This document shows positions 1-51,906 of a DNA stretch of 51,906 nt, in pieces. Below the pieces are notes generated by a model that had not been told where the DNA came from, searched no databases, and worked only from the letters and a program-made list of their open reading frames with translations. Each line of letters begins with the position of its first letter. Positions within the stretch are counted from its first letter, which is position 1. This DNA comes from Pseudarcicella sp. Its GTDB lineage: Bacteria; Bacteroidota; Bacteroidia; Cytophagales; Spirosomataceae. A program made the translations under genes and the position numbers. The stretch lies in contig JAGNSI010000001.1 of assembly GCA_017988135.1 (NCBI GenBank), positions 1 to 51,906 of the forward strand, written 5' to 3'.

Positions 1-333
1 GAATACGAAGCATACATTCAAATACTACCTTTTACTCAATTGAATGAAATAATAAGTAGTTATCCATTTATTAAAAACGAATCAGAGCACTGCTATATCG
101 TATTTACACAAAAAAAGAGTACCATAGCAGAACTTTTAGAAGCATTTCAAAACACCGAAAATCCTTCTGAACAAGTTACAAAATCAATAGATAACGAAAG
201 AATAATATATTGGCAAACTTCCAAAGGACACAGTACAAATTCTGCCTTTGCAAAAATACTACTACAAAAAAAGTTTAAAAGCACTACAACAGTAAGAAAC
301 ATAAACACTTTACAAAAAATGGTTCAATACTAG
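1..333 (+). CDS. 3' end of an unidentified protein; the ORF is open to the left window edge
   Basis: Frame 1 has no stop from nt 1 (EYEAYIQILPFTQ...). The listed start at nt 40 is only a TTG. No family recognised. Confidence 0.35.
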   Translation, partial: EYEAYIQILPFTQLNEIISSYPFIKNESEHCYIVFTQKKSTIAELLEAFQNTENPSEQVTKSIDNERIIYWQTSKGHSTNSAFAKILLQKKFKSTTTVRNINTLQKMVQY

Positions 334-339
334 AGCCCA

Positions 340-347
340 TAAATTTG
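340..347 (+). promoter_or_regulatory. Candidate Bacteroidota -7 box (TAAATTTG) upstream of folD
   Basis: Exact match to TAnnTTTG, about 97 nt upstream of the folD ATG. Confidence 0.25.
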
Positions 348-443
348 TATCATTTCAAATTAAATTACAAATTGATATTCAATAATTATTATATTTACAA
401 TATTCTAGTGCAAAAACAGCAGTAATATTTACAAGAAAAATAA

Positions 444-1325
444 ATGACTATAATAGACGGAAAGGCAGTAGCTGAAGAAATCAAAAAAGAAATCGCCATT
501 GAAGTAGCAAACATGCAAAAAAATGGGCAAAAAACACCCCACTTGGTAGCCATACTTGTAGGAGACAACGGAGCTTCTGAAACCTATGTAGCCAACAAAG
601 TAAAATCTTGCGGAGAATTAGGCTTCAACTCTACACTGCTGAGATTTGAACCAACGATTACCGAAGAAGAACTACTAAATGAAGTAGTAAAAATAAACAA
701 CAACCCAGATATGGATGGGCTTATAGTACAATTACCACTACCCAAACACATCAACCCCGACAAAGTAATGGAAACCATCTCGCCTAAAAAAGACGTAGAC
801 GGGTTTCACCCCATAAATATAGGTAGAATGGCAAAAGGATTGCCAGCTTATATATCGGCAACACCACAAGGAATACTAGATTTATTGGCTTACTACAACA
901 TAGAAACATCAGGTAAGCACTGCGTAGTAGTAGGAAGAAGCCAAATAGTTGGACTACCGATGTCTATACTTATGCAAAGAAATCATAAAATAGGCAATTG
1001 TACAGTTACACTTACACATTCACGCACCAAAGACCTCCCTAAAGTATGTGCTGAAGCAGACATATTAATTGCAGCATTGGGAATACCTGAATTTATAACA
1101 AAAGATTTTGTCAAAAACGGTGCAGTAGTGATAGATGTAGGACTTACAAGAGTAGAAGACAACACAAAAAAATCAGGTTTTGCATTAAAAGGAGATGTCA
1201 ATTTTGATGATGTAGCCCCAAAATGTTCATATATAACTCCTGTACCAAAAGGCGTAGGACCTATGACCATAGTTTCGTTAATGAAAAATACACTACTTTC
1301 GGCAAAAGGTGAAATTTACAAATAA
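444..1325 (+). CDS. folD: Bifunctional methylenetetrahydrofolate dehydrogenase / methenyltetrahydrofolate cyclohydrolase
   Basis: 293 aa. N-terminus [15 protein letters not shown]...[22 protein letters not shown], then VQLPLPKHI and [14 protein letters not shown] (NADP Rossmann), and [10 protein letters not shown] at the C-terminus. These are canonical FolD motifs. Confidence 0.95.
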
Positions 1326-1344
1326 AAACACCTGAGCTAAGCAC

Positions 1345-1752
1345 ATGTACATAAACGAAGTAACATACAGAGTAACCTATGCAGACGTAGACCAAATGGG
1401 CTATATGTATTATGGCAATTATGCCAAACTGTACGAAATAGGAAGAACAGAATCAATCAGAGCCATAGGTTTTCCTTATAAAACAATGGAAGACCATGGC
1501 ATAATGATGCCAGTGTATGAAAATTATTCAAAATTCTTACAACCAGCGTTATACGATGATTTACTAACAATAAAAGTAACTATAAAAGAAAATTTCACTG
1601 TAAAAGCCATTTTCTTTTATGAAATATTCAACCAAAACAAAGAACTTTTACATACAGGTAGCACTACATTAGTTTTTCTAAAAAAAGAAAATAACAAAAT
1701 CGTAAAAGCACCTAATGCACTGATAAACAAACTAAAAGAGTACATAAATTAA
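1345..1752 (+). CDS. Acyl-CoA thioesterase, 4HBT/YbgC family (hotdog fold)
   Basis: 135 aa. YRVTYADVDQMGYMYYGNYAKLYEIGRTESIRAIG matches the YbgC/4-hydroxybenzoyl-CoA thioesterase N-terminal signature with the catalytic Asp. Confidence 0.8.
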   Translation: MYINEVTYRVTYADVDQMGYMYYGNYAKLYEIGRTESIRAIGFPYKTMEDHGIMMPVYENYSKFLQPALYDDLLTIKVTIKENFTVKAIFFYEIFNQNKELLHTGSTTLVFLKKENNKIVKAPNALINKLKEYIN

Positions 1753-1770
1753 AAAACAAAAAAGCTATTT

Positions 1771-1778
1771 TAAGTTTG
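1771..1778 (+). promoter_or_regulatory. Candidate -7 box (TAAGTTTG)
   Basis: TAnnTTTG match 46 nt upstream of the ATG at 1824. Confidence 0.35.
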
Positions 1779-1823
1779 GAATAGTTATTGTATACTCTCA
1801 ATCACAACAAATAATTATTTAAA

Positions 1824-3701
1824 ATGATCAAAAAAACTATAGTCGTTGCATTCCTAACTTTGCTTCAAAGTGCAACCAACAATGGATTGTTGGCAAATAA
1901 AAACACTTTAAAAACCAACAACAGACAACTAGCCAAATCAGACACGGTAAACAGATCAGAAATAAATAGTTGTCTAAACAACCAAACTGGATTACGTTTT
2001 ACCAAAACTAAAGACCTTGATGGGAAAGAAATCATAGGATACCCATTAGAAAAACTACGTGCAAACCCAAGATACGGTTTTGTAGAAAACTTCAAAAATG
2101 GATTTTCACGTATTAAAAAAGATCAAGTTTGGGGATTTATCAATCTATGTGGTGACGAAATCATACAATGCCAATACGAACAAGCAGAAGCTTTCAACGA
2201 AGGCAAAGCATTAGTAAAAAAAATAGAATGGTTTTTTACTGACCAAAATGGTCAAGAAAGTGATGCATTAGCAAATGTAGTATCCGCTAAAGCTTTTGGT
2301 AGCGGGATAAGCATTGTAAAACTAAAAAGCGGTCAAACTACACTCATAAACAACAATTACGACAAAACTCGTAAACCTGTTTCACCAATGTATGATGACA
2401 TAGTACCGCTCGACAAAAAAACCTTTGGAGTAAAAATTGGCACCAAATGGGGAATTTATAATATCGAAAAAAATAAAATAAACGAGCTAAGTTATGACTT
2501 AATAGAACCATCAGGAATGGAAAACATCTATAAAGTTACAGTAGCTCAGAAAATAGGATTAGTAAACGCAAATGGAGATGTACTTTTAAAACCTATGTTT
2601 GTATCTCTTTCGGATGTAGATAAATTTGGGTTTATAAAAGCAATAGATGAAAAAAATCAACAACTATTAGAGCTTAAAACCAACAGATTGAGTAATGTTT
2701 ATGCTAAAATTGGAGACTTTGATAGTAGAGGTTATGCTGTAGTAGTTTCTTCAACAGGCAAATACAGCCTTATAGACAAAACATTAAAACAAGTTTTCAC
2801 CAAAGAATATAATAGCATAGGAACTCCCAATGCATTCGATCTTATTGTAGCCAGTAAAGAAATACCTGGAAAAGGCATAAAATACGGCTTAATAAACATG
2901 AAAGGTGAAGAGACACTACCTTTCATCTACGAAAAAATAGGAAACGCAACTAGCAGAGGATTACTGGTGGTAAAAGAAATGACCACCTATAATATCAACG
3001 TAAAAGGAAAAGTAAACACATCGCCTACAGATAAAGTAATAGATATAAATGGAAGCGTAATAATACCGCCAATAACTAAACTTGGCGACGGTGGTAAAAT
3101 TAACTTTGAAGTATCAGACTCTTTAAAAAACAACAATATAGTTGTAAAAGCATATAGAAATGACGAGCCAATTCCTACTTATCAATATATGTTAGTAAGA
3201 AACTTAGATCTTAAATTATTAACTCCAGAGCCTTTTGACTATATAGAAGCAACAAATAATAATAGCTTTTATTTTGTAAAAAGAAACGGATTATGGGGAA
3301 GTATAGACACAACTGGCAAATACAATAATGAATGTCAATTCAAATCTATAGTATTCAAATCTGAAGACTATTATCAAGTAAAAAACAAAAACGATAAATT
3401 TGGGTATTTAGATGAAAAAGGAAGAACACAAATTGCCGCTGAATATGACAACTTAGGTTATTTCAGAGATGGCTTTGCAACCGCTTCTCTTGGACTAAAT
3501 AAAGTAGGTATAATCAATAAATTCAATGCTAAAGTAGTACCATGTGTTTTCAAAGACATAAAATTCATAGACTCTATTAAAGGATATGAAGTGTTAGATG
3601 TAAACAACAATAAGTTTATATTGAATCAAAATACAGAATGCAGAGAAAACTGCGATAAATTTGAAAATATACGTTCAGAAGCAAATCTTACTAAAGAATA
3701 A
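1824..3701 (+). CDS. Secreted WG-repeat (KWG-type) protein
   Basis: 625 aa. N-terminal hydrophobic signal (IVVAFLTLLQSA). Repeated units of the type F.NGFSRIKKDQVWGFIN..G, KIGTKWGIYN, KRNGLWGSIDTTGK, NDKFGYLDEKG. Confidence 0.75.
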   Translation: MIKKTIVVAFLTLLQSATNNGLLANKNTLKTNNRQLAKSDTVNRSEINSCLNNQTGLRFTKTKDLDGKEIIGYPLEKLRANPRYGFVENFKNGFSRIKKDQVWGFINLCGDEIIQCQYEQAEAFNEGKALVKKIEWFFTDQNGQESDALANVVSAKAFGSGISIVKLKSGQTTLINNNYDKTRKPVSPMYDDIVPLDKKTFGVKIGTKWGIYNIEKNKINELSYDLIEPSGMENIYKVTVAQKIGLVNANGDVLLKPMFVSLSDVDKFGFIKAIDEKNQQLLELKTNRLSNVYAKIGDFDSRGYAVVVSSTGKYSLIDKTLKQVFTKEYNSIGTPNAFDLIVASKEIPGKGIKYGLINMKGEETLPFIYEKIGNATSRGLLVVKEMTTYNINVKGKVNTSPTDKVIDINGSVIIPPITKLGDGGKINFEVSDSLKNNNIVVKAYRNDEPIPTYQYMLVRNLDLKLLTPEPFDYIEATNNNSFYFVKRNGLWGSIDTTGKYNNECQFKSIVFKSEDYYQVKNKNDKFGYLDEKGRTQIAAEYDNLGYFRDGFATASLGLNKVGIINKFNAKVVPCVFKDIKFIDSIKGYEVLDVNNNKFILNQNTECRENCDKFENIRSEANLTKE

Positions 3702-3704
3702 TTG

Positions 3705-4340
3705 TCATTTATAATTTTGAATATCAATTATTTGATTACAAAATTCATATTCATATAGCTGATTAGAAAAAATAAACATTACTCGATTTTTACAAAATTC
3801 AGTAATGTTTTTTTTGTACCAATTGATGGCATTTTGATCAAAATTGCTTGTAGGCTCGTCCAACATAACAACTGACGAATCTGTCATAAATGCTAAACCA
3901 AGCTTCACTTTTTGCTTCATTCCTGAAGAAAAAAAACGCAACTCTTTGTTTTTCACATGAGAGAGCTCGATAAAATCTATAAAATCTTTGCAAGTATAAC
4001 CTTTGATTAAAGGCTTAAATTTAACATGAAATGCAATAAATTCACTTAAAGTAAATTCCTCTATTAATTCCAAATAAGGTGAGGCAATATTTAAATGTTT
4101 ATAAAAATCATCGGGATGTATAATATTATTATTTGAAGAATATACAATTTCTCCTGTAGTTGAAGGAATACTGCCAGCAATCACTTTCAACAAAGTTGAT
4201 TTTCCCGATCCGTTGGCACCAATGAAAGTATAAGTATTATTGATTGAAAATTGGCATGAAAAATCACGAAATATCCATTCGTTTTGAAATTTTTTACCCA
4301 ATTTACTTACATTAATTTCCATAACTATTTTTTCTGTCAA
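3705..4340 (-). CDS. ABC transporter ATP-binding protein
   Basis: 211 aa. Walker A GANGSGKSTLLK, signature FSSGMKQKV, Walker B VVMLDEPT. Last gene of the lpx block. Confidence 0.85.
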   Translation of the reverse strand: MTEKIVMEINVSKLGKKFQNEWIFRDFSCQFSINNTYTFIGANGSGKSTLLKVIAGSIPSTTGEIVYSSNNNIIHPDDFYKHLNIASPYLELIEEFTLSEFIAFHVKFKPLIKGYTCKDFIDFIELSHVKNKELRFFSSGMKQKVKLGLAFMTDSSVVMLDEPTSNFDQNAINWYKKNITEFCKNRVMFIFSNQLYEYEFCNQIIDIQNYK

Positions 4341-4378
4341 TTGTATTTCAACAGCAATAAATTAAAAAATAGCTAATA

Positions 4379-5158
4379 TCATGAAAGACCTTTCATAATT
4401 CCTCTTTCTGAATTTCTGATAAAATTCAATATTTCATCTCTTTCTGGAGATGCATTAAGATTTATTTCTATCTGTACAAGAGCTTCTTGGTTATTTAGGC
4501 CTTTCAAATAAATATATCTGTATACCTCTTGTATCTGTGAAATTTGGCTATCTGTATAGCCATTTCTTCTAAGACCTACAGAGTTCACACCTACATATCC
4601 TAAAGGTTCTCTTGCTGATTTTGTATATGGTGGAATATCTTTTCTGATAAGAGCTCCACCAGAAATCATTACATTTTTACCTATTTTCACAAACTGGTGC
4701 ACAGCAGCAGTTCCTCCAAATCTTGCATAATCACCTACCTCTACGTGACCGGCCATTTGTACATTATTTGCAATAATAACATTGTTGCCTATGATACAAT
4801 CATGAGCAATGTGACAATAGGCCATTATCAAGCAATTGTTACCTATTTGGGTTTTGTTTTTATCAATAGTACCTCTATTAATTGTCACACATTCTCTTAT
4901 AACGGTATTGTCACCAATTATAGCCAAAGTGTCTTCTCCTTGAAATTTCAAATCTTGAGGAATAGCAGAAATCACTGCACCTGGAAAAATCTTACAATTT
5001 TTACCAATCCTTGCTCCAGGATAGATAGTAACGTTTGAACCTATCCATGTTCCTTCACCTATCTCTACATTTTGATAAATTACAGAGAAAGGTTCTACTA
5101 CTACATTATGAGCAAGTTTAGAATCTGGGTGTATGTATGCTAAAGGTTGTGTCATCAT
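4379..5158 (-). CDS. lpxA: Acyl-ACP--UDP-N-acetylglucosamine O-acyltransferase
   Basis: 259 aa. IHPDSKL start and hexapeptide-repeat left-handed beta-helix throughout. Sits downstream of lpxC/fabZ. Confidence 0.92.
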   Translation of the reverse strand: MMTQPLAYIHPDSKLAHNVVVEPFSVIYQNVEIGEGTWIGSNVTIYPGARIGKNCKIFPGAVISAIPQDLKFQGEDTLAIIGDNTVIRECVTINRGTIDKNKTQIGNNCLIMAYCHIAHDCIIGNNVIIANNVQMAGHVEVGDYARFGGTAAVHQFVKIGKNVMISGGALIRKDIPPYTKSAREPLGYVGVNSVGLRRNGYTDSQISQIQEVYRYIYLKGLNNQEALVQIEINLNASPERDEILNFIRNSERGIMKGLS

Positions 5159-5218
5159 TAGTCATTGGTATGATTTCAACTAAAATCTTTCAAAGGTAGT
5201 GCTTGATTATGAAAATTA

Positions 5219-6613
5219 CTAACTTTTTCTTTGCAATACTGCTGTCATATCAGCTTCGCAAACTATTTGTCCACCTACATAAGCTGTTCCTTTCATTTTT
5301 GCAATGCCTCTTCTTATAGGTGCCATCAAATCGCACTTTAATATCAATGTATCTCCTGGTATAACGCTTTTTCTGAACCTACAATTTTCTATACCTACTA
5401 AATAAGGCCAATAATTTTCAGGATCAGGCACTGAGCTGAGCACTAATATCCCACCGTTTTGAGCCATTGCTTCTACTTGCATTACCCCTGGCATAACTGG
5501 ATTGTTTGGAAAGTGTCCCATAAAATAATTTTCATTCATGGTTACTTGCTTTACTCCAACCACACTTATATCATCCAAATAGATTATTTTATCTACCATC
5601 TGAAATGGATAACGGTGTGGCAAAAGTTCATAAATTCGTTGATGCGAATAAATTGGAGGTTGCTTAGGGTCGTATTCTGGAATTCTATTTTTTTCAGATT
5701 CCAGCATCATTTTCTTTATTTTCTTAGCCAATTCTACGTTAGCTGCATGACCAGGTCTTGCTGCTAATATCTGAGCTTTTATGGGTCTTCCTACCAATGC
5801 TAAGTCACCTACCATGTCTAATAACTTATGCCTTGCCATTTCATTTGGATAGTAAAGTTCTAGATTATTCAAGATGCCTTTTTCTTTGGAAACACTCACT
5901 TTTTCTTTACCCAGCACTGTAGCTAAATGATCTAATTCTTCAGAAGTATAATCTCTATCTGCTATAACAATGGCATTAGACAAATCGCCACCTTTTATTA
6001 AATCTGAATTGTATAATGCTTCTAATTCATGAACAAAACAAAAGGTTCTGCATTTAGCAAAATTTTCATTGAACTGTTCAATGGCTGTAAGATTGGCATG
6101 TTGAGAAGATAAAAATTTGGAATTGTAATCAACCATTGCTGTCAAACGGTAATCGTTTAAAGGTAAGGCTGCCATTTCTACTCCTCTACTTGGGTCTTTG
6201 TATCTTATTTCTTGGTTTATTTCAAAAAACTTACGGTGTGCCTCTTGCTCTTCTAAACCTGCATCTAATATGGCTTGTACAAATTTAATAGAACTACCAT
6301 CCATAATGGGTGGTTCTGGCCCATCTAGCTGAATCAAAGCATTATCAACTTGGCAACCCACTAAAGCAGCTAGTACATGTTCTACAGTATTTATTCTAGC
6401 ACCATTGTGTTCGATAGTTGTTCCTCTTGATGTATCAACTACATAATCAACATCTGCATCTGCAATTGGCTGACCTGGCAAGTCTACTCGTTGAAACTTA
6501 AAGCCATAATTTGCGGCAGCAGGTACAAAGGTTAGCGTAGCAGTTTTACCAGTGTGTAAACCTACTCCAGACAAAGAAATCGACTTTTTTAATGTATGCT
6601 GTTTGTTATTCAT
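5219..6613 (-). CDS. lpxC/fabZ: Bifunctional UDP-3-O-acyl-GlcNAc deacetylase / 3-hydroxyacyl-ACP dehydratase
   Basis: 464 aa. LpxC N-terminal part (TLKKSISLSGVGLHTGK...HVLAAL) is fused to a FabZ part (LPHRYPFQMVDKI...MGHFPNNPVMPGVMQVEAMAQ). This is the fusion typical of Bacteroidota. Confidence 0.93.
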   Translation of the reverse strand: MNNKQHTLKKSISLSGVGLHTGKTATLTFVPAAANYGFKFQRVDLPGQPIADADVDYVVDTSRGTTIEHNGARINTVEHVLAALVGCQVDNALIQLDGPEPPIMDGSSIKFVQAILDAGLEEQEAHRKFFEINQEIRYKDPSRGVEMAALPLNDYRLTAMVDYNSKFLSSQHANLTAIEQFNENFAKCRTFCFVHELEALYNSDLIKGGDLSNAIVIADRDYTSEELDHLATVLGKEKVSVSKEKGILNNLELYYPNEMARHKLLDMVGDLALVGRPIKAQILAARPGHAANVELAKKIKKMMLESEKNRIPEYDPKQPPIYSHQRIYELLPHRYPFQMVDKIIYLDDISVVGVKQVTMNENYFMGHFPNNPVMPGVMQVEAMAQNGGILVLSSVPDPENYWPYLVGIENCRFRKSVIPGDTLILKCDLMAPIRRGIAKMKGTAYVGGQIVCEADMTAVLQRKS

Positions 6614-6643
6614 TGTAATATTTAATCAAAACTATTTGATTGC

Positions 6644-7666
6644 TTATTTTTTTAATTCTATTGAAACTAATCTTTTTTCTATTTCTGGCAACTTTTTCAA
6701 AAGTAACACAGATTTAAGGTATAATTTATGTTCCATCGCTGGTGTTCCGCTGATGATGTATCCTTCTTTTAATACACTTTTTGTTACGCCAGTTTTTCCA
6801 GTTATGGTGGTTTTAGATGCTATTTTCAAATGGCCAGAAAAGCCCACTTGCCCGCCAATTACACAATTTTCTCCTATTTTTGTGGAACCTGCTATTCCTG
6901 TTTGTGATGCAATAACGGTATTTTTGCCTATTTCAACGTTATGTGCTACTTGTACTAAATTATCTAACTTTACACCTTCGTGCAAAACAGTGGAACCTAA
7001 AGTAGCTCTATCTATGGTTGAAGAAGCTCCAATACTTACGTTATCTTTCAAAACAACATTTCCCAATTGTGGTATTGCTTCGTAACTTCCGTCGCTTTGA
7101 GGTGCAAAACCAAAGCCGTCTGATCCAATTACTACATTGGAATGAATAATGCAGTTAGCACCTATAATGGTGTCTTTATAAATTTTTACACCCGCATAAA
7201 TAATGGTATTGTCTCCAATACTTACATTTTCACTTATTGTAACATTGGGATATACTTGAACATTGTTACCAATTGTTACACCTGAAGCAATATATGAAAA
7301 TGCCCCTAAATAAAAATTTTCGCCGTGTGTAACATCTTTACTTAAAAATGACGGTTGTTCTATGCCATTTTTGGCTTTAGTAATCATTTTTTGATAGGCT
7401 AGTAACAACTTAGTAAAAGCTACATATGAATCTTCGACTCTTATTAAAGTTGTTTTTAAAGTAGTTTTAGGTACAAAACTTTTATTAACTATTATGGCCG
7501 ATACTGATGTCGAATAAACGAATTGCTCGTATTTCATATTCGACAAAAAAGAAATAGTTCCCGTTCCTCCTTCTTCAATTTTTGCAAGTTGATTTACAAC
7601 TAATGTTCCGTCACCTTCTACTTCTCCATCTACTAAATTAGCAATTTGATTTACTGTTAATTCCAT
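6644..7666 (-). CDS. lpxD: UDP-3-O-(3-hydroxyacyl)glucosamine N-acyltransferase
   Basis: LpxD N-terminus MELTVNQIANLVDGEVEGDG followed by hexapeptide repeats. I prefer the internal ATG at 7666 over the ORF-track start at 7726, which would overlap the HD gene by 28 nt. Confidence 0.9.
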   Translation of the reverse strand: MELTVNQIANLVDGEVEGDGTLVVNQLAKIEEGGTGTISFLSNMKYEQFVYSTSVSAIIVNKSFVPKTTLKTTLIRVEDSYVAFTKLLLAYQKMITKAKNGIEQPSFLSKDVTHGENFYLGAFSYIASGVTIGNNVQVYPNVTISENVSIGDNTIIYAGVKIYKDTIIGANCIIHSNVVIGSDGFGFAPQSDGSYEAIPQLGNVVLKDNVSIGASSTIDRATLGSTVLHEGVKLDNLVQVAHNVEIGKNTVIASQTGIAGSTKIGENCVIGGQVGFSGHLKIASKTTITGKTGVTKSVLKEGYIISGTPAMEHKLYLKSVLLLKKLPEIEKRLVSIELKK

Positions 7667-7698
7667 TCTCAAAGTTAAGCCTAGTTGGTATAAAAATT

Positions 7699-8928
7699 TT
7701 ACAAATATACATCCTTTGCCCAACATACATAATATTTTTTCACGATGTTGGTCAATGCTTTAATATTTGACAAGTCTGAGGCATCTGCAATATCTTGAAT
7801 TTTATTATTTTTAGACAATATATTAATATTCTTTTTACCTGAAACATATGCTTCGTTTGATGTCGTTCCTAAATGAATAAAATAAGACAACTCTTGATTA
7901 CTTAGTTTATAATTTTCGATTAACTCATTTTTAATTTTAGTTATTGTCTCATCATCAAAGGGTTTATCAGAAATCAAGATTTTAAAGAGCTTTCTTTCAA
8001 GCAACATTTTACTAAGACTAGAAAGTATTTTATCTGAATGATTGACCCAATTTTTAACGCAGTACCAAATATCATTATCATCAATTGAGGTAAAGTCTTT
8101 CAAATAATTCTTATTTCCAACAAATGTTTGATAGTTTATTTTATTACTTAAAAAATTCAATAAAGAATCACTAGCATATACAATTTCTCCGTTTTGAATC
8201 AACTCTTTGGCTCTTTTTAGCACTATTATCAGCATAGATTCTGCACTAATAGCTGTTTTGTGTAAATATACTTGCCAATACATCAATCTGCGTGCTGTAA
8301 GAAAATTTTCTACTGAATAAATTCCTTTTTCTTCTACAACAAGCTGATTATCAACAACATTTATCATTTTAATAATTCTATCAGCACCTATAAACCCTTC
8401 TTTTACTCCAGTAAAAAAGCTGTCTCTATTGAGATAATCCATTCGGTCTACATCTAGCTGACTTGATATTAGTTGATGAAAAAATGGTCTTTCATATTTA
8501 TCTTCAAACATAGCAATCGCTAAAGTGATTTTTTGATCAAAGCAATGATTTAACTCTTGCATAATCAAAAGCGAAAGTTGTTCGTGATGCACACCGTCCA
8601 AAAGGATACTTTCCAAAAGATGAGAAAATGGTCCATGCCCAATATCGTGAAGTAATATTGCTATTTGAGCGGCTTCATCTTCTTCATCTGTAATCAAATG
8701 CCCTTTAGACCTTAATGTACTTATAGCTTCTTGCATCAAATGCATAGCACCTAATGCATGGTGAAAACGGGTATGATGTGCTCCTGGATAAACATATTCT
8801 GCAATCCCTAATTGTTTTATACGACGTAATCTTTGAAAATATGGATGAGCTATCAAATCAAAAATAAGCTCTGAAGTAATATTTATAAATCCGTAAATAG
8901 GATCGTTTATTATTTTTTTTTTGTTCAT
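7699..8928 (-). CDS. HD-domain phosphohydrolase (dGTPase-like)
   Basis: 409 aa. INDPIYGFI..., HHTRFHHALGAMH and LLHDIGHGPFSH motifs. It is the usual upstream neighbour of lpxD. Confidence 0.85.
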   Translation of the reverse strand: MNKKKIINDPIYGFINITSELIFDLIAHPYFQRLRRIKQLGIAEYVYPGAHHTRFHHALGAMHLMQEAISTLRSKGHLITDEEDEAAQIAILLHDIGHGPFSHLLESILLDGVHHEQLSLLIMQELNHCFDQKITLAIAMFEDKYERPFFHQLISSQLDVDRMDYLNRDSFFTGVKEGFIGADRIIKMINVVDNQLVVEEKGIYSVENFLTARRLMYWQVYLHKTAISAESMLIIVLKRAKELIQNGEIVYASDSLLNFLSNKINYQTFVGNKNYLKDFTSIDDNDIWYCVKNWVNHSDKILSSLSKMLLERKLFKILISDKPFDDETITKIKNELIENYKLSNQELSYFIHLGTTSNEAYVSGKKNINILSKNNKIQDIADASDLSNIKALTNIVKKYYVCWAKDVYL

Positions 8929-8945
8929 TTCGGTAGATTTATAAT

Positions 8946-8976
8946 CAAAAAAGCGACACTTGTGTATCGCTTTTTT
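8946..8976. terminator. Possible bidirectional intrinsic terminator downstream of dnaN
   Basis: AAAAAAGCGACACTTGTGTATCGCTTTTTT: an imperfect GC-containing stem flanked by an A-run and a T-run. Confidence 0.4.
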
Positions 8977-9000
8977 GTGATTGTTTTATAGTGAATATTT

Positions 9001-10128
9001 TTAGTTAACCGGACTAGTCAAAATTACTGGCATAATCAACATAAGTATACTTTCGTTTTCATTTTGTTCTTCTGGTACCAAAAGACCTGCTCTATTTGGG
9101 GTAGACATTTGCAATGTGATGGTTTTTGAAGCCATATTAGAAAGCATTTCTATCAAAAACTTAGCACTATAACCTACTTCCATATCGTCTCCTTCATAAA
9201 AACACGTCAATCTTTCGTTGGCTTCGTTGGCATAATTGATATCTTCAGCCGAAACTACTAAATCGTTATTTGACAGTTTCATTCTAACCTGATGTGTAGT
9301 CTTATTTGAATATATAGAAATACGTTTCAAAGAAGACAATAATTCAGAGCGACCGATAGTCATCAAATTTGGATTTTCTAAAGGAATTGCATTTTCATAA
9401 TCTGGGAAACGCTCATCTATCAGCCTGCAAATCATTTTGATATTCAAGAAACTAAAGAAGGCATTTGATTGATTGAATTCTGCTGAAACTTCAGTACTGT
9501 CTGAAGGTAAAGACGATTTCAACAAGTTCAAAGCTTTGCGAGGAAGAATCATAGATGTTTCACTTACTGCTTTGATATCTGTTCTTCTATAACGTATCAA
9601 ACGATGTCCATCTGTAGATACAAATGTAGTATAGTCTGGATTCATATTCAGATATACACCAGCCATAGCTGGTCTCATATCGTCTACAGCAGTTGCAAAT
9701 AGTGTATTTGAAATAGCAGAAGATAGCACATCTGCATTCAACTTCAAGCTTAAAGTCTTGGTTGTTGGAGGAATTACTGGAAAATCTATAGGGTTTTCTC
9801 CTGACAATTTATACCTACCATTTTCAGAAATTATTTCTATTCCGAAAGTCAAGCTATCAACCTTTATGGTAATAGGTTGCTCTGGCAATCCTCTCAAAGT
9901 ATCCAAAAGCAATTTTGCAGGAATAGCAATAGAGCCAGATTCTTGAGCATCCACATCTATGGTTGCCACCATTACAGTTTGCTGATCTGAGGCTGTTACA
10001 GAAAGAATATTTTCTTCTAATTCAAACAAAAAGTTTTCTAAAATTGGCAAAAGCGTATTACTTGCAACTACCCCATTGATGAGTGATAATTGTTTTAATA
10101 AAACAGAAGAAGAAATAACAAATTTCAT
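9001..10128 (-). CDS. dnaN: DNA polymerase III beta sliding clamp
   Basis: MKFVISSSVLLKQLSLINGVV... has the typical DnaN N-terminus and three-domain length. I chose the ATG at 10128 rather than the upstream extension to 10200. Confidence 0.9.
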   Translation of the reverse strand: MKFVISSSVLLKQLSLINGVVASNTLLPILENFLFELEENILSVTASDQQTVMVATIDVDAQESGSIAIPAKLLLDTLRGLPEQPITIKVDSLTFGIEIISENGRYKLSGENPIDFPVIPPTTKTLSLKLNADVLSSAISNTLFATAVDDMRPAMAGVYLNMNPDYTTFVSTDGHRLIRYRRTDIKAVSETSMILPRKALNLLKSSLPSDSTEVSAEFNQSNAFFSFLNIKMICRLIDERFPDYENAIPLENPNLMTIGRSELLSSLKRISIYSNKTTHQVRMKLSNNDLVVSAEDINYANEANERLTCFYEGDDMEVGYSAKFLIEMLSNMASKTITLQMSTPNRAGLLVPEEQNENESILMLIMPVILTSPVN

Positions 10129-10217
10129 TTTTTTTATTTTAAATAATAGAAAATCTTTTAGAAAAACCAGAATGTGTAGCTTTTGAATGTATAAAAACAA
10201 TCAAAAAATTCCTTGTA

Positions 10218-10225
10218 CAAATATA
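10218..10225 (-). promoter_or_regulatory. Candidate -7 box (TATATTTG on the minus strand) upstream of dnaN
   Basis: Plus-strand CAAATATA is the reverse complement of TAnnTTTG. It lies about 90 nt upstream of the dnaN ATG, in the gldG-dnaN spacer. Confidence 0.3.
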
Positions 10226-10239
10226 TATAAAAAGCTTGG

Positions 10240-11901
10240 TTAAGTATATTGTCTTGCCCTGAAAAAAGTAAAAATCATCCCTATAGATATTAGCAAGATA
10301 ATCGGCAAAACAAGATTGAATACATACCAATAATTTTGTTCATTTTGAACTATTTCTTTATCTAGGGGTCTATATTTCAGTTCTTTATTTTTAGAAGAAA
10401 TCACGCCATTATTATCTAAAAGATAATCTACCGCATTCATTACAAAATCTTTATTCGCAAAAACTTTTGATGCATACTTATCGAAACCCATCGGATAAGG
10501 CATTTTTTGTTTATAGTCTACTTCGTTTACAGGCAAATCACCGTCTGCACACACAATAACTTTAGAAGCTGTTCCTTTGGTTTTGAAAGATTTAAAATTG
10601 GTATCATTGGGCAATATTCTATTTTTAAATAACGATTCAAATTTTCCTTCCAACAAATAGGCTATTGTTTTTACACCTCCATTGTATTTGCTAGTCATGG
10701 CTTCTTTGCTAGCAACATTATAAGCCAACAATGCAGGTGCGTTTAGTGTTTGAGTATATGGAGAAGTCATCAACAAAGGTGTTTTGGTAATACCGTCTGC
10801 TCGTACTGTATCTATACTACTTGTATATTTAAGCAATATGGCATCTATGTTTTTTACAATGGTAGATTTTCCAAAATTATTTACAATAGGTGAATAGTTC
10901 CAAGGAACAAGCTGAATATTGGCATTGCTTCCAAAAGTACCTACATTCATAGGTATCTGAGCACACATTTGAGCGTCTTTTATTAAATTCTGATTTAGCC
11001 TTAGTCCGTATTTAAAAAACAAATCCGACAATTCTACATTTAAAGGCTGAATCATACTTCCTTCTCTTGCTACGCTATCTACTTGAGTGCCATCTAAAAA
11101 AAACAAAGCTTTACCTCCATTTACTACAAATTGATCTATTTTGTATTTGTCATTATCTGTAAAAACCACATCTGGCTTCAAAACAAATATGGCATCTAAG
11201 CCTTGTAAGGTAGATGACAGTTTGAGATCAACAGGGTACAAATCATAAGATTTACGTAAAGCACTTAGCAAATCATATTGCTTTGCAGCTGCTAATGTAC
11301 TTTGATTAACAAAAAAACCTATCTTCTTCCTTTCTTTAAGCGTCAGTTGTTTAATGGCTGAAGCTAAATTAAACTCAACATTATTAGCTGATTGCACCAA
11401 TTGATCTTCCGCTGTAGAGAATTTGTTCCCTTTAAGCAATAGCACACCTATTTCTTTATTTTCTACCGAAAGAACAGCACCTGGTACTACCATTGTTTGT
11501 ACCAAATTTCCTTTGTCTTTGTTGTGAATATTGGTTGGCGGAATACCTTTTTGATATAACGATAAGTACTTTTCTTCCCTTTCTTTATCGCTTTTTATTT
11601 CTTTGGTAAGATCAATAAATCTGAAATTAATATTTTTTCCACCATAAATTTTAAACTCAGTTAGCATGTCAAAAACTTCTTTCTCCAATTTTTTAAATTT
11701 GGCTGGCAAATTATCACCCGTAAGATAAACTTTCACATTTACAGGTTTTTCTAAATTGGACAACAGTTTCTTGGTTGCTTCAGATACTGAATATCTTTTT
11801 TCCTCGGTTAAATCTAATCTAAAAAAAAACATTTCAGACAAAACATTCACACCTAAAACTATTGTAAGGAGTAATAAAAAACGAACAATATTTGATTTCA
11901 T
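10240..11901 (-). CDS. gldG: Gliding-motility-associated ABC transporter accessory protein GldG
   Basis: About 553 aa. N-terminal TM followed by FFRLDLTEEKRYS, a large periplasmic domain and a C-terminal TM (WYVFNLVLPIILLISIG). This is the GldG/ABC_transp_aux architecture. The ATG at 11901 is preferred because the longer ORF runs into the upstream terminator. Confidence 0.8.
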   Translation of the reverse strand: MKSNIVRFLLLLTIVLGVNVLSEMFFFRLDLTEEKRYSVSEATKKLLSNLEKPVNVKVYLTGDNLPAKFKKLEKEVFDMLTEFKIYGGKNINFRFIDLTKEIKSDKEREEKYLSLYQKGIPPTNIHNKDKGNLVQTMVVPGAVLSVENKEIGVLLLKGNKFSTAEDQLVQSANNVEFNLASAIKQLTLKERKKIGFFVNQSTLAAAKQYDLLSALRKSYDLYPVDLKLSSTLQGLDAIFVLKPDVVFTDNDKYKIDQFVVNGGKALFFLDGTQVDSVAREGSMIQPLNVELSDLFFKYGLRLNQNLIKDAQMCAQIPMNVGTFGSNANIQLVPWNYSPIVNNFGKSTIVKNIDAILLKYTSSIDTVRADGITKTPLLMTSPYTQTLNAPALLAYNVASKEAMTSKYNGGVKTIAYLLEGKFESLFKNRILPNDTNFKSFKTKGTASKVIVCADGDLPVNEVDYKQKMPYPMGFDKYASKVFANKDFVMNAVDYLLDNNGVISSKNKELKYRPLDKEIVQNEQNYWYVFNLVLPIILLISIGMIFTFFRARQYT

Positions 11902-11947
11902 AACAAAAATATCTTCTATTTTTAGTTTTAAATTTAAAATAACAAAC

Positions 11948-11982
11948 AAAAAAAAACACCTTAGTAAAAAGGTGTTTTTTTC
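11948..11982. terminator. Bidirectional intrinsic terminator downstream of the PpiD-like gene
   Basis: A-run, AACACCTT, AGTAAA loop, AAGGTGTT, T-run. Perfect 8-bp stem extended by A/T pairing. Confidence 0.7.
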
Positions 11983-12005
11983 TTTTCGATAAATTTACAA
12001 ATATT

Positions 12006-14126
12006 CTAGTAAAATTTAGCTCTATTGTCTACTATTTTAGCATTATCCTTTATAGCTTCTCCCAAAAAGTACGGTGTGCTTTGTAAAGTTCTGTTTGTAA
12101 TGCTTTTTTTGTACATGCTCAAGTCAGCGATTTCTGGAGCTTGGATTGTTGAAGTTTTTTCAACTACGAATACACCACCTTCTCCTACAAATGCTTTGGT
12201 TTTTTTACCAACTTTAGCTCCAAATATTTTACCCAAAGCTATTGGATCTTGACCTGCTGAGTTTAACGATCCAGTGTTTAACGTTATACCTGTTGCTTTT
12301 TCTACTAAAGCACCAGCACCATATTTTTGTGCCATTTGCTCTAAAGTTCCTGATATAGTTCCCAATTTTTTCAAAATTTGTTCACTTTTCAATTGATTTT
12401 TCACTTTAAAAGTTAGCTCATCTTTGAAATCTGCAACTGTAGGGGCATCTTTTGAAGTTTTGGCTGTAACTACTGCAACAGTGTATTGATTATCTACTTC
12501 AAAAACTTTTTGTGATGCTTGGTTTACTTCTGTTTCTTCATCAAAAGCCCATTGAACTATCTGTCTTGCATTTTGAAGGAAGTTGATAGAAGTTGCATTT
12601 TCTTGTATTCTTTCTCCTTTCATCATTACCAACGATTTATCTTTTTTCAAGGCTATATCAAAAGCTGCTTTTGTACCATTGGCAGAAGCAAACTCTTCTG
12701 CTTTACGATAAACAGCATCTAAAGTAGATTGACTTGGTGCAATAACTTTACTAATTACTGCCATTTTGTAAAACAGGTTACTTTTAGCTTCAGTTACTTT
12801 TATGATATGAAATCCAAAATCTGTTTCAACCAATCTTGGCAAAAGTCCTTTTCCAGAAAACCCAAAAACAGCTTCCTCAAATGGTTTTACCATAGAGCCA
12901 TTGTTCTTAAAAAACCCTAAATCTCCTCCTCTTTGTGCAGTTGCATCAGATCCATTTATTTGAGCCATAGTTTCAAAGCTAGCTCCACCTTTAATCTGAT
13001 TCAAGATAGACTCTGCTTTCGCTCTAGCTTGAGCTTTTGCAGAATCTGTTTTATTAGAAGGGCTAATCAATATATGACTTGCTCTTAAGCTAGAAAATTT
13101 ATCAGCTTTTACACCGTCATATTTAAGAACTGAATAAGCATCATCAATTTTGAATGGACCGTATATTCCTCCAACTATAAAGTTGCTCATTTGAGACTTA
13201 ATAGATTCTGGTATATCTGCTAAAGATAAACTGTATGGAATTCTTTTGTCAGAGTTTACAAAAGCAAAAGATGAATCGTTACTAGATCTACCCAATTCTT
13301 TGGCCAAACTATTCAATTTTAATTGGAAAGCACTGGTGTCAGCTTTAGTAGGTATGATTGGAAATGTAACATATTCAATGGTTCTTGTATCTTGCGATTT
13401 GTACAAATCAGCATGGCTTTGCATGTATTCTTTCAATTGGCTGTCTTCTACTTTGATAGTTGAATCTGCTATAGAATAAAAAGGTACAAACAAATAATTA
13501 GCATCTGCTTTAGCGGTTTGACCTACGTATTCTTTTTTAGCTTCCAATGAGTTTGTGATTGAAGAAAGCTTCATTAGATTTTCATATTTGGTTCTCAACC
13601 TATCATCTAATAAATATTTCTCAAATTCGTTCCATTGTTGTTGTTGGTCTGCAGGTGCTTTTTTAAGATTTTGCAAAAATTGTATCACTACGTTTTTATC
13701 AAAAACACCAGTTTTAGGATCTGTAAATTGTTGCATTACAGATGGGTGAATATTTTTACCTTGAACCATATCAACTAATTCTTCTGGAGATACTTTCAAG
13801 CCTAATTCTTCGTACTGTCCTTTGTAAGCATAATCAATGATGTATTGATTCCAAACTTGTTCTCTTATTGAAGCCAAATCTTGATCAGATGGTGCCGCAT
13901 CTCTTTGTCTTTTGAAATTTTCTATGGCTATTTGCAACTTTGCATCAAAATCTTTGGTTTTGATTTTTTCACCTGAAATTTCACCTAGTACAGTTCTGTC
14001 TGTGCCTCCAAAAAAATTGGAGCTGCCTCTAAAAATATCATCCCCGATGAGAAATAATATCAAACTGATTGCGATAGCTGCAGCTGCGATACCTGATTTT
14101 TCTCTAATTTTTGTAATAATTGCCAT
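12006..14126 (-). CDS. Periplasmic chaperone / peptidyl-prolyl isomerase, PpiD/SurA-like
   Basis: N-terminal anchor MAIITKIREKSGIAAAAIAISLILFLIG and a parvulin domain (RASHILI...GGDLGFF....FGFHIIKV). I chose the ATG at 14126. Confidence 0.8.
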   Translation of the reverse strand: MAIITKIREKSGIAAAAIAISLILFLIGDDIFRGSSNFFGGTDRTVLGEISGEKIKTKDFDAKLQIAIENFKRQRDAAPSDQDLASIREQVWNQYIIDYAYKGQYEELGLKVSPEELVDMVQGKNIHPSVMQQFTDPKTGVFDKNVVIQFLQNLKKAPADQQQQWNEFEKYLLDDRLRTKYENLMKLSSITNSLEAKKEYVGQTAKADANYLFVPFYSIADSTIKVEDSQLKEYMQSHADLYKSQDTRTIEYVTFPIIPTKADTSAFQLKLNSLAKELGRSSNDSSFAFVNSDKRIPYSLSLADIPESIKSQMSNFIVGGIYGPFKIDDAYSVLKYDGVKADKFSSLRASHILISPSNKTDSAKAQARAKAESILNQIKGGASFETMAQINGSDATAQRGGDLGFFKNNGSMVKPFEEAVFGFSGKGLLPRLVETDFGFHIIKVTEAKSNLFYKMAVISKVIAPSQSTLDAVYRKAEEFASANGTKAAFDIALKKDKSLVMMKGERIQENATSINFLQNARQIVQWAFDEETEVNQASQKVFEVDNQYTVAVVTAKTSKDAPTVADFKDELTFKVKNQLKSEQILKKLGTISGTLEQMAQKYGAGALVEKATGITLNTGSLNSAGQDPIALGKIFGAKVGKKTKAFVGEGGVFVVEKTSTIQAPEIADLSMYKKSITNRTLQSTPYFLGEAIKDNAKIVDNRAKFY

Positions 14127-14432
14127 TGAAGTTTGGATAATTGGACAGATACCTTTCGAGTAAGCTGTTTTTTGTTTAACAGTATAAGAATTTTTTTTTA
14201 ATTGGCACAAAATAACTACTTTCCAATTAAATATCAAAATAGTAATGAAATTTGATAAAAAAAAAACAATTTTGGTTTACATACAACAACACATAATATG
14301 ATATTTATCAATTTTATTTTTCCGAAAGTTAAAATAATTTGTGACTATTTAAACAATATTAAGTATAAAAGAACGATAGAAATATCTCAACTATTCCATA
14401 ACTAACTATGTATTAGACATTAAATAAAATTC

Positions 14433-14440
14433 TAGCTTTG
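14433..14440 (+). promoter_or_regulatory. Candidate -7 box (TAGCTTTG)
   Basis: TAnnTTTG match 49 nt upstream of the ATG at 14489. Confidence 0.35.
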
Positions 14441-14488
14441 AGATTTTTTTAATTATTAGATATACACCCTTAAAAAGGAAATTTCAAA

Positions 14489-14758
14489 ATGAAATTTCGA
14501 AATAAAAATTTATCATTGATGCGAAAGTTGAATTATATATTATTTTCTAAATACTTTACAGGTACAGCTAGCCAAGAAGAGATGATTGAACTAGAAATGT
14601 GGCTAAAAAGTGATACAGATAATAAAATATATTTCGACAATTTCAATAAAAAATGGAAAGAAAATAACACAAAACTAGTATCAAATCTTGTTTGCAATGA
14701 TACCAACGTTTGGAAAAATGTATTTTCTAAAATCCAAAAAGAAGACAATCTTAATTAA
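14489..14758 (+). CDS. Small protein resembling only the N-terminal cytoplasmic segment of FecR-type anti-sigma factors
   Basis: 89 aa. SKYFTGTASQEEMIELEMWLKSDTDNKIYFDNFNKKW looks like the N-terminal part of Bacteroidota FecR proteins. No TM segment or FecR periplasmic domain follows. Confidence 0.35.
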   Translation: MKFRNKNLSLMRKLNYILFSKYFTGTASQEEMIELEMWLKSDTDNKIYFDNFNKKWKENNTKLVSNLVCNDTNVWKNVFSKIQKEDNLN

Positions 14759-14760
14759 TA

Positions 14761-15885
14761 CTACTTGCTTAAAATTTCTTTAAGAGCATTCAAAAATAAA
14801 TCACATTCTGTTTTTGTAATTGCCAAACTTGGTAATAATCTCAAAGTATTTTTACCTGAATAACCACAGAATATTTTATAATTGAATAGCAAAGTATCTC
14901 TGATAGTATCTACTGGCTGTTCAAATTCTATTCCTATCATCAGCCCTTTTCCTCTGAGTTCCTTTATGTTATTTATTTTGGCAAGTTCTTGCATTAAATA
15001 TGCTCCTTGCAACTGACAATTTTGTATAAGATTTTCATTTTCAATAACTTCAAGCACAGACAAAGCAGCAGCACAAGCCAAATGGTTACCTCCGAAGGTG
15101 GTTCCTAATAAACCAAATTTTGCTTTTATTTTGTCTAAAATCAAAACCCCTCCTATTGGAAATCCATTGCCCATTCCTTTGGCAATTGTAATCAAATCGG
15201 GTTTTACATTTGTATATTGATGTGTAAAAAATTTACCCGATCTTCCATAACCACATTGTACTGAATCTAGTATCAACAAAGCACCTGTTTGGTCGCAAAA
15301 TTGACGTGCAGCTATCAAAAATTCATCAGAAACCACATTTATCCCTCCTACTCCTTGTATTCCTTCTACAATAACGGCACAAGTTTGGTCGCTAATGGCG
15401 TTTTTCAAAGCATTTATGTCATTGAATGGCAAGAAAGTAACGTGTTCTGTGCCATTTATCGGGGCTACAATAGAAGCATTATCAGTAACAGCGACTGCTC
15501 CTGCGGTACGACCATGAAATGATTTTGAAAAGGCTATTACTTGTTTTCTTCCATTATGAAAAGATGCCAGTTTCAAGGCATTTTCGTTTGCCTCAGCACC
15601 AGAGTTACATAAAAACAAATTATAATCTTGACAATCAGACAGTTCACCTAACTTTTGTGCTAGTTTTTGCTGAATAGGTATATTTACTGAATTAGAATAA
15701 AAGCCGAGTTGCGAAAGTTGTTCGGTTAATGATTTGACATAATGCGGGTGCGAATGTCCTATAGAAATAACAGCATGACCGCCATACATATCTAAATATT
15801 TAACGCCATTTTGATCCCACAAATAGCTTCCTTGTGCTTTTGCTGGTGTGATATCATACAAAGGATATACGTTGAATAACTCCAT
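14761..15885 (-). CDS. argD: Acetyl/succinyl-ornithine aminotransferase (class III PLP aminotransferase)
   Basis: 374 aa. GGHAVISIGHSHP, NSGAEANE and DSVQCGYGRSGKFF motifs, and arg operon context. Confidence 0.88.
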   Translation of the reverse strand: MELFNVYPLYDITPAKAQGSYLWDQNGVKYLDMYGGHAVISIGHSHPHYVKSLTEQLSQLGFYSNSVNIPIQQKLAQKLGELSDCQDYNLFLCNSGAEANENALKLASFHNGRKQVIAFSKSFHGRTAGAVAVTDNASIVAPINGTEHVTFLPFNDINALKNAISDQTCAVIVEGIQGVGGINVVSDEFLIAARQFCDQTGALLILDSVQCGYGRSGKFFTHQYTNVKPDLITIAKGMGNGFPIGGVLILDKIKAKFGLLGTTFGGNHLACAAALSVLEVIENENLIQNCQLQGAYLMQELAKINNIKELRGKGLMIGIEFEQPVDTIRDTLLFNYKIFCGYSGKNTLRLLPSLAITKTECDLFLNALKEILSK

Positions 15886-15915
15886 AGCTTGTTATATTTT
15901 TATAATCAAAAACAA

Positions 15916-16773
15916 TTATTTATTTTTTCTAAATCTTCCAAATTTATAGCCCAAAGCACCATAATATTCTAAAAACCAAATACTTTGCTTGGCATAATCG
16001 CTATCTCTGCTAGTTGTTTTTATATCTGGCAAATGGGTAAAACCTGCCTTGAAGTCTGACTGTAAAAAGAATCTTTTACTAAAATCAAAGCGTAAACCTG
16101 TCTTTATTGAGAATCCATAGCCAGCTACTTTGAAATGATTATTTTTTCCAACACCAAACAATTTAGCATCTGTACGAGGCAAAAGAATACCTGTGCCTAC
16201 TCCCGCCAACCAATCTAAACCCAATTTTTCATTCTTTGATTGCCAAATATTACCGTATTTGTCTAGTTCAAAATGTATATAATTGAACCCATCAGAATGC
16301 TCAAAGGTCAAAAAATCTTTTGAATCTATTTTGAATGGTTGATTTTCAAATGTTCCAACATAATTTGGATTGACAGCAATGTCTGGTTCTGATACTTTTT
16401 CAGAAATTGTTCCAGAGATAGTAGACATTTGATCATTTACCATGATGTATTTCATATGGTCAGTTCCAAACGAAATAGACAAATCGTCTTTTATAAAATA
16501 TCCAAACCTCATATTGTATTGAGGTATAGATAGCCTTGTAATGTCAAAGTAACTTTTTACTGAAAAAGGTACTGGTAAATCTTTAGCAACTACGTCTTTT
16601 AATGTAAAATCGTAGCCTTTTCCTTTAAATGTAATATCAGAATCTAAATAAGTAGACCTATTGTATCCCCAAAAAAAATAAAACTCCCCTTTCCTACTGT
16701 ATTCTTTTTCTTTGGTTTGAGAAAATGACGAAAAAAAACACAATAGCAATATGCCAACCTTAAAATAATTCAT
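15916..16773 (-). CDS. Hypothetical outer-membrane beta-barrel-like protein embedded in the arg operon
   Basis: 285 aa. Signal peptide (ILLLCFFSSFSQ) and alternating aromatic/hydrophobic beta-strand pattern, ending ...YGALGYKFGRF. No family recognised. Confidence 0.5.
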   Translation of the reverse strand: MNYFKVGILLLCFFSSFSQTKEKEYSRKGEFYFFWGYNRSTYLDSDITFKGKGYDFTLKDVVAKDLPVPFSVKSYFDITRLSIPQYNMRFGYFIKDDLSISFGTDHMKYIMVNDQMSTISGTISEKVSEPDIAVNPNYVGTFENQPFKIDSKDFLTFEHSDGFNYIHFELDKYGNIWQSKNEKLGLDWLAGVGTGILLPRTDAKLFGVGKNNHFKVAGYGFSIKTGLRFDFSKRFFLQSDFKAGFTHLPDIKTTSRDSDYAKQSIWFLEYYGALGYKFGRFRKNK

Positions 16774-16821
16774 AGGTTTAAAAATTATTTAAAATAAAGA
16801 TTTTTTATGGTGATTATGGTA

Positions 16822-17796
16822 TTAAAATCCCACAGACTTCAATCTTAAGCCTGTTTTTTGGTCTAAACCAAAAAGTATATTCATATTTTGCACTGCTTGA
16901 CCCGAAGCACCTTTAGTTAGATTATCTATCACACTAGTAATCAAAAGATTGCCATTTTTTAGCGTAAGTTGCAACAAGCATTTATTGGTATTCACTACTT
17001 GTTTTAAATCTATAGCTTGCTCGGCACTGATGGTTACAAATGGGTGATTTTGGTAATATGATTCATAAATGGCTATTGCTTGTTGTAATGTACCTTGAAA
17101 ACTGGTATATACATTCGCCATAATTCCTCGTGTAAAATTGCCTCTGTAAGGTATAAAGTTATATGACTTATCGAAACCAGATTGCAAATGATTTACAACC
17201 ATACCAATTTCTGTAAGATGCTGATGTTCAAATGCTTTATAGATAGAAACATTATTATTTCTCCACGAAAAATGTGTACTTGCAGAGAGACTTTGACCCG
17301 CTCCTGTAGAACCTGTAATCGCCGATATATGTACATCTTGTTGCAAAAGCTGGTTTTGTGCCAATGGCAACAATGCTAGCTCTATAGATGTAGCAAAACA
17401 ACCTGGATTGGCAATGTAGTTGGCTTTTGCAATTTTTTCTTGCTGAAGCTCTGGTAATCCGTAAACAAAACCTTGGCTTTGATCTCTAAAATCGGTGCTT
17501 AAATCTATTATTTTTATGTTCAAAAAATTGGGATTATTGGCTAAAAATTTAGCAGACTCACCGTGCCCTGAGCATAAAAATACTACGTCAATTTCAGTAT
17601 GTAAGTCATTACTAAATTTTAGATCGGTATCTCCCAATAAATCTAGGTGTGTATCGCTTACTGGCTTACCAATCTGAGATTTTGAGTTTACATAAACAAT
17701 AGTCACATTTGGGTGATGTATTAAAATACGCAACAGCTCTCCGCCTGTGTATCCTGCCCCTCCTATAATTCCAACTTTAATATTTGTCATTTTCAA
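16822..17796 (-). CDS. argC: N-acetyl-gamma-glutamyl-phosphate reductase
   Basis: 324 aa. GIIGGAGYTGGELLRIL and the active-site region ANPGCFAT. Confidence 0.92.
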   Translation of the reverse strand: MKMTNIKVGIIGGAGYTGGELLRILIHHPNVTIVYVNSKSQIGKPVSDTHLDLLGDTDLKFSNDLHTEIDVVFLCSGHGESAKFLANNPNFLNIKIIDLSTDFRDQSQGFVYGLPELQQEKIAKANYIANPGCFATSIELALLPLAQNQLLQQDVHISAITGSTGAGQSLSASTHFSWRNNNVSIYKAFEHQHLTEIGMVVNHLQSGFDKSYNFIPYRGNFTRGIMANVYTSFQGTLQQAIAIYESYYQNHPFVTISAEQAIDLKQVVNTNKCLLQLTLKNGNLLITSVIDNLTKGASGQAVQNMNILFGLDQKTGLRLKSVGF

Positions 17797-17811
17797 TAAT
17801 TTAACTCAAAC

Positions 17812-19002
17812 TTATTTTCTACTTACCTTACGATGAATCATGGTTTGATTGGCTGAAATTTTAGAAAAACCTCTTACATCGTCGCCTGTCCATGCATTGT
17901 TCATTTCACCATAAGTTCCAAATACTGCCGACATTAAATCGAATGGCGATTCTATACCTATCATTTGATACCTATATGGCGCTAACTGAATGCTTACCGT
18001 ACCTGTTACATTTTCTTGAGTGGCAGTCAAAAATGTTTCAAAATTACGCATAAGAGGCTCTAAGTATTGCCCCTCATGAAGCATTGTTCCGTAGCTTTCT
18101 CCAATATTTTGCTTCCACAACAATTGTTGTTTGGTAAGGGTGTGTTTTTCTAGTAAATGATGTGCTTTAATAATCAATACTGGGGCGGCAGCTTCAAAAC
18201 CTACCCTTCCTTTTATGCCAATAATGGTATCTCCTACGTGAATATCTCTTCCAATGCCAAAAGGTGCGGCTATTTCGGTTAATGTATTGATAGCATCAAC
18301 AGACGGCATTAACTTATCGTTTAAGCCTACGATTTCACCTTTTTCAAAATGTAGTTTTACTGTAATTTCTGCTGTGGCAGTTACTTGCGTAGGCCATGCA
18401 GATTCAGGCAAAACTCCTAATGAAGTGAGCGTTTCTTTTCCTCCTACAGATGTACCCCAAAGTCCTTTGTTGATAGAATAAGTAGACTTACTCCAGTCAC
18501 GAACTACGCCTTTTGATTTTAGATAATCAATTTCGGCTTCTCTAGAAAGTTTCAAATCTCTGATGGGCGTGATAACCTCAACGTCTGGCACCATTATTTG
18601 AAATATCATATCAAAACGCACTTGGTCGTTACCCGCTCCTGTGCTACCGTGTGCTATTGCTTTTGCACCTAATTTATTGGCATATTCCGCCACTGCTGTT
18701 GCCTGAAAAACACGCTCTGCTGATACTGACAATGGGTAAGTATTGTTTTTCAGTACGTTTCCAAACACCATGTATTTTATACAATGTTGGTAATATTTAT
18801 CTACTACATCTAAGGTAACATGGCTGCTTACTCCCAAATTATAGGCTTTGTCTTCGATATCTTTCAATTCGCTTTCTGAAAAACCTCCTGTGTTTACCAA
18901 TGCAGAATGCACTTCATATCCTCTGTCTTCGGCAAGGTATTTTACGCAAAAAGATGTATCAAGACCTCCGCTAAAAGCTAATATAATTTTGGGTTTGTTC
19001 AT
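17812..19002 (-). CDS. argG: Argininosuccinate synthase
   Basis: 396 aa. AFSGGLDTS ATP-binding motif and HGSTGAGNDQVRF. Confidence 0.93.
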   Translation of the reverse strand: MNKPKIILAFSGGLDTSFCVKYLAEDRGYEVHSALVNTGGFSESELKDIEDKAYNLGVSSHVTLDVVDKYYQHCIKYMVFGNVLKNNTYPLSVSAERVFQATAVAEYANKLGAKAIAHGSTGAGNDQVRFDMIFQIMVPDVEVITPIRDLKLSREAEIDYLKSKGVVRDWSKSTYSINKGLWGTSVGGKETLTSLGVLPESAWPTQVTATAEITVKLHFEKGEIVGLNDKLMPSVDAINTLTEIAAPFGIGRDIHVGDTIIGIKGRVGFEAAAPVLIIKAHHLLEKHTLTKQQLLWKQNIGESYGTMLHEGQYLEPLMRNFETFLTATQENVTGTVSIQLAPYRYQMIGIESPFDLMSAVFGTYGEMNNAWTGDDVRGFSKISANQTMIHRKVSRK

Positions 19003-19023
19003 GGCTAATTTTAATTTATAAAT

Positions 19024-19055
19024 GAATAGTAGTATTTTACATCATACTACTATTT
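19024..19055 (-). promoter_or_regulatory. Perfect 11-bp stem-loop in the GNAT-argG intergenic spacer
   Basis: AATAGTAGTAT, 8-nt loop, ATACTACTATT. Lies between two co-directional arg genes. No clear U-run follows on the coding strand. Confidence 0.4.
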
Positions 19056-19088
19056 CTATATTTTTCTTATTGTATTTTAATAAATTGT

Positions 19089-19820
19089 TTATGCTAAATT
19101 AGAAAATTTCAAAAACATTTTTTCTTTAATAGACTTGAGCCTCTCTAATACTTTTACATCTTTTAGGAAGTCCCAAGGGCTATGTTCATTGTGGTTAGAA
19201 ATGTCTTTTTTTCCGTTATCGGCGTTTTCTTCTTCTCTTTGTTTTTTATTTTTTTCCCACTCTGGGTCAAATATCATTCCTGTGCAAAGGCAATGCTTGC
19301 GTTCGGTACGAGTAAGTACGTCATAGTTTACGCATGATTTACACCCATTCCAAAACGAATCGTTTACTGGTAATTCGCTGAATGTGGTTGGTTCATAGCC
19401 AAGCTCTGAGTTTATTTTCATTACCGCCAAAGAAGTAGTAAGTCCTATAATTTTGGCATCTGGAAATTTGGTTCTTGAAAGCTCAAATGCTCGTGCTTTA
19501 ACAGCTTTGGCTACTCCAAATTTACGCCATTCGGGTTTTACAATAAGCCCCGAATTGGCTACAAACTTACCATGATCCCATGTTTCTACATAGCAAAAAC
19601 CTACAAAATCGCCCGCAGTATCTAAGGCAATGATTGCTTTTCCTTCAGTGATTTTTTCGCAAAGGTATTCAGGAGACCTCTTGGCGATACCTGTTCCTCT
19701 TGCTTTTGCCGATTCGGCCATTTCGTTGCATATTACTTCTGCTAAGTGCAGGTGTGTTTCATTGGCAACTTGTACGTTGTACGAATATTTTAATGTTTCA
19801 GTAGATTGATTTTTTTCCAC
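19089..19820 (-). CDS. GNAT-family N-acyltransferase, first gene of the arg operon (presumed N-acyl-glutamate synthase)
   Basis: 243 aa. GNAT core (FVGFCYVE...RKFGVAKAVKARAFE). C-terminal Cys cluster (CKSCVNY...HCLCTG) and a K/E-rich tail. Confidence 0.7.
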   Translation of the reverse strand: MEKNQSTETLKYSYNVQVANETHLHLAEVICNEMAESAKARGTGIAKRSPEYLCEKITEGKAIIALDTAGDFVGFCYVETWDHGKFVANSGLIVKPEWRKFGVAKAVKARAFELSRTKFPDAKIIGLTTSLAVMKINSELGYEPTTFSELPVNDSFWNGCKSCVNYDVLTRTERKHCLCTGMIFDPEWEKNKKQREEENADNGKKDISNHNEHSPWDFLKDVKVLERLKSIKEKMFLKFSNLA

Positions 19821-20280
19821 TTACAATTTCAAAAAAAATGAGAAAATTTTTTTAAATAAATAGCAAGAAAGCTAAAATGGCTAATGATTTGAATCATTAT
19901 TTGGGCAAGAATGATATATCAAACTCTACGTGTGAATGTTCGCCTAAAGCATTGAGGGCGTAAATAGTATAAAAAACAAGGATATGTATTTTTTTTGTTC
20001 ATTTATTTTAAAAAATATACAAATTTTAGAATAAGCTACAAATTTCAGTAATCTATTATATTTATGCAAATTTTATTTTAGTTAATACAAAATTTATTCC
20101 AAAAAATAAAAATAGGTTTATCGAAATGTTAATTTTTTGTTACAAATATTATCAACAATATTAAAAAGAGACGTGTTATTGAAAATAATTGCATTTTTCA
20201 AAGTTAGAATAAAAAACAAAAGGCTACCCATTTATGTAGGCAACCTCTTGTTTTTAAGTGTTTATTAAAAAATCTAAAAA

Positions 20281-23200
20281 CTATTTCAAGCTAAACTTAC
20301 GTACAAATTCTTTTCCTGATTGATCTTTTAGACGAATAAAGTATATTTTAGATAACAAGTTTGGCAAATCAATGATTACTTTATTGATGCCTGCCTGTAC
20401 TTTGATATCTTTGGCCAAATACTGCATGCCCAAGATGTCTACTATTTGCGTTTGAAGAATTTTATCTTCATTGCTTTCAATGTCTATTCTTATCTGCTTG
20501 CCTGATACTGGATTTGGATATACTTGACTTACTCTTGTATTTTCAGTTCCATTTTCTACGTATTCGATTCTTGAATGTACCCAAGTTTCGTTTGTATTAA
20601 TCATTTTCAAGCGATAATAATTGGCATTGGCAGACACATTATTGTCTACAAACTTATAGCTAGGTGAATGGTTAGCCTGTACAAAACCTACTTTTTCGAA
20701 TAGCTTACCGTCTGTACTTTTTTCTATTTCGTAGCCTTTAAAGTCTGTTTCGTTGGTTACGTTCCAAACCAAAATATTACTCTTCGAACTGTTCTTTTTG
20801 GCTGTAAAACTAGCCAAGCTTGCCGATAATGGTGCGGCACTTGGTGTGTTCACAAAGAAACCTGAGAAACCTGATACATCAAAAGTTACTGACCAATACG
20901 CTCCGTTCCAAACTATTTTGCTAGTATCTGGTATTATTGTAACTGGCTCTGAAGGATAACCCGAAGGGAAACCATTGCTAGATACACCTGAAAATTTAAC
21001 AATTTTAAGGTTTAATTTATTCAAACCGTCTGTTGGTCCGGTTGGTAATTTCAATGCGTTGCTTACATTGTAAGCATCAAAATCGGCTTGGGTAAAATAC
21101 AATGTTACGGATGCTGTTGCAGTATTTGGATTGACAGTCGGTGTAATTTCGTAATGACGACGTAAATAATTTGGTGAACTTGTGGCACTCACAAATACTT
21201 TCACTTTTACATCGCTATTGACTGCTGTAGAGCCTCCTATTGGTAAAATTTTAGCAGCTAATTCACAATCTGAGTTTACAAAAACATTGTTATTTACATC
21301 TTGAAACAAAGAATCTGTATCCATCAACAAGCTATAAATATTGGCAATTTGGCTTTCGTATGCACCAATATCGGTTATCGATGCACCGCCTACTGTTAGC
21401 ACATCTACCATTGGATTACCTAAAATATCTGTTGGATGATAATCCAATGCAACGTCTACTAATGGCGAACAAGTTTTTAGCATCAAACCATCATCAGCGG
21501 TTAGCCATTTTCCATCATCACCTATAGGGTTATTTGCATTTTTAAATCCTGGATTTACTAACACATTGTTTACACCAGGATACACACTTGAACCTTCAAT
21601 ATCTGAGTATTGTATATCGAAAGCTCCTCCAAAAAATTCTTCTAAGCTAGTGTTACCATCACCAGTGTTCCCCCAAATTATTGAGTTCACTATTGTTGCA
21701 CTTGCAAGTGTCGCAGCACAAACACTTCCTTCAAACACAGAAACGTGGTTATTCAAGATATCGGTATTGGACACAACGTTATTATTTCCAAATGTAAAAA
21801 ACATAGCACTTGCAGAAATATTAGCAAGATTACCTATCATTACAGATTTTGAAATATCCAAGGCTGTATTTTGATAGGTATAAATACCAGAACCATAATT
21901 TGCTTTGTTATTTGTAAGTACAGATTCTGTGAGATTTAAGTTTGAACTTGAAGCTGAATAAATAGCACCTCCATACTCAAAAGCTGAATTATTTTTTAAA
22001 ATGCAATTTTTTATTTGAAATTCTGCAGGGTTATTTGCCAAGAAAACCGCTCCTCCATTTTGACCATCGAAACCTGAAGATAAATTCAAAAATGAAATGA
22101 AATTTAAATCGTCAGCGTTGCCACCTTCAATAGTAAGACCATTTATTTGAGTAATAGCAGTAATAGACTCACCAACTGCAACTACGTGATAGGCGTTTTC
22201 AGAATTATTGTTAATATTCAAAGTTGCTCCTGTACCTGTTACAACGTCATCGTTGTTAAAATCACCAGATAAAGTAGTTACGTAATCCTTTGGATTTCTA
22301 TCTCCAATAACTGGATTTCCTGAAGCTGGGAATCCACCAAACACATTGGCACCATTTTTCATCATAAATGTTTTTGAACGAACATCTATTGGACTAGAAT
22401 TTCCAAATTCATCCTCGGTAGGGAGATATTTCCCTTCTGCTACCCAAACCTCTGTTACCGAGCAAGCATTCAAACCTTCTTGAAGATTTTTAAAAGCTGT
22501 AGCCCAGCTCAATCCATCACCAGATACAGCAACAGCATTGTTTACATGCGCTTTTGACACTGAAGGCTTCACGGTTACGCTCAGCGATGATGTTCCTGTA
22601 GTACATTGACCTGCTGTGGGCGTAAATGTATAGGTTCCTGATGCAGTATTACTCAATGCTGGTGACCAAGTACCTGTAACACTATTGGTTGAAGTAGTTG
22701 GCAATGGAGCTAAAGTTGCTCCCGAACAAATAGGATTTACAGCATTAAAAGTAGCAGTAACTAATGGATTTACAGTTACGCTCAATGATGATGTACCTGT
22801 AGTACATTGACCTGCTGTTGGCGTAAAAGTATAGGTTCCTGATGCAGTATTACTCAATGCTGGTGACCAAGTACCTGTAACGCTATTGGTTGAAGTAGTT
22901 GGCAATGGAGCTAAAGTTGCTCCCGAACAAATAGGATTTACAGCATTAAAAGTAGCCGTAATGGATGCATTGCCAGTTCCTTGAATAGCAAAGGTGTACG
23001 GATTTTCGTTTGCATCGTCATTTACTATAGAAATAGTTGCATTTTTTACACCAGAAATAGTCGGATCAAAAGCCACTGTAAAAGTTGTACTTCCCGAAGG
23101 ACTCACGGTAGCACTTGGCTGAGTAGAAACAGAAAAACTGCTGGCATCTGCTCCTGTGATACTCACAATTGGCGAACCTGACAAATTTAAAGTACCTGAA

Positions 23201-24783
23201 ACATCTGTATTTTTGATGGTATACGTTTTAGAAATAGAGCCCGTACCTGCAGCACAAACATTTCCAAACTGGGTATTATTGGAAGCAGATGCTGTATTGG
23301 AACCATTAGCTATAGCTACATTTCCAGCATCTACAACATCTATTTCAGGAGCTAATATTTCTGAAGAAAACTTAATATTATCTACCGAAATATAATTTAT
23401 GCCACTTACCACAACAAGCTCTATAGCTTTTATCAATTGGTTGTTGAAAGGTGTTGATGCAAACGAAATATTTTGTTGCCAACCTGTACCTGTATTATTA
23501 GTAGGTGTTACGGTAAAATCTGCTTGAACGGTAGTTCCGTCTAATTTAGTACCTATCAAACGTACTACTCCGGTTGCAAAACCATTGTTTCCATCAGCAT
23601 TTGATGTCCAAGCATCAAAACTTATCAATTTTATAGCTCTATTTCCAGTTGTAATATTTATTTTACCAGTACTTGCGGCGTTTCCACCATTACCTATAGT
23701 AGAATGCAACCACGAGTTTGACGAACCACTTCCAAATGTTGCAGCAGTATATACTTTCAAATCTTGAGTAGCACTAAAAGAAATACCATTTTGTGAGAAT
23801 GTAGCTCCGCCATTGGTTTCACCTTCAAAAGTTTCTGTCACGGCATCGTCGTCTAATATATTGCCAACTCCTTGAGCATCCAGTAAAGTGCCACCTACTG
23901 GAGAAGTAAGATTTACAAAATAGGTTTCGTTGGGTTCAAGACTTACATCTCCATTTACTGTTACATTTACTGTTTTAGTCAATTCACCTATAGCAAAATT
24001 TACAACTTGACTGCTTATAGCGGTGTAATCTACTCCAGAAGTAGCAGTTCCATTTGCTGTGTTTACTGTAACACTACCTGTCGCCGAAGAATTTGTTCTG
24101 GATACCGTAAAAGTATGCGTATTCGTACCAGAGTTTGCTTCAATAGCACTTACATCATTGATAGAATATTGGCTACTTACTATAGGAGCTGTTGTAAAAT
24201 TGATATTGTCTATAGAAAAATAAAGCAAATTTGATGGCAATTGAAACTCAAGCTTGATCAATTGAACATTTTCAAGAGCTGTGCCTGCAAAAGTAATTCC
24301 TTCATGATAGTCTAAACCATTGGGAAGAGGTACTATGTTTCTTGTTGCAGAAACGGTAGTTCCATCAGGTTTTGTACCTATGAAAGTAACTGTTCCCGAA
24401 TTGTGTACCAATAAATCTATATCATTACTTGTCCAGCAGGCAAAAGAGTTAATTTTGAATGATGTAGCTGCGTTGGTAATTCTAAAACCTCCAATATTTT
24501 GATTTGAATGGTTTATTAATGTTGTTGTTTCAAAATAAACTGCTGATCCATTTGAGCCAAATCCTTGCCCCCATGCTACCCTCATCCTAGTTCCCGTAAC
24601 TTCAAAATTTATTCCTGACTCTGAAAATGCATTGTCATACACATTGAAAGTCGTTTCGCCTTCAAAACTTTCAGTGGCTGTAGTTTGCCCATAGTTTAGT
24701 AAGGGCAAGAAAACGAGCAGACATAACAGCAATTTTCTTACTCCGAGAAAATCGCTTTGATTAAAGTGTATATTTTTTTTCAT
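20281..24783 (-). CDS. Giant secreted multidomain adhesin-like protein with T9SS C-terminal sorting domain
   Basis: 1500 aa. Signal peptide. Two copies of an N-terminal module (ESFEGET.../ETFEGET...). A Calx-beta-like segment (GTATSGVDYT...VNGDVSLEPNETYFVNL). A choice-of-anchor-D-like Ig region. Two identical Cys-pair modules. A Pmp/beta-helix-like repeat region (GGAVF...NNSAFEYGGAIYS). An FN3-like domain. A C-terminal VYPNPVSGKQIRI...IYFIRL T9SS type-A tail. Confidence 0.85.
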   Translation of the reverse strand: MKKNIHFNQSDFLGVRKLLLCLLVFLPLLNYGQTTATESFEGETTFNVYDNAFSESGINFEVTGTRMRVAWGQGFGSNGSAVYFETTTLINHSNQNIGGFRITNAATSFKINSFACWTSNDIDLLVHNSGTVTFIGTKPDGTTVSATRNIVPLPNGLDYHEGITFAGTALENVQLIKLEFQLPSNLLYFSIDNINFTTAPIVSSQYSINDVSAIEANSGTNTHTFTVSRTNSSATGSVTVNTANGTATSGVDYTAISSQVVNFAIGELTKTVNVTVNGDVSLEPNETYFVNLTSPVGGTLLDAQGVGNILDDDAVTETFEGETNGGATFSQNGISFSATQDLKVYTAATFGSGSSNSWLHSTIGNGGNAASTGKINITTGNRAIKLISFDAWTSNADGNNGFATGVVRLIGTKLDGTTVQADFTVTPTNNTGTGWQQNISFASTPFNNQLIKAIELVVVSGINYISVDNIKFSSEILAPEIDVVDAGNVAIANGSNTASASNNTQFGNVCAAGTGSISKTYTIKNTDVSGTLNLSGSPIVSITGADASSFSVSTQPSATVSPSGSTTFTVAFDPTISGVKNATISIVNDDANENPYTFAIQGTGNASITATFNAVNPICSGATLAPLPTTSTNSVTGTWSPALSNTASGTYTFTPTAGQCTTGTSSLSVTVNPLVTATFNAVNPICSGATLAPLPTTSTNSVTGTWSPALSNTASGTYTFTPTAGQCTTGTSSLSVTVKPSVSKAHVNNAVAVSGDGLSWATAFKNLQEGLNACSVTEVWVAEGKYLPTEDEFGNSSPIDVRSKTFMMKNGANVFGGFPASGNPVIGDRNPKDYVTTLSGDFNNDDVVTGTGATLNINNNSENAYHVVAVGESITAITQINGLTIEGGNADDLNFISFLNLSSGFDGQNGGAVFLANNPAEFQIKNCILKNNSAFEYGGAIYSASSSNLNLTESVLTNNKANYGSGIYTYQNTALDISKSVMIGNLANISASAMFFTFGNNNVVSNTDILNNHVSVFEGSVCAATLASATIVNSIIWGNTGDGNTSLEEFFGGAFDIQYSDIEGSSVYPGVNNVLVNPGFKNANNPIGDDGKWLTADDGLMLKTCSPLVDVALDYHPTDILGNPMVDVLTVGGASITDIGAYESQIANIYSLLMDTDSLFQDVNNNVFVNSDCELAAKILPIGGSTAVNSDVKVKVFVSATSSPNYLRRHYEITPTVNPNTATASVTLYFTQADFDAYNVSNALKLPTGPTDGLNKLNLKIVKFSGVSSNGFPSGYPSEPVTIIPDTSKIVWNGAYWSVTFDVSGFSGFFVNTPSAAPLSASLASFTAKKNSSKSNILVWNVTNETDFKGYEIEKSTDGKLFEKVGFVQANHSPSYKFVDNNVSANANYYRLKMINTNETWVHSRIEYVENGTENTRVSQVYPNPVSGKQIRIDIESNEDKILQTQIVDILGMQYLAKDIKVQAGINKVIIDLPNLLSKIYFIRLKDQSGKEFVRKFSLK
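22574..22956 (-). repeat. Tandem 201-bp (67-aa) duplication inside the adhesin gene
   Basis: Two head-to-tail copies (period 22574 to 22775) with about 6 nucleotide differences by my count. They encode identical ATFNAVNPICSGATL...GQCTTGTSSLSVTV modules. Confidence 0.9.
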
Positions 24784-24854
24784 TTTAATAAAATTTAAAT
24801 TTAAAATATTCTTTTTTTCTAAAGAAGATTGATTTTTTCAATCAATTTCAAAAT

Positions 24855-24889
24855 GAGAAGCTTCATTCAAAAATGGAACAATGCTTCTC
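24855..24889 (-). terminator. Weak stem-loop between the tail-collar gene and the adhesin gene
   Basis: GAGAAGC, 21-nt loop, GCTTCTC, followed on the minus strand by ATTTTG. The loop is long, so function is uncertain. Confidence 0.3.
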
Positions 24890-24899
24890 TTTAAAAAAA

Positions 24900-25427
24900 T
24901 TAATTACGTGATGGATAAATACCATACATACAAATAATAAAATTCATCGCTAAATATGGCTGTACAATACTCACTGGCATATTATTACCAGCAGGTGTTG
25001 TTTGCGAAGCCATGGGCACTACAGTGCTTCCAGAGGTAGCATATATTGAAGGCATTGGTACTGTTCTAGACGAAGAAGCTAAAATACCTCCTGAAGCTAA
25101 ACTTTGTGTAGGCCCAGCTGAAGTACCTGTCATTAAATGTGTGTGTGCAGGCAAATTTGATTGTAAAAGAGTTACATTTTCGACACCTGACATTTGCCCT
25201 AAAGCATAATAACTTAAACCTGCCCCTTGCCCTACTCCTACTGGCACTCTGCCTCTGAAATCGGGTAATGCAAAAGTTGTAGTTCCGTTTCCTCCGTAAG
25301 TTGTTCCTAAAATTGAAAACAATGCTGTGTTTTGTGCTATACTCACTATTTGCCCACTACAAAATGACCAAGTTTTAGGTGCAAAATTGCCTGCAAACAT
25401 TCTTATTTCTCCAATAGTTCCTTCCAT
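24900..25427 (-). CDS. Phage tail-collar domain protein (MdpB/COG4675-like), paralogue 2
   Basis: 175 aa. IGEIRMFAGNFAPKTW..C.GQ...IAQNTALFSILGTTYGGNGTTTFALPDFRGR, NLPAHTH and C-terminal IICMYGIYPSRN. No signal peptide. Confidence 0.85.
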   Translation of the reverse strand: MEGTIGEIRMFAGNFAPKTWSFCSGQIVSIAQNTALFSILGTTYGGNGTTTFALPDFRGRVPVGVGQGAGLSYYALGQMSGVENVTLLQSNLPAHTHLMTGTSAGPTQSLASGGILASSSRTVPMPSIYATSGSTVVPMASQTTPAGNNMPVSIVQPYLAMNFIICMYGIYPSRN

Positions 25428-25459
25428 GATCGTATTGATTTTTGTGTGAAAATATTTTT

Positions 25460-25978
25460 TTAATTTCTAGAAGGGAATATACCTTCTGAACAAATAATAT
25501 AGTTTATAGCAATGGTTGGTTGCAAGATTCCAAAAGGTGAATTCCCTCCAGTAGCTGCCACAGCGGAACCCATATTTACATTAGCTCCCGCCGTATTTGC
25601 ATAAATATTAGGCTGTGTTTCTCCGCTTGCCAAATAGTTACCGTTAGCCGCACTCGATGTTGGAGCTTCTGAAGAAGCCATCATTCCATGAACATGCGCT
25701 GGCATGTTACTCACTAACATTGTTTGGTTTTGAGAGCCAGCCATTTCACCTAAAGCATAGTAGGATAATCCTGGCCCTTGAAATGTTCCTACTGATATTC
25801 TACTATTAAAATTTGGCAACCCAAATGTAGTTATACCATCTCCGCCATAGTTAGTACCTAAGAGAGAAAATAACGCTGAATTTTGTGATATAGACTGTAA
25901 AGAACCATTACATAAAAGCCAGCCTCTTGGTGCGAAGTTGCCAGCAAATATTCTGATTTCTGCCAGGTATGGATCCAT
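25460..25978 (-). CDS. Phage tail-collar domain protein (MdpB/COG4675-like), paralogue 1
   Basis: 172 aa. LAEIRIFAGNFAPRGW, QNSALFSLLGTNYGGDGITTFGLPNF, NMPAHVH and IICSEGIFPSRN. Roughly half the residues are identical to the neighbouring paralogue. No signal peptide. Confidence 0.85.
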   Translation of the reverse strand: MDPYLAEIRIFAGNFAPRGWLLCNGSLQSISQNSALFSLLGTNYGGDGITTFGLPNFNSRISVGTFQGPGLSYYALGEMAGSQNQTMLVSNMPAHVHGMMASSEAPTSSAANGNYLASGETQPNIYANTAGANVNMGSAVAATGGNSPFGILQPTIAINYIICSEGIFPSRN

Positions 25979-25980
25979 AA

Positions 25981-26529
25981 TTACGAAATTTTAGAATTGA
26001 TATAAATATTAAATTTCACTTTTACTAAGTCATCGTTGCTCCAGTCTGTTTTGGGTAAATCTATTGTTTCTAAAAAAGACATTTGTTCAAAATATTGATT
26101 ATCGATAAATGCTTTTCCCAATCCGTTAAACAGTAATTGAGTGGTGTATTGATTCTCATCCTTGCCTTGTACTTTCAAAAAAAGTCTTCTCATCAATGGC
26201 TGTCCTTCTGTAAAATGTTTTTCTGGAAAATCTGTTTCAAAACTAAAATTTCCCAATTCGTCGGTTTTTAAAGTACCTTTATACGTAAAATTCTCTTCAT
26301 TCGTTTCTATGTTATTATGCCAAAATTCTATACTTGAGTGGGCTTTTGCTTCTGAAAACTGATTAAGAACTTGACCCGATATCCTTAAACGTTTGCTATT
26401 TCCTTTGCTAAAATTGTTAATCGATTGTTTGTTTTTGGAAGCTGATTTCCCTATCAAAGGTGCCAAGCCAAGACCCAAAGCAAAAATCGAAGCGCTTTTA
26501 AAAAAAGTTCTACGACTATTATTTATCAT
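25981..26529 (-). CDS. TAT-signal protein with intradiol-dioxygenase-like beta-sandwich fold (possibly non-catalytic)
   Basis: 182 aa. Twin-arginine motif SRRTFFKSASIFALGLGLA. ISGQVLN....IEFWHNN...YKGTLKTDELGNFSFETDFP resembles the dioxygenase C-terminal domain. Its stop is 2 nt from the start of collar paralogue 1. Confidence 0.5.
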   Translation of the reverse strand: MINNSRRTFFKSASIFALGLGLAPLIGKSASKNKQSINNFSKGNSKRLRISGQVLNQFSEAKAHSSIEFWHNNIETNEENFTYKGTLKTDELGNFSFETDFPEKHFTEGQPLMRRLFLKVQGKDENQYTTQLLFNGLGKAFIDNQYFEQMSFLETIDLPKTDWSNDDLVKVKFNIYINSKIS

Positions 26530-26567
26530 TTGTAATAGATGGTTAAAAAATACTTGTTTCTAAAAAA

Positions 26568-27242
26568 TTAAATTTGTACCCACATTCTTAAAAGATTACT
26601 GTGGGTTTGGAGCAAAAGATTACTTTCCATAGAATTGGGTGCGTTGCTATAAAGCATACCATGTAATTGGTTGAGTTCAAACAAAATTTGCCTTTGCTCT
26701 ACCGAAGCTACTTGACTTTGCACCCACGTTACTGCGGCTACTCTTTCTCCTTTGGTTACTGGGTTTACACAATGTAAAAAGTTGCATGGGTACACTATGG
26801 CATCTCCTTTATTTAGTTTATAAGAACTAACGCCTTGAGTACTATTGATAAGCAACTCGCCACCTTCGTAACTTGCTGGGTCTGACAAAAAAACAGTCAT
26901 TGCCAAATCTGTTCGCATAGCAGGAGTACCCATTACTAGACTATCTATATGCCAACCATAATTCATATTTTCTAGGTATTTGCTTACAATGATAGGATAA
27001 ATGTGTTTGGGAAGTGAGTATATTTGAAACAGAGGACTATTATCTAATGCATGAGTGAGGATTTCTTTGACACGAGGCAGGGTTTGAGTATCAGAATTAG
27101 GTATTTGTAAGTTTTGTTTGACCTGTTGAGCACCAAGAGAAGCCGTTGTAGAGCCATCTTGAAAATTGCTTTTCGATATTAAAATACTTATTTCTTCCAA
27201 CTCTCCCAAAGTGAGTAGCTGGGGAATAGCGATTGGTCCCAT
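26568..27242 (-). CDS. PKHD-type Fe(II)/2-oxoglutarate hydroxylase (YbiX/PiuC family)
   Basis: 224 aa. IPQLLTLGELEEI...FQDGSTTASLGAQQVKQNLQIP N-terminus. H-x-D (WHIDS) and distal H (FLHCVNPVTKGERVAAVTW). Confidence 0.8.
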   Translation of the reverse strand: MGPIAIPQLLTLGELEEISILISKSNFQDGSTTASLGAQQVKQNLQIPNSDTQTLPRVKEILTHALDNSPLFQIYSLPKHIYPIIVSKYLENMNYGWHIDSLVMGTPAMRTDLAMTVFLSDPASYEGGELLINSTQGVSSYKLNKGDAIVYPCNFLHCVNPVTKGERVAAVTWVQSQVASVEQRQILFELNQLHGMLYSNAPNSMESNLLLQTHSNLLRMWVQI

Positions 27243-27276
27243 TTGTATTAAAAATTAGCTATAAATTATAGCCTTT

Positions 27277-27580
27277 TAGTGTGTTATGTATTTGAAATTT
27301 ATAAATAAAAAAATAGCTTTATCTATAAAAATGTATTTATGCTAATAGTGTGTTAATCAAGAAAATCAATTTCCTTATTTATACTAATCTAAACATTTAT
27401 TATTCAAATTACAAATAAATTAAACACTAAAAATAGATGTAACACACTAATAATCAAGTGTATTGAAAAGTAAAATCAAAAAAAGTATTTATTCTTAATT
27501 AGAATCAATATTAAAATTTATACATTTGAAAATTAAAACAGATTGAATAAATCTTTAAAAAAATCATTCATAACACACCA
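27277..27580. promoter_or_regulatory. Divergent promoter region with repeated TAACACAC(T/C)A motif (candidate operator sites)
   Basis: TAGTGTGTTA at 27277-27286 and 27346-27355. The reverse-complement TAACACACTA at 27440-27449. TAACACACCA at 27571-27580, abutting the ATG. A degenerate TAAACACTAA at 27421-27430. Confidence 0.45.
27521..27528 (+). promoter_or_regulatory. Candidate -7 box (TACATTTG)
   Basis: TAnnTTTG match 52 nt upstream of the ATG at 27580. Confidence 0.4.
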
Positions 27581-28260
27581 TGGATTTTATAAAATTTAAC
27601 CTGCAATATGATGTTGTAAAACTAAAATCAGATTTAAAAAATTGTCAAAAATACAAGTGGCCCTTACATTTCAACCAAAACGATTTTACAGGACATTGGT
27701 CAAGTATAGCTTTGAGGTCTATATCGGGTAACGAATCGGATATTTCATCGCAAGCAAACGCCACATACAAAGACACCCAACTACTTGACGAATGCCATTA
27801 TTTCAAAGAAATAATTACCAATTTTCAGTGCCCTTTAGAGTCTGTACGATTGCTTTCGCTGTCGCCTAATAGCTACATAAAAGCCCATAAAGACCCAGAT
27901 GCAGGTTATGAAGACGGTTTTTTTAGAATACACATTCCCGTTCAAACCAACAGCGATGTGGTGTTTACCCTCAACAACCAAACCTTGGCAATGAAAGAGG
28001 GTGACTGCTGGTATGCCAATTTCAATCTTACCCATTTTGTAGCCAACAATGGCAATCAAGACCGCATCCATTTGGTAATCGATGGCATAAGAAACCAGTG
28101 GAGCGACCAACTTTTTGAAAAACATGGCTATGATTTGAGCTTAAAAAGTAATGATAATTTAGACGAAAAAACTAAACAATTAGTAATAGAAAATCTGAAA
28201 CAGATAAACACACCTACAGCAAAAAAACTGATAGAAAACTTAATAAATGGTACAATATGA
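27580..28260 (+). CDS. Aspartyl/asparaginyl beta-hydroxylase-family cupin oxygenase (soluble)
   Basis: 226 aa. AHKDP....FFRIHIPVQTN...MKEGDCWYANFNLTHFVANNG..DRIHLVID matches the Asp_Arg_Hydrox signature. No TM segment. Confidence 0.8.
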   Translation: MDFIKFNLQYDVVKLKSDLKNCQKYKWPLHFNQNDFTGHWSSIALRSISGNESDISSQANATYKDTQLLDECHYFKEIITNFQCPLESVRLLSLSPNSYIKAHKDPDAGYEDGFFRIHIPVQTNSDVVFTLNNQTLAMKEGDCWYANFNLTHFVANNGNQDRIHLVIDGIRNQWSDQLFEKHGYDLSLKSNDNLDEKTKQLVIENLKQINTPTAKKLIENLINGTI

Positions 28261-29225
28261 AAGACTATATTTTAAAAAATTGGATTCCGTACAAGCTTGA
28301 TTATCAAGAAACTAATGATATTTTGTGCCAATGGTTATATTTGGGAGAGAATAGATTTACAGAACCTTTCTTTGAAGAAACTACGGGATTATGTAGACGT
28401 TTAGAAATCAATAGAAACATACAAAAATCATGTACTACTTTTGATGGAATAAACGATTTTTCCGAAAACATTCCACACCTAGAACCAACAGCTTTTATAT
28501 TTCACATTTCGAGATGTGGCTCTACTTTGCTGGCACAATTGCTTTCTTTGGATGAACAAAACATAGTAGTTTCGGAAGCTCCTATTTTAGACGAAATAAT
28601 AAGAAATGTAGCTTATAAAAGCAGTCTAAAAACAGAAACAGAAATCAACAATGCTATAAAATCTTGTATAAAATTATTAGGAAAAAAACGTTCTGGAAAT
28701 GAAGAAAATTTTTTCATTAAACTAGATAGCTGGCATATTTTCTATTACCAAAAACTAAGGCAATTATATCCAAATACGCCATTTATATTTTCGTACAGAA
28801 ACCCAAGCGAAGTAATACGATCGCAAGAAAAAAATAGCGGCATGCACGCTTCACCTGGCATTATTCAAATAGATTTGTTTGGCCTCGACTTCACAGAAAG
28901 CCTAAAACTTTCTAAACCTGAATACATCAGCAAAGTATTAGAAAGCTACTTTAATGAATATTTAAAAATAATAGACTCTGACAAAAACTGTATTTTTGTA
29001 AATTATAACAATGGTTTGTTAGAAAATTTAAACCAAATAAAAGAGTTTTTAAAACTTCATTTCAGTGAAGAATTCAAAGAAAAAATCACAGAGCGAAGCA
29101 AATTTCATAGCAAAATGCCCAACCAGATTTTTAAAGAACCAGCTATAAGTACCACCATTCCTGAATACCAAAATACAGTGAAGGATTTGTATGAAAAATT
29201 GAATGGTTTAGTAGAAAAATTGTAA
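28257..29225 (+). CDS. PAPS-dependent sulfotransferase-family protein
   Basis: 322 aa. 5'-PSB-like loop FHISRCGSTLLAQLL and 3'-PB-like YRNPSEVIRS. The start overlaps the upstream stop (ATGA, 28257-28260). Confidence 0.65.
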   Translation: MKDYILKNWIPYKLDYQETNDILCQWLYLGENRFTEPFFEETTGLCRRLEINRNIQKSCTTFDGINDFSENIPHLEPTAFIFHISRCGSTLLAQLLSLDEQNIVVSEAPILDEIIRNVAYKSSLKTETEINNAIKSCIKLLGKKRSGNEENFFIKLDSWHIFYYQKLRQLYPNTPFIFSYRNPSEVIRSQEKNSGMHASPGIIQIDLFGLDFTESLKLSKPEYISKVLESYFNEYLKIIDSDKNCIFVNYNNGLLENLNQIKEFLKLHFSEEFKEKITERSKFHSKMPNQIFKEPAISTTIPEYQNTVKDLYEKLNGLVEKL

Positions 29226-29276
29226 ATTTCGTATTCAATAAAAAAATATTTTCAGTTCAATCAATCTCGCATAAAA

Positions 29277-30083
29277 ATGTTAAAAAATAGAATTTTCATG
29301 GGTTTCAAAACAAGTTTAAATATATTTTTATTTTCTATAAGTATCACCTTAATATCCTGTAAATCAACAACACAAATCACCGAAAGTCAAAAAACTTTTT
29401 TTCAATATAATATTTGGGGTGCTTTTGTAAATAAAGTTTTCGAAGGGAATATGACCATCGGAGAATTGCATCAAAAAGGGAATATTGGCTTAGGTTCTTT
29501 TGACAAACTAGATGGCGAACTGGTAATGATAGATGGCGTAGCCTACCGTGTAAGAGAAGATGGCAGCATAACTGTTGGTCAAAAAAACGATACAATTATT
29601 TATGCAGATGCCACTTTTTTTAAACCAACAGATTCTTTCACATTAGAAAACATCGAAAACTATGACATTTTAAGGAAAGAACTGAATAAAAAAATACCTA
29701 CTCCAAACGTTTTTTATGCTTTTAAAATATATGGAGAGTTTGAAAACATTACGCTGGGCGGGTTACACAAGCAAGAGCCACCCTTTACCAAAGGACTAGA
29801 TGTACTGATACCAGCAAGACCTGTCTTCAAAGGCACTAACATTAAAGGCACTTTAATAGGATTTTATTGCCCTGCTTACATTGGTAATATCAACACAACT
29901 GGTTATCATTTTCATTTTTTGGCAGACAACAAATCTATTGGAGGACACTTAATGGACTTGAAATTTAGTGCATCTGCAAAAATAGAATTACAAGCCTTGC
30001 AAAACTATGAATTCAGACTGCCAGAAAGTAAGGATTTCGAAAAAGTTCAATTCGACAAACAATTTCAATACAATAAAAAATAG
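29277..30083 (+). CDS. Alpha-acetolactate decarboxylase homologue with lipoprotein signal
   Basis: 268 aa. AlsD core (GLGSFDKLDGELVMIDGVAYRV; His cluster GYHFHFLADNKSIGGH). It is preceded by a signal peptide with lipobox-like LISC. Confidence 0.8.
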   Translation: MLKNRIFMGFKTSLNIFLFSISITLISCKSTTQITESQKTFFQYNIWGAFVNKVFEGNMTIGELHQKGNIGLGSFDKLDGELVMIDGVAYRVREDGSITVGQKNDTIIYADATFFKPTDSFTLENIENYDILRKELNKKIPTPNVFYAFKIYGEFENITLGGLHKQEPPFTKGLDVLIPARPVFKGTNIKGTLIGFYCPAYIGNINTTGYHFHFLADNKSIGGHLMDLKFSASAKIELQALQNYEFRLPESKDFEKVQFDKQFQYNKK

Positions 30084-30096
30084 TAGTCAATACTGT

Positions 30097-31233
30097 TTAT
30101 TTTACAGACAAAAGTTTTAAATTTTCAAAAACTTCTAAATGTTGATTAGCTGTGGCTTCCCAACTAAATTTCTTTGCTTGACTATAACCTTTAGCGATAT
30201 AATTGGCTCTAATATCGTCGTTATCGATTAGCATTTTAATTTTCAGTAGTAAATCATCACTAGAATTCACATCAAAATATACACCTGCGTCTTCTGCTAC
30301 TTCAGGGAAAGAGCTATGATTTGCTAATACAACAGGACAACCGCAAAGCATAGATTCTAAAATAGGAATTCCAAAACCTTCGTATAATGACGGAAATACA
30401 AAGCATTTTGCCCTATTATACAAAAAACCTAATTGGTCTTCTTCAAAACTGACTTGTAAAACTTTGCCTTTCAAACCTAAATTTTCAATAAATTCCAATT
30501 CGTGTTGTTTGAAAACTCCACCACCAGCAGCAATTAAATACAAAGATTTATCTTCTTGCAGAAGTTTAGCAACAGATTCTACAAAAAAATTGAAGTTTTT
30601 ATAATTCTCTCTATTGCCGACAAATAAAATATATTTTTCGGGTAATTCCATTTGCAAACTTTTCTCTATTTTGATAGAACTCGCTAGATAAATTACCTTG
30701 ATTTTTGAGCTTGGTATATGAGGATAAAAAGTCAAAATATCGTTTTTGGTACTTTCTGAAATTGCAATAATTTTAGACGCTTTCTCTATGAGTAATTTTT
30801 TATTTGCCACTACATTCAAAGAATCATTCTCAAAATATTCAGAAAACTTCTCATGAATCATATCATATACCGTTAAAACAAATGGCATACCGTTTATTTT
30901 CTCCAAAAAAGCTGTATCGTAATACGTTGGCATGAAAACATCAAATGATTTATCCTCAAAATTTAGATATAATTGTTTTTTAGTAATATTTCTCAATCTT
31001 GTTTTTGTGCTAATTCCTAGTTTAGAGAGCATTTCAAAAAAAATCAGACTGATTGTTTTTTTTTGAATCATAAATTTAGAGTTTTTTATAACAACATTTT
31101 CTGTCTTATAAATAGGCAAAACTATGTCTACATCTTTTTTATCTGACAAAATTGAAAAAACTTCAAAAAAATATCTAGATATACCTCCATATTTCTGAAT
31201 ATCGAATATTTGAGAATCAAGCAAAATTTTCAT
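30097..31233 (-). CDS. Glycosyltransferase family 4 (GT-B)
   Basis: 378 aa. C-terminal EGFGIPILESMLCGCPVV motif. Confidence 0.85.
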   Translation of the reverse strand: MKILLDSQIFDIQKYGGISRYFFEVFSILSDKKDVDIVLPIYKTENVVIKNSKFMIQKKTISLIFFEMLSKLGISTKTRLRNITKKQLYLNFEDKSFDVFMPTYYDTAFLEKINGMPFVLTVYDMIHEKFSEYFENDSLNVVANKKLLIEKASKIIAISESTKNDILTFYPHIPSSKIKVIYLASSIKIEKSLQMELPEKYILFVGNRENYKNFNFFVESVAKLLQEDKSLYLIAAGGGVFKQHELEFIENLGLKGKVLQVSFEEDQLGFLYNRAKCFVFPSLYEGFGIPILESMLCGCPVVLANHSSFPEVAEDAGVYFDVNSSDDLLLKIKMLIDNDDIRANYIAKGYSQAKKFSWEATANQHLEVFENLKLLSVK

Positions 31234-31240
31234 TTATTTT

Positions 31241-32083
31241 TTATTTGTATAGGTTATTTTTAATAAAGTTATAATCTTTCTCTAGCAGTGAGTTTCTTTT
31301 TATTTTACTATTTACACCATAAAACTTACCTTTAAAATAGCTCAAAGAGTATTTTCTAACCTTTTTAAATGCGAATTTTAATTGCAATGTAGTAAGAGAC
31401 TTAGATGTAAAAATGTGCAGAGAATTGTTTTTGTTGTAATACTTTAAATTGAATTTTTCAGCAATAAATCGCATCGTTTTTTCTGAATAAAATGCAATAT
31501 GTTGTCCTGTTTCATTAGTAATGTACCACCAATTTTCAATGTCTGTATTGTTACTAGGCAAAAGTTCCGTTGAAAAAATTATAGTATCAGAATACTTTAA
31601 AACTTTTTCTATTTCCTCTATTGGATTTCTAAAATGCTCAAATACTTCAAATGCTGTAACTACGTCAAATTTTTTATAATCCGTATCCAAAACATCGAAA
31701 TGCTTTGCGAAAAGATTCTCACAATAATCATCTTGTCTGTAAAAATCAAAACCTTGATCTCTCATGTATCTAACAAACAAGCCATAGCCACCGGCGTAAT
31801 CTAAAAATAATTTTGCTTCAGAAAAGCAACTATTTATAATTTTCCGAGTATCTTCTTTTAAGTCAAGGTTACGCTGAGGTAATCCAATATCTAAAGATGT
31901 TATTGCAGACAAATACGATTCTTCAAACCAAAATGGTTCGTCTGTTTGAACAAACGAGCATTTTGTACATTTATAATAATTAGATTTATATTTGTTTAGA
32001 ATAATTTTATCGAAAATAATTTCAGATTTACTATTACAGACTTTACAGAGTGTCATTCTTTTAAAATTTGGTAAGAAATTCAA
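31241..32083 (-). CDS. Class I SAM-dependent methyltransferase with N-terminal Cys4 zinc-ribbon
   Basis: 280 aa. CKVCNS...CTKCSF, then LDYAGGYGLF (SAM motif I) and DVVTAFEVFEH. Confidence 0.7.
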   Translation of the reverse strand: MNFLPNFKRMTLCKVCNSKSEIIFDKIILNKYKSNYYKCTKCSFVQTDEPFWFEESYLSAITSLDIGLPQRNLDLKEDTRKIINSCFSEAKLFLDYAGGYGLFVRYMRDQGFDFYRQDDYCENLFAKHFDVLDTDYKKFDVVTAFEVFEHFRNPIEEIEKVLKYSDTIIFSTELLPSNNTDIENWWYITNETGQHIAFYSEKTMRFIAEKFNLKYYNKNNSLHIFTSKSLTTLQLKFAFKKVRKYSLSYFKGKFYGVNSKIKRNSLLEKDYNFIKNNLYK

Positions 32084-32135
32084 GGAACATCAAAAATACT
32101 AAAATAAAACCAAATACTGCTACAAAAAATAGCAA

Positions 32136-33053
32136 TCAACCCAGCGTATCTCCTATTTTAAAACCCAAAGTAGCCATATTTTCGCCGACCATATAGCCTT
32201 GTTCGGTATAAATGGCTTGAATTATTAAGGTTTCATCGCCGAGACAGGCTACATGTATTTCCGAAGAATTTATAAGAATTATATTACCTGGCAAAGCTTT
32301 AATTTCTGCTGCAATTACTGTTTTAGCTTCTAAAATTTTCAAAAATGCACCTTTGAATTTTACAGCAGCTCCTTTATTCCATGGATTGCAAGCTTTCACC
32401 AATGCTACGATTTCTGCCGCACTCATATTTTTGAAATCAACTATCATGTCTTGCATTTGAGGGCGTTTAGTGTATTGCTCACTTACTTTCGTCTGTGCTT
32501 TCAGTGTAAGTGTTCCGCCTAAAAGAGCATTTATCAACTGAAAAACACCATTGATTGTAGCATATCCAAACATCACTTCTATGGCTCCGTAAATCTGATT
32601 TTTATGTAAATCAAATGGTATTTCTATTGCTATATCGCCAGCATCAAACTTTTCGTTCATTTTATGAATAGTGAGTTGGCACTGTGGCTCTCTATTTTTT
32701 ATTTGCCAAAAAACTGGTACAGCACCTGCATATTTAGGCAAGCTTCCAAAATGAATATTAAAAAAACCATACTTCGGTAACGTCAAAACACTAGCTGGTA
32801 TTTTGAAAGGACAACCCAGCACCAGCACTAAGTCTGCTTGCGATGATTGCACAAAACCTATTAAATCATTATTTAGATTTTCACGCCTCAATACAGTTAT
32901 GTTTTGATTGATTTGTTGTGCTATCTGGCGTAAATCTTGCGAAAAATCGGTTTGCTGTTCATTTATACCTATTGCAGCCAACAATTGTTGTCCTCTAAGC
33001 CAACTTATCAGGGGAAAAGCGGCTGTGGTATTACAAATAAGTGCTATTTTCAA
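32136..33053 (-). CDS. Formyltransferase-family protein (Fmt/ArnA-N paralogue, probably not the housekeeping fmt)
   Basis: 305 aa. FFNIHFGSLPKYAGAVP (N-x-H and SLPxY motif, with Ala where Fmt has Arg) and DAGDI, plus a C-terminal Fmt-like domain. The N-terminus is atypical. Confidence 0.7.
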   Translation of the reverse strand: MKIALICNTTAAFPLISWLRGQQLLAAIGINEQQTDFSQDLRQIAQQINQNITVLRRENLNNDLIGFVQSSQADLVLVLGCPFKIPASVLTLPKYGFFNIHFGSLPKYAGAVPVFWQIKNREPQCQLTIHKMNEKFDAGDIAIEIPFDLHKNQIYGAIEVMFGYATINGVFQLINALLGGTLTLKAQTKVSEQYTKRPQMQDMIVDFKNMSAAEIVALVKACNPWNKGAAVKFKGAFLKILEAKTVIAAEIKALPGNIILINSSEIHVACLGDETLIIQAIYTEQGYMVGENMATLGFKIGDTLG

Positions 33054-33082
33054 TGTGTTTATTTTGTTTGTGTTCGAAAATG

Positions 33083-33090
33083 TATATTTG
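33083..33090 (+). promoter_or_regulatory. Candidate -7 box (TATATTTG)
   Basis: TAnnTTTG match 40 nt upstream of the cysC ATG. TTTG runs lie 13-20 nt further upstream. Confidence 0.4.
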
Positions 33091-33129
33091 TGTAAAATTA
33101 ACTAACGTCACCATTTTTTTGGCATAAAA

Positions 33130-33663
33130 ATGATTTTAATACAACTTACAGGCTTGTCTGGTGCTGGCAAAACTACCATTGCTGGTTTTATTGAAAACAC
33201 TTTACAACAAAATGGCTTCAACGTAAGCATTATAGATGGTGATATTTTTAGAAAAAAATTTTGTACAGATTTGGGTTTTTCAGAAACAGATAGATTTGAA
33301 AATCTAAACAGAATAATCGCTTTCGCAAAAAACAATTCGGCAAACCACGATTTTATTATTTTATCAATCATCAATCCATTTGAAAGTGTAAGAAAAAAAA
33401 TAAAGACTGAGTTTCAAAATTGTATGACCATTTGGGTAAATTGCACTTTAGAAACTTTAAAAAAAAGAGACACCAAAGGTTTTTACCAAAGAGCTTTTCT
33501 TCCTCCTAACGATCCTAACTATTTAAAAAATTTCACAGGCATTAGCCAAAAATATGAATTGCCTTTACAATATGATTTAGCCATAAATACAGACGAACTG
33601 AGCATTTCAGAAACTCAACATTTAATCTCTCAATATTTTAGTAAACCGTATCAAAAACTATAA
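33130..33663 (+). CDS. cysC: Adenylylsulfate (APS) kinase
   Basis: 177 aa. LTGLSGAGKTTIA P-loop and DGDIFRKKFCTDLGFSETDRFENLNRIIAFAK. Confidence 0.88.
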   Translation: MILIQLTGLSGAGKTTIAGFIENTLQQNGFNVSIIDGDIFRKKFCTDLGFSETDRFENLNRIIAFAKNNSANHDFIILSIINPFESVRKKIKTEFQNCMTIWVNCTLETLKKRDTKGFYQRAFLPPNDPNYLKNFTGISQKYELPLQYDLAINTDELSISETQHLISQYFSKPYQKL

Positions 33664-35892
33664 CTCACGTGTAACCTGAACCACACCCGCAACCTTCTCT
33701 AACTGGCTCAACAACAACTCTAAATGCAAGGTATCTTGTACCAACAAAGATATTTTACCAACAAACATTCCATCGTTTACACCGATATTCATATTTACGA
33801 TATTCACATTGAGTTCACTGGAAATAATGGTTGTTAAATCCGAAATCAAACCCATTCTGTCTGTACCTTTTATATGCAAATCTGCCGTAAACGACATAAT
33901 CACTTGGCTCGTCCATTGGGCTTGCATTACCCTATCGCCATGCCTAGAAAGTAGCTCTGTAGCATTTGGACAAGCATTTCTATGTATTTTTATCCCTTCA
34001 TTGATGGTCACAAAAGCAAAAACATCGTCTCCAGAAATTGGGTTACAGCATTTGGCAAAAGTATAATCTACTTTATCCATATCTTCGCCAATAAGCAACC
34101 CGTCTACACCTTTTTGATCGCCATGCAATTTTTTCAATTCTTTCAACAAAAGCTTGGTATTCGACAGTGGCTCTTGAATACTTTTGGCGGCTTGCTTGCG
34201 TTCATGCAGTTCCCTGGCAGACTTCCATTTTTTGAGTTCCTCCAGATGAATGTAGCCTTTACCAAATCGGTAAAACAAATCATTGGCATCTTTGGCATTA
34301 AAAAAAGCCCTCAATTGATTGGTAACTTCTAGTGTAAGTGGTGCTATTCCTAATATTTTAAGGCGATGCTCTATCATATCACGCCCAACTACAAGATGTT
34401 GCTTATTTTCTTCTTTGATAAAATCCCTGATTCTGCTTTTGGCTTTAGAGGTCACTACCATTTTCAACCAACCCTCTTTGGGGGTTTGTTTGGGCCCAGT
34501 AATTACTTCTACTTGATCTCCATTGCTCAACTTATGGCTAAGAGGTACCAGCCTACCGTTTACCTTTACGCCCATACACTTTGCACCAACTTCTGTATGT
34601 ATTTCGAAAGCAAAATCCAAACCTGTAGCACCTTTAGGCAAAGGAATCAACAGTCCTTTAGGCGTAAAAACAAACACTTCTTCTTCATTTGCCAATCCGC
34701 TACGAATTTCGTCTACTACATCTACGGCAGACTTGTCTGGAGCTGCCAATGCTTCGCTGATTTGAGTAAGCCATGTATCGAAACCTTTTCTGGTACGGGT
34801 TTCATTGCCTTTGTATTTCCAGTGTGCTGCAAAGCCTTTTTCGGCAATTTCGTCCATTCTTTTGGTACGAATCTGCACTTCCACCCAGCGACCTTTTTTA
34901 CCTGCCGAACTCATCACTGTAATATGCAACGACTCATAACCATTTGATTTTGGTCGTGTTACCCAGTCTTTTAATCTTGCTTGATTGGGCTCATAATGGT
35001 CGGTAACCATAGAATACACCTGCCAACATGCCGACTTTTCTAACTCTTGTGGCACATCTAAAATGATACGTACAGCAAATAAATCGTAAATTTCTTCAAA
35101 AGGAATATTTGAGTCTATCAGTTTTTTGTGGATGGAATAAATAGACTTCGGCCTGCCTTTTATGACATAATTAAAACCCGTTTTGTTCAAATCTTTTTCT
35201 AACGGTTTTATAAAATTGTTTATAAAACTGTCACGATTGGTTTTGGTGTCAGAAAGCTGTTTGGCAATTTTTTTATAAATAGCTGGTTCGGTATATTTCA
35301 GACATAAATCTTCCAATTCAGTTTTTATGCCATGCAAACCCAGTCGATGTGCTATAGGTGCGTACAAATAAAAAGTCTCTGAGGCAATTTTCAATTGCTT
35401 TTCTTGAGCCATGCTTGAGAGTGTACGCATGTTATGCAAACGATCTGCCAATTTTATCAAAATCACCCTTACATCTTTGGTAAGTGTAAGCAACATTTTT
35501 CTAAAATTTTCGGCTTGGGCTGACGTTCCAAGCTCAAAAACACCATCTATTTTGGTTAAACCATCTATAATAAGAGCTACTTTATCTCCAAATATATCTT
35601 CTAACTCCGACAATGGTATAGCGGTGTCCTCTACTACGTCGTGCAACAATGCAGCAATAATAGATGTAGTACCCAATCCTATTTCTTCCACACAAATCTG
35701 AGCAACCGCCAGTGGATGATAAATATAAGGCTCTCCCGACTTTCGACGCATTTCTTTGTGTGCGTCTGCTGCTATCAAAAATGCTTTTTTTATCAACTTA
35801 GCATCATTTTCTTGCAACATAGGTTTGGCCGCTCTGAGTAGTTTGCGGTATTTTTTTAATATTTCTAAACGTTCTTTTTCTAGGTCAATCAC
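33658..35892 (-). CDS. relA/spoT: Bifunctional (p)ppGpp synthetase/hydrolase
   Basis: 744 aa. HD domain (HPLAVAQI...LLHDVVEDT), synthetase (YESLHITV), TGS and ACT regions. Confidence 0.93.
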   Translation of the reverse strand: MIDLEKERLEILKKYRKLLRAAKPMLQENDAKLIKKAFLIAADAHKEMRRKSGEPYIYHPLAVAQICVEEIGLGTTSIIAALLHDVVEDTAIPLSELEDIFGDKVALIIDGLTKIDGVFELGTSAQAENFRKMLLTLTKDVRVILIKLADRLHNMRTLSSMAQEKQLKIASETFYLYAPIAHRLGLHGIKTELEDLCLKYTEPAIYKKIAKQLSDTKTNRDSFINNFIKPLEKDLNKTGFNYVIKGRPKSIYSIHKKLIDSNIPFEEIYDLFAVRIILDVPQELEKSACWQVYSMVTDHYEPNQARLKDWVTRPKSNGYESLHITVMSSAGKKGRWVEVQIRTKRMDEIAEKGFAAHWKYKGNETRTRKGFDTWLTQISEALAAPDKSAVDVVDEIRSGLANEEEVFVFTPKGLLIPLPKGATGLDFAFEIHTEVGAKCMGVKVNGRLVPLSHKLSNGDQVEVITGPKQTPKEGWLKMVVTSKAKSRIRDFIKEENKQHLVVGRDMIEHRLKILGIAPLTLEVTNQLRAFFNAKDANDLFYRFGKGYIHLEELKKWKSARELHERKQAAKSIQEPLSNTKLLLKELKKLHGDQKGVDGLLIGEDMDKVDYTFAKCCNPISGDDVFAFVTINEGIKIHRNACPNATELLSRHGDRVMQAQWTSQVIMSFTADLHIKGTDRMGLISDLTTIISSELNVNIVNMNIGVNDGMFVGKISLLVQDTLHLELLLSQLEKVAGVVQVTREL

Positions 35893-36057
35893 AATATTTT
35901 TTTATTTAAGTGTATTAAATATTAATATAATATTTTTTCAAAAAGAAAACAATTTTTAAAATAAAAATATGGTTTCTAATGGAATATTTGCAATTTTGTG
36001 CTTCTCAAAAAACAAACCAAAATCTTCAATTTTGAAGCCTAAATTATAGTAAAGCAG

Positions 36058-37407
36058 ATGAACAAACTTTGGCAAAAAGACAATGTTTCGGTAAACGAAA
36101 AAATAGAAAAATTTACAGTAGGTCGTGACCCTGAATTTGATATTTTACTGGCACCATTTGACGTTTTAGGCTCTTTGGCACACACTCAAATGCTCGAAAG
36201 CATTGGTTTGCTCGAAAAAAACGAATGGCTAGACATCCAAAAATCGTTGATAGACATTTACCAAAGCACTATAAATGACAGTTTCGAAATAGAAGAAGGT
36301 ATCGAAGATGTACATTCGCAAGTAGAGCTTTTACTTACTAGAAAATTGGGCGAAGCTGGCAAAAAAATCCATTCGGGACGTTCACGTAACGACCAAGTTT
36401 TGGTAGATTTAAAACTTTACACACGTTCTGAATTACAAAAAACCACATTAGCAACCGATAAATTATTTGGCTTACTCATCGACTTGAGCAATCGCTTCAA
36501 AGATGTACTTTTGCCAGGATATACGCATTTGCAAATAGCCATGCCCTCAAGTTTTGGACTGTGGTTTGGAGCATACGCAGAAAGTCTAATAGATGACACT
36601 CAAATGCTATTGGCTGCTTATAAAATAGCCAACAAAAATCCATTGGGTTCGGGTGCTGGCTATGGCTCATCTTTTCCATTAAACAGAACATTGACCACCC
36701 AACTGTTAGGTTTCGACAACTTGCATTATAATGTAGTTTACGCCCAAATGTCAAGAGGGAAAACCGAACTATTTGCAGCATCGGCAATTGCACAAATAGC
36801 CTCTACCCTATCAAGAATGGCAATGGATATTTGCTTGTATAATTCTCAAAATTTTGGATTTATAAAATTACCAGACGAAATGACCACTGGTAGTTCTATA
36901 ATGCCACACAAAAAAAACCCTGATGTTGCCGAACTTTTAAGAGGAAAATGTAACAGACTAAAAGCATTACCCAATGATATAATGCTAGTAATGAGTAACC
37001 TACCTTCTGGATATCACCGTGAAATGCAAATTCTGAAAGAACTGATAATGCCTGCTTTTACAGAAATATTAGATTGTCTAGATATCACTTATTTCATGCT
37101 CTCTAATATCAATGTAGTTGAAAATTTATTAGACAACCCAAAATATGATTTATTATTTTCGGTAGAGAGAGTCAATAAGTTGGTATTAAGTGGGGTTCCT
37201 TTCAGAGAAGCTTACAAAATAATTGGAAACGAAATAAATAGCAACAGCTATTCACCCAATAGAAACCTAAACCATACACACGAAGGGAGCATAGGTAATT
37301 TATGTAACGAACAAATAGTAGCAATGATGAAAGATACAGTTGCATTATTTGATTTCGATAAAAGTGAAACTGCCATTTTAAATTTATTAAACCCAAAAGC
37401 AATTTAA
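36058..37407 (+). CDS. argH: Argininosuccinate lyase
   Basis: 449 aa. HSGRSRNDQV, GYTHLQIAMP and GSSIMPHKKNPD signature. Confidence 0.93.
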   Translation: MNKLWQKDNVSVNEKIEKFTVGRDPEFDILLAPFDVLGSLAHTQMLESIGLLEKNEWLDIQKSLIDIYQSTINDSFEIEEGIEDVHSQVELLLTRKLGEAGKKIHSGRSRNDQVLVDLKLYTRSELQKTTLATDKLFGLLIDLSNRFKDVLLPGYTHLQIAMPSSFGLWFGAYAESLIDDTQMLLAAYKIANKNPLGSGAGYGSSFPLNRTLTTQLLGFDNLHYNVVYAQMSRGKTELFAASAIAQIASTLSRMAMDICLYNSQNFGFIKLPDEMTTGSSIMPHKKNPDVAELLRGKCNRLKALPNDIMLVMSNLPSGYHREMQILKELIMPAFTEILDCLDITYFMLSNINVVENLLDNPKYDLLFSVERVNKLVLSGVPFREAYKIIGNEINSNSYSPNRNLNHTHEGSIGNLCNEQIVAMMKDTVALFDFDKSETAILNLLNPKAI

Positions 37408-37410
37408 AAG

Positions 37411-38061
37411 ATGCTCAGAACCATTCAGCTAAGAAAAAATTACGAAAATATAGAGGTACTGAAAGGTATAGACCTTCACATTCAAAAAGGTGAAATAGTT
37501 TCAATAGTAGGTGCATCAGGTGCGGGAAAAAGCACTTTATTGCAACTATTAGGAACACTTGACAAACCCGATAGCGGAGAAATATTCATTAACAACCAAA
37601 ATATCAACAAACTGAAAAAAAATGAAATTGCAAGCTTTAGAAACCAGCAATTGGGTTTTATTTTTCAGTTTCACAACCTTTTAGGTGAATTTACGGCGCT
37701 AGAAAATGTACTAATGCCTGCATATATAGCAGGAAACAAAAACGATTCAACAAAGCGTGCAATAGAACTACTCGAAACACTGGGGCTAAAAGATAAAATA
37801 AATAGTTTGCCTTCGCAGATGTCGGGTGGGGAACAACAAAGAGCTGCCGTAGCAAGAGCACTTATAAACAATCCTGCGGTGATATTTGCAGACGAGCCGT
37901 CTGGCAACCTAGATTCCAAAAATGCAAACGAACTGCATCAGTTGTTTTTTGACCTGAGAGAACAATTCAATCAAACCTTTGTAATAGTAACTCACAATAC
38001 CGATTTAGCCAAAATGGCAGATAGAAAACTCATTATGCAAGACGGTTTACTCATCAACTAA
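37411..38061 (+). CDS. ABC transporter ATP-binding protein, LolD/MacB-type
   Basis: 216 aa. GASGAGKSTLL, MSGGEQQRAAVARAL and IFADEPSGNLD. Confidence 0.8.
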   Translation: MLRTIQLRKNYENIEVLKGIDLHIQKGEIVSIVGASGAGKSTLLQLLGTLDKPDSGEIFINNQNINKLKKNEIASFRNQQLGFIFQFHNLLGEFTALENVLMPAYIAGNKNDSTKRAIELLETLGLKDKINSLPSQMSGGEQQRAAVARALINNPAVIFADEPSGNLDSKNANELHQLFFDLREQFNQTFVIVTHNTDLAKMADRKLIMQDGLLIN

Positions 38062-39266
38062 ACGGCCTGTAAAGATTTCCTTCTATTCAATTCCATTTTC
38101 ACCATTTCTATATCTCTTAGTGTTTTGCAAGTAATATCAGGATTATCTTCTGCTCTGTGTAACAAGAAAGGAATAGCATCTTCGATGGGCCCATAAGGAA
38201 TAAACTTAACAACATTATAACCTTTAGATGACAAATTAAAAGTTATACAATCAGAAAAACCCAACAATTGTGAAAAAATAAAATGAGGATTTGAATGTTC
38301 AACTTCAATTTCGGACATCAAATCACATAAAATCTGACAACTTTCATAATTGTGTGTTCCTACACAAACACATAAATCTTTATAGCTACTCACACACAAG
38401 CTAATTGCCTGATTATAAGAAATATCCGTTTCAGATTTTAATTTAAATATAGGTTCACAATAATTCTCCTCGTGTGCTTTAGACCTTTCTTTTTCGAGAT
38501 AAGCACCACGTACCAATTTCACGCCCAATAAATATTTACTAGCCTTAGCATTGTCTATTGCCAACTTCAAATTATCTAGCATATCAACTCTATACATCTG
38601 AAAAGTGTTGAAAACTATACACTTATCGGTATTGTATTTTGCCATCATTTCAAAAGCTAGCATATCTATTGCATTTTGCAACCACGATTCTTCGGCTTCT
38701 ATAAAAACTCGCACCTCTAAATAACTCGCTTTGAAACATAATGCCTCTACCCTTTGATGCAATCCTTTCCATTCTTCTAAATCTTCTTCAGCAACAACAT
38801 TTTCTATACCTACTTTTTCCAGAAGTACAGGATTACACAAACTTGAAATTTTAAAAACGGCAAAAGACTTTTTATTGTACTTATGTGCATTTTCAATAGA
38901 CTTGATAACTTCATCAAAATACAAATCATAGCCAGACTTTTGGGAATCTACATCCACCGAAAAATCTAAAACCGACCCTATGTTATTTTTATATAGCTTA
39001 TTCGTCAACTTATCACACTCAGTAATATTTTCACCTCCACAAAAGCGTTCAAAAATTGCAGATTTGATCAAACCCTTAACAGGAAAGCGTAAAAATAAAC
39101 ACAATTTCAAAACAAATGTACCTAGTTTAGCCAACCAAACCTGATTCATGATTCGTAAAATAAAGTGTAATTTCTGCAATTCTTGATTAGAAAAAATAGA
39201 AAAAGCCACAGAAGTATCCTCAAAAGAAACTGAGGTTGGCTTATTTACAATGGGTTGAACTTGCAT
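38058..39266 (-). CDS. Proline dehydrogenase family protein
   Basis: 402 aa. FEDTSVAF N-terminus, GVKLVRGAYLEKE and the C-terminal HRAEDN region typical of monofunctional PRODH. Confidence 0.8.
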   Translation of the reverse strand: MQVQPIVNKPTSVSFEDTSVAFSIFSNQELQKLHFILRIMNQVWLAKLGTFVLKLCLFLRFPVKGLIKSAIFERFCGGENITECDKLTNKLYKNNIGSVLDFSVDVDSQKSGYDLYFDEVIKSIENAHKYNKKSFAVFKISSLCNPVLLEKVGIENVVAEEDLEEWKGLHQRVEALCFKASYLEVRVFIEAEESWLQNAIDMLAFEMMAKYNTDKCIVFNTFQMYRVDMLDNLKLAIDNAKASKYLLGVKLVRGAYLEKERSKAHEENYCEPIFKLKSETDISYNQAISLCVSSYKDLCVCVGTHNYESCQILCDLMSEIEVEHSNPHFIFSQLLGFSDCITFNLSSKGYNVVKFIPYGPIEDAIPFLLHRAEDNPDITCKTLRDIEMVKMELNRRKSLQAV

Positions 39267-39556
39267 TTTTTTGAATTATCAACGTAAAAATGTAAAAAAT
39301 CATTAATTAAAACATTATTTAAAGTATAATTCCACAAGGGCAGATTTGTTTTTTGTAACACAAAGATACAATATTAGAATAATACAAAAATTAATTAACT
39401 ATTTTTATGCCAAAATATTTTCTTTTTGAAAATAAACAACTTAATTTTGTGGTTGAAATCAAAAATCTAAATAGATTTCGCTATTTGACCCAAAAACACA
39501 CCATCAAATAGTCATGAATTGAATATTATTTTAAACAGTTAAATTTTGTTTGCCAA

Positions 39557-40651
39557 ATGAACGCAAATTTAGACGTAGTGCCGATGCAAGATTGGATCAA
39601 TACCAACGGCAAACCATTAATCATCGCTGGTCCTTGTTCGGCCGAAACTGAAGAACAAGTAATAGAAACAGCCAAAAGAATTAAAGCAGAAGGATACGCC
39701 CACGTACTTCGTGCTGGTGTGTGGAAACCAAGAACTCGCCCAGGCAGTTTTGAAGGTATGGGAGAACCAGCTTTACCTTGGCTAGTAGAAGCAAAAAAAC
39801 AAACAGGTCTTCCTGTTGCTATAGAAGTAGCTTCACCACAAAACATAGAGCTTGCCCTGAAATATGGTGTAGATATATTATGGATTGGTGCACGTACAAC
39901 CGTGAATCCGTTCAATGTACAAGATATTGCTGATGCATTGAAAGGTGTAGATATCCCTGTATTAGTAAAAAATCCTGTAAATCCAGACTTAGCACTATGG
40001 GTTGGTGCTTTTGAAAGATTACAAAATTCTGGCGTAAAAAAATTAGGAGCCATACACCGTGGTTTCTCAAACGCACAAGAAACTAAATTCCGTAACTCAC
40101 CAATGTGGCAAATGGCCGTTGAGATGAAAAGACTTTTCCCTCAACTACCTATGATAGGCGACCCTTCTCACATGGCAGGTAAACGCTCATTGTTGATGGA
40201 ATTGGCTCAAAGAATACTTGACCTCAACTACGACGGTATGATAATAGAGTCGCACAGAAATCCAGATGAAGCTTGGTCTGATGCCTCTCAACAACTTACT
40301 CCAGAAGCTTTAGGCGAAATGCTTAAAGAGCTTGACGTAAGAAAAGCAAACTACGGTGCTGACTTTGCAGACGAGCTTGCTACACTAAGAGCTAAAATAG
40401 ACAATGTAGACCGTGAGCTTATGGAAGCATTAGCAGCACGTATGGCTATCGTTGAAAAATTAGGCGAATACAAAAGAGATAATAACGTTGCTGTTCTTCA
40501 ACTTGATCGTTGGAAACAAGTTCACGTAGATAGAGCTAGCCAAGCAAAAGGATTAGGTTTGTACCCAGAGTTCATCGAAGAATTCTTCAAATTGGTACAC
40601 CTAGAGTCTATCCGTAAGCAAACTGAAGTAATGAATACTACCAACGCTTAG
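39557..40651 (+). CDS. Bifunctional 3-deoxy-7-phosphoheptulonate synthase / chorismate mutase type II
   Basis: 364 aa. DAHPS (KDO8PS-like) part IIAGPCSAE...LRAGVWKPRTRPGSFEGMG...GDPSH, followed by a CM part (LRAKIDNVDRELMEALAARM). Confidence 0.9.
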   Translation: MNANLDVVPMQDWINTNGKPLIIAGPCSAETEEQVIETAKRIKAEGYAHVLRAGVWKPRTRPGSFEGMGEPALPWLVEAKKQTGLPVAIEVASPQNIELALKYGVDILWIGARTTVNPFNVQDIADALKGVDIPVLVKNPVNPDLALWVGAFERLQNSGVKKLGAIHRGFSNAQETKFRNSPMWQMAVEMKRLFPQLPMIGDPSHMAGKRSLLMELAQRILDLNYDGMIIESHRNPDEAWSDASQQLTPEALGEMLKELDVRKANYGADFADELATLRAKIDNVDRELMEALAARMAIVEKLGEYKRDNNVAVLQLDRWKQVHVDRASQAKGLGLYPEFIEEFFKLVHLESIRKQTEVMNTTNA

Positions 40652-40668
40652 TATTTATTTAAATATTA

Positions 40669-40708
40669 TAAAAAAAAGCTATAGAATAAACTTCTGTAGC
40701 TTTTTTTG
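40669..40708. terminator. Bidirectional intrinsic terminator
   Basis: A-run, AGCTATA, 11-nt loop, TGTAGCT, T7. Lies between convergent genes. Confidence 0.6.
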
Positions 40709-40788
40709 TGGAATTATAAACAATAATCAATTTTCACATAAATAGCCTATTTTGAAAAGTATTCACTAATTTCAATAATTGATCTAAA

Positions 40789-41907
40789 TCATTCCTTTTT
40801 CCAAACTCCCAATTTATAAACTATGGTTTCATCATCTAGTTTTAGAACTGCAATATTCTTTAACAAATCAAACATAATAAGCATTTCGTTTGTTCTTGTA
40901 TCTTTTTGAACTTTAAAAACAGAATTTCCCGAAAAATAACCCTTAATAAAACTTTGATAATCAAAACCATAACTATCATTACACACACAAGCTTTATTTA
41001 ATTTTTTATTAATCAATACTTTCAAGATTTCTTTGGTATCACGTGCTTTATGTTCTTTTCCCCATGACTTCATTTTGGATAACCATGTTTGATAATTATC
41101 GTAATAAGGAGCAAATTCAAAAATCAAATCAGGATACTTCTCTAACATTTCTGCACTATTTTTGAACAGCTGAATATGACCTGGATCTATAAAACCTATA
41201 AAATTACCACCCCAAGTAAGCCCATAATCTGCAGTAAGCTGATTTAAAGGTTTATACAAATCAAAATTATTATTAATCTTATTTCCCTTGAAAATTGCAA
41301 AATCTGCAGCAAAACCAAAGTTGTGCATAGACAATGGAGACACCGATTTGTTGTTTTTAAGATGTTTTTTTTGGGCAGACAGTGAACGTATATCAGAAAT
41401 TATCTTCACCGATTGATGTTTTTGTTTTAAAATTTGCCAAATAGAATCTCTTTTTTGTAGAAAATCTTTCCTTTCATTTTCTAAAATAGATTCCCATCTT
41501 TTGTACAAATACTTTTCATCTTGTAACATTGCTCCCAATATTATCTTTTCTGAGGTTTTCAACGTTTTGTTTGAATCGCCATTTTGATCACTAAAAACCA
41601 TTTCATTTTCTCCAGATTTATCAACTTTAATATACTTTATAATTCCTTTAGAATTCTTAACATAATAATGCAAGGTGCTGGCACTTTTTTGAGATATATT
41701 TTCTAGCTTTTGACTTTTATAAAAAACACCTAAAGCTTCAGAAATCGATATTTCTTTAAGCCTTAAAGTGCTATCGCAATATATTTTAGGCAAAATTATC
41801 TCATCACTTGAAGCATCTGAGTTTGTATTTTGTTGAGAATGACAGGAAAACAAAAACAACAAGAAAAAAGCTGTATAGGCTAGTTTATTCACAAATAAAC
41901 TTAACAT
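40789..41907 (-). CDS. Lipoprotein with C-terminal M15-family (VanY/D-Ala-D-Ala carboxypeptidase-like) peptidase domain
   Basis: 372 aa. Lipobox LFSC. SPLSMHNFGFAADFAIF...LTWGGNF.GFIDPGHIQL (H-x6-D ... H zinc motif). Confidence 0.6.
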   Translation of the reverse strand: MLSLFVNKLAYTAFFLLFLFSCHSQQNTNSDASSDEIILPKIYCDSTLRLKEISISEALGVFYKSQKLENISQKSASTLHYYVKNSKGIIKYIKVDKSGENEMVFSDQNGDSNKTLKTSEKIILGAMLQDEKYLYKRWESILENERKDFLQKRDSIWQILKQKHQSVKIISDIRSLSAQKKHLKNNKSVSPLSMHNFGFAADFAIFKGNKINNNFDLYKPLNQLTADYGLTWGGNFIGFIDPGHIQLFKNSAEMLEKYPDLIFEFAPYYDNYQTWLSKMKSWGKEHKARDTKEILKVLINKKLNKACVCNDSYGFDYQSFIKGYFSGNSVFKVQKDTRTNEMLIMFDLLKNIAVLKLDDETIVYKLGVWKKE

Positions 41908-42045
41908 AGATTCTAAATTTTAGTGTAAAAACTTTTTAATATTCTAAGGTAAATAAAACTATTTGTTTGCTAATCGATAATTCAATATTTTAAAAATATT
42001 TAAACTTTATTGTTGTGTTATTGTGTCAATCCTTTACAGTTGAAT

Positions 42046-42053
42046 TATATTTG
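42046..42053 (+). promoter_or_regulatory. Candidate -7 box (TATATTTG) for nuoIJK
   Basis: TAnnTTTG match. It lies inside the ORF-track GTG extension and 31 nt upstream of the in-frame TTG at 42084, which argues for the shorter gene model. Confidence 0.4.
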
Positions 42054-42083
42054 TATTCCAACCGATTCAGCATAAAATTAAAA

Positions 42084-43367
42084 TTGAAAAAAGGAAGCAA
42101 TAATACTTATTTTGGCAACATCAAAGAAGGCATAAAATCGTCTTTGAAAGGTTTATCTTTGACATGGAAACACCTCAAAGATGCTCGCCAAAGTAGAAAG
42201 CCAATATTTGTAGACGACCCAGATTACTTCAAACTCGAAACGGGTATAGTTACGTTGCAATATCCTCACGAAAAAATTCCAGTGCCAGACAATGGCAGAT
42301 ATCAATTGCACAATGAAATCGAAGATTGTATTGTTTGTGACAAATGTGCTAAAGTTTGCCCTGTAGATTGCATAGATATAGAACCAATAAAAGCAACTGG
42401 TATTGCAGGATATGCTTCTGATGGCTCAGCAATAAGACTTTTTGCTGCAAAATTTGATATCGACATGGCAAAATGCTGTTTTTGTGGGCTTTGTACAACT
42501 GTCTGCCCCACAGAATGTTTGACCATGACCAATGAATATGACTTTTCAACATTCGATATCACCAGTCATAATTTTGGATTCGGCAACTTGAGCCCAGAAC
42601 AAGCTCAAGAAAAAAGAGATTTGTACGAACAGTTTGTTGCAGAAAAAGAAGCATTTAAAAAGCAAAATATTAAAACCACAGATACAACTGTAAACACAAC
42701 AACGGAAGATACTAAACCGAAGCCAGCTTTTAAACCCGCTTTCAAAAAAGCAATATCAGAAAGCGTAAGCGAAGAAAAATCTGAAAGTAGCAACGAAACA
42801 CCTGCTGAAGCTCCGAAGCCGAAACCAGCTTTTAAACCCGCTTTCAAAAAAGCAATATCTGAAAGCGTAAGCGAAGAAAAATCTGAAAGTAGCAACGAAA
42901 CGCCCGCTGAAGCTCCGAAGCCGAAACCAGCTTTCAAACCCACTTTCAAAAAAACAACTTCTGAAAGCGTAATCGAAGAAAAATCTGAAAGTAGCAACGA
43001 AACGCCAGTTGAAGCTCCGAAGCCAAAGCCAGCTTTCAAACCCACTTTCAAAAAAACAACTTCTGAAAGTGTAAGCGAAGAAAAATCTGAAAGTAGCAAC
43101 GAAACACCTACTGAAGCTCCGAAGCCAAAGCCAGCTTTCAAACCCACTTTCAAAAAAACAACTTCTGAAAGTGTAAGCGAAGAAAAATCTAAAAGTAGCA
43201 ACGATACGCCCGCTGAAGCTCCCAAGCCGAAGCCAGCTTTCAAACCCACTTTCAAAAAAACAACTTCTGAAAGTGTAAGCGAAGAAAAATCTGAAATTAG
43301 CAACGAAACGCCCACTGAAGCTCCCAAGCCGAAGCCAGCTTTCAAACCCACTTTCAAAAATAAATAA
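42084..43367 (+). CDS. nuoI: NADH-quinone oxidoreductase subunit I with a long repetitive C-terminal extension
   Basis: Two 4Fe-4S motifs (CIVCDKCAKVCP; CCFCGLCTTVCP) and VTLQYPHEKIPVPDNGRYQLHNE. The start is uncertain: the ORF track uses GTG at 42015, there is no in-frame ATG, and the TTG at 42084 is preferred. About 217 extra C-terminal residues are repeats. Confidence 0.85.
   Translation: MKKGSNNTYFGNIKEGIKSSLKGLSLTWKHLKDARQSRKPIFVDDPDYFKLETGIVTLQYPHEKIPVPDNGRYQLHNEIEDCIVCDKCAKVCPVDCIDIEPIKATGIAGYASDGSAIRLFAAKFDIDMAKCCFCGLCTTVCPTECLTMTNEYDFSTFDITSHNFGFGNLSPEQAQEKRDLYEQFVAEKEAFKKQNIKTTDTTVNTTTEDTKPKPAFKPAFKKAISESVSEEKSESSNETPAEAPKPKPAFKPAFKKAISESVSEEKSESSNETPAEAPKPKPAFKPTFKKTTSESVIEEKSESSNETPVEAPKPKPAFKPTFKKTTSESVSEEKSESSNETPTEAPKPKPAFKPTFKKTTSESVSEEKSKSSNDTPAEAPKPKPAFKPTFKKTTSESVSEEKSEISNETPTEAPKPKPAFKPTFKNK
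42714..43364 (+). repeat. 102-bp tandem repeat, 6 full copies plus a 13-codon partial copy, in frame within nuoI
   Basis: Unit KPKPAFKP(A/T)FKK(A/T)(I/T)SESV(S/I)EEKSESSNETP(A/V/T)EAP. The DNA copies are nearly identical. Confidence 0.95.
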
Positions 43368-43374
43368 TTAAACT

Positions 43375-43905
43375 TTGGCAAATATAGTATTCTACATATT
43401 CTTGCTACTTACAGCCACTTCAACTTTGTATGTGCTGATAAGTAAAAACGTGCTTCATGCTGCTTTTAGCTTGCTTCTTACATTTATTTGTGTAGCTGGT
43501 TTATTTGTTTTTGGAGGAGCAGATTTTATTGGAATGGCTCAAATATTAGTCTACATAGGTGGAATTTTGGTTTTAATAATCTTCGGAGTAATGCTTACTA
43601 ACCAAAAAGCAGGTCAATCTGAAGAACCAAACAATGTAATTACCGAAAATAACCACACCATTCTTGGAGTGGTTATAGCTATAATAACCTTTTCTATATT
43701 AATTTTTGTATTCAGAAACACACATTTCGAAGAAATACAAAACAAATTATATTACACAGAAGTAATTGATTCCAAACCAACTACTCGTAAAATTGGATTA
43801 AGCTTATTAACAGATAATGTTTTGCCATTCGAAATTTCAGGAATTTTATTAATGGTTTCCTTAATTGGCTCTGCTTATTTGTCAAAAAAAAACAAACATA
43901 ACTAA
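43375..43905 (+). CDS. nuoJ: NADH-quinone oxidoreductase subunit J
   Basis: 176 aa, TTG start. Multi-TM protein with GADFIGMAQILVYIGGILVLIIFGVML, typical of NuoJ. Confidence 0.85.
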   Translation: MANIVFYIFLLLTATSTLYVLISKNVLHAAFSLLLTFICVAGLFVFGGADFIGMAQILVYIGGILVLIIFGVMLTNQKAGQSEEPNNVITENNHTILGVVIAIITFSILIFVFRNTHFEEIQNKLYYTEVIDSKPTTRKIGLSLLTDNVLPFEISGILLMVSLIGSAYLSKKNKHN

Positions 43906-43916
43906 AGCTACAAAAT

Positions 43917-44225
43917 ATGATTCCACATATGTTATCTTATTTTTTATTATTGAGTGCCTTTATGTTTAGTGTAGGTTTAGGCATTGTAATGGTTAAAAAA
44001 AATATCATTGTAGTGCTCATGGGAATAGAATTGATGCTCAATGCAGTAAACCTCAACTTAGTGATTTTCAGCAAAAATGACCCACATATTCAAGGACAAA
44101 TGTTTACTATCTTTGTAATGACAGTAGCTGTATGTGAGTCTGTTGTTGCTTTGGCAATAACACTAAAAGTATTTGAACATTACAAAACCATAGACCTAAG
44201 TCAAATTAATTTACTAAAAAATTAA
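43917..44225 (+). CDS. nuoK: NADH-quinone oxidoreductase subunit K
   Basis: 102 aa, three TM segments, LMGIELMLNAVNLNLV and AVCESVVALAI. Confidence 0.9.
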   Translation: MIPHMLSYFLLLSAFMFSVGLGIVMVKKNIIVVLMGIELMLNAVNLNLVIFSKNDPHIQGQMFTIFVMTVAVCESVVALAITLKVFEHYKTIDLSQINLLKN

Positions 44226-44236
44226 TTTTCAAAAAC

Positions 44237-44752
44237 ATGGAAAAAAGTAAATATGTAGCAGAGTCATTAACCACAATGACAGACATGATTTTCCCCAACG
44301 ACACCAACACTTTGGGCAACTTAATGGGTGGAAATCTGATGCGAATGATGGACATTGCGGGAGCTATATGTGCCCAAAAACATTCAAACAGAATAGTGGT
44401 AACCGCATCGGTAGACAATGTTTCTTTCAAAGAATCTATACCACTGGGAAGCGTTGTAACACTGCAAGCAAAAGTTACCAGAGCATTTAGCTCTTCCATG
44501 GAAGTCGTGATAGACGTTTGGGCAGAAAATATTCCTGCCAAAGAAAGAGTAAGTACCAATAAAGCCTTTTTTACTTTTGTGGCAGTAGACCAAAGCGGCA
44601 GACCTATTGATGTTCCTGCTTCGCTTACCGAAACAGAAGAAGAAAAAACAATGTATGAAGGTGCCTTGAGAAGAAGACAATTGCGATTGGTTTTAGCTGG
44701 TAGAATGAAGCCATCTGAGGCAACAGAACTACTTTCTATATTTAAAGAGTAA
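44237..44752 (+). CDS. Acyl-CoA thioesterase (YciA/ACOT hotdog family)
   Basis: 171 aa. IFPNDTNTLGNLMGGNLMRMMDIAGAICA...VTASVDNVSFKESIPLGS. Confidence 0.85.
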   Translation: MEKSKYVAESLTTMTDMIFPNDTNTLGNLMGGNLMRMMDIAGAICAQKHSNRIVVTASVDNVSFKESIPLGSVVTLQAKVTRAFSSSMEVVIDVWAENIPAKERVSTNKAFFTFVAVDQSGRPIDVPASLTETEEEKTMYEGALRRRQLRLVLAGRMKPSEATELLSIFKE

Positions 44753-44935
44753 TTAAAAAAAACAAAAAGAATGAGTATTAAAATGTAATTTTATTGTTAA
44801 AAACATATAAAAAACAAAGTTTAGTATCATTTTTTCAAGAATATAGTTCAAAATAATCCATTTTTTTAACCGCAAATCAGTAACTTGCGAAAAAATAGAG
44901 ATTCTTATTATTTATAAAAAGTAATACCAAAAAAA

Positions 44936-46408
44936 ATGTCCTACCAAAGAAAGACTAAAATTGTGGCCACTGTAGGGCCAGCTACCGAATCTAAAGAGAT
45001 GTTGAAAGCCTTAGCTTTAGCTGGCGTAAATGTATTTAGACTTAACTTTTCGCATGGAACACATGCAGATCACAAAGCAAGACTAGTGATGATTAGAGAA
45101 CTAGCTTTGGAACTGGATTTAAACTTGACAATTTTACAAGATTTACAAGGGCCAAAAATCAGAACTCAACTTGTAGAAAACAATGGCGTTCCATTGGTAG
45201 CAGGTAATCAACTGATTTTTGCAATGGATGAAAATCTTTTGGGTACTTCAGAAAAAGTAGGAACCACTTATACTTCTATGTACCTAGATGTAAATGTAGG
45301 TGAAAGAATACTGATGGACGATGGTAACTTGGAAGTAAAAGTATTAGCCATAGACAAAGAAAAGAAGGAAGTAATAACTGAAGTAATTTACGGTGGTATT
45401 CTGAAATCTAAAAAAGGAATTAACCTTCCAGGCACAAAAGTTTCTTTGCCTTGTCTAACAGAAAAGGATGAACAAGACTTATATTTTGGACTTGAAAACG
45501 GTGTAGATTGGATAGCACTTTCTTTTGTAAGAAAAGCTGAAGACATTTTAGATATCAAACAAAAAATAGCTGCTAAAGGCAAAACTACCAAAGTAATAGC
45601 TAAAATAGAAAAACCTGAAGCAATAGAAAACCTTGACGAAATCATAGAAGCTACAGATGCCATTATGGTAGCTCGTGGTGACTTGGGTGTTGAACTTGAC
45701 AGTGCATTTGTGCCACATTTACAGAAACAAATGGTCGAAAAATGTACACAAGCAGGCAAACCAGTAATTGTAGCTACTCAAATGCTTGAGTCTATGATAA
45801 ATAACCCTGTGCCTACACGTGCCGAAACTTCTGATGTTGCCAATGCAGTATTACAAGGAGCTTCTGCAACTATGCTTAGTGGAGAATCTGCATCTGGAGA
45901 CTACCCTATCAAAGCAGTAGAAACTATGGCACACATACACGAAGTAGTTGAACAACAACAAAACGATATAAAAATAATTAACGGTAACGAAACCGCTATA
46001 TATTTCAAAAATCACGCTTTAGTAAACAACAATACGGCTTATCCATTAAACGACAGAATGATAGCTGGTGCTTGTAGATTGGCTAGAGATACCGAAGCGA
46101 AAGCCATTTTGTGCTTAACTGATTCGGGATACACTGCAGCTAAACTTTCAGCACACAGACCTAAAGCAAACCTTTACGTTTTTACTTCAAACAAAGAAAC
46201 CATGAACAATATGGGTTTACTGTGGGGAGCTAAAGTATTTTATTTCGAACCGAAAAATGACGATTTCCAAGATACTGTAAACGGAATGACAGAATTGCTT
46301 AAACAAAAAGGATTACTTCAAACTGGCGATGTTTTTGTTACTGCACTTAGCAATCCAGTAGGAAATGGTTTAAAAACAAATACAGTTCAATTAGGCACTA
46401 TCAACTAA
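44936..46408 (+). CDS. pyk: Pyruvate kinase
   Basis: 490 aa. KTKIVATVGPA, NFSHG, MVARGDLGVE and ATQMLESM motifs. Confidence 0.93.
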   Translation: MSYQRKTKIVATVGPATESKEMLKALALAGVNVFRLNFSHGTHADHKARLVMIRELALELDLNLTILQDLQGPKIRTQLVENNGVPLVAGNQLIFAMDENLLGTSEKVGTTYTSMYLDVNVGERILMDDGNLEVKVLAIDKEKKEVITEVIYGGILKSKKGINLPGTKVSLPCLTEKDEQDLYFGLENGVDWIALSFVRKAEDILDIKQKIAAKGKTTKVIAKIEKPEAIENLDEIIEATDAIMVARGDLGVELDSAFVPHLQKQMVEKCTQAGKPVIVATQMLESMINNPVPTRAETSDVANAVLQGASATMLSGESASGDYPIKAVETMAHIHEVVEQQQNDIKIINGNETAIYFKNHALVNNNTAYPLNDRMIAGACRLARDTEAKAILCLTDSGYTAAKLSAHRPKANLYVFTSNKETMNNMGLLWGAKVFYFEPKNDDFQDTVNGMTELLKQKGLLQTGDVFVTALSNPVGNGLKTNTVQLGTIN

Positions 46409-46430
46409 TTTTACTGTTACAGTTATAACA

Positions 46431-46458
46431 AAAAAAGAGCTTCTTAGAAATAAGAAGC
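46431..46458. terminator. Hairpin downstream of pyk (copy 1 of a duplicated element)
   Basis: AAAAAAGA, GCTTCTTA, GAAA loop, TAAGAAGC. Perfect 8-bp stem. A T11 run begins 9 nt downstream. Confidence 0.5.
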
Positions 46459-46489
46459 AATAATCAATTTTTTTTTTTGTAAAAATGCA

Positions 46490-46535
46490 CTAACAAAAAA
46501 GAGCTTCTTTGAAATAAGAAGCTCTTTTTTGTTAG
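46490..46535. terminator. Strong bidirectional terminator (copy 2 of the duplicated element)
   Basis: CTAACAAAAAAGAGCTTCTT, 6-nt loop, AAGAAGCTCTTTTTTGTTAG. This is a 20-bp perfect stem. The stop codon of the convergent minus-strand gene lies within the right arm. Confidence 0.8.
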
Positions 46536-47617
46536 TGTTGAAAACTCAATCGCTCAGCCAATAAAGCCAAACAATGAGCTTCACAACTCCATTTCATATG
46601 AAAAATTGAGCAGGAAGATAACTTATAAATAAACTGATTTTCAAAAGCAGTTAAAAAACCACCTATAAAAAAATTCCAATCGGGTGCATACAATGCTAAG
46701 ACCTGTTCGTCATTACTCAATTGTAAATTTGGATTTAAGCGTAAATAACTGGTTTCTAAAATCAATCTATCCATTCCTTTAACAGTTTTCTTATCTAAAA
46801 ACAAAGCAATATCATCACTTAACTTACACTTAACTTTCACTGAATCTAATCTATCAAAATCAGCAAACAGTCTTGCTAAATGATACATAATTACAGGTGT
46901 ACTGGCATAATGATGGGCCACATTGAATGGTTGAATGATGTATTGATTGGTTAAAATAACCGATTCTAAATACAACAAAGTACTGATAGCATGCTTATCA
47001 AAACTCAAATTATAATACGCCAAACAATACAAAATATTAGACATAGCACAAGCGTCAAACTCATTGTACATTTTATTGCCAAACCAAGTACTGTATGCAG
47101 GCAATTCTTTGTATTCTTCAAATGTATTTACTATTGTTTTCTGAGAAGTATTGGCATGAAATTTCAATCTTTCTTGTAATTTTTCGAGCTGAATTTTATC
47201 AGGAATACTTGTCAAATACACCATCGCTGTGTCATCTATGTCATCTGGTAATTGCAAAAAATCTAAATATTTAAGTACAAATCCATTTGTAAAATGTTTA
47301 GACGGCTTGGTTTGAAAAAAATTATACGTTTCAAAACCCTGTTTATTTTCAAACAAATGATAAGCATTTTGTGCATTTAATGTAATATCAGAGATTAATT
47401 TTTGGGTAAAAATATCACATTTGTTTTTTATTTGGTTGAGTGTAAAAATGGTGATTGCCGTAGAAAATATATTTGCATCGGGTCGCTTATAAAACCATAA
47501 ATAATTGCTTCGATAAGAAGCAAAACATCCCTTAGGAAAATATTTATCACTTGATTTAGATTGTAAATCAGCTATTTGTAAAACTATGTCTTTAATTTTT
47601 TCCAATACAAAATTCAA
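46532..47617 (-). CDS. Hypothetical protein with DxDDTA motif (possible alpha/alpha-toroid, class II terpene-cyclase-like)
   Basis: 361 aa. LQLPDDIDDTAMVYL at residues 121-135. No ATG at the 5' end (TTG at 47617). The start is uncertain because an upstream terminator abuts it. Confidence 0.5.
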   Translation of the reverse strand: MNFVLEKIKDIVLQIADLQSKSSDKYFPKGCFASYRSNYLWFYKRPDANIFSTAITIFTLNQIKNKCDIFTQKLISDITLNAQNAYHLFENKQGFETYNFFQTKPSKHFTNGFVLKYLDFLQLPDDIDDTAMVYLTSIPDKIQLEKLQERLKFHANTSQKTIVNTFEEYKELPAYSTWFGNKMYNEFDACAMSNILYCLAYYNLSFDKHAISTLLYLESVILTNQYIIQPFNVAHHYASTPVIMYHLARLFADFDRLDSVKVKCKLSDDIALFLDKKTVKGMDRLILETSYLRLNPNLQLSNDEQVLALYAPDWNFFIGGFLTAFENQFIYKLSSCSIFHMKWSCEAHCLALLAERLSFQH

Positions 47618-47651
47618 AAAAAATAGGCTACAAATCTCTTTATAGCCCTAT
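47616..47651 (-). terminator. Intrinsic terminator downstream of the YugP-like gene
   Basis: Minus strand reads ATAGGGCTAT, loop, TAGCCTAT, followed by T8. The stem has one bulge. Confidence 0.6.
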
Positions 47652-47672
47652 TATAAAAATCAACAACCTGAT

Positions 47673-48368
47673 TTAATTATTATTTCTTCTTCCTAAAAGC
47701 AATGAAACATAATATAGTAATTGAGCCACCATACTCAAAGCTGCTACTACGTATGTCATAGCTGCCCACCAAAGGGCATCTTTTGCCATTACATGCTCCT
47801 GTGGCGTTACTACACGATTGGTATCTATCCAAGCTAAAGCTCTTTTACTTGCATCAAACTCAACTGGTAGAGTTACCAAACTAAACAATGTTGCAGCTGC
47901 AAACATAGCTATACCAATCAACAATAACAACGGATTCTTAGTAGAATACAACACCATAACACCTATACCTAATGCTAATGGCATAAATTTATTGGCTATA
48001 TTCATTACTGGCACAAGGCTACTTCTTACACCCAACATAGCATATGCAGTTGCGTGCTGTACAGCATGTCCACATTCGTGGGCAGCTACAGCAGTGGCAG
48101 ATACACTTATGCTATTAAAAACGCCTTCGCTAAGATTCACAGTTTTGTCTACTGGATTATAATGGTCGGTAAGCATGCCTTCTACAGAAACTACTCTTAC
48201 ATCAAAAATATTATTATCTCTGAGCATTTTTTCGGCAACTTGCTTGCCTGTTAAACCTGCAATTAAACCAACTTGTGAGTATTCTTCAAATTTAGACTTT
48301 AATCTATTGTTTACCCACCAACCTATTAGTCCAAATAATGCTGTTAATAAATAAATTCCGATTCCCAT
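47673..48368 (-). CDS. Membrane zinc metallopeptidase, YugP family
   Basis: 231 aa. N-terminal TM, HECGHAVQH zinc motif and C-terminal TM segments. Confidence 0.85.
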   Translation of the reverse strand: MGIGIYLLTALFGLIGWWVNNRLKSKFEEYSQVGLIAGLTGKQVAEKMLRDNNIFDVRVVSVEGMLTDHYNPVDKTVNLSEGVFNSISVSATAVAAHECGHAVQHATAYAMLGVRSSLVPVMNIANKFMPLALGIGVMVLYSTKNPLLLLIGIAMFAAATLFSLVTLPVEFDASKRALAWIDTNRVVTPQEHVMAKDALWWAAMTYVVAALSMVAQLLYYVSLLLGRRNNN

Positions 48369-48375
48369 TTTTGTA

Positions 48376-48855
48376 TTAGTTTAATTTTTTTATTTTTTCG
48401 ATAATTTTGGTAGTTGAATAGCCTTTCACTAAAGCTACAGTTTCTACTTTTCCTCCATTTTTAAGCACTACTTCTGCTCCAACTATATTGTCTACGGTAT
48501 AATCATCTCCTTTTACCAATACGTCAGGCATTAGTTTGGTAATAAGTTCTAATGGTGTTTGTTCGTCAAACACTACCACTAAATGTACAAACTCGAATGC
48601 AGCCAGCATTCTGGCTCTTGCGTACTCATCAACTACTGGTCTTGTATTGCCTTTTAATTTTCTGACTGATTGATCAGAGTTTACTCCTAAAACCAATTTA
48701 CTTCCCAATTTACTTGATTTTTCCAAATAATCAATATGCCCTAAATGAACTATATCAAAACATCCGTTGGTAAAAACAATTTTATTGTCTTTTAATTTCC
48801 AATCTGCTATAATATTTTGTGCATTCTCTATTGTTTGAATTTTATTTTCTGTCAT
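48376..48855 (-). CDS. rfaE2: D-glycero-beta-D-manno-heptose 1-phosphate adenylyltransferase-like cytidylyltransferase
   Basis: 159 aa. [19 protein letters not shown] (HxGH nucleotidyltransferase motif). Confidence 0.8.
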
Positions 48856-48856
48856 T

Positions 48857-49756
48857 TTATATTTTTTGAGCTTTTGGGTGAGCCAATTTATAATTTTCTT
48901 TTATTTTTTCTATAGAATTATGGGTATAAACTTGTGTTGCCGCCAAAGACGAATGCCCTAATAACTCTTTTATTGCATTGAGGTCTGCCCCATTGTTTAG
49001 TAAATGTGTTGCATAGCTATGCCTTAATACGTGAGGAGAAGTTTTAGCAAGTGATGTTACAGCAGACAAATGTTTATTGGTAATCCTTTGGATAAGCATC
49101 GGATAAGCTTTTTCTCCTTTTAAGGTACAAATAAGATAATCAGAAAAAATACTACTTTGTTTTTTTGTTTCAATATAATTTTCAATAAAACTTGTCAATT
49201 CTTTAGGAAAAGGCACAATGCGTTGTTTATTTCCTTTTCCAATTACTTTGATGAAATTTTGATAAAAATCTATATCAGATACTTTTAAATGAATCAATTC
49301 AGACAATCTTATTCCTGTTCCATAAATGATTTCTATAACCAAATGGTCTCGTTTTGCTTCAAAATCGTCTCCAAAAAGTCCCTCTTCTTGTATTGCGTTC
49401 ATTTCGCTTTCTCGTGCATATTGAGGCAATACTTGAGGTGTTTTAAGTGCTATTACTTTAAGCATTGGGTCTTTTATGATTTTTTTTTCTTTCAAAAGAA
49501 ATTTAAAAAAAGACCTTAAAACTGCAATTTTCCTATTAATACTTTTATTGGCTATTTTTTTTTCTGACAAGGATACAATCCATGCTCGCACTATTTGTGA
49601 ATTGACTTTAGTATAATCATTTGGAGGCGAATCGGACTCTATAAATTCTAAAAATTGATTCAAATCTATAGAATATGCTACAATTGTATGCTCTGAACGA
49701 CGCTTTTGTGTAGCTTGTTCTGCAATAAATTCGCTGATATCTTTTCTAAAATCCAT
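48857..49756 (-). CDS. xerC: Tyrosine site-specific recombinase XerC/XerD-like
   Basis: Catalytic RLSEL..., [12 protein letters not shown] and [14 protein letters not shown]. The ATG at 49756 (MDFRKD) is preferred because the longer ORF would include the rpsU terminator. Confidence 0.85.
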
Positions 49757-49767
49757 GCCCGAATATA

Positions 49768-49801
49768 CAAAAAAAGCTGTCAGTTTATGACAGCTTTTTT
49801 T
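49768..49801. terminator. Strong bidirectional intrinsic terminator downstream of rpsU
   Basis: A8, AGCTGTCA, GTTTA loop, TGACAGCT, T7. Perfect 8-bp stem. Confidence 0.8.
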
Positions 49802-49827
49802 AAAATATATCAATGTTCACTTAGATA

Positions 49828-50022
49828 CTATGACTCTAAGTTACCGTAAGTTACTTGTTTGTAAGCAGCACGAATCATTTCTGTACGACGAGCAACAGAT
49901 GGTTTTTGAAAAGCACCTCTTCTACGTAGTTCTTTAACAACTCCTGTTTTTTCAAATTTTTTCTTGAATCTTTTTAGAGCCTTATCTATTGACTCATTTT
50001 CTTTGATACTGATAATTAACAT
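49828..50022 (-). CDS. rpsU: 30S ribosomal protein S21
   Basis: 64 aa. ESIDKALKRFKKKFEKTGVVKELRRR..FQKPS..RR. Confidence 0.93.
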   Translation of the reverse strand: MLIISIKENESIDKALKRFKKKFEKTGVVKELRRRGAFQKPSVARRTEMIRAAYKQVTYGNLES

Positions 50023-50065
50023 TTGTATAATTTTGTTTATTTTGAATCTAACTTATAAGAAAAAA

Positions 50066-50073
50066 CAAATTTA
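50066..50073 (-). promoter_or_regulatory. Candidate -7 box (TAAATTTG on the minus strand) for rpsU
   Basis: Plus-strand CAAATTTA is the reverse complement of TAnnTTTG. It lies 44-51 nt upstream of the rpsU ATG. Confidence 0.4.
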
Positions 50074-50175
50074 CAATAAAATTGACTTAATATAAAACTA
50101 ATGAGAGTTTTTTTTTATTATTGCATAAAATTTATCTAAACAAAACCTCTTCTTCAGAGGTAAAATAAAAATTAA

Positions 50176-51708
50176 GTGAATACTTTCTTTTCTTATTTGT
50201 ACGAATTTTTCAAAAAAAATTCTACAACCCTTGCTATTATCGTCGGTACGATTTGTTTTTTAGTACTTATCTATGTTAAAATGGGGTATGTTTTTTCTTT
50301 TTATCCCGACATAAGTGGTGCCGAAAATTCTACCATTTTACCACTTCAAAGATTCATATTGGGATTGTCCATTTATTCAGACCCAGAAAAAATACCCTTT
50401 CTTATTACTCCATATACACCTTTGTATTATGTGATAGTGGGTAGTTTGTACAAAATATTAGGATTTGACCCAGAAAATATACATAAAATATATGCTTTAA
50501 GCAGATTTATGTCATTGTGCTTTGTACTATTAGCTTGTGTTTCAATGAGTCTTACGATGCGTTTATTGCAATTCACAAAACGTTATATTTGGCTAGCTAC
50601 TTTATTGGTTTTTCATGTTTTGGCTTATTGGCAACTTACTTCTTCTCGTCAAGACAGCTTGTTATTTTTGTTATTTACACTGTTTTTTCATTTTGCCGTT
50701 AAATCTATTTTATATAATGATAAAGTAAATAAATACAGCTATTTAGCTATTATAATTGCCGTTATTGCATTTTTTGGCAAACAAAGTGGCATGGTTTATC
50801 CAATAATTTTTGGATTATATTTTCTTTATAAACGTGAATTTACCACATTCATAAAAATAACTTTTACAGGAACTATTACCTTTATTGTTTTTAGTTTTCT
50901 ATGCTCAAATGTTGATTTAATTTCATTTTTTAGAAATATAGTAGGCGGTCTCATGAACACTATCAGCCTTGAATGGTGGTACTACTATACATTTGTACAT
51001 TTGCTATATCCTTTGGCAATTCCTATTGTTTTGAGTGGCTTAATAGCTTTAAAATGGCTAACATCCAAAAGCTCAAATTCAGAAATATTTTTATCGATAA
51101 GCTTGATTACTTTGTTGTTTTTCAACTTATCTATTAGCTTGAAAGTAGGCGCTGCTATTGGTTATTTTAGCGATTATATTTACATAAGCATATTGGTGAT
51201 TTTCTATTATTTCACCCAACATTCACTTTCTGCATTTCAGCGTGCTTTTATGGCTGGTATTTGCGTTTGTGTATTTGTGCAATTTAGTGTAGAAAAAGCT
51301 TGGGGTTTAAAAAAATTCAACAATGAAGGCGATTTTTCTCAAGTATATGCTTTAGAATGGCAAGTAAAGCAGTTTATGAATGATAGTTTAAAATTAAGCA
51401 AAAAAGATTTTGTGTATTTAGGACGAATGAATAAACCTTATGGAGGATATTATTTAAATTATTTTTTACAAAAAAACAACCTGGTTCCGTTAAACGAAAC
51501 CATCACCCTCACCAAGCGACAAGGTGTTTACAATTACGACAACTTCGACAAACTCGTTTATAATGGACAATTGACTTACATCATTTGCGAGAAAGGTGTC
51601 CCAAAAAATAAAATTTTCATACCGCCATTTGAACATTTAAACGACAAGCACCAATACCAATTACTAACTTCGGTTGAAGGCTTTGATATTTACAAATGGA
51701 ACAAATAA
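50176..51708 (+). CDS. Polytopic membrane protein, possibly a GT-C (ArnT/PMT-like) glycosyltransferase
   Basis: 510 aa, GTG start. About 10 or more hydrophobic segments followed by a soluble C-terminal domain of about 130 aa. The family assignment rests on architecture only. Confidence 0.4.
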   Translation: MNTFFSYLYEFFKKNSTTLAIIVGTICFLVLIYVKMGYVFSFYPDISGAENSTILPLQRFILGLSIYSDPEKIPFLITPYTPLYYVIVGSLYKILGFDPENIHKIYALSRFMSLCFVLLACVSMSLTMRLLQFTKRYIWLATLLVFHVLAYWQLTSSRQDSLLFLLFTLFFHFAVKSILYNDKVNKYSYLAIIIAVIAFFGKQSGMVYPIIFGLYFLYKREFTTFIKITFTGTITFIVFSFLCSNVDLISFFRNIVGGLMNTISLEWWYYYTFVHLLYPLAIPIVLSGLIALKWLTSKSSNSEIFLSISLITLLFFNLSISLKVGAAIGYFSDYIYISILVIFYYFTQHSLSAFQRAFMAGICVCVFVQFSVEKAWGLKKFNNEGDFSQVYALEWQVKQFMNDSLKLSKKDFVYLGRMNKPYGGYYLNYFLQKNNLVPLNETITLTKRQGVYNYDNFDKLVYNGQLTYIICEKGVPKNKIFIPPFEHLNDKHQYQLLTSVEGFDIYKWNK

Positions 51709-51733
51709 TTCAAAAAGTTTTATTTTAAAACCC

Positions 51734-51770
51734 AAAAGAGGCTGCCCCAATGGAGACAGCCTCTTTTTTT
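51734..51770. terminator. Bidirectional intrinsic terminator
   Basis: AAAAGAGGCTG, 12-nt loop, CAGCCTCTTTTTTT. An 8-bp GC-rich stem between convergent genes. Confidence 0.75.
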
Positions 51771-51789
51771 ACAATTAAATTCACATATT

Positions 51790-51906
51790 CTACCTTAGTT
51801 TTAAAGTCACCAAAGTAAGCACAGCTAGCAATATTCCAATTATCCAAAATCTTGTTACTATTTTGGCTTCATGGTAATTTTTCTTTTGAAAATGGTGATG
51901 CAAAGG
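51790..51906 (-). CDS. 3' end of a small membrane protein (C-terminus resembles prokaryotic cytochrome c oxidase subunit IV family); the ORF is open to the right window edge
   Basis: The minus strand reads ...[38 protein letters not shown]. Only 38 codons are visible, so the call is tentative. Confidence 0.3.

Follow-up and report, generated by a model that had tools for sequence, protein, structure and literature searches.

A widespread and apparently undescribed chromosomal gene cluster linking tail-collar proteins to a hydroxylase-sulfotransferase pair

The region between 20.3 and 33.7 kb of the window (the whole 51,906-nucleotide stretch analysed, from a Pseudarcicella-like bacterium of the order Cytophagales) forms the core of a conserved chromosomal system and represents one copy of a widespread, apparently undescribed gene cluster, whose features are listed in Table 1. 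No literature on a collar-cupin-sulfotransferase cluster was found, and the cluster is probably new. The chemistry performed by its enzyme pair is most likely hydroxylation followed by sulfation. As the main reading, to which a probability of roughly 40% was assigned, we hypothesise that the collar proteins are hydroxylated and sulfated in the cytoplasm and then exported, acting with the adhesin as a sulfated binding tip.

Table 1. Features of the cluster in the window, with positions, strand and supporting evidence.
Feature	Position	Strand	Evidence
Giant secreted adhesin, 1500 aa	20281..24783	-	Pfam + NCBIfam
Collar paralogue 2, 175 aa, COG4675/MdpB-like	24900..25427	-	Pfam Collar E 3.7e-28
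Collar paralogue 1, 172 aa	25460..25978	-	Pfam Collar E 5.4e-26
TAT-signal protein, intradiol-dioxygenase beta-sandwich fold	25981..26529	-	AlphaFold + Foldseek
PiuC/YbiX-type (PKHD) Fe(II)/2OG dioxygenase	26568..27242	-	NCBIfam NF003974
Divergent control region, 337 bp	27243..27579	.	Sequence reading
Soluble cupin Fe(II)/2OG hydroxylase, 226 aa	27580..28260	+	Pfam PF05118 E 4e-17
PAPS-type sulfotransferase, 322 aa	28257..29225	+	Pfam Sulfotransfer_3
Fmt-like formyltransferase, N and C domains, outside originally described span	32136..33053	-	Pfam
APS kinase, outside originally described span	33130..33663	+	Pfam APS_kinase E 3e-36

When the ORF list and the sequence were checked, the genes, gaps, ATGA overlap and repeated 10-mer of an earlier sequence-only reading were all found as described, with exact agreement of coordinates and spacings. 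The PKHD gene is the first of the minus-strand operon and is separated by 38 nt from the TAT-protein gene, whose stop precedes the start codon of collar 1 by 2 nt, and a further 32 nt separate the two collar genes. The extent given to the cluster was nevertheless too small, because the Fmt-like and APS kinase genes, which recur in other loci and occupy 32.1-33.7 kb of the window, make the system larger than first described. No capsid, terminase, sheath or baseplate genes were detected by Pfam among the window ORFs scanned, and the sole recombinase, a XerC/D-like gene at 48857-49813, is located about 20 kb away; as had been stated earlier, no prophage is present in the window.

The sulfotransferase family is encoded in 305 species genomes. 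Its neighbours in 40 Bacteroidota loci with full flanks were the cupin (36 loci), APS kinase (30), a collar (29), an adhesin-like gene (28) and the Fmt-like gene (22), and the window proteins have gene-for-gene orthologues in loci L004 and L005, with 36-64% identity. The conserved synteny of collar genes with oxygenases and a cupin-sulfotransferase pair, predicted from the window, was thereby observed in the Bacteroidota, and that of collars with the enzyme pair extends to high-GC genomes of another phylum, where collar genes were present in 18 of the 24 metagenome loci with cupin-sulfotransferase and more than 5 kb on both sides. These high-GC sets come with GNAT, DUF6916 and giant DUF4347 adhesin genes, and an Acidovorax operon encodes a collagen-like protein, the cupin, the sulfotransferase, a TAT binding protein and a collar. 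In both phyla, accessory genes (binding-protein-like, GNAT, DUF6916, dioxygenase-fold) share operons with collar genes, and such partners were present for eight of ten collar homologues sampled. The system thus appears to be centred on the collar genes.

In the window, direct reading showed that the 3' end of the cupin gene overlaps the sulfotransferase start by ATGA. In 28 of 37 loci the two genes are no more than 15 nt apart, and in four loci (L036, L089, L221 and L235), from both the Bacteroidota and the high-GC group, they form a single ORF. A pure coincidence of neighbours was ruled out by these fusions together with the cross-phylum synteny. The idea of hydroxylation followed by sulfation is strongly supported by the fusions and gains further independent support from the near-universal translational coupling and the dedicated APS kinase, which had been missed earlier; we infer that the hydroxyl would precede the sulfate. 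The catalytic motifs are intact: the HxD...H and Arg residues of the cupin are invariant, as are the SRCGST (5'-PSB) and R181..S189 (3'-PB) motifs of the sulfotransferase. The latter matched Sulfotransfer_3 at 29.7 bits (cut-off 27) and has an additional N-terminal domain of about 75 aa; no relatives of it were found in 2.9 million viral contigs. A lipid target, proposed as one option by the sequence-only reading, was unsupported, the enzymes being soluble and the score with the LpxO model reaching 18 bits, with the cut-off at 500.

The cupin does belong to the Asp_Arg_Hydrox family (Asp/Asn/Pro hydroxylases), but its nearest solved relatives are free L-proline hydroxylases rather than protein Asp/Asn hydroxylases. 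The best matches of the family profile were L-proline cis-4-hydroxylase (4P7W, 1e-20) and proline 3-hydroxylase (1E5R, 2e-11), which share PF05118 and align at HxD...H and the 2OG-binding Arg, and a weak NCBIfam match to 'nonproteinogenic amino acid hydroxylase' was also obtained. That the nearest characterised relatives act on free amino acids counts against the collars as substrate; identity to these enzymes is low. To our knowledge, free L-proline hydroxylases are not partnered by sulfotransferases.

The cupin matches would also fit a somewhat less likely alternative, in which a sulfated, hydroxylated, N-acylated amino- or aryl-acid metabolite is made by the cupin (together with PhyH and PKHD enzymes elsewhere), sulfotransferase, APS kinase and a formyl- or acetyltransferase, and the collars and adhesin are binding partners, receptors or co-regulated proteins. 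The PhyH partners weakly resemble ectoine and methylphosphonate hydroxylases, and the cytosolic binding-protein-like partner resembles binding proteins for benzoate derivatives (4EVQ, E 1e-37), an aromatic-acid likeness that again speaks against a collar substrate. The Fmt-like enzyme scored 109 bits with NCBIfam fmt, under the cut-off of 201.5, and is 44% identical to orthologues adjoining APS kinase in L004 and L005. Fmt-like enzymes are known to act on small molecules or aminoacyl-tRNA, in favour of a metabolite, and we know of no formyltransferase acting on proteins, a further point against the collars. Chitinophagaceae variants add a NMNAT-like nucleotidyltransferase and a TAT-signal SoxB/5'-nucleotidase-like protein, and 11 of the 40 full-flank loci have the trio of sulfotransferase, APS kinase and cupin but lack a collar gene within 10 kb, which also weighs against the main reading. 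On the other hand, the Bacteroidota clusters share no recurrent ligase, NRPS or dedicated exporter of small molecules, and the enzyme pair accompanies collars in both phyla, including clusters reduced to three genes, which is hard to explain without collar involvement. The AlphaFold model of the sulfotransferase (pLDDT 87) was closest in Foldseek to tyrosylprotein sulfotransferases, a likeness that was counted for a protein substrate, with a preference that is marginal (TM 0.45-0.52).

Both collar paralogues (Pfam PF07484) lack a signal peptide. Collar 1 has at least 7993 homologues and weakly matches gp12, the short tail fibre of phage T4. Collar 2 bears an HxH motif and a C-terminal GIYPSRN, matches PHROG tail proteins over residues 6-167 and shares 63% identity with the second L004 collar. 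Like the receptor-binding tip of gp12 and other tail-collar fibre proteins, the cluster collars belong with phage tail and tail-fibre proteins, to which they are homologous over nearly their full length, and they have retained the HxH motif, which binds metal in trimeric phage tips. In contrast to phage fibres, they have no shaft, phage genes or prophage, and stand alone as proteins of about 175 aa, one to three in tandem, in a chromosomal cluster with modifying enzymes. As relatives bear a Sec signal, a signal anchor or a PEP-CTERM tag, the family would act outside the cytoplasm. The conserved Tyr129 is replaced by Phe in 14 of 134 collar proteins, which was counted against the collars as substrate, and no modification site can be named from the sequences. 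Collar domains have been redeployed as a pilus-tip specificity module (PMC9881135), and positive selection on collar paralogues has been described (PMC3174227).

The two upstream genes of the minus-strand operon are of narrower distribution. The PKHD enzyme (2OG-FeII_Oxy_3) passed the NCBIfam equivalog model NF003974 (236.5 bits, cut-off 143), matched PiuC structures (PDB 9QN1, E 3e-40) and is 63% identical to orthologues in L003-L005. The window enzyme is a PiuC/YbiX homologue, and the earlier statement that PKHD enzymes hydroxylate protein or lipid is not established. For the TAT protein (signal motif SRRTFFK), the dioxygenase fold was recovered with an AlphaFold model (pLDDT 81) that matched intradiol dioxygenases in Foldseek (E about 4e-9); the Pfam score for Dioxygenase_C was 20.1 bits, under the gathering cut-off of 27.3. 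The same beta-sandwich is found in the protocatechuate 3,4-dioxygenase beta chain and in SACTE_2871 (4ILT/4ILV; TM 0.61 to 4ILV, target-normalised), a small secreted domain that uses the TAT pathway. Unlike in SACTE_2871-type intradiol dioxygenases, however, none of the four canonical iron ligands is kept: Y408 is deleted, and Y447, H460 and H462 are replaced by H, R and F, respectively. The protein is therefore probably not an oxygenase, so that the originally described span contains two plausible oxygenases instead of three. Its subfamily is tiny, 1.84 billion representative proteins yielding 8 clusters at E<1e-10.

The PKHD gene was found in only 28 of 80 loci and the dioxygenase-fold gene in only 12, so that this pair is lineage-specific (12/80 loci) and the cupin-sulfotransferase-collar core is general. 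Such counts would suit two unrelated modules, a PiuC-like iron/catechol pair beside a cupin-sulfotransferase pair that alone is tied to the collars, or even no link between any neighbours; we consider this quite improbable. The dioxygenase-fold protein descends from catechol-cleaving enzymes, and PiuC/YbiX homologues pair with TonB-dependent receptors for iron uptake in Proteobacteria (PMC12004947). However, the window PKHD gene is partnered by dioxygenase-fold and collar genes in the same operon, no TonB-dependent receptor was detected by Pfam among the window ORFs scanned, and the iron ligands of the dioxygenase fold are lost. Moreover, wherever the dioxygenase-fold gene occurs in these loci, it immediately precedes the collar genes, at a distance of 2-25 nt where the gap was measured.

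The adhesin carries a signal peptide, a duplicated N-terminal module around Calx-beta, an Ig domain of the choice-of-anchor D type and, at the C-terminus, a T9SS sorting domain. The N1-Calx-N2 module is conserved, with 39-43% identity across some 680 aa, in the adhesins encoded after the collar genes of L004, L005, L012, L013, L017, L019, L020 and L029. The tie to a giant surface adhesin seen earlier is thus recurrent, such genes following the collars in the 28 Bacteroidota loci counted above, and unrelated giant DUF4347 adhesins, with HlyD/ABC genes nearby, do so in 10 of the high-GC loci. The adhesin itself could be the substrate, modified in the cytoplasm before Sec/T9SS export (T1SS in Proteobacteria), with the collars as accessory or assembly factors. 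Two precedents would agree with this: HlyC acylates RTX toxins, which are T1SS substrates, in the cytoplasm before export, and eukaryotic Asp/Asn hydroxylases act on extracellular repeat domains. We regard it as unlikely, as no specific homologous domain is common to the adhesins of both phyla, many clusters have collars and the enzyme pair with no adhesin within reach, and Sec substrates are normally unfolded and quickly exported.

In the AT-rich divergent spacer, the 10-mer TAGTGTGTTA has three exact copies, at 27277-27286(+), 27346-27355(+) and 27440-27449(-), and a one-mismatch copy at 27571-27580(-), with no further exact copies elsewhere in the window. In about 10% of dinucleotide-shuffled versions of the spacer some 10-mer likewise reaches three copies, which gives the repeat modest statistical weight. 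The repeat is a candidate operator and was not found in the corresponding spacer of the closest relative, L001. A Bacteroidota -7-like TACATTTG was spotted by eye at 27520-27527.

Under the main reading, with the collar proteins as the most likely substrate, APS kinase would supply PAPS, the cupin would install a hydroxyl, and the sulfotransferase, coupled or fused to it, would O-sulfate this new group, while the Fmt-like enzyme (GNAT in other lineages) would add an N-acyl group. Modification is placed in the cytoplasm because PAPS is available there. The collars, which would probably assemble as (hetero)trimers from the one to three tandem paralogues, would then be exported to join the adjacent adhesin. 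In the window lineage, signal-less collars encoded directly after the TAT protein might hitch-hike on this degenerate partner, a route that cannot be general since many cluster variants have no TAT partner.

The RaxX-RaxST-RaxA/B system of Xanthomonas (PMC6637879) likewise encodes a Sulfotransfer_3/TPST-type PAPS sulfotransferase beside its presumed protein substrate, which is signal-less and modified in the cytoplasm before export, as proposed for the collars; HlyD/ABC genes are also present in proteobacterial variants of the collar cluster. However, RaxX is a leader peptide of 60 residues that a peptidase-containing ABC transporter cleaves, whereas the candidates here are folded collars of about 175 aa, and no short precursor ORF was found in the PKHD-to-dioxygenase-fold spacers of related loci, the region searched. 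In addition, the collar cluster has its own APS kinase and N-acyltransferase, and its sulfotransferase is obligatorily paired, sometimes fused, with an Fe/2OG hydroxylase, so the sulfated hydroxyl is probably newly installed rather than that of tyrosine. The cluster offers a first testable function for the large family of collar proteins of unknown function.

The layout described in the sequence-only reading proved exact, with six ORFs on the strands proposed, gaps of 38, 2 and 32 nt, a divergent spacer of 337 bp, an ATGA overlap and a 1500-aa adhesin downstream. Its family assignments were upheld by Pfam and NCBIfam scores and, for the fold of the TAT-signal protein, by AlphaFold/PDB matching. 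The adhesin contains Calx-beta, choice-of-anchor D and T9SS sorting domains (Pfam/NCBIfam). Proteins of the window share 90%-identity clusters with those of a Pseudarcicella sp. MAG (Cytophagales). The cluster lies among housekeeping genes, namely folD, lpxACD, dnaN, a gldG-like gene, relA and genes for nuo and arginine biosynthesis. The trio of genes between the sulfotransferase and formyltransferase genes was found in none of the 80 related clusters, and its acetolactate decarboxylase has a predicted N-terminal hydrophobic leader.

Positions of the features discussed, in the window and in related loci (L handles)
Sequence	Feature	Position	Strand	Remark
Window	WG_beta_rep protein	1824-3701		625 aa
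Window	Sizeable ORFs	15916-16773, 46532-47617, 50176-51708		No Pfam match at E<=1e-5
Window	Adhesin	20281-24783	minus	
Window	Collar 2/adhesin spacer	24784-24899		116 nt; GAGAAGC-N21-GCTTCTC, then ATTTTG
Window	Collar 2	24900-25427	minus	
Window	Collar 1	25460-25978	minus	
Window	TAT-signal dioxygenase-fold protein	25981-26529	minus	
Window	PKHD oxygenase	26568-27242	minus	
Window	Divergent spacer	27243-27579		
Window	Cupin (Fe(II)/2OG hydroxylase)	27580-28260	plus	
Window	Sulfotransferase	28257-29225	plus	
Window	Three genes between sulfotransferase and formyltransferase	29277-32083		Acetolactate decarboxylase, GT4 glycosyltransferase, class I methyltransferase
Window	Fmt-like formyltransferase	32136-33053		Conserved cluster member beyond the span first reported
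Window	APS kinase	33130-33663		Conserved cluster member beyond the span first reported
Window	XerC/D-type tyrosine recombinase	48857-49813		
L003 (Emticicia sp. C21)	HExxH protein	8152-8655		
L003	Small secreted proteins after collar genes	11273-14861		
L004	PKHD/dioxygenase-fold spacer	9199-9440		
L005	HExxH protein	7999-8505		
L005	PKHD/dioxygenase-fold spacer	9189-9442		
L016 (Arcicella MAG)	Sulfotransferase-PhyH fusion	9950-11866		
L031 (Chitinophagaceae)	Additional genes	7252-8043, 9563-9964		
L035 (Chitinophagaceae)	Additional gene	8415-9161		
L036	Cupin-sulfotransferase ORF	9278-10951		
L089	Cupin-sulfotransferase ORF	9281-10948		
L221	Cupin-sulfotransferase ORF	467-2197		
L235	Cupin-sulfotransferase ORF	5698-7299		
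L093 (IMGVR_UViG_3300024934_000003)	Fragmented cupin and sulfotransferase	78-1672		Filed as viral
L179	High-GC variant	359-8244		
L184	High-GC variant	3786-16515		
L242	High-GC variant	8463-12962		

The conserved synteny expected of such an island was found around close collar homologues, whose neighbourhoods share one order of PKHD, dioxygenase-fold, collar, collar and giant Calx-beta adhesin genes, with cupin, sulfotransferase, formyltransferase and APS kinase genes upstream on the opposite strand. Each window gene is orthologous to its counterpart in those loci, with 36-64% identity. When one genome was scanned for each species, the sulfotransferase family was detected in 305 genomes. ORFs were labelled in the best 80 of these loci, which came from Cytophagales, Chitinophagaceae and Sphingobacteriaceae and, in one case, from a MAG labelled Acidobacteriota, and 40 of them had 10 kb on both sides. 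These 40 full-flank loci contained genes for the cupin (36 loci), APS kinase (30), collar proteins (29), an adhesin-like protein (28), formyltransferase (22), a HExxH protein of ~168 aa (21), a cytosolic type-I binding-protein-like protein (19), a TAT-signal metallophosphoesterase-like protein (13), PKHD (12), PhyH dioxygenases (11) and the dioxygenase-fold protein (3). Two or three collar genes usually stood together. The cluster in the window is a reduced one in which the HExxH, binding-protein-like and PhyH genes are missing, and no remnants of them were found when sought in the window. The dioxygenase-fold gene was confined to Emticicia/Arcicella/Pseudarcicella-type clusters (12 of the 80 loci) and preceded the collar genes by 2-25 nt at every locus where the gap was measured.

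Several variants of this arrangement were observed. The ~168-aa HExxH protein is cytosolic, has an invariant GDxLHEAGH and is encoded upstream of PKHD in L003, L005 and 44 other Bacteroidota loci; it gave no match in Pfam, NCBIfam, PDB or PHROG, and a second copy in some loci has its motif decayed to YEAGR or HEAGR. In L003, small secreted Gly/Thr/Ala-rich proteins follow the collar genes in place of a giant adhesin; among them are one recorded as PF26696 PTL_trimer (precomputed table) and a Cthe_2159 carbohydrate-binding protein. Next in line is a radical SAM gene, and the same contig carries the cupin-sulfotransferase set at a distance of ~15 kb. Chitinophagaceae variants (L031, L035 and ~25 other loci) add two genes, one for a TAT-signal metallophosphoesterase-like protein that faintly resembles SoxB/5'-nucleotidase and one, between APS kinase and sulfotransferase, for a 133-aa NMNAT-like nucleotidyltransferase; their APS kinase has an N-terminal DUF2061 membrane segment.

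Beyond Bacteroidota, an Acidovorax operon of overlapping genes encodes a collagen-like protein, a cupin (30% identity), a sulfotransferase (23%), a TAT-signal binding protein and a collar protein. A metagenome scan seeded with the Acidovorax sulfotransferase yielded 80 high-GC loci, with the cupin in 65 and collar genes in 41; where more than 5 kb was available on both sides, collar genes were present in 18 of 24. Recurrent partners in the high-GC loci were a GNAT acetyltransferase (22 loci), DUF6916 (16), giant DUF4347/Big_12 adhesins (10) and HlyD/M50/ABC genes, and the GNAT and DUF6916 families also adjoin collar genes in some Bacteroidota. Three high-GC variants (L184, L179 and L242) have DUF6916, GNAT, transport and adhesin genes around the collar-cupin-sulfotransferase core; the transport set consists of HlyD, an M50-HlyD fusion and an ABC ATPase, and the surface proteins are giant DUF4347 adhesins or an IPTL-CTERM Ig protein. 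DUF6916 proteins share the conserved end ...AVFN, and collar proteins end in ...PSRN. When ten collar homologues were sampled directly, six had the cupin-sulfotransferase pair nearby and eight had at least one accessory gene, and most adjoined a giant adhesin or a T9SS-tagged surface protein. Therefore, on the synteny counts from Bacteroidota and high-GC loci, the cross-phylum core is made up of one or more collar genes, the cupin, the sulfotransferase, an N-acyltransferase of the formyl or acetyl type and a giant secreted adhesin. This association is conserved, and the hydroxylase, sulfotransferase, APS kinase and formyltransferase are intact.

The cupin was assigned to Asp_Arg_Hydrox PF05118 (E 4e-17, 62.8 bits against a cut-off of 22.6), and its iron and 2OG ligands H103, D105, H152 and R162 (HxD/G...H iron site) are invariant. 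The earlier comparison with Asp/Asn beta-hydroxylases acting on protein or lipid substrates has to be revised, as the best solved relatives are free-proline hydroxylases; the family profile matched L-proline cis-4-hydroxylase (1e-20) and proline 3-hydroxylase (2e-11) best. The model of LpxO, a membrane-anchored enzyme, gave 18.4 bits against a cut-off of 500, and no hydrophobic segment was seen when the cupin sequence was read by eye. The sulfotransferase belongs to Sulfotransfer_3 (29.7 bits against a cut-off of 27), with invariant PAPS-binding motifs S85-R86-x-G88-S89-T90 (5'-PSB) and R181...S189 (3'-PB). AlphaFold models throughout were those of database homologues; the one for this enzyme (pLDDT 87) had TPST2 and TPST1 as its top Foldseek matches (E ~1e-6), with modest TM values of 0.45-0.52 and a small margin over carbohydrate and small-molecule sulfotransferases. 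An invariant E107 lies 21 residues past R86, a spacing that we take to equal that of R78 and E99 in TPST2. The family comprises at least 1100 clusters at 90% identity, none of them with a functional name.

The cupin and sulfotransferase are encoded by a single ORF in four loci (L036, L089, L221 and L235) from both low- and high-GC genomes, the gap between the two genes is 15 nt or less in 28 of 37 Bacteroidota loci, and L016 has a PhyH dioxygenase fused to its sulfotransferase. These fusions and the tight spacing are the strongest evidence that the cupin and sulfotransferase act in sequence on one substrate, and we strongly infer a PAPS-dependent O-sulfation of a hydroxyl put in by the cupin.

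The nature of that substrate bears on the main rival explanation, in which the cluster makes a small sulfated, hydroxylated and N-acylated metabolite. Four observations speak for it. The cupin's relatives use free amino acids, and the formyltransferase has no protein substrate on record; indeed, we know of no formyltransferase that acts on proteins. The binding-protein-like partner resembles small-ligand binders, its likeness being to aromatic-acid binding proteins, and the sulfotransferase, APS kinase and cupin occur alone in 11 of the 40 full-flank loci. We regard such a product as possible, if somewhat unlikely.

The collar proteins are the more likely candidate substrate. Both match PF07484 (97.7 and 90.8 bits, cut-off 24; E 4e-28 and 5e-26) and resemble phage tail or tail-fibre proteins over nearly their full length. 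In 134 cluster-associated collar proteins, H95 and H97 of an HxH motif were present in all, the C-terminus G-[IV]-[FY]-P-S-R-N was conserved, and G169 and P172 were invariant. The family has at least 7993 homologues among the best 8000 candidates scored. Tandem sets of three collar genes occur in 27 Bacteroidota and 13 high-GC loci and are compatible with collar heterotrimers. The window collar proteins are without a signal peptide; some close homologues of collar 1 (proteins P0005, P0009 and P0080) have a tandem double collar, a signal peptide of the Sec type, a PEP-CTERM tail or a signal anchor, and none of these features was found in the window proteins. The Sec, anchor and PEP-CTERM signals of such relatives place the family's work outside the cytoplasm. 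A collar module has been described as a pilus-tip specificity domain (PMC9881135). That the collar proteins are the substrate, are modified in the cytoplasm, form trimers from their tandem paralogues and, once exported, work with the adjacent adhesin is a tentative proposal with somewhat less than an even chance. A weaker alternative, in which the adhesin itself is the substrate, seems improbable.

The TAT-signal protein scored 20.1 bits against Pfam Dioxygenase_C PF00775, below the cut-off of 27.3, and its model (pLDDT 81) matched solely intradiol dioxygenases in the PDB (Foldseek top 50, E down to 4e-9). The Fe(III) ligands of the 3,4-PCD beta chain are Y408, Y447, H460 and H462 (two Tyr, two His). 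In a profile alignment with 2PCD/3PCD, the Y408 region is deleted and Y447, H460 and H462 are replaced by H, R and F, respectively. Therefore, an active catechol dioxygenase was ruled out because the iron ligands are lost, and the protein is probably a binding or carrier protein and not an oxygenase. Its subfamily is very small, with 8 clusters found at E<1e-10 when 1.84 billion representatives were searched. Encoded 2 nt upstream, this protein could carry the signal-less collar proteins over the membrane in this lineage; such TAT hitch-hiking is not a general rule, because by family a TAT-signal partner is present in only 16 of the 40 full-flank loci. The PKHD protein passed the PiuC-type NCBIfam equivalog NF003974 (236.5 bits against 143) and matched PiuC structures at E 3e-40, and among the window ORFs scanned against Pfam no TonB-dependent receptor was found near its gene, whose neighbours are the dioxygenase-fold and collar genes. 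That PKHD and the dioxygenase-fold protein form an unrelated PiuC-type iron or catechol module is another weaker alternative, to which we give little chance.

The repeated 10-mer described in the divergent spacer is present as three exact copies of TAGTGTGTTA and one near copy, with no exact copy elsewhere in the window. When this AT-rich spacer is shuffled, some 10-mer attains three copies in about 10% of cases, so the repeat is modestly unusual, and it is absent from the matching spacer of L001, the closest related locus. Therefore, TAGTGTGTTA is treated as a candidate operator; a proven one was unsupported, and a sigma-70 scan carries no information for Bacteroidota. In related Cytophagales (L004 and L005, with equivalents in L013, L015, L016, L022 and L023), the spacer between the PKHD and dioxygenase-fold genes is ~250 nt long, contains no ORF and has a conserved AACAGGTATTTTTACCC (palindrome GGTA-N4-TACC), with TAATTTTGC, a Bacteroidota -7-like box, after it; this palindromic motif 5' of the dioxygenase-fold gene appears promoter-like. 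The window gap is only 38 nt and the motif is missing there. The inverted repeat in the collar 2/adhesin spacer may serve as a weak attenuator separating the collar genes from the adhesin.

Synonymous divergence between window 24783-27242 and L001 669-3723 was 0.28 for the adhesin N-terminus, 0.55 for collar 2 and 0.81 for collar 1, with 1.5 for the cupin, 2.2 for the dioxygenase-fold gene and 3.0 for PKHD; protein identity was 43% for the dioxygenase-fold protein and 75-93% for its neighbours. The gradient from 0.28 to 3.0 suggests that recombination exchanged the adhesin-collar segment at a later time than its neighbours. For the dioxygenase-fold protein, positive selection was not shown (dN/dS 0.23, dS saturated); on collar paralogues it has been reported (PMC3174227).

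Known systems were compared with the cluster. The collar module resembles phage fibre tips, and the view that the collar genes are not part of a prophage was borne out by a Pfam scan of the window ORFs, in which no capsid, terminase, sheath, tube or baseplate genes were found. A prophage or tailocin origin was rejected, the window having no phage structural genes and the accessory genes no PHROG match. Viral contigs yielded no sulfotransferase relatives and no cupin-collar pairs. L093, which holds a fragmented cupin and sulfotransferase of this cluster's family (E 1e-42), is probably a bacterial DNA fragment and does not count as a sign of phage carriage. An anti-phage defence system was also rejected, as PADLOC gave no system match, PKHD having a generic 2OG-domain hit only and the other proteins none. 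Likewise, no conserved small ORF for a RiPP-like precursor was found in the PKHD/dioxygenase-fold spacers of related loci, the screen of the window covering ORFs of 60 aa or more, and the window cluster has no peptidase-containing ABC exporter. For a protein-modification reading, the nearest known system is RaxX-RaxST-RaxAB (PMC6637879), which uses a short leader peptide and is without a hydroxylase or collar proteins, whereas the present cluster has both.

On the most far-reaching reading, the cluster would be a new cross-phylum protein-modification system, in which COG4675 collar trimers, as domesticated phage tail-fibre tips, receive O-sulfated hydroxy-residues from the hydroxylase and a TPST-like sulfotransferase. 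The tips would be exported without a signal peptide of their own, here on a catalytically dead TAT-signal dioxygenase-fold protein, and would arm giant T9SS/T1SS adhesins as sulfated binding heads. We give this reading a probability of about 0.25.

No description of the cluster was found in the literature searched, and the system as a whole is without a described counterpart, though every part belongs to a known superfamily. RaxST is, to our knowledge, the one bacterial enzyme for which protein sulfation is established. The COG4675/MdpB collar proteins, a very large family without assigned function, gain defined partners and a directly testable chemistry. If that reading is true, bacteria would have a new class of surface modification in the form of hydroxylation-dependent sulfation, spread over hundreds of soil and freshwater Bacteroidota and also occurring in Proteobacteria; in the alternative outcome, the sulfated products would be metabolites of a new family. 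The possible export by TAT hitch-hiking, with a degenerate enzyme fold as the carrier, would be out of the ordinary, and a phage receptor-binding module domesticated beside giant adhesins would bear on adhesion, gliding, biofilms and cell-cell recognition.

Follow-up and report, generated by a model that had tools for sequence, protein, structure and literature searches.

Tat hitchhiker complexes of Escherichia coli include hydrogenase-2 (HybO/HybC) and DmsAB, and in Streptomyces the protein MelC1 serves as the Tat-signal caddie of the tyrosinase MelC2. In the phage fiber proteins gp12 and gp37, an HxH motif binds metal. PaoABC has also been described as a Tat hitchhiker complex (PMC4273604), and a dedicated small Tat-signal "hitchhiker protein" has been described for the FAD glucose dehydrogenase of Burkholderia (PMC6719666).

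We analysed a stretch of 51,906 nucleotides of Pseudarcicella sp. (the window) in which the gene of a 182-aa Tat-signal protein precedes two genes for short relatives of phage tail-fiber tips ("collars"), for which this protein may be the signal-bearing carrier. Like HybO/HybC, DmsAB and PaoABC, the locus joins one leader-bearing subunit to adjacent signal-less partners, with folded co-export here only proposed, but those systems are redox enzymes whose signal subunit binds a cofactor and is itself catalytic or transfers electrons, whereas the cargo here would be a fiber-tip-like trimer and the carrier a protein devoid of a cofactor site. The Burkholderia hitchhiker protein and MelC1 are small, non-catalytic providers of a Tat leader (perhaps chaperones) beside a signal-less partner, which is the role proposed here, yet their cargoes are enzymes and they share neither sequence nor fold kinship with the 182-aa protein. 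In a full-text literature search, we found no functional study of cellular collar arrays and no paper that combines "tail collar" with "twin-arginine"; the main text of a R. leguminosarum secretome paper does not mention collar or tail proteins (PMC2275737), and a Solibacter paper treats collar paralogues only as a positive-selection statistic (PMC3174227).

A twin-arginine leader on a dioxygenase-like fold

The Tat-signal protein is encoded immediately upstream of the first collar:

25981..26529, minus strand: 182-aa Tat-signal protein with a degenerate intradiol-dioxygenase beta-sandwich (sequence, alignments and AlphaFold model)
26437..26529, minus strand: codons of the twin-arginine signal peptide, residues ~1-31 (sequence and low-pLDDT N-terminus)
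25979..25980, minus strand: 2-nt spacer between the stop of the Tat-protein gene and the start of collar A (sequence)

Translation of the minus-strand gene begins with MINNSRRTFFKSASIFALGLGLAPLIG, in which an n-region with SRRTFFK, the twin-arginine motif that the preliminary description had pointed out upstream of the collars, is followed by the h-region SASIFALGLGLAPLIG and the c-region KSASK, the cleavage site being judged by eye only. The leader conforms to the Tat motif S/T-R-R-x-F-L-K with a mildly hydrophobic h-region, and the reported gap of two nucleotides between the stop of this gene and the ATG of collar A was likewise found in the sequence. The AlphaFold model (pLDDT 84.9) falls to pLDDT 49-54 over residues 1-30 and has a confident core thereafter. 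Across five orthologues, the alignment shows the RR pair, F9 and K11 as well as 26 columns of the mature domain to be invariant, and RR is kept in 26 of 28 aligned relatives. The host genome encodes TatC and TatA/B/E (profile matches at 2.1e-66 and 1.3e-17, respectively). Since Tat-like N-termini are rare in this genome, with 12 among 1870 long open frames under a strict, if crude, rule, the adjacency to collars is unlikely to be due to chance; under a loose rule, the background is 39 of 2047 long frames.

The preliminary description had also ascribed a dioxygenase beta-sandwich to this protein, which is borne out by both profile and structure comparisons. The profile of its family matches catechol 1,2-dioxygenase 1DLM at 2.7e-17, and Foldseek searches with the model retrieved intradiol dioxygenases at E ~5e-9, with 69 PDB chains at E <= 0.001 and nothing other than intradiol dioxygenases among the matches listed. 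The beta-sandwich is thus common to 1DLM, protocatechuate 3,4-dioxygenase (2PCD), the SACTE_2871 domain (4ILV) and the 182-aa protein, and small canonical relatives (P0041 and P0053) bear Tat leaders as well. Profiles were required to detect this distant homology: a word-indexed homologue search returned the self-match alone, and a single-sequence phmmer search of the PDB gave only a phycocyanin match (E 0.73) that was set aside as chance. The Pfam Dioxygenase_C match, confined to residues 24-103, scores 20.1 bits against a cut-off of 27.3, so that the gathering threshold of PF00775 is not reached.

What sets the protein apart from the intradiol dioxygenases is their iron site, which is gone. 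We take the Fe(III) ligands of 1DLM to be Tyr164, Tyr200, His224 and His226, in a numbering re-derived from the printed alignment. When aligned with 1DLM and four canonical small homologues, the strand RPxHIHfKV of the enzymes corresponds to LMRRLFLKV, such that His224 is replaced by Arg115, His226 by Phe117 and Tyr200 by His105, and Tyr164 has no counterpart because it falls in a stretch absent from the family; this alignment check agrees with the ligand loss suspected earlier. The N-terminal GPYY region of intradiol dioxygenases is also deleted from the family. Among 13 close relatives, the first ligand-histidine position is occupied by Arg in all 13 and the second by Phe in 11, His in one and Glu in one. 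The protein probably descends from small periplasmic intradiol dioxygenases, with its Fe(III) site lost and its twin-arginine leader kept, and judged from its sequence it would be a clean case of an enzyme fold without catalysis yet with an export signal. The non-catalytic alpha chain of protocatechuate 3,4-dioxygenase, which is among the Foldseek matches, is an earlier case of a paralogue that lacks the ligands and acts as a partner subunit.

Alternatively, the 182-aa protein could be a periplasmic enzyme or a binder of small molecules or metals that has a remodelled site formed by His105 together with the invariant His71, Asn73, Tyr83, Asp100, Arg115 and Asp143 and works independently of the collars, possibly in an iron-responsive operon with the PiuC-type oxygenase encoded upstream. 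The 26 invariant mature-domain columns in five orthologues agree with such a site, as do the His or Tyr retained at the Tyr200 position among aligned relatives and the His that one branch (A5) keeps at the second ligand-histidine position, and we also counted in its favor that PiuC/YbiX homologues adjoin siderophore receptors in E. coli and Pseudomonas. However, of the four intradiol ligands three have been lost, the Pfam match does not reach the threshold and the constant presence of collar genes downstream would be left unexplained, which makes this explanation unlikely.

Collar paralogues in a chromosomal gene cluster

The collars and the genes around them are arranged as follows:

20281..24783, minus strand: 1500-aa secreted protein with an N-terminal signal, Calx-beta and a T9SS C-terminal sorting domain (PF03160, PF18962)
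24846..24896, minus strand: hairpin and U-run just 3' of collar B (RNA fold -15.5 kcal/mol, z-score -3.46)
24900..25427, minus strand: collar paralogue B, 175 aa (PF07484 at 3.7e-28)
25460..25978, minus strand: collar paralogue A, 172 aa (PF07484 at 5.4e-26; phrog_9116)
26568..27242, minus strand: 224-aa PiuC/YbiX-type Fe(II)/2-oxoglutarate oxygenase (NCBIfam NF003974 at 2.3e-70, PF13640 at 2e-13)
27580..29225, plus strand: pair of an Asp/Asn-beta-hydroxylase-like protein (226 aa) and a sulfotransferase-like protein (322 aa) (PF05118 at 4e-17, PF13469, PF00685)
32136-33053, minus strand: formyltransferase-like gene (PF00551, PF02911)
33130-33663, plus strand: APS kinase gene (PF01583)

Collars A and B are 53% identical, share the C-terminal end PSRN and exceed the PF07484 cut-off of 24 bits by far (90.8 and 97.7 bits, respectively). 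Both open straight at the collar domain and lack any N-terminal extension, as do the collars of the other cassettes with a dioxygenase-fold Tat protein among 49 aligned collars, and the domain scan found no further domain above threshold and no Por_Secre_tail in either of them, in line with the earlier statement that they have neither a signal peptide nor a T9SS C-terminal domain. The HxH motif reads PAHVHGM in collar A (His95, His97) and PAHTHLM in collar B, and both of its histidines are invariant in the 49 aligned collars. Collar A matches the phrog_9116 tail protein at 3.8e-25 over residues 6-163, and collar B the receptor-binding domain of T4 gp12 (1OCY) at 3.8e-6 by phmmer. The monomer model of collar A is mediocre (pLDDT 73, pTM 0.46); with it, Foldseek retrieved the tail fiber 8KEC at 7.5e-5 and also T4 gp12. 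Sequence and fold thus relate the collar domain and its HxH head to the T4 gp12 tip (1OCY, 5IV5) and the fiber of cyanophage A-1(L) (8KEC), but the collars studied here are proteins of 172-175 aa that have no fiber shaft and are encoded as chromosomal tandem paralogues with no phage genes nearby. Bizionia C24 6OV6 (Foldseek E 0.38) was considered as a solved bacterial relative and dropped, since it is described as a prophage fiber tip (PMC11821841).

The similarity to T4 gp12 and phrog_9116 (8e-29) could be taken to mean that the collars are what is left of a prophage or contractile injection system, their adjacency to a Tat-signal gene being accidental. Yet none of the 16 flanking proteins scanned (12-39 kb of the window) is a phage protein, the flanks carry genes of arginine biosynthesis, SurA and RelA/SpoT instead, and PADLOC gave no matches for the Tat protein or the collars. 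The cassette also shows conserved chromosomal synteny across genera, and 75 of the 151 family genomes contain collar arrays, all of which renders a phage remnant highly improbable. The collars are not part of a phage tail, given the phage-gene-free flanks and the conserved chromosomal synteny, and they would rather be cellular copies of the receptor-binding tip of phage tail fibers.

The co-directional run opens with the PiuC-type gene, which is separated by 38 nt from the Tat-protein gene that follows, and the hairpin after collar B is likely to mark the end of the transcription unit; it was not listed by a consensus terminator scan, and promoter-like sites occur at chance rate in a consensus scan (13 found, 12.0 expected). 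In four freshwater RNA libraries, in which DNA carry-over is possible and contig-free parts of the locus are not taken as silent, contigs of 151 nt map exactly to each of the four genes, and one of them (X15 record 4, 25875-26025) spans the junction of the Tat gene and collar A. The PiuC-type oxygenase, the Tat-signal protein and the two collars probably form a conserved chromosomal operon, and they lie within a wider conserved cluster that encodes modifying enzymes and a giant T9SS surface protein. The 1500-aa T9SS protein is encoded by the next gene downstream of the collars and is a conserved neighbor, with homologues (38-42% identity over ~700 aa) after the collars at two other loci (L029, L035) and weaker ones at seven more; secreted giants are also found downstream of collars at L146 and L145. 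The hydroxylase-like and sulfotransferase-like genes overlap each other by 4 nt and diverge from the collar run, and homologues of 55-60% identity occur at seven loci with this type of Tat protein and at L069. PiuC homologues directly precede the Tat protein at L029-L036, L043, L049 and L065 and also adjoin collar arrays with no Tat partner (L109, L125, L128), and near collar arrays formyltransferase-like homologues were found at 10 loci and APS kinase homologues at three. The neighbors seen at collar arrays comprise GNAT and DUF6916 proteins, a giant secreted protein, the hydroxylase, the sulfotransferase and the formyltransferase; the cassette studied here has two collars and PiuC and no GNAT gene.

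Tat-signal proteins next to collar arrays in other genomes

Of 151 family genomes, 5 encode a full-length orthologue of the 182-aa protein, and 12 contig loci do so too, which makes 11 genomes, mostly of Spirosomataceae; cultured strains with the cassette include Emticicia sp. C21 and Lacihabitans sp. LS3-19. At 10 of the 12 loci the downstream sequence is sufficient, and all 10 have two to four collar genes after the Tat gene, spaced from it by 8-25 nt as compared to 2 nt here. This conserved order, read from the genomes, argues that the Tat protein and the collars are functionally coupled, though the genomes that carry it are related and not independent, so that the support is smaller than the counts suggest. 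A distant branch of the degenerate Tat family (~25% identical) is also found in collar clusters of two other genera. In G240, the Tat protein is followed after 19 nt by a signal-less collar and then by a secreted protein of 1833 aa. In G272, the dioxygenase-fold Tat protein lies in one co-directional cluster with three collars, but ~4 kb away from them and flanked by two secreted giants, a layout that suits parts of the same apparatus as well as a carrier. Weaker matches in the family genomes, to open frames with lengths of 195-558 aa and E-values of 1e-8 to 1e-3, had no collars within ~1.5 kb and were regarded as ordinary relatives from the dioxygenase family.

Such cellular arrays of phage-fiber-tip genes are common both in the family, with the 75 genomes given above, and in the phylum (86 of 401 genomes). 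An unrelated Tat-signal protein is encoded immediately upstream in 12 of 21 multi-collar arrays of the family sample and in 4 of 32 arrays of the phylum sample, where Tat-like leaders were called by a crude regular expression and by eye, and at least four unrelated kinds of Tat-signal protein were found in this position. The type II Tat orphans, whose cassette joins such an orphan to three collars, matched nothing in Pfam, PADLOC or PHROG and were not linked by BLAST to the 182-aa protein, and we do not claim that they have a fold in common with it. Of the 32 phylum arrays, 4 contain one or two collars with a twin-arginine leader of their own and a first paralogue with none; the collar leaders at L104, for example, read KRRSFLK and QRRGFLK. 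Sec-like leaders, judged by eye, are present on collars in two more phylum arrays and at L041. Mixed arrays of collars with and without a signal therefore occur naturally, and the existence of collars with Tat or Sec leaders of their own means that some members of the family work outside of the cytoplasm. There was no locus with both a Tat partner and signal-bearing collars, an exclusion that does not reach significance with so few loci.

Within ~3 kb, 21 of the 32 arrays of the phylum sample showed no Tat partner and no signal, which means that collar export is not general or that another route exists. These arrays also fit a linked function without co-export, in which the Tat protein would be a periplasmic structural or adaptor part of a surface apparatus with the giant T9SS protein and the collars would be cytoplasmic or take another route. 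The position of the dioxygenase-fold Tat protein of G272 between two secreted giants rather than beside the collars points in the same direction, and so does the PiuC enzyme of the operon, whose presumed location in the cytoplasm shows that the products of one operon need not act in one compartment. Against this explanation stand Tat-to-collar spacers of 2-25 nt at every orthologous locus, at least four unrelated kinds of Tat-signal protein in the same upstream position and collars with their own twin-arginine or Sec leaders. We consider a linked function without co-export possible, if doubtful.

Proposed hitchhiker export and the predicted complex

Our preferred reading, held tentatively and with a probability of roughly 0.45, is that a signal-less collar trimer is exported via Tat while bound to the 182-aa protein as a hitchhiker. 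Most probably, the collars would fold into trimers around the HxH metal site while still in the cytoplasm, and in that state they would find the Sec route closed. The folded trimer would then bind the mature domain of the Tat-signal protein, and the complex would cross the inner membrane through TatABC on the single leader. Hitchhiker export is favored because unrelated Tat proteins precede other arrays and because some arrays have leader-bearing collars next to leaderless siblings. The preliminary description had proposed this route for the locus; the anatomy of the genes, the loss of the iron ligands and the coupling speak for it, whereas the 21 of 32 phylum arrays with neither a Tat partner nor a signal speak against it.

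If the Tat partner is indeed the carrier, this would account for the exit of signal-less, trimeric and metal-bound fiber tips from the cytoplasm, and a cargo that is not an enzyme and a carrier that is a pseudo-enzyme would join the short list of Tat hitchhikers. An RR-to-KK or tatC mutation would then be a simple handle on the function of the cassette in cultured freshwater Bacteroidota.

A more elaborate route, which we regard as rather improbable, would engage two carriers in succession. The collars would mature in the cytoplasm, where they would trimerise, load metal at the HxH motif and perhaps be hydroxylated or sulfated by the conserved PiuC-like, AspH-like and sulfotransferase neighbors; they would then be exported via Tat on the ex-dioxygenase carrier and be handed over in the periplasm to the giant T9SS protein with which they ride to the surface as a phage-like binding tip. 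Lineages would differ at the Tat step, with unrelated Tat carriers in some and a Tat leader on one paralogue of the trimer in others.

The binding step that hitchhiker export presupposes was addressed by predicting the complex of three copies of collar A with residues 32-182 of the Tat protein, in keeping with the earlier suggestion to model the collar as a trimer. The score of 0.54 (runs 0.56, 0.49 and 0.54; best of three controls 0.12) passes a mark that 116 of 157 solved complexes and 2 of 215 mismatched pairs attain as well, counts that are only rough for our own alignments and the 3+1 design. It lies in the weak band, however, as scores of 0.60 or less comprise 18 of the 157 solved complexes and both of the passing mismatches, and a score in this band is wrong more often than right unless the pairing is likely beforehand. 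This weak pass counts to some extent for hitchhiker export and against a linked function without co-export. Contacts agree between the runs to at least 91%, and the pLDDT of the partner is at least 82. The copies of collar A reach pLDDT 91-92 in the complex run, which used a different predictor from that of the monomer model with its pLDDT of 73.

Gene layout in the window

Four genes run in the same direction on the minus strand, from a PiuC/YbiX-type oxygenase over a 182-aa protein with a twin-arginine leader (the Tat protein) to two paralogues of the phage tail collar family, collar A and collar B, with the gene of a 1500-aa protein next in line:

27242..26568, minus strand: PiuC/YbiX-type Fe(II)/2-oxoglutarate oxygenase, 224 aa (NF003974 at 2.3e-70)
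26529..25981, minus strand: 182-aa Tat protein, 38 nt past the PiuC/YbiX-type gene
25978..25460, minus strand: collar A, 172 aa, 2 nt past the Tat-protein gene
25427..24900, minus strand: collar B, 175 aa, 32 nt past collar A
20281-24783, minus strand: 1500-aa protein with signal peptide, Calx-beta domain and T9SS sorting domain

These coordinates agree with the 2-nt spacing between Tat gene and collar A in the preliminary description. RNA folding predicts a hairpin with U-run 3' of collar B (-15.5 kcal/mol, z -3.46). The genome carries no other collar genes, a single copy of the 182-aa gene and both TatC and TatA. Exact 151-nt contigs from four freshwater metatranscriptome libraries lie on the PiuC gene, the Tat gene and both collars, and one of them (25875-26025) bridges the junction of Tat gene and collar A, though such contigs carry no expression level or strand and may stem from DNA carry-over. 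Near-identical DNA for 24850-27300 (at least half of sampled words) turns up in public metagenome runs, in 12 rows with the labels wastewater, algae-associated or freshwater; one of these may be the source sample. In translation, the 1500-aa protein contains a segment of ca. 63 aa (TATFNAVNPICSGATLAPLP...SSLSVTV) as two near-identical tandem copies, and its N-terminal region also occurs in secreted proteins downstream of collar arrays elsewhere.

A dioxygenase fold without its iron site

The Tat protein begins with MINNSRRTFFKSASIFALGLGLAPLIG and scores below threshold against Pfam Dioxygenase_C (20.1 bits, cut-off 27.3). The dioxygenase beta-sandwich proposed for it is nevertheless borne out by a profile of its family and relatives, which matches catechol 1,2-dioxygenase 1DLM at 2.7e-17 along with 38 more intradiol dioxygenase chains, and by its AlphaFold model (pLDDT 84.9), for which the Foldseek matches listed are intradiol dioxygenases only (best 4ILV and 3,4-PCD, E about 5e-9). 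The suspected loss of iron ligands (Tyr164, Tyr200, His224 and His226 in 1DLM) was likewise confirmed: counted along the printed alignment, His224, His226 and Tyr200 correspond to Arg115, Phe117 and His105, and Tyr164 falls in a segment absent from the family. Among 13 close relatives, the first ligand-histidine position is arginine in all and the second phenylalanine in 11, histidine in one and glutamate in one. RPxHIHfKV is retained by the small canonical relatives that this alignment includes, and since two of these are also Tat-led, the leader is ancestral to the family and persisted after loss of the cofactor site. That the 182-aa protein is instead a remodelled enzyme or ligand binder seems unlikely to us.

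Both collars (PF07484 at 5e-26 for A and 4e-28 for B; 53% identical) start with the collar domain right at the N-terminus, and a domain search found no T9SS sorting domain in either, so that their description as signal-less holds. By sequence they match the receptor-binding domain of T4 gp12 (1OCY, 3.8e-6) and by fold phage tail fibers (8KEC at 7.5e-5, also gp12), and the HxH motif present in each is conserved without exception in 49 aligned collars. The monomer model is moderate (pLDDT 73, pTM 0.46), as expected of an intertwined trimer. It is very improbable that the collars are a phage remnant, given that none of 16 flanking proteins scanned in the window is of phage origin.

Linkage of Tat proteins and collar arrays

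Full-length orthologues of the 182-aa protein (33-44% identical) were found in 5 of 151 Spirosomataceae genomes and at 12 loci of the species collection (11 genomes altogether), and only 7 representatives in a library of 1.84 billion proteins score below 1e-30. All 10 orthologous loci with sufficient downstream DNA continue with two to four collar genes at spacers of 8-25 nt; the other two of the 12 stop at a contig edge right behind the Tat gene. Because this linkage is tight and conserved, a functional partnership of Tat protein and collars is very likely.

At the 5' side of the Tat gene, orthologous loci carry PiuC and an orphan of ca. 170-190 aa with a HEAGH motif and no match in Pfam, PADLOC or PHROG. 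The window's genome encodes a 64% identical orphan among unrelated neighbors on a separate contig (G000:C240:6691-7143; L073 1474-1968, minus strand). In a Lacihabitans genome (G035; loci L007, L023, L028 and L037-L039), the Tat-protein gene lies on contigs C33, C72 and C122 with equal scores and adjoining collars, which points to triplication of the cassette or to a repeat in the assembly. Another cassette (L031), whose genes share 41-63% identity with those of the Bacteroidota cassette, comes from a metagenome bin titled Cyanobium, and the contig is probably mis-binned.

Collar genes are common (75/151 family genomes and 86/401 Bacteroidota genomes). Of 30 family loci, sampled as one best hit per genome, 21 have at least two collars, and a Tat-like protein lies directly upstream in 12 of these by a crude pattern and reading by eye in related, non-independent genomes; the background in the window's genome is 12/1870 (strict rule) or 39/2047 (loose rule) long frames. 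Five of the remaining nine arrays lack a Tat partner, and four were left unjudged (upstream frame exiting the locus in L044, L053 and L060; no upstream room in L048). Three of the 12 partners are of the window's type and nine of other kinds (L051, L054-L059, L062, L067), with the leader of L059 and L062 seen only with a non-ATG start codon. Most of these nine form one divergent family without Pfam match or BLAST link to the 182-aa protein, in cassettes of three collars followed by GNAT.

This second cassette type (L054-L059, L062, L108, L110, L133) comprises a Tat-signal orphan of ca. 200-220 aa (22-60% identity), three collars in fixed order with C-terminal ends PSPN, PSPT and PPRT, and a GNAT acetyltransferase. 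Small DUF6916 proteins (PF21880), absent from the window's cassette, lie directly upstream of two collar triads (L112 2889-3248, 2e-23; L122 2870-3202, 1e-20; both minus strand), with GNAT further upstream.

Possible export of the collars and conserved neighbors

Tat hitchhiking is a well-established mechanism, as in HybOC, DmsAB and MelC1/MelC2. Passages of two reports describe PaoABC (PMC4273604) and the "hitchhiker protein" of FAD-GDH (PMC6719666) as further cases. A literature search covering mainly work outside subscription journals found neither a link of collar proteins to Tat nor a characterization of cellular collar arrays. By this mechanism, the leader of the Tat protein would export the signal-less collars.

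The proposed complex of Tat protein and trimeric collar was modelled for collar A, as three copies with residues 32-182 of the Tat protein, and gave a weak pass (runs 0.56, 0.49 and 0.54, median 0.54; best of three controls 0.12; at least 91% of contacts agreeing; partner pLDDT at least 82). The mark is passed by 116/157 solved complexes and 2/215 mismatches, a calibration that is only rough for custom alignments and a 3+1 design, and scores up to 0.60 include only 18 of the 157 solved complexes and both passing mismatches.

Among 32 arrays picked from the table of collar-bearing phylum genomes and read in the same crude way, a Tat-like protein lies directly upstream in four and three genes off in one more, one or two collar paralogues bear their own twin-arginine leader in four (L104, L114, L117, L130), and two have Sec-like or anchor-like collar extensions. 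In L104, the collars at 3484-4191 and 4227-4883 bear leaders and the first paralogue does not; in these four arrays, which come from other phylum families and have three paralogues, a sibling of the leader-bearing collars is leaderless or has a long extension without leader. Neither Tat partner nor signal was found within about 3 kb in 21 of the 32.

A subgroup ca. 25% identical to the window's Tat protein, with ARIHFKV as ligand strand, was looked for in the 401 phylum genomes. In genome G240, such a protein is followed after 19 nt by one signal-less collar and then a 1833-aa secreted protein; in genome G272, three collars precede a binding-protein-like and a formyltransferase-like gene, after which come a secreted protein of 628 aa, the Tat protein and another secreted giant. 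The degenerate Tat family is therefore a recurring component of collar clusters whose adjacency to collars is not constant. The G272 gene order and the 21 arrays without any Tat element favor the main rival, a Tat protein that is a periplasmic component of the same apparatus and not the carrier of the collars, which we hold to be a real possibility though not the leading one. Tat hitchhiking remains the best single mechanism for the collars, with a probability of roughly 0.45, because a pseudo-enzyme retains the leader, unrelated Tat-signal proteins hold the equivalent position in other arrays, arrays mixing signal-bearing and signal-less paralogues exist and the complex prediction passed weakly.

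Further genes are conserved neighbors in Tat-type loci, including the giant T9SS protein and these modifying enzymes:

27580-29225: AspH-like and sulfotransferase-like pair
32136-33663: formyltransferase-like gene (32136-33053) and APS kinase gene (33130-33663)

The AspH-like hydroxylase and sulfotransferase-like genes overlap by 4 nt. All four kinds are found repeatedly in the vicinity of collar arrays across many genomes (L029-L037, L061, L069, L107, L109, L118, L119, L128), which suggests hydroxylation, sulfation or acylation of some cassette product, perhaps of the collars.
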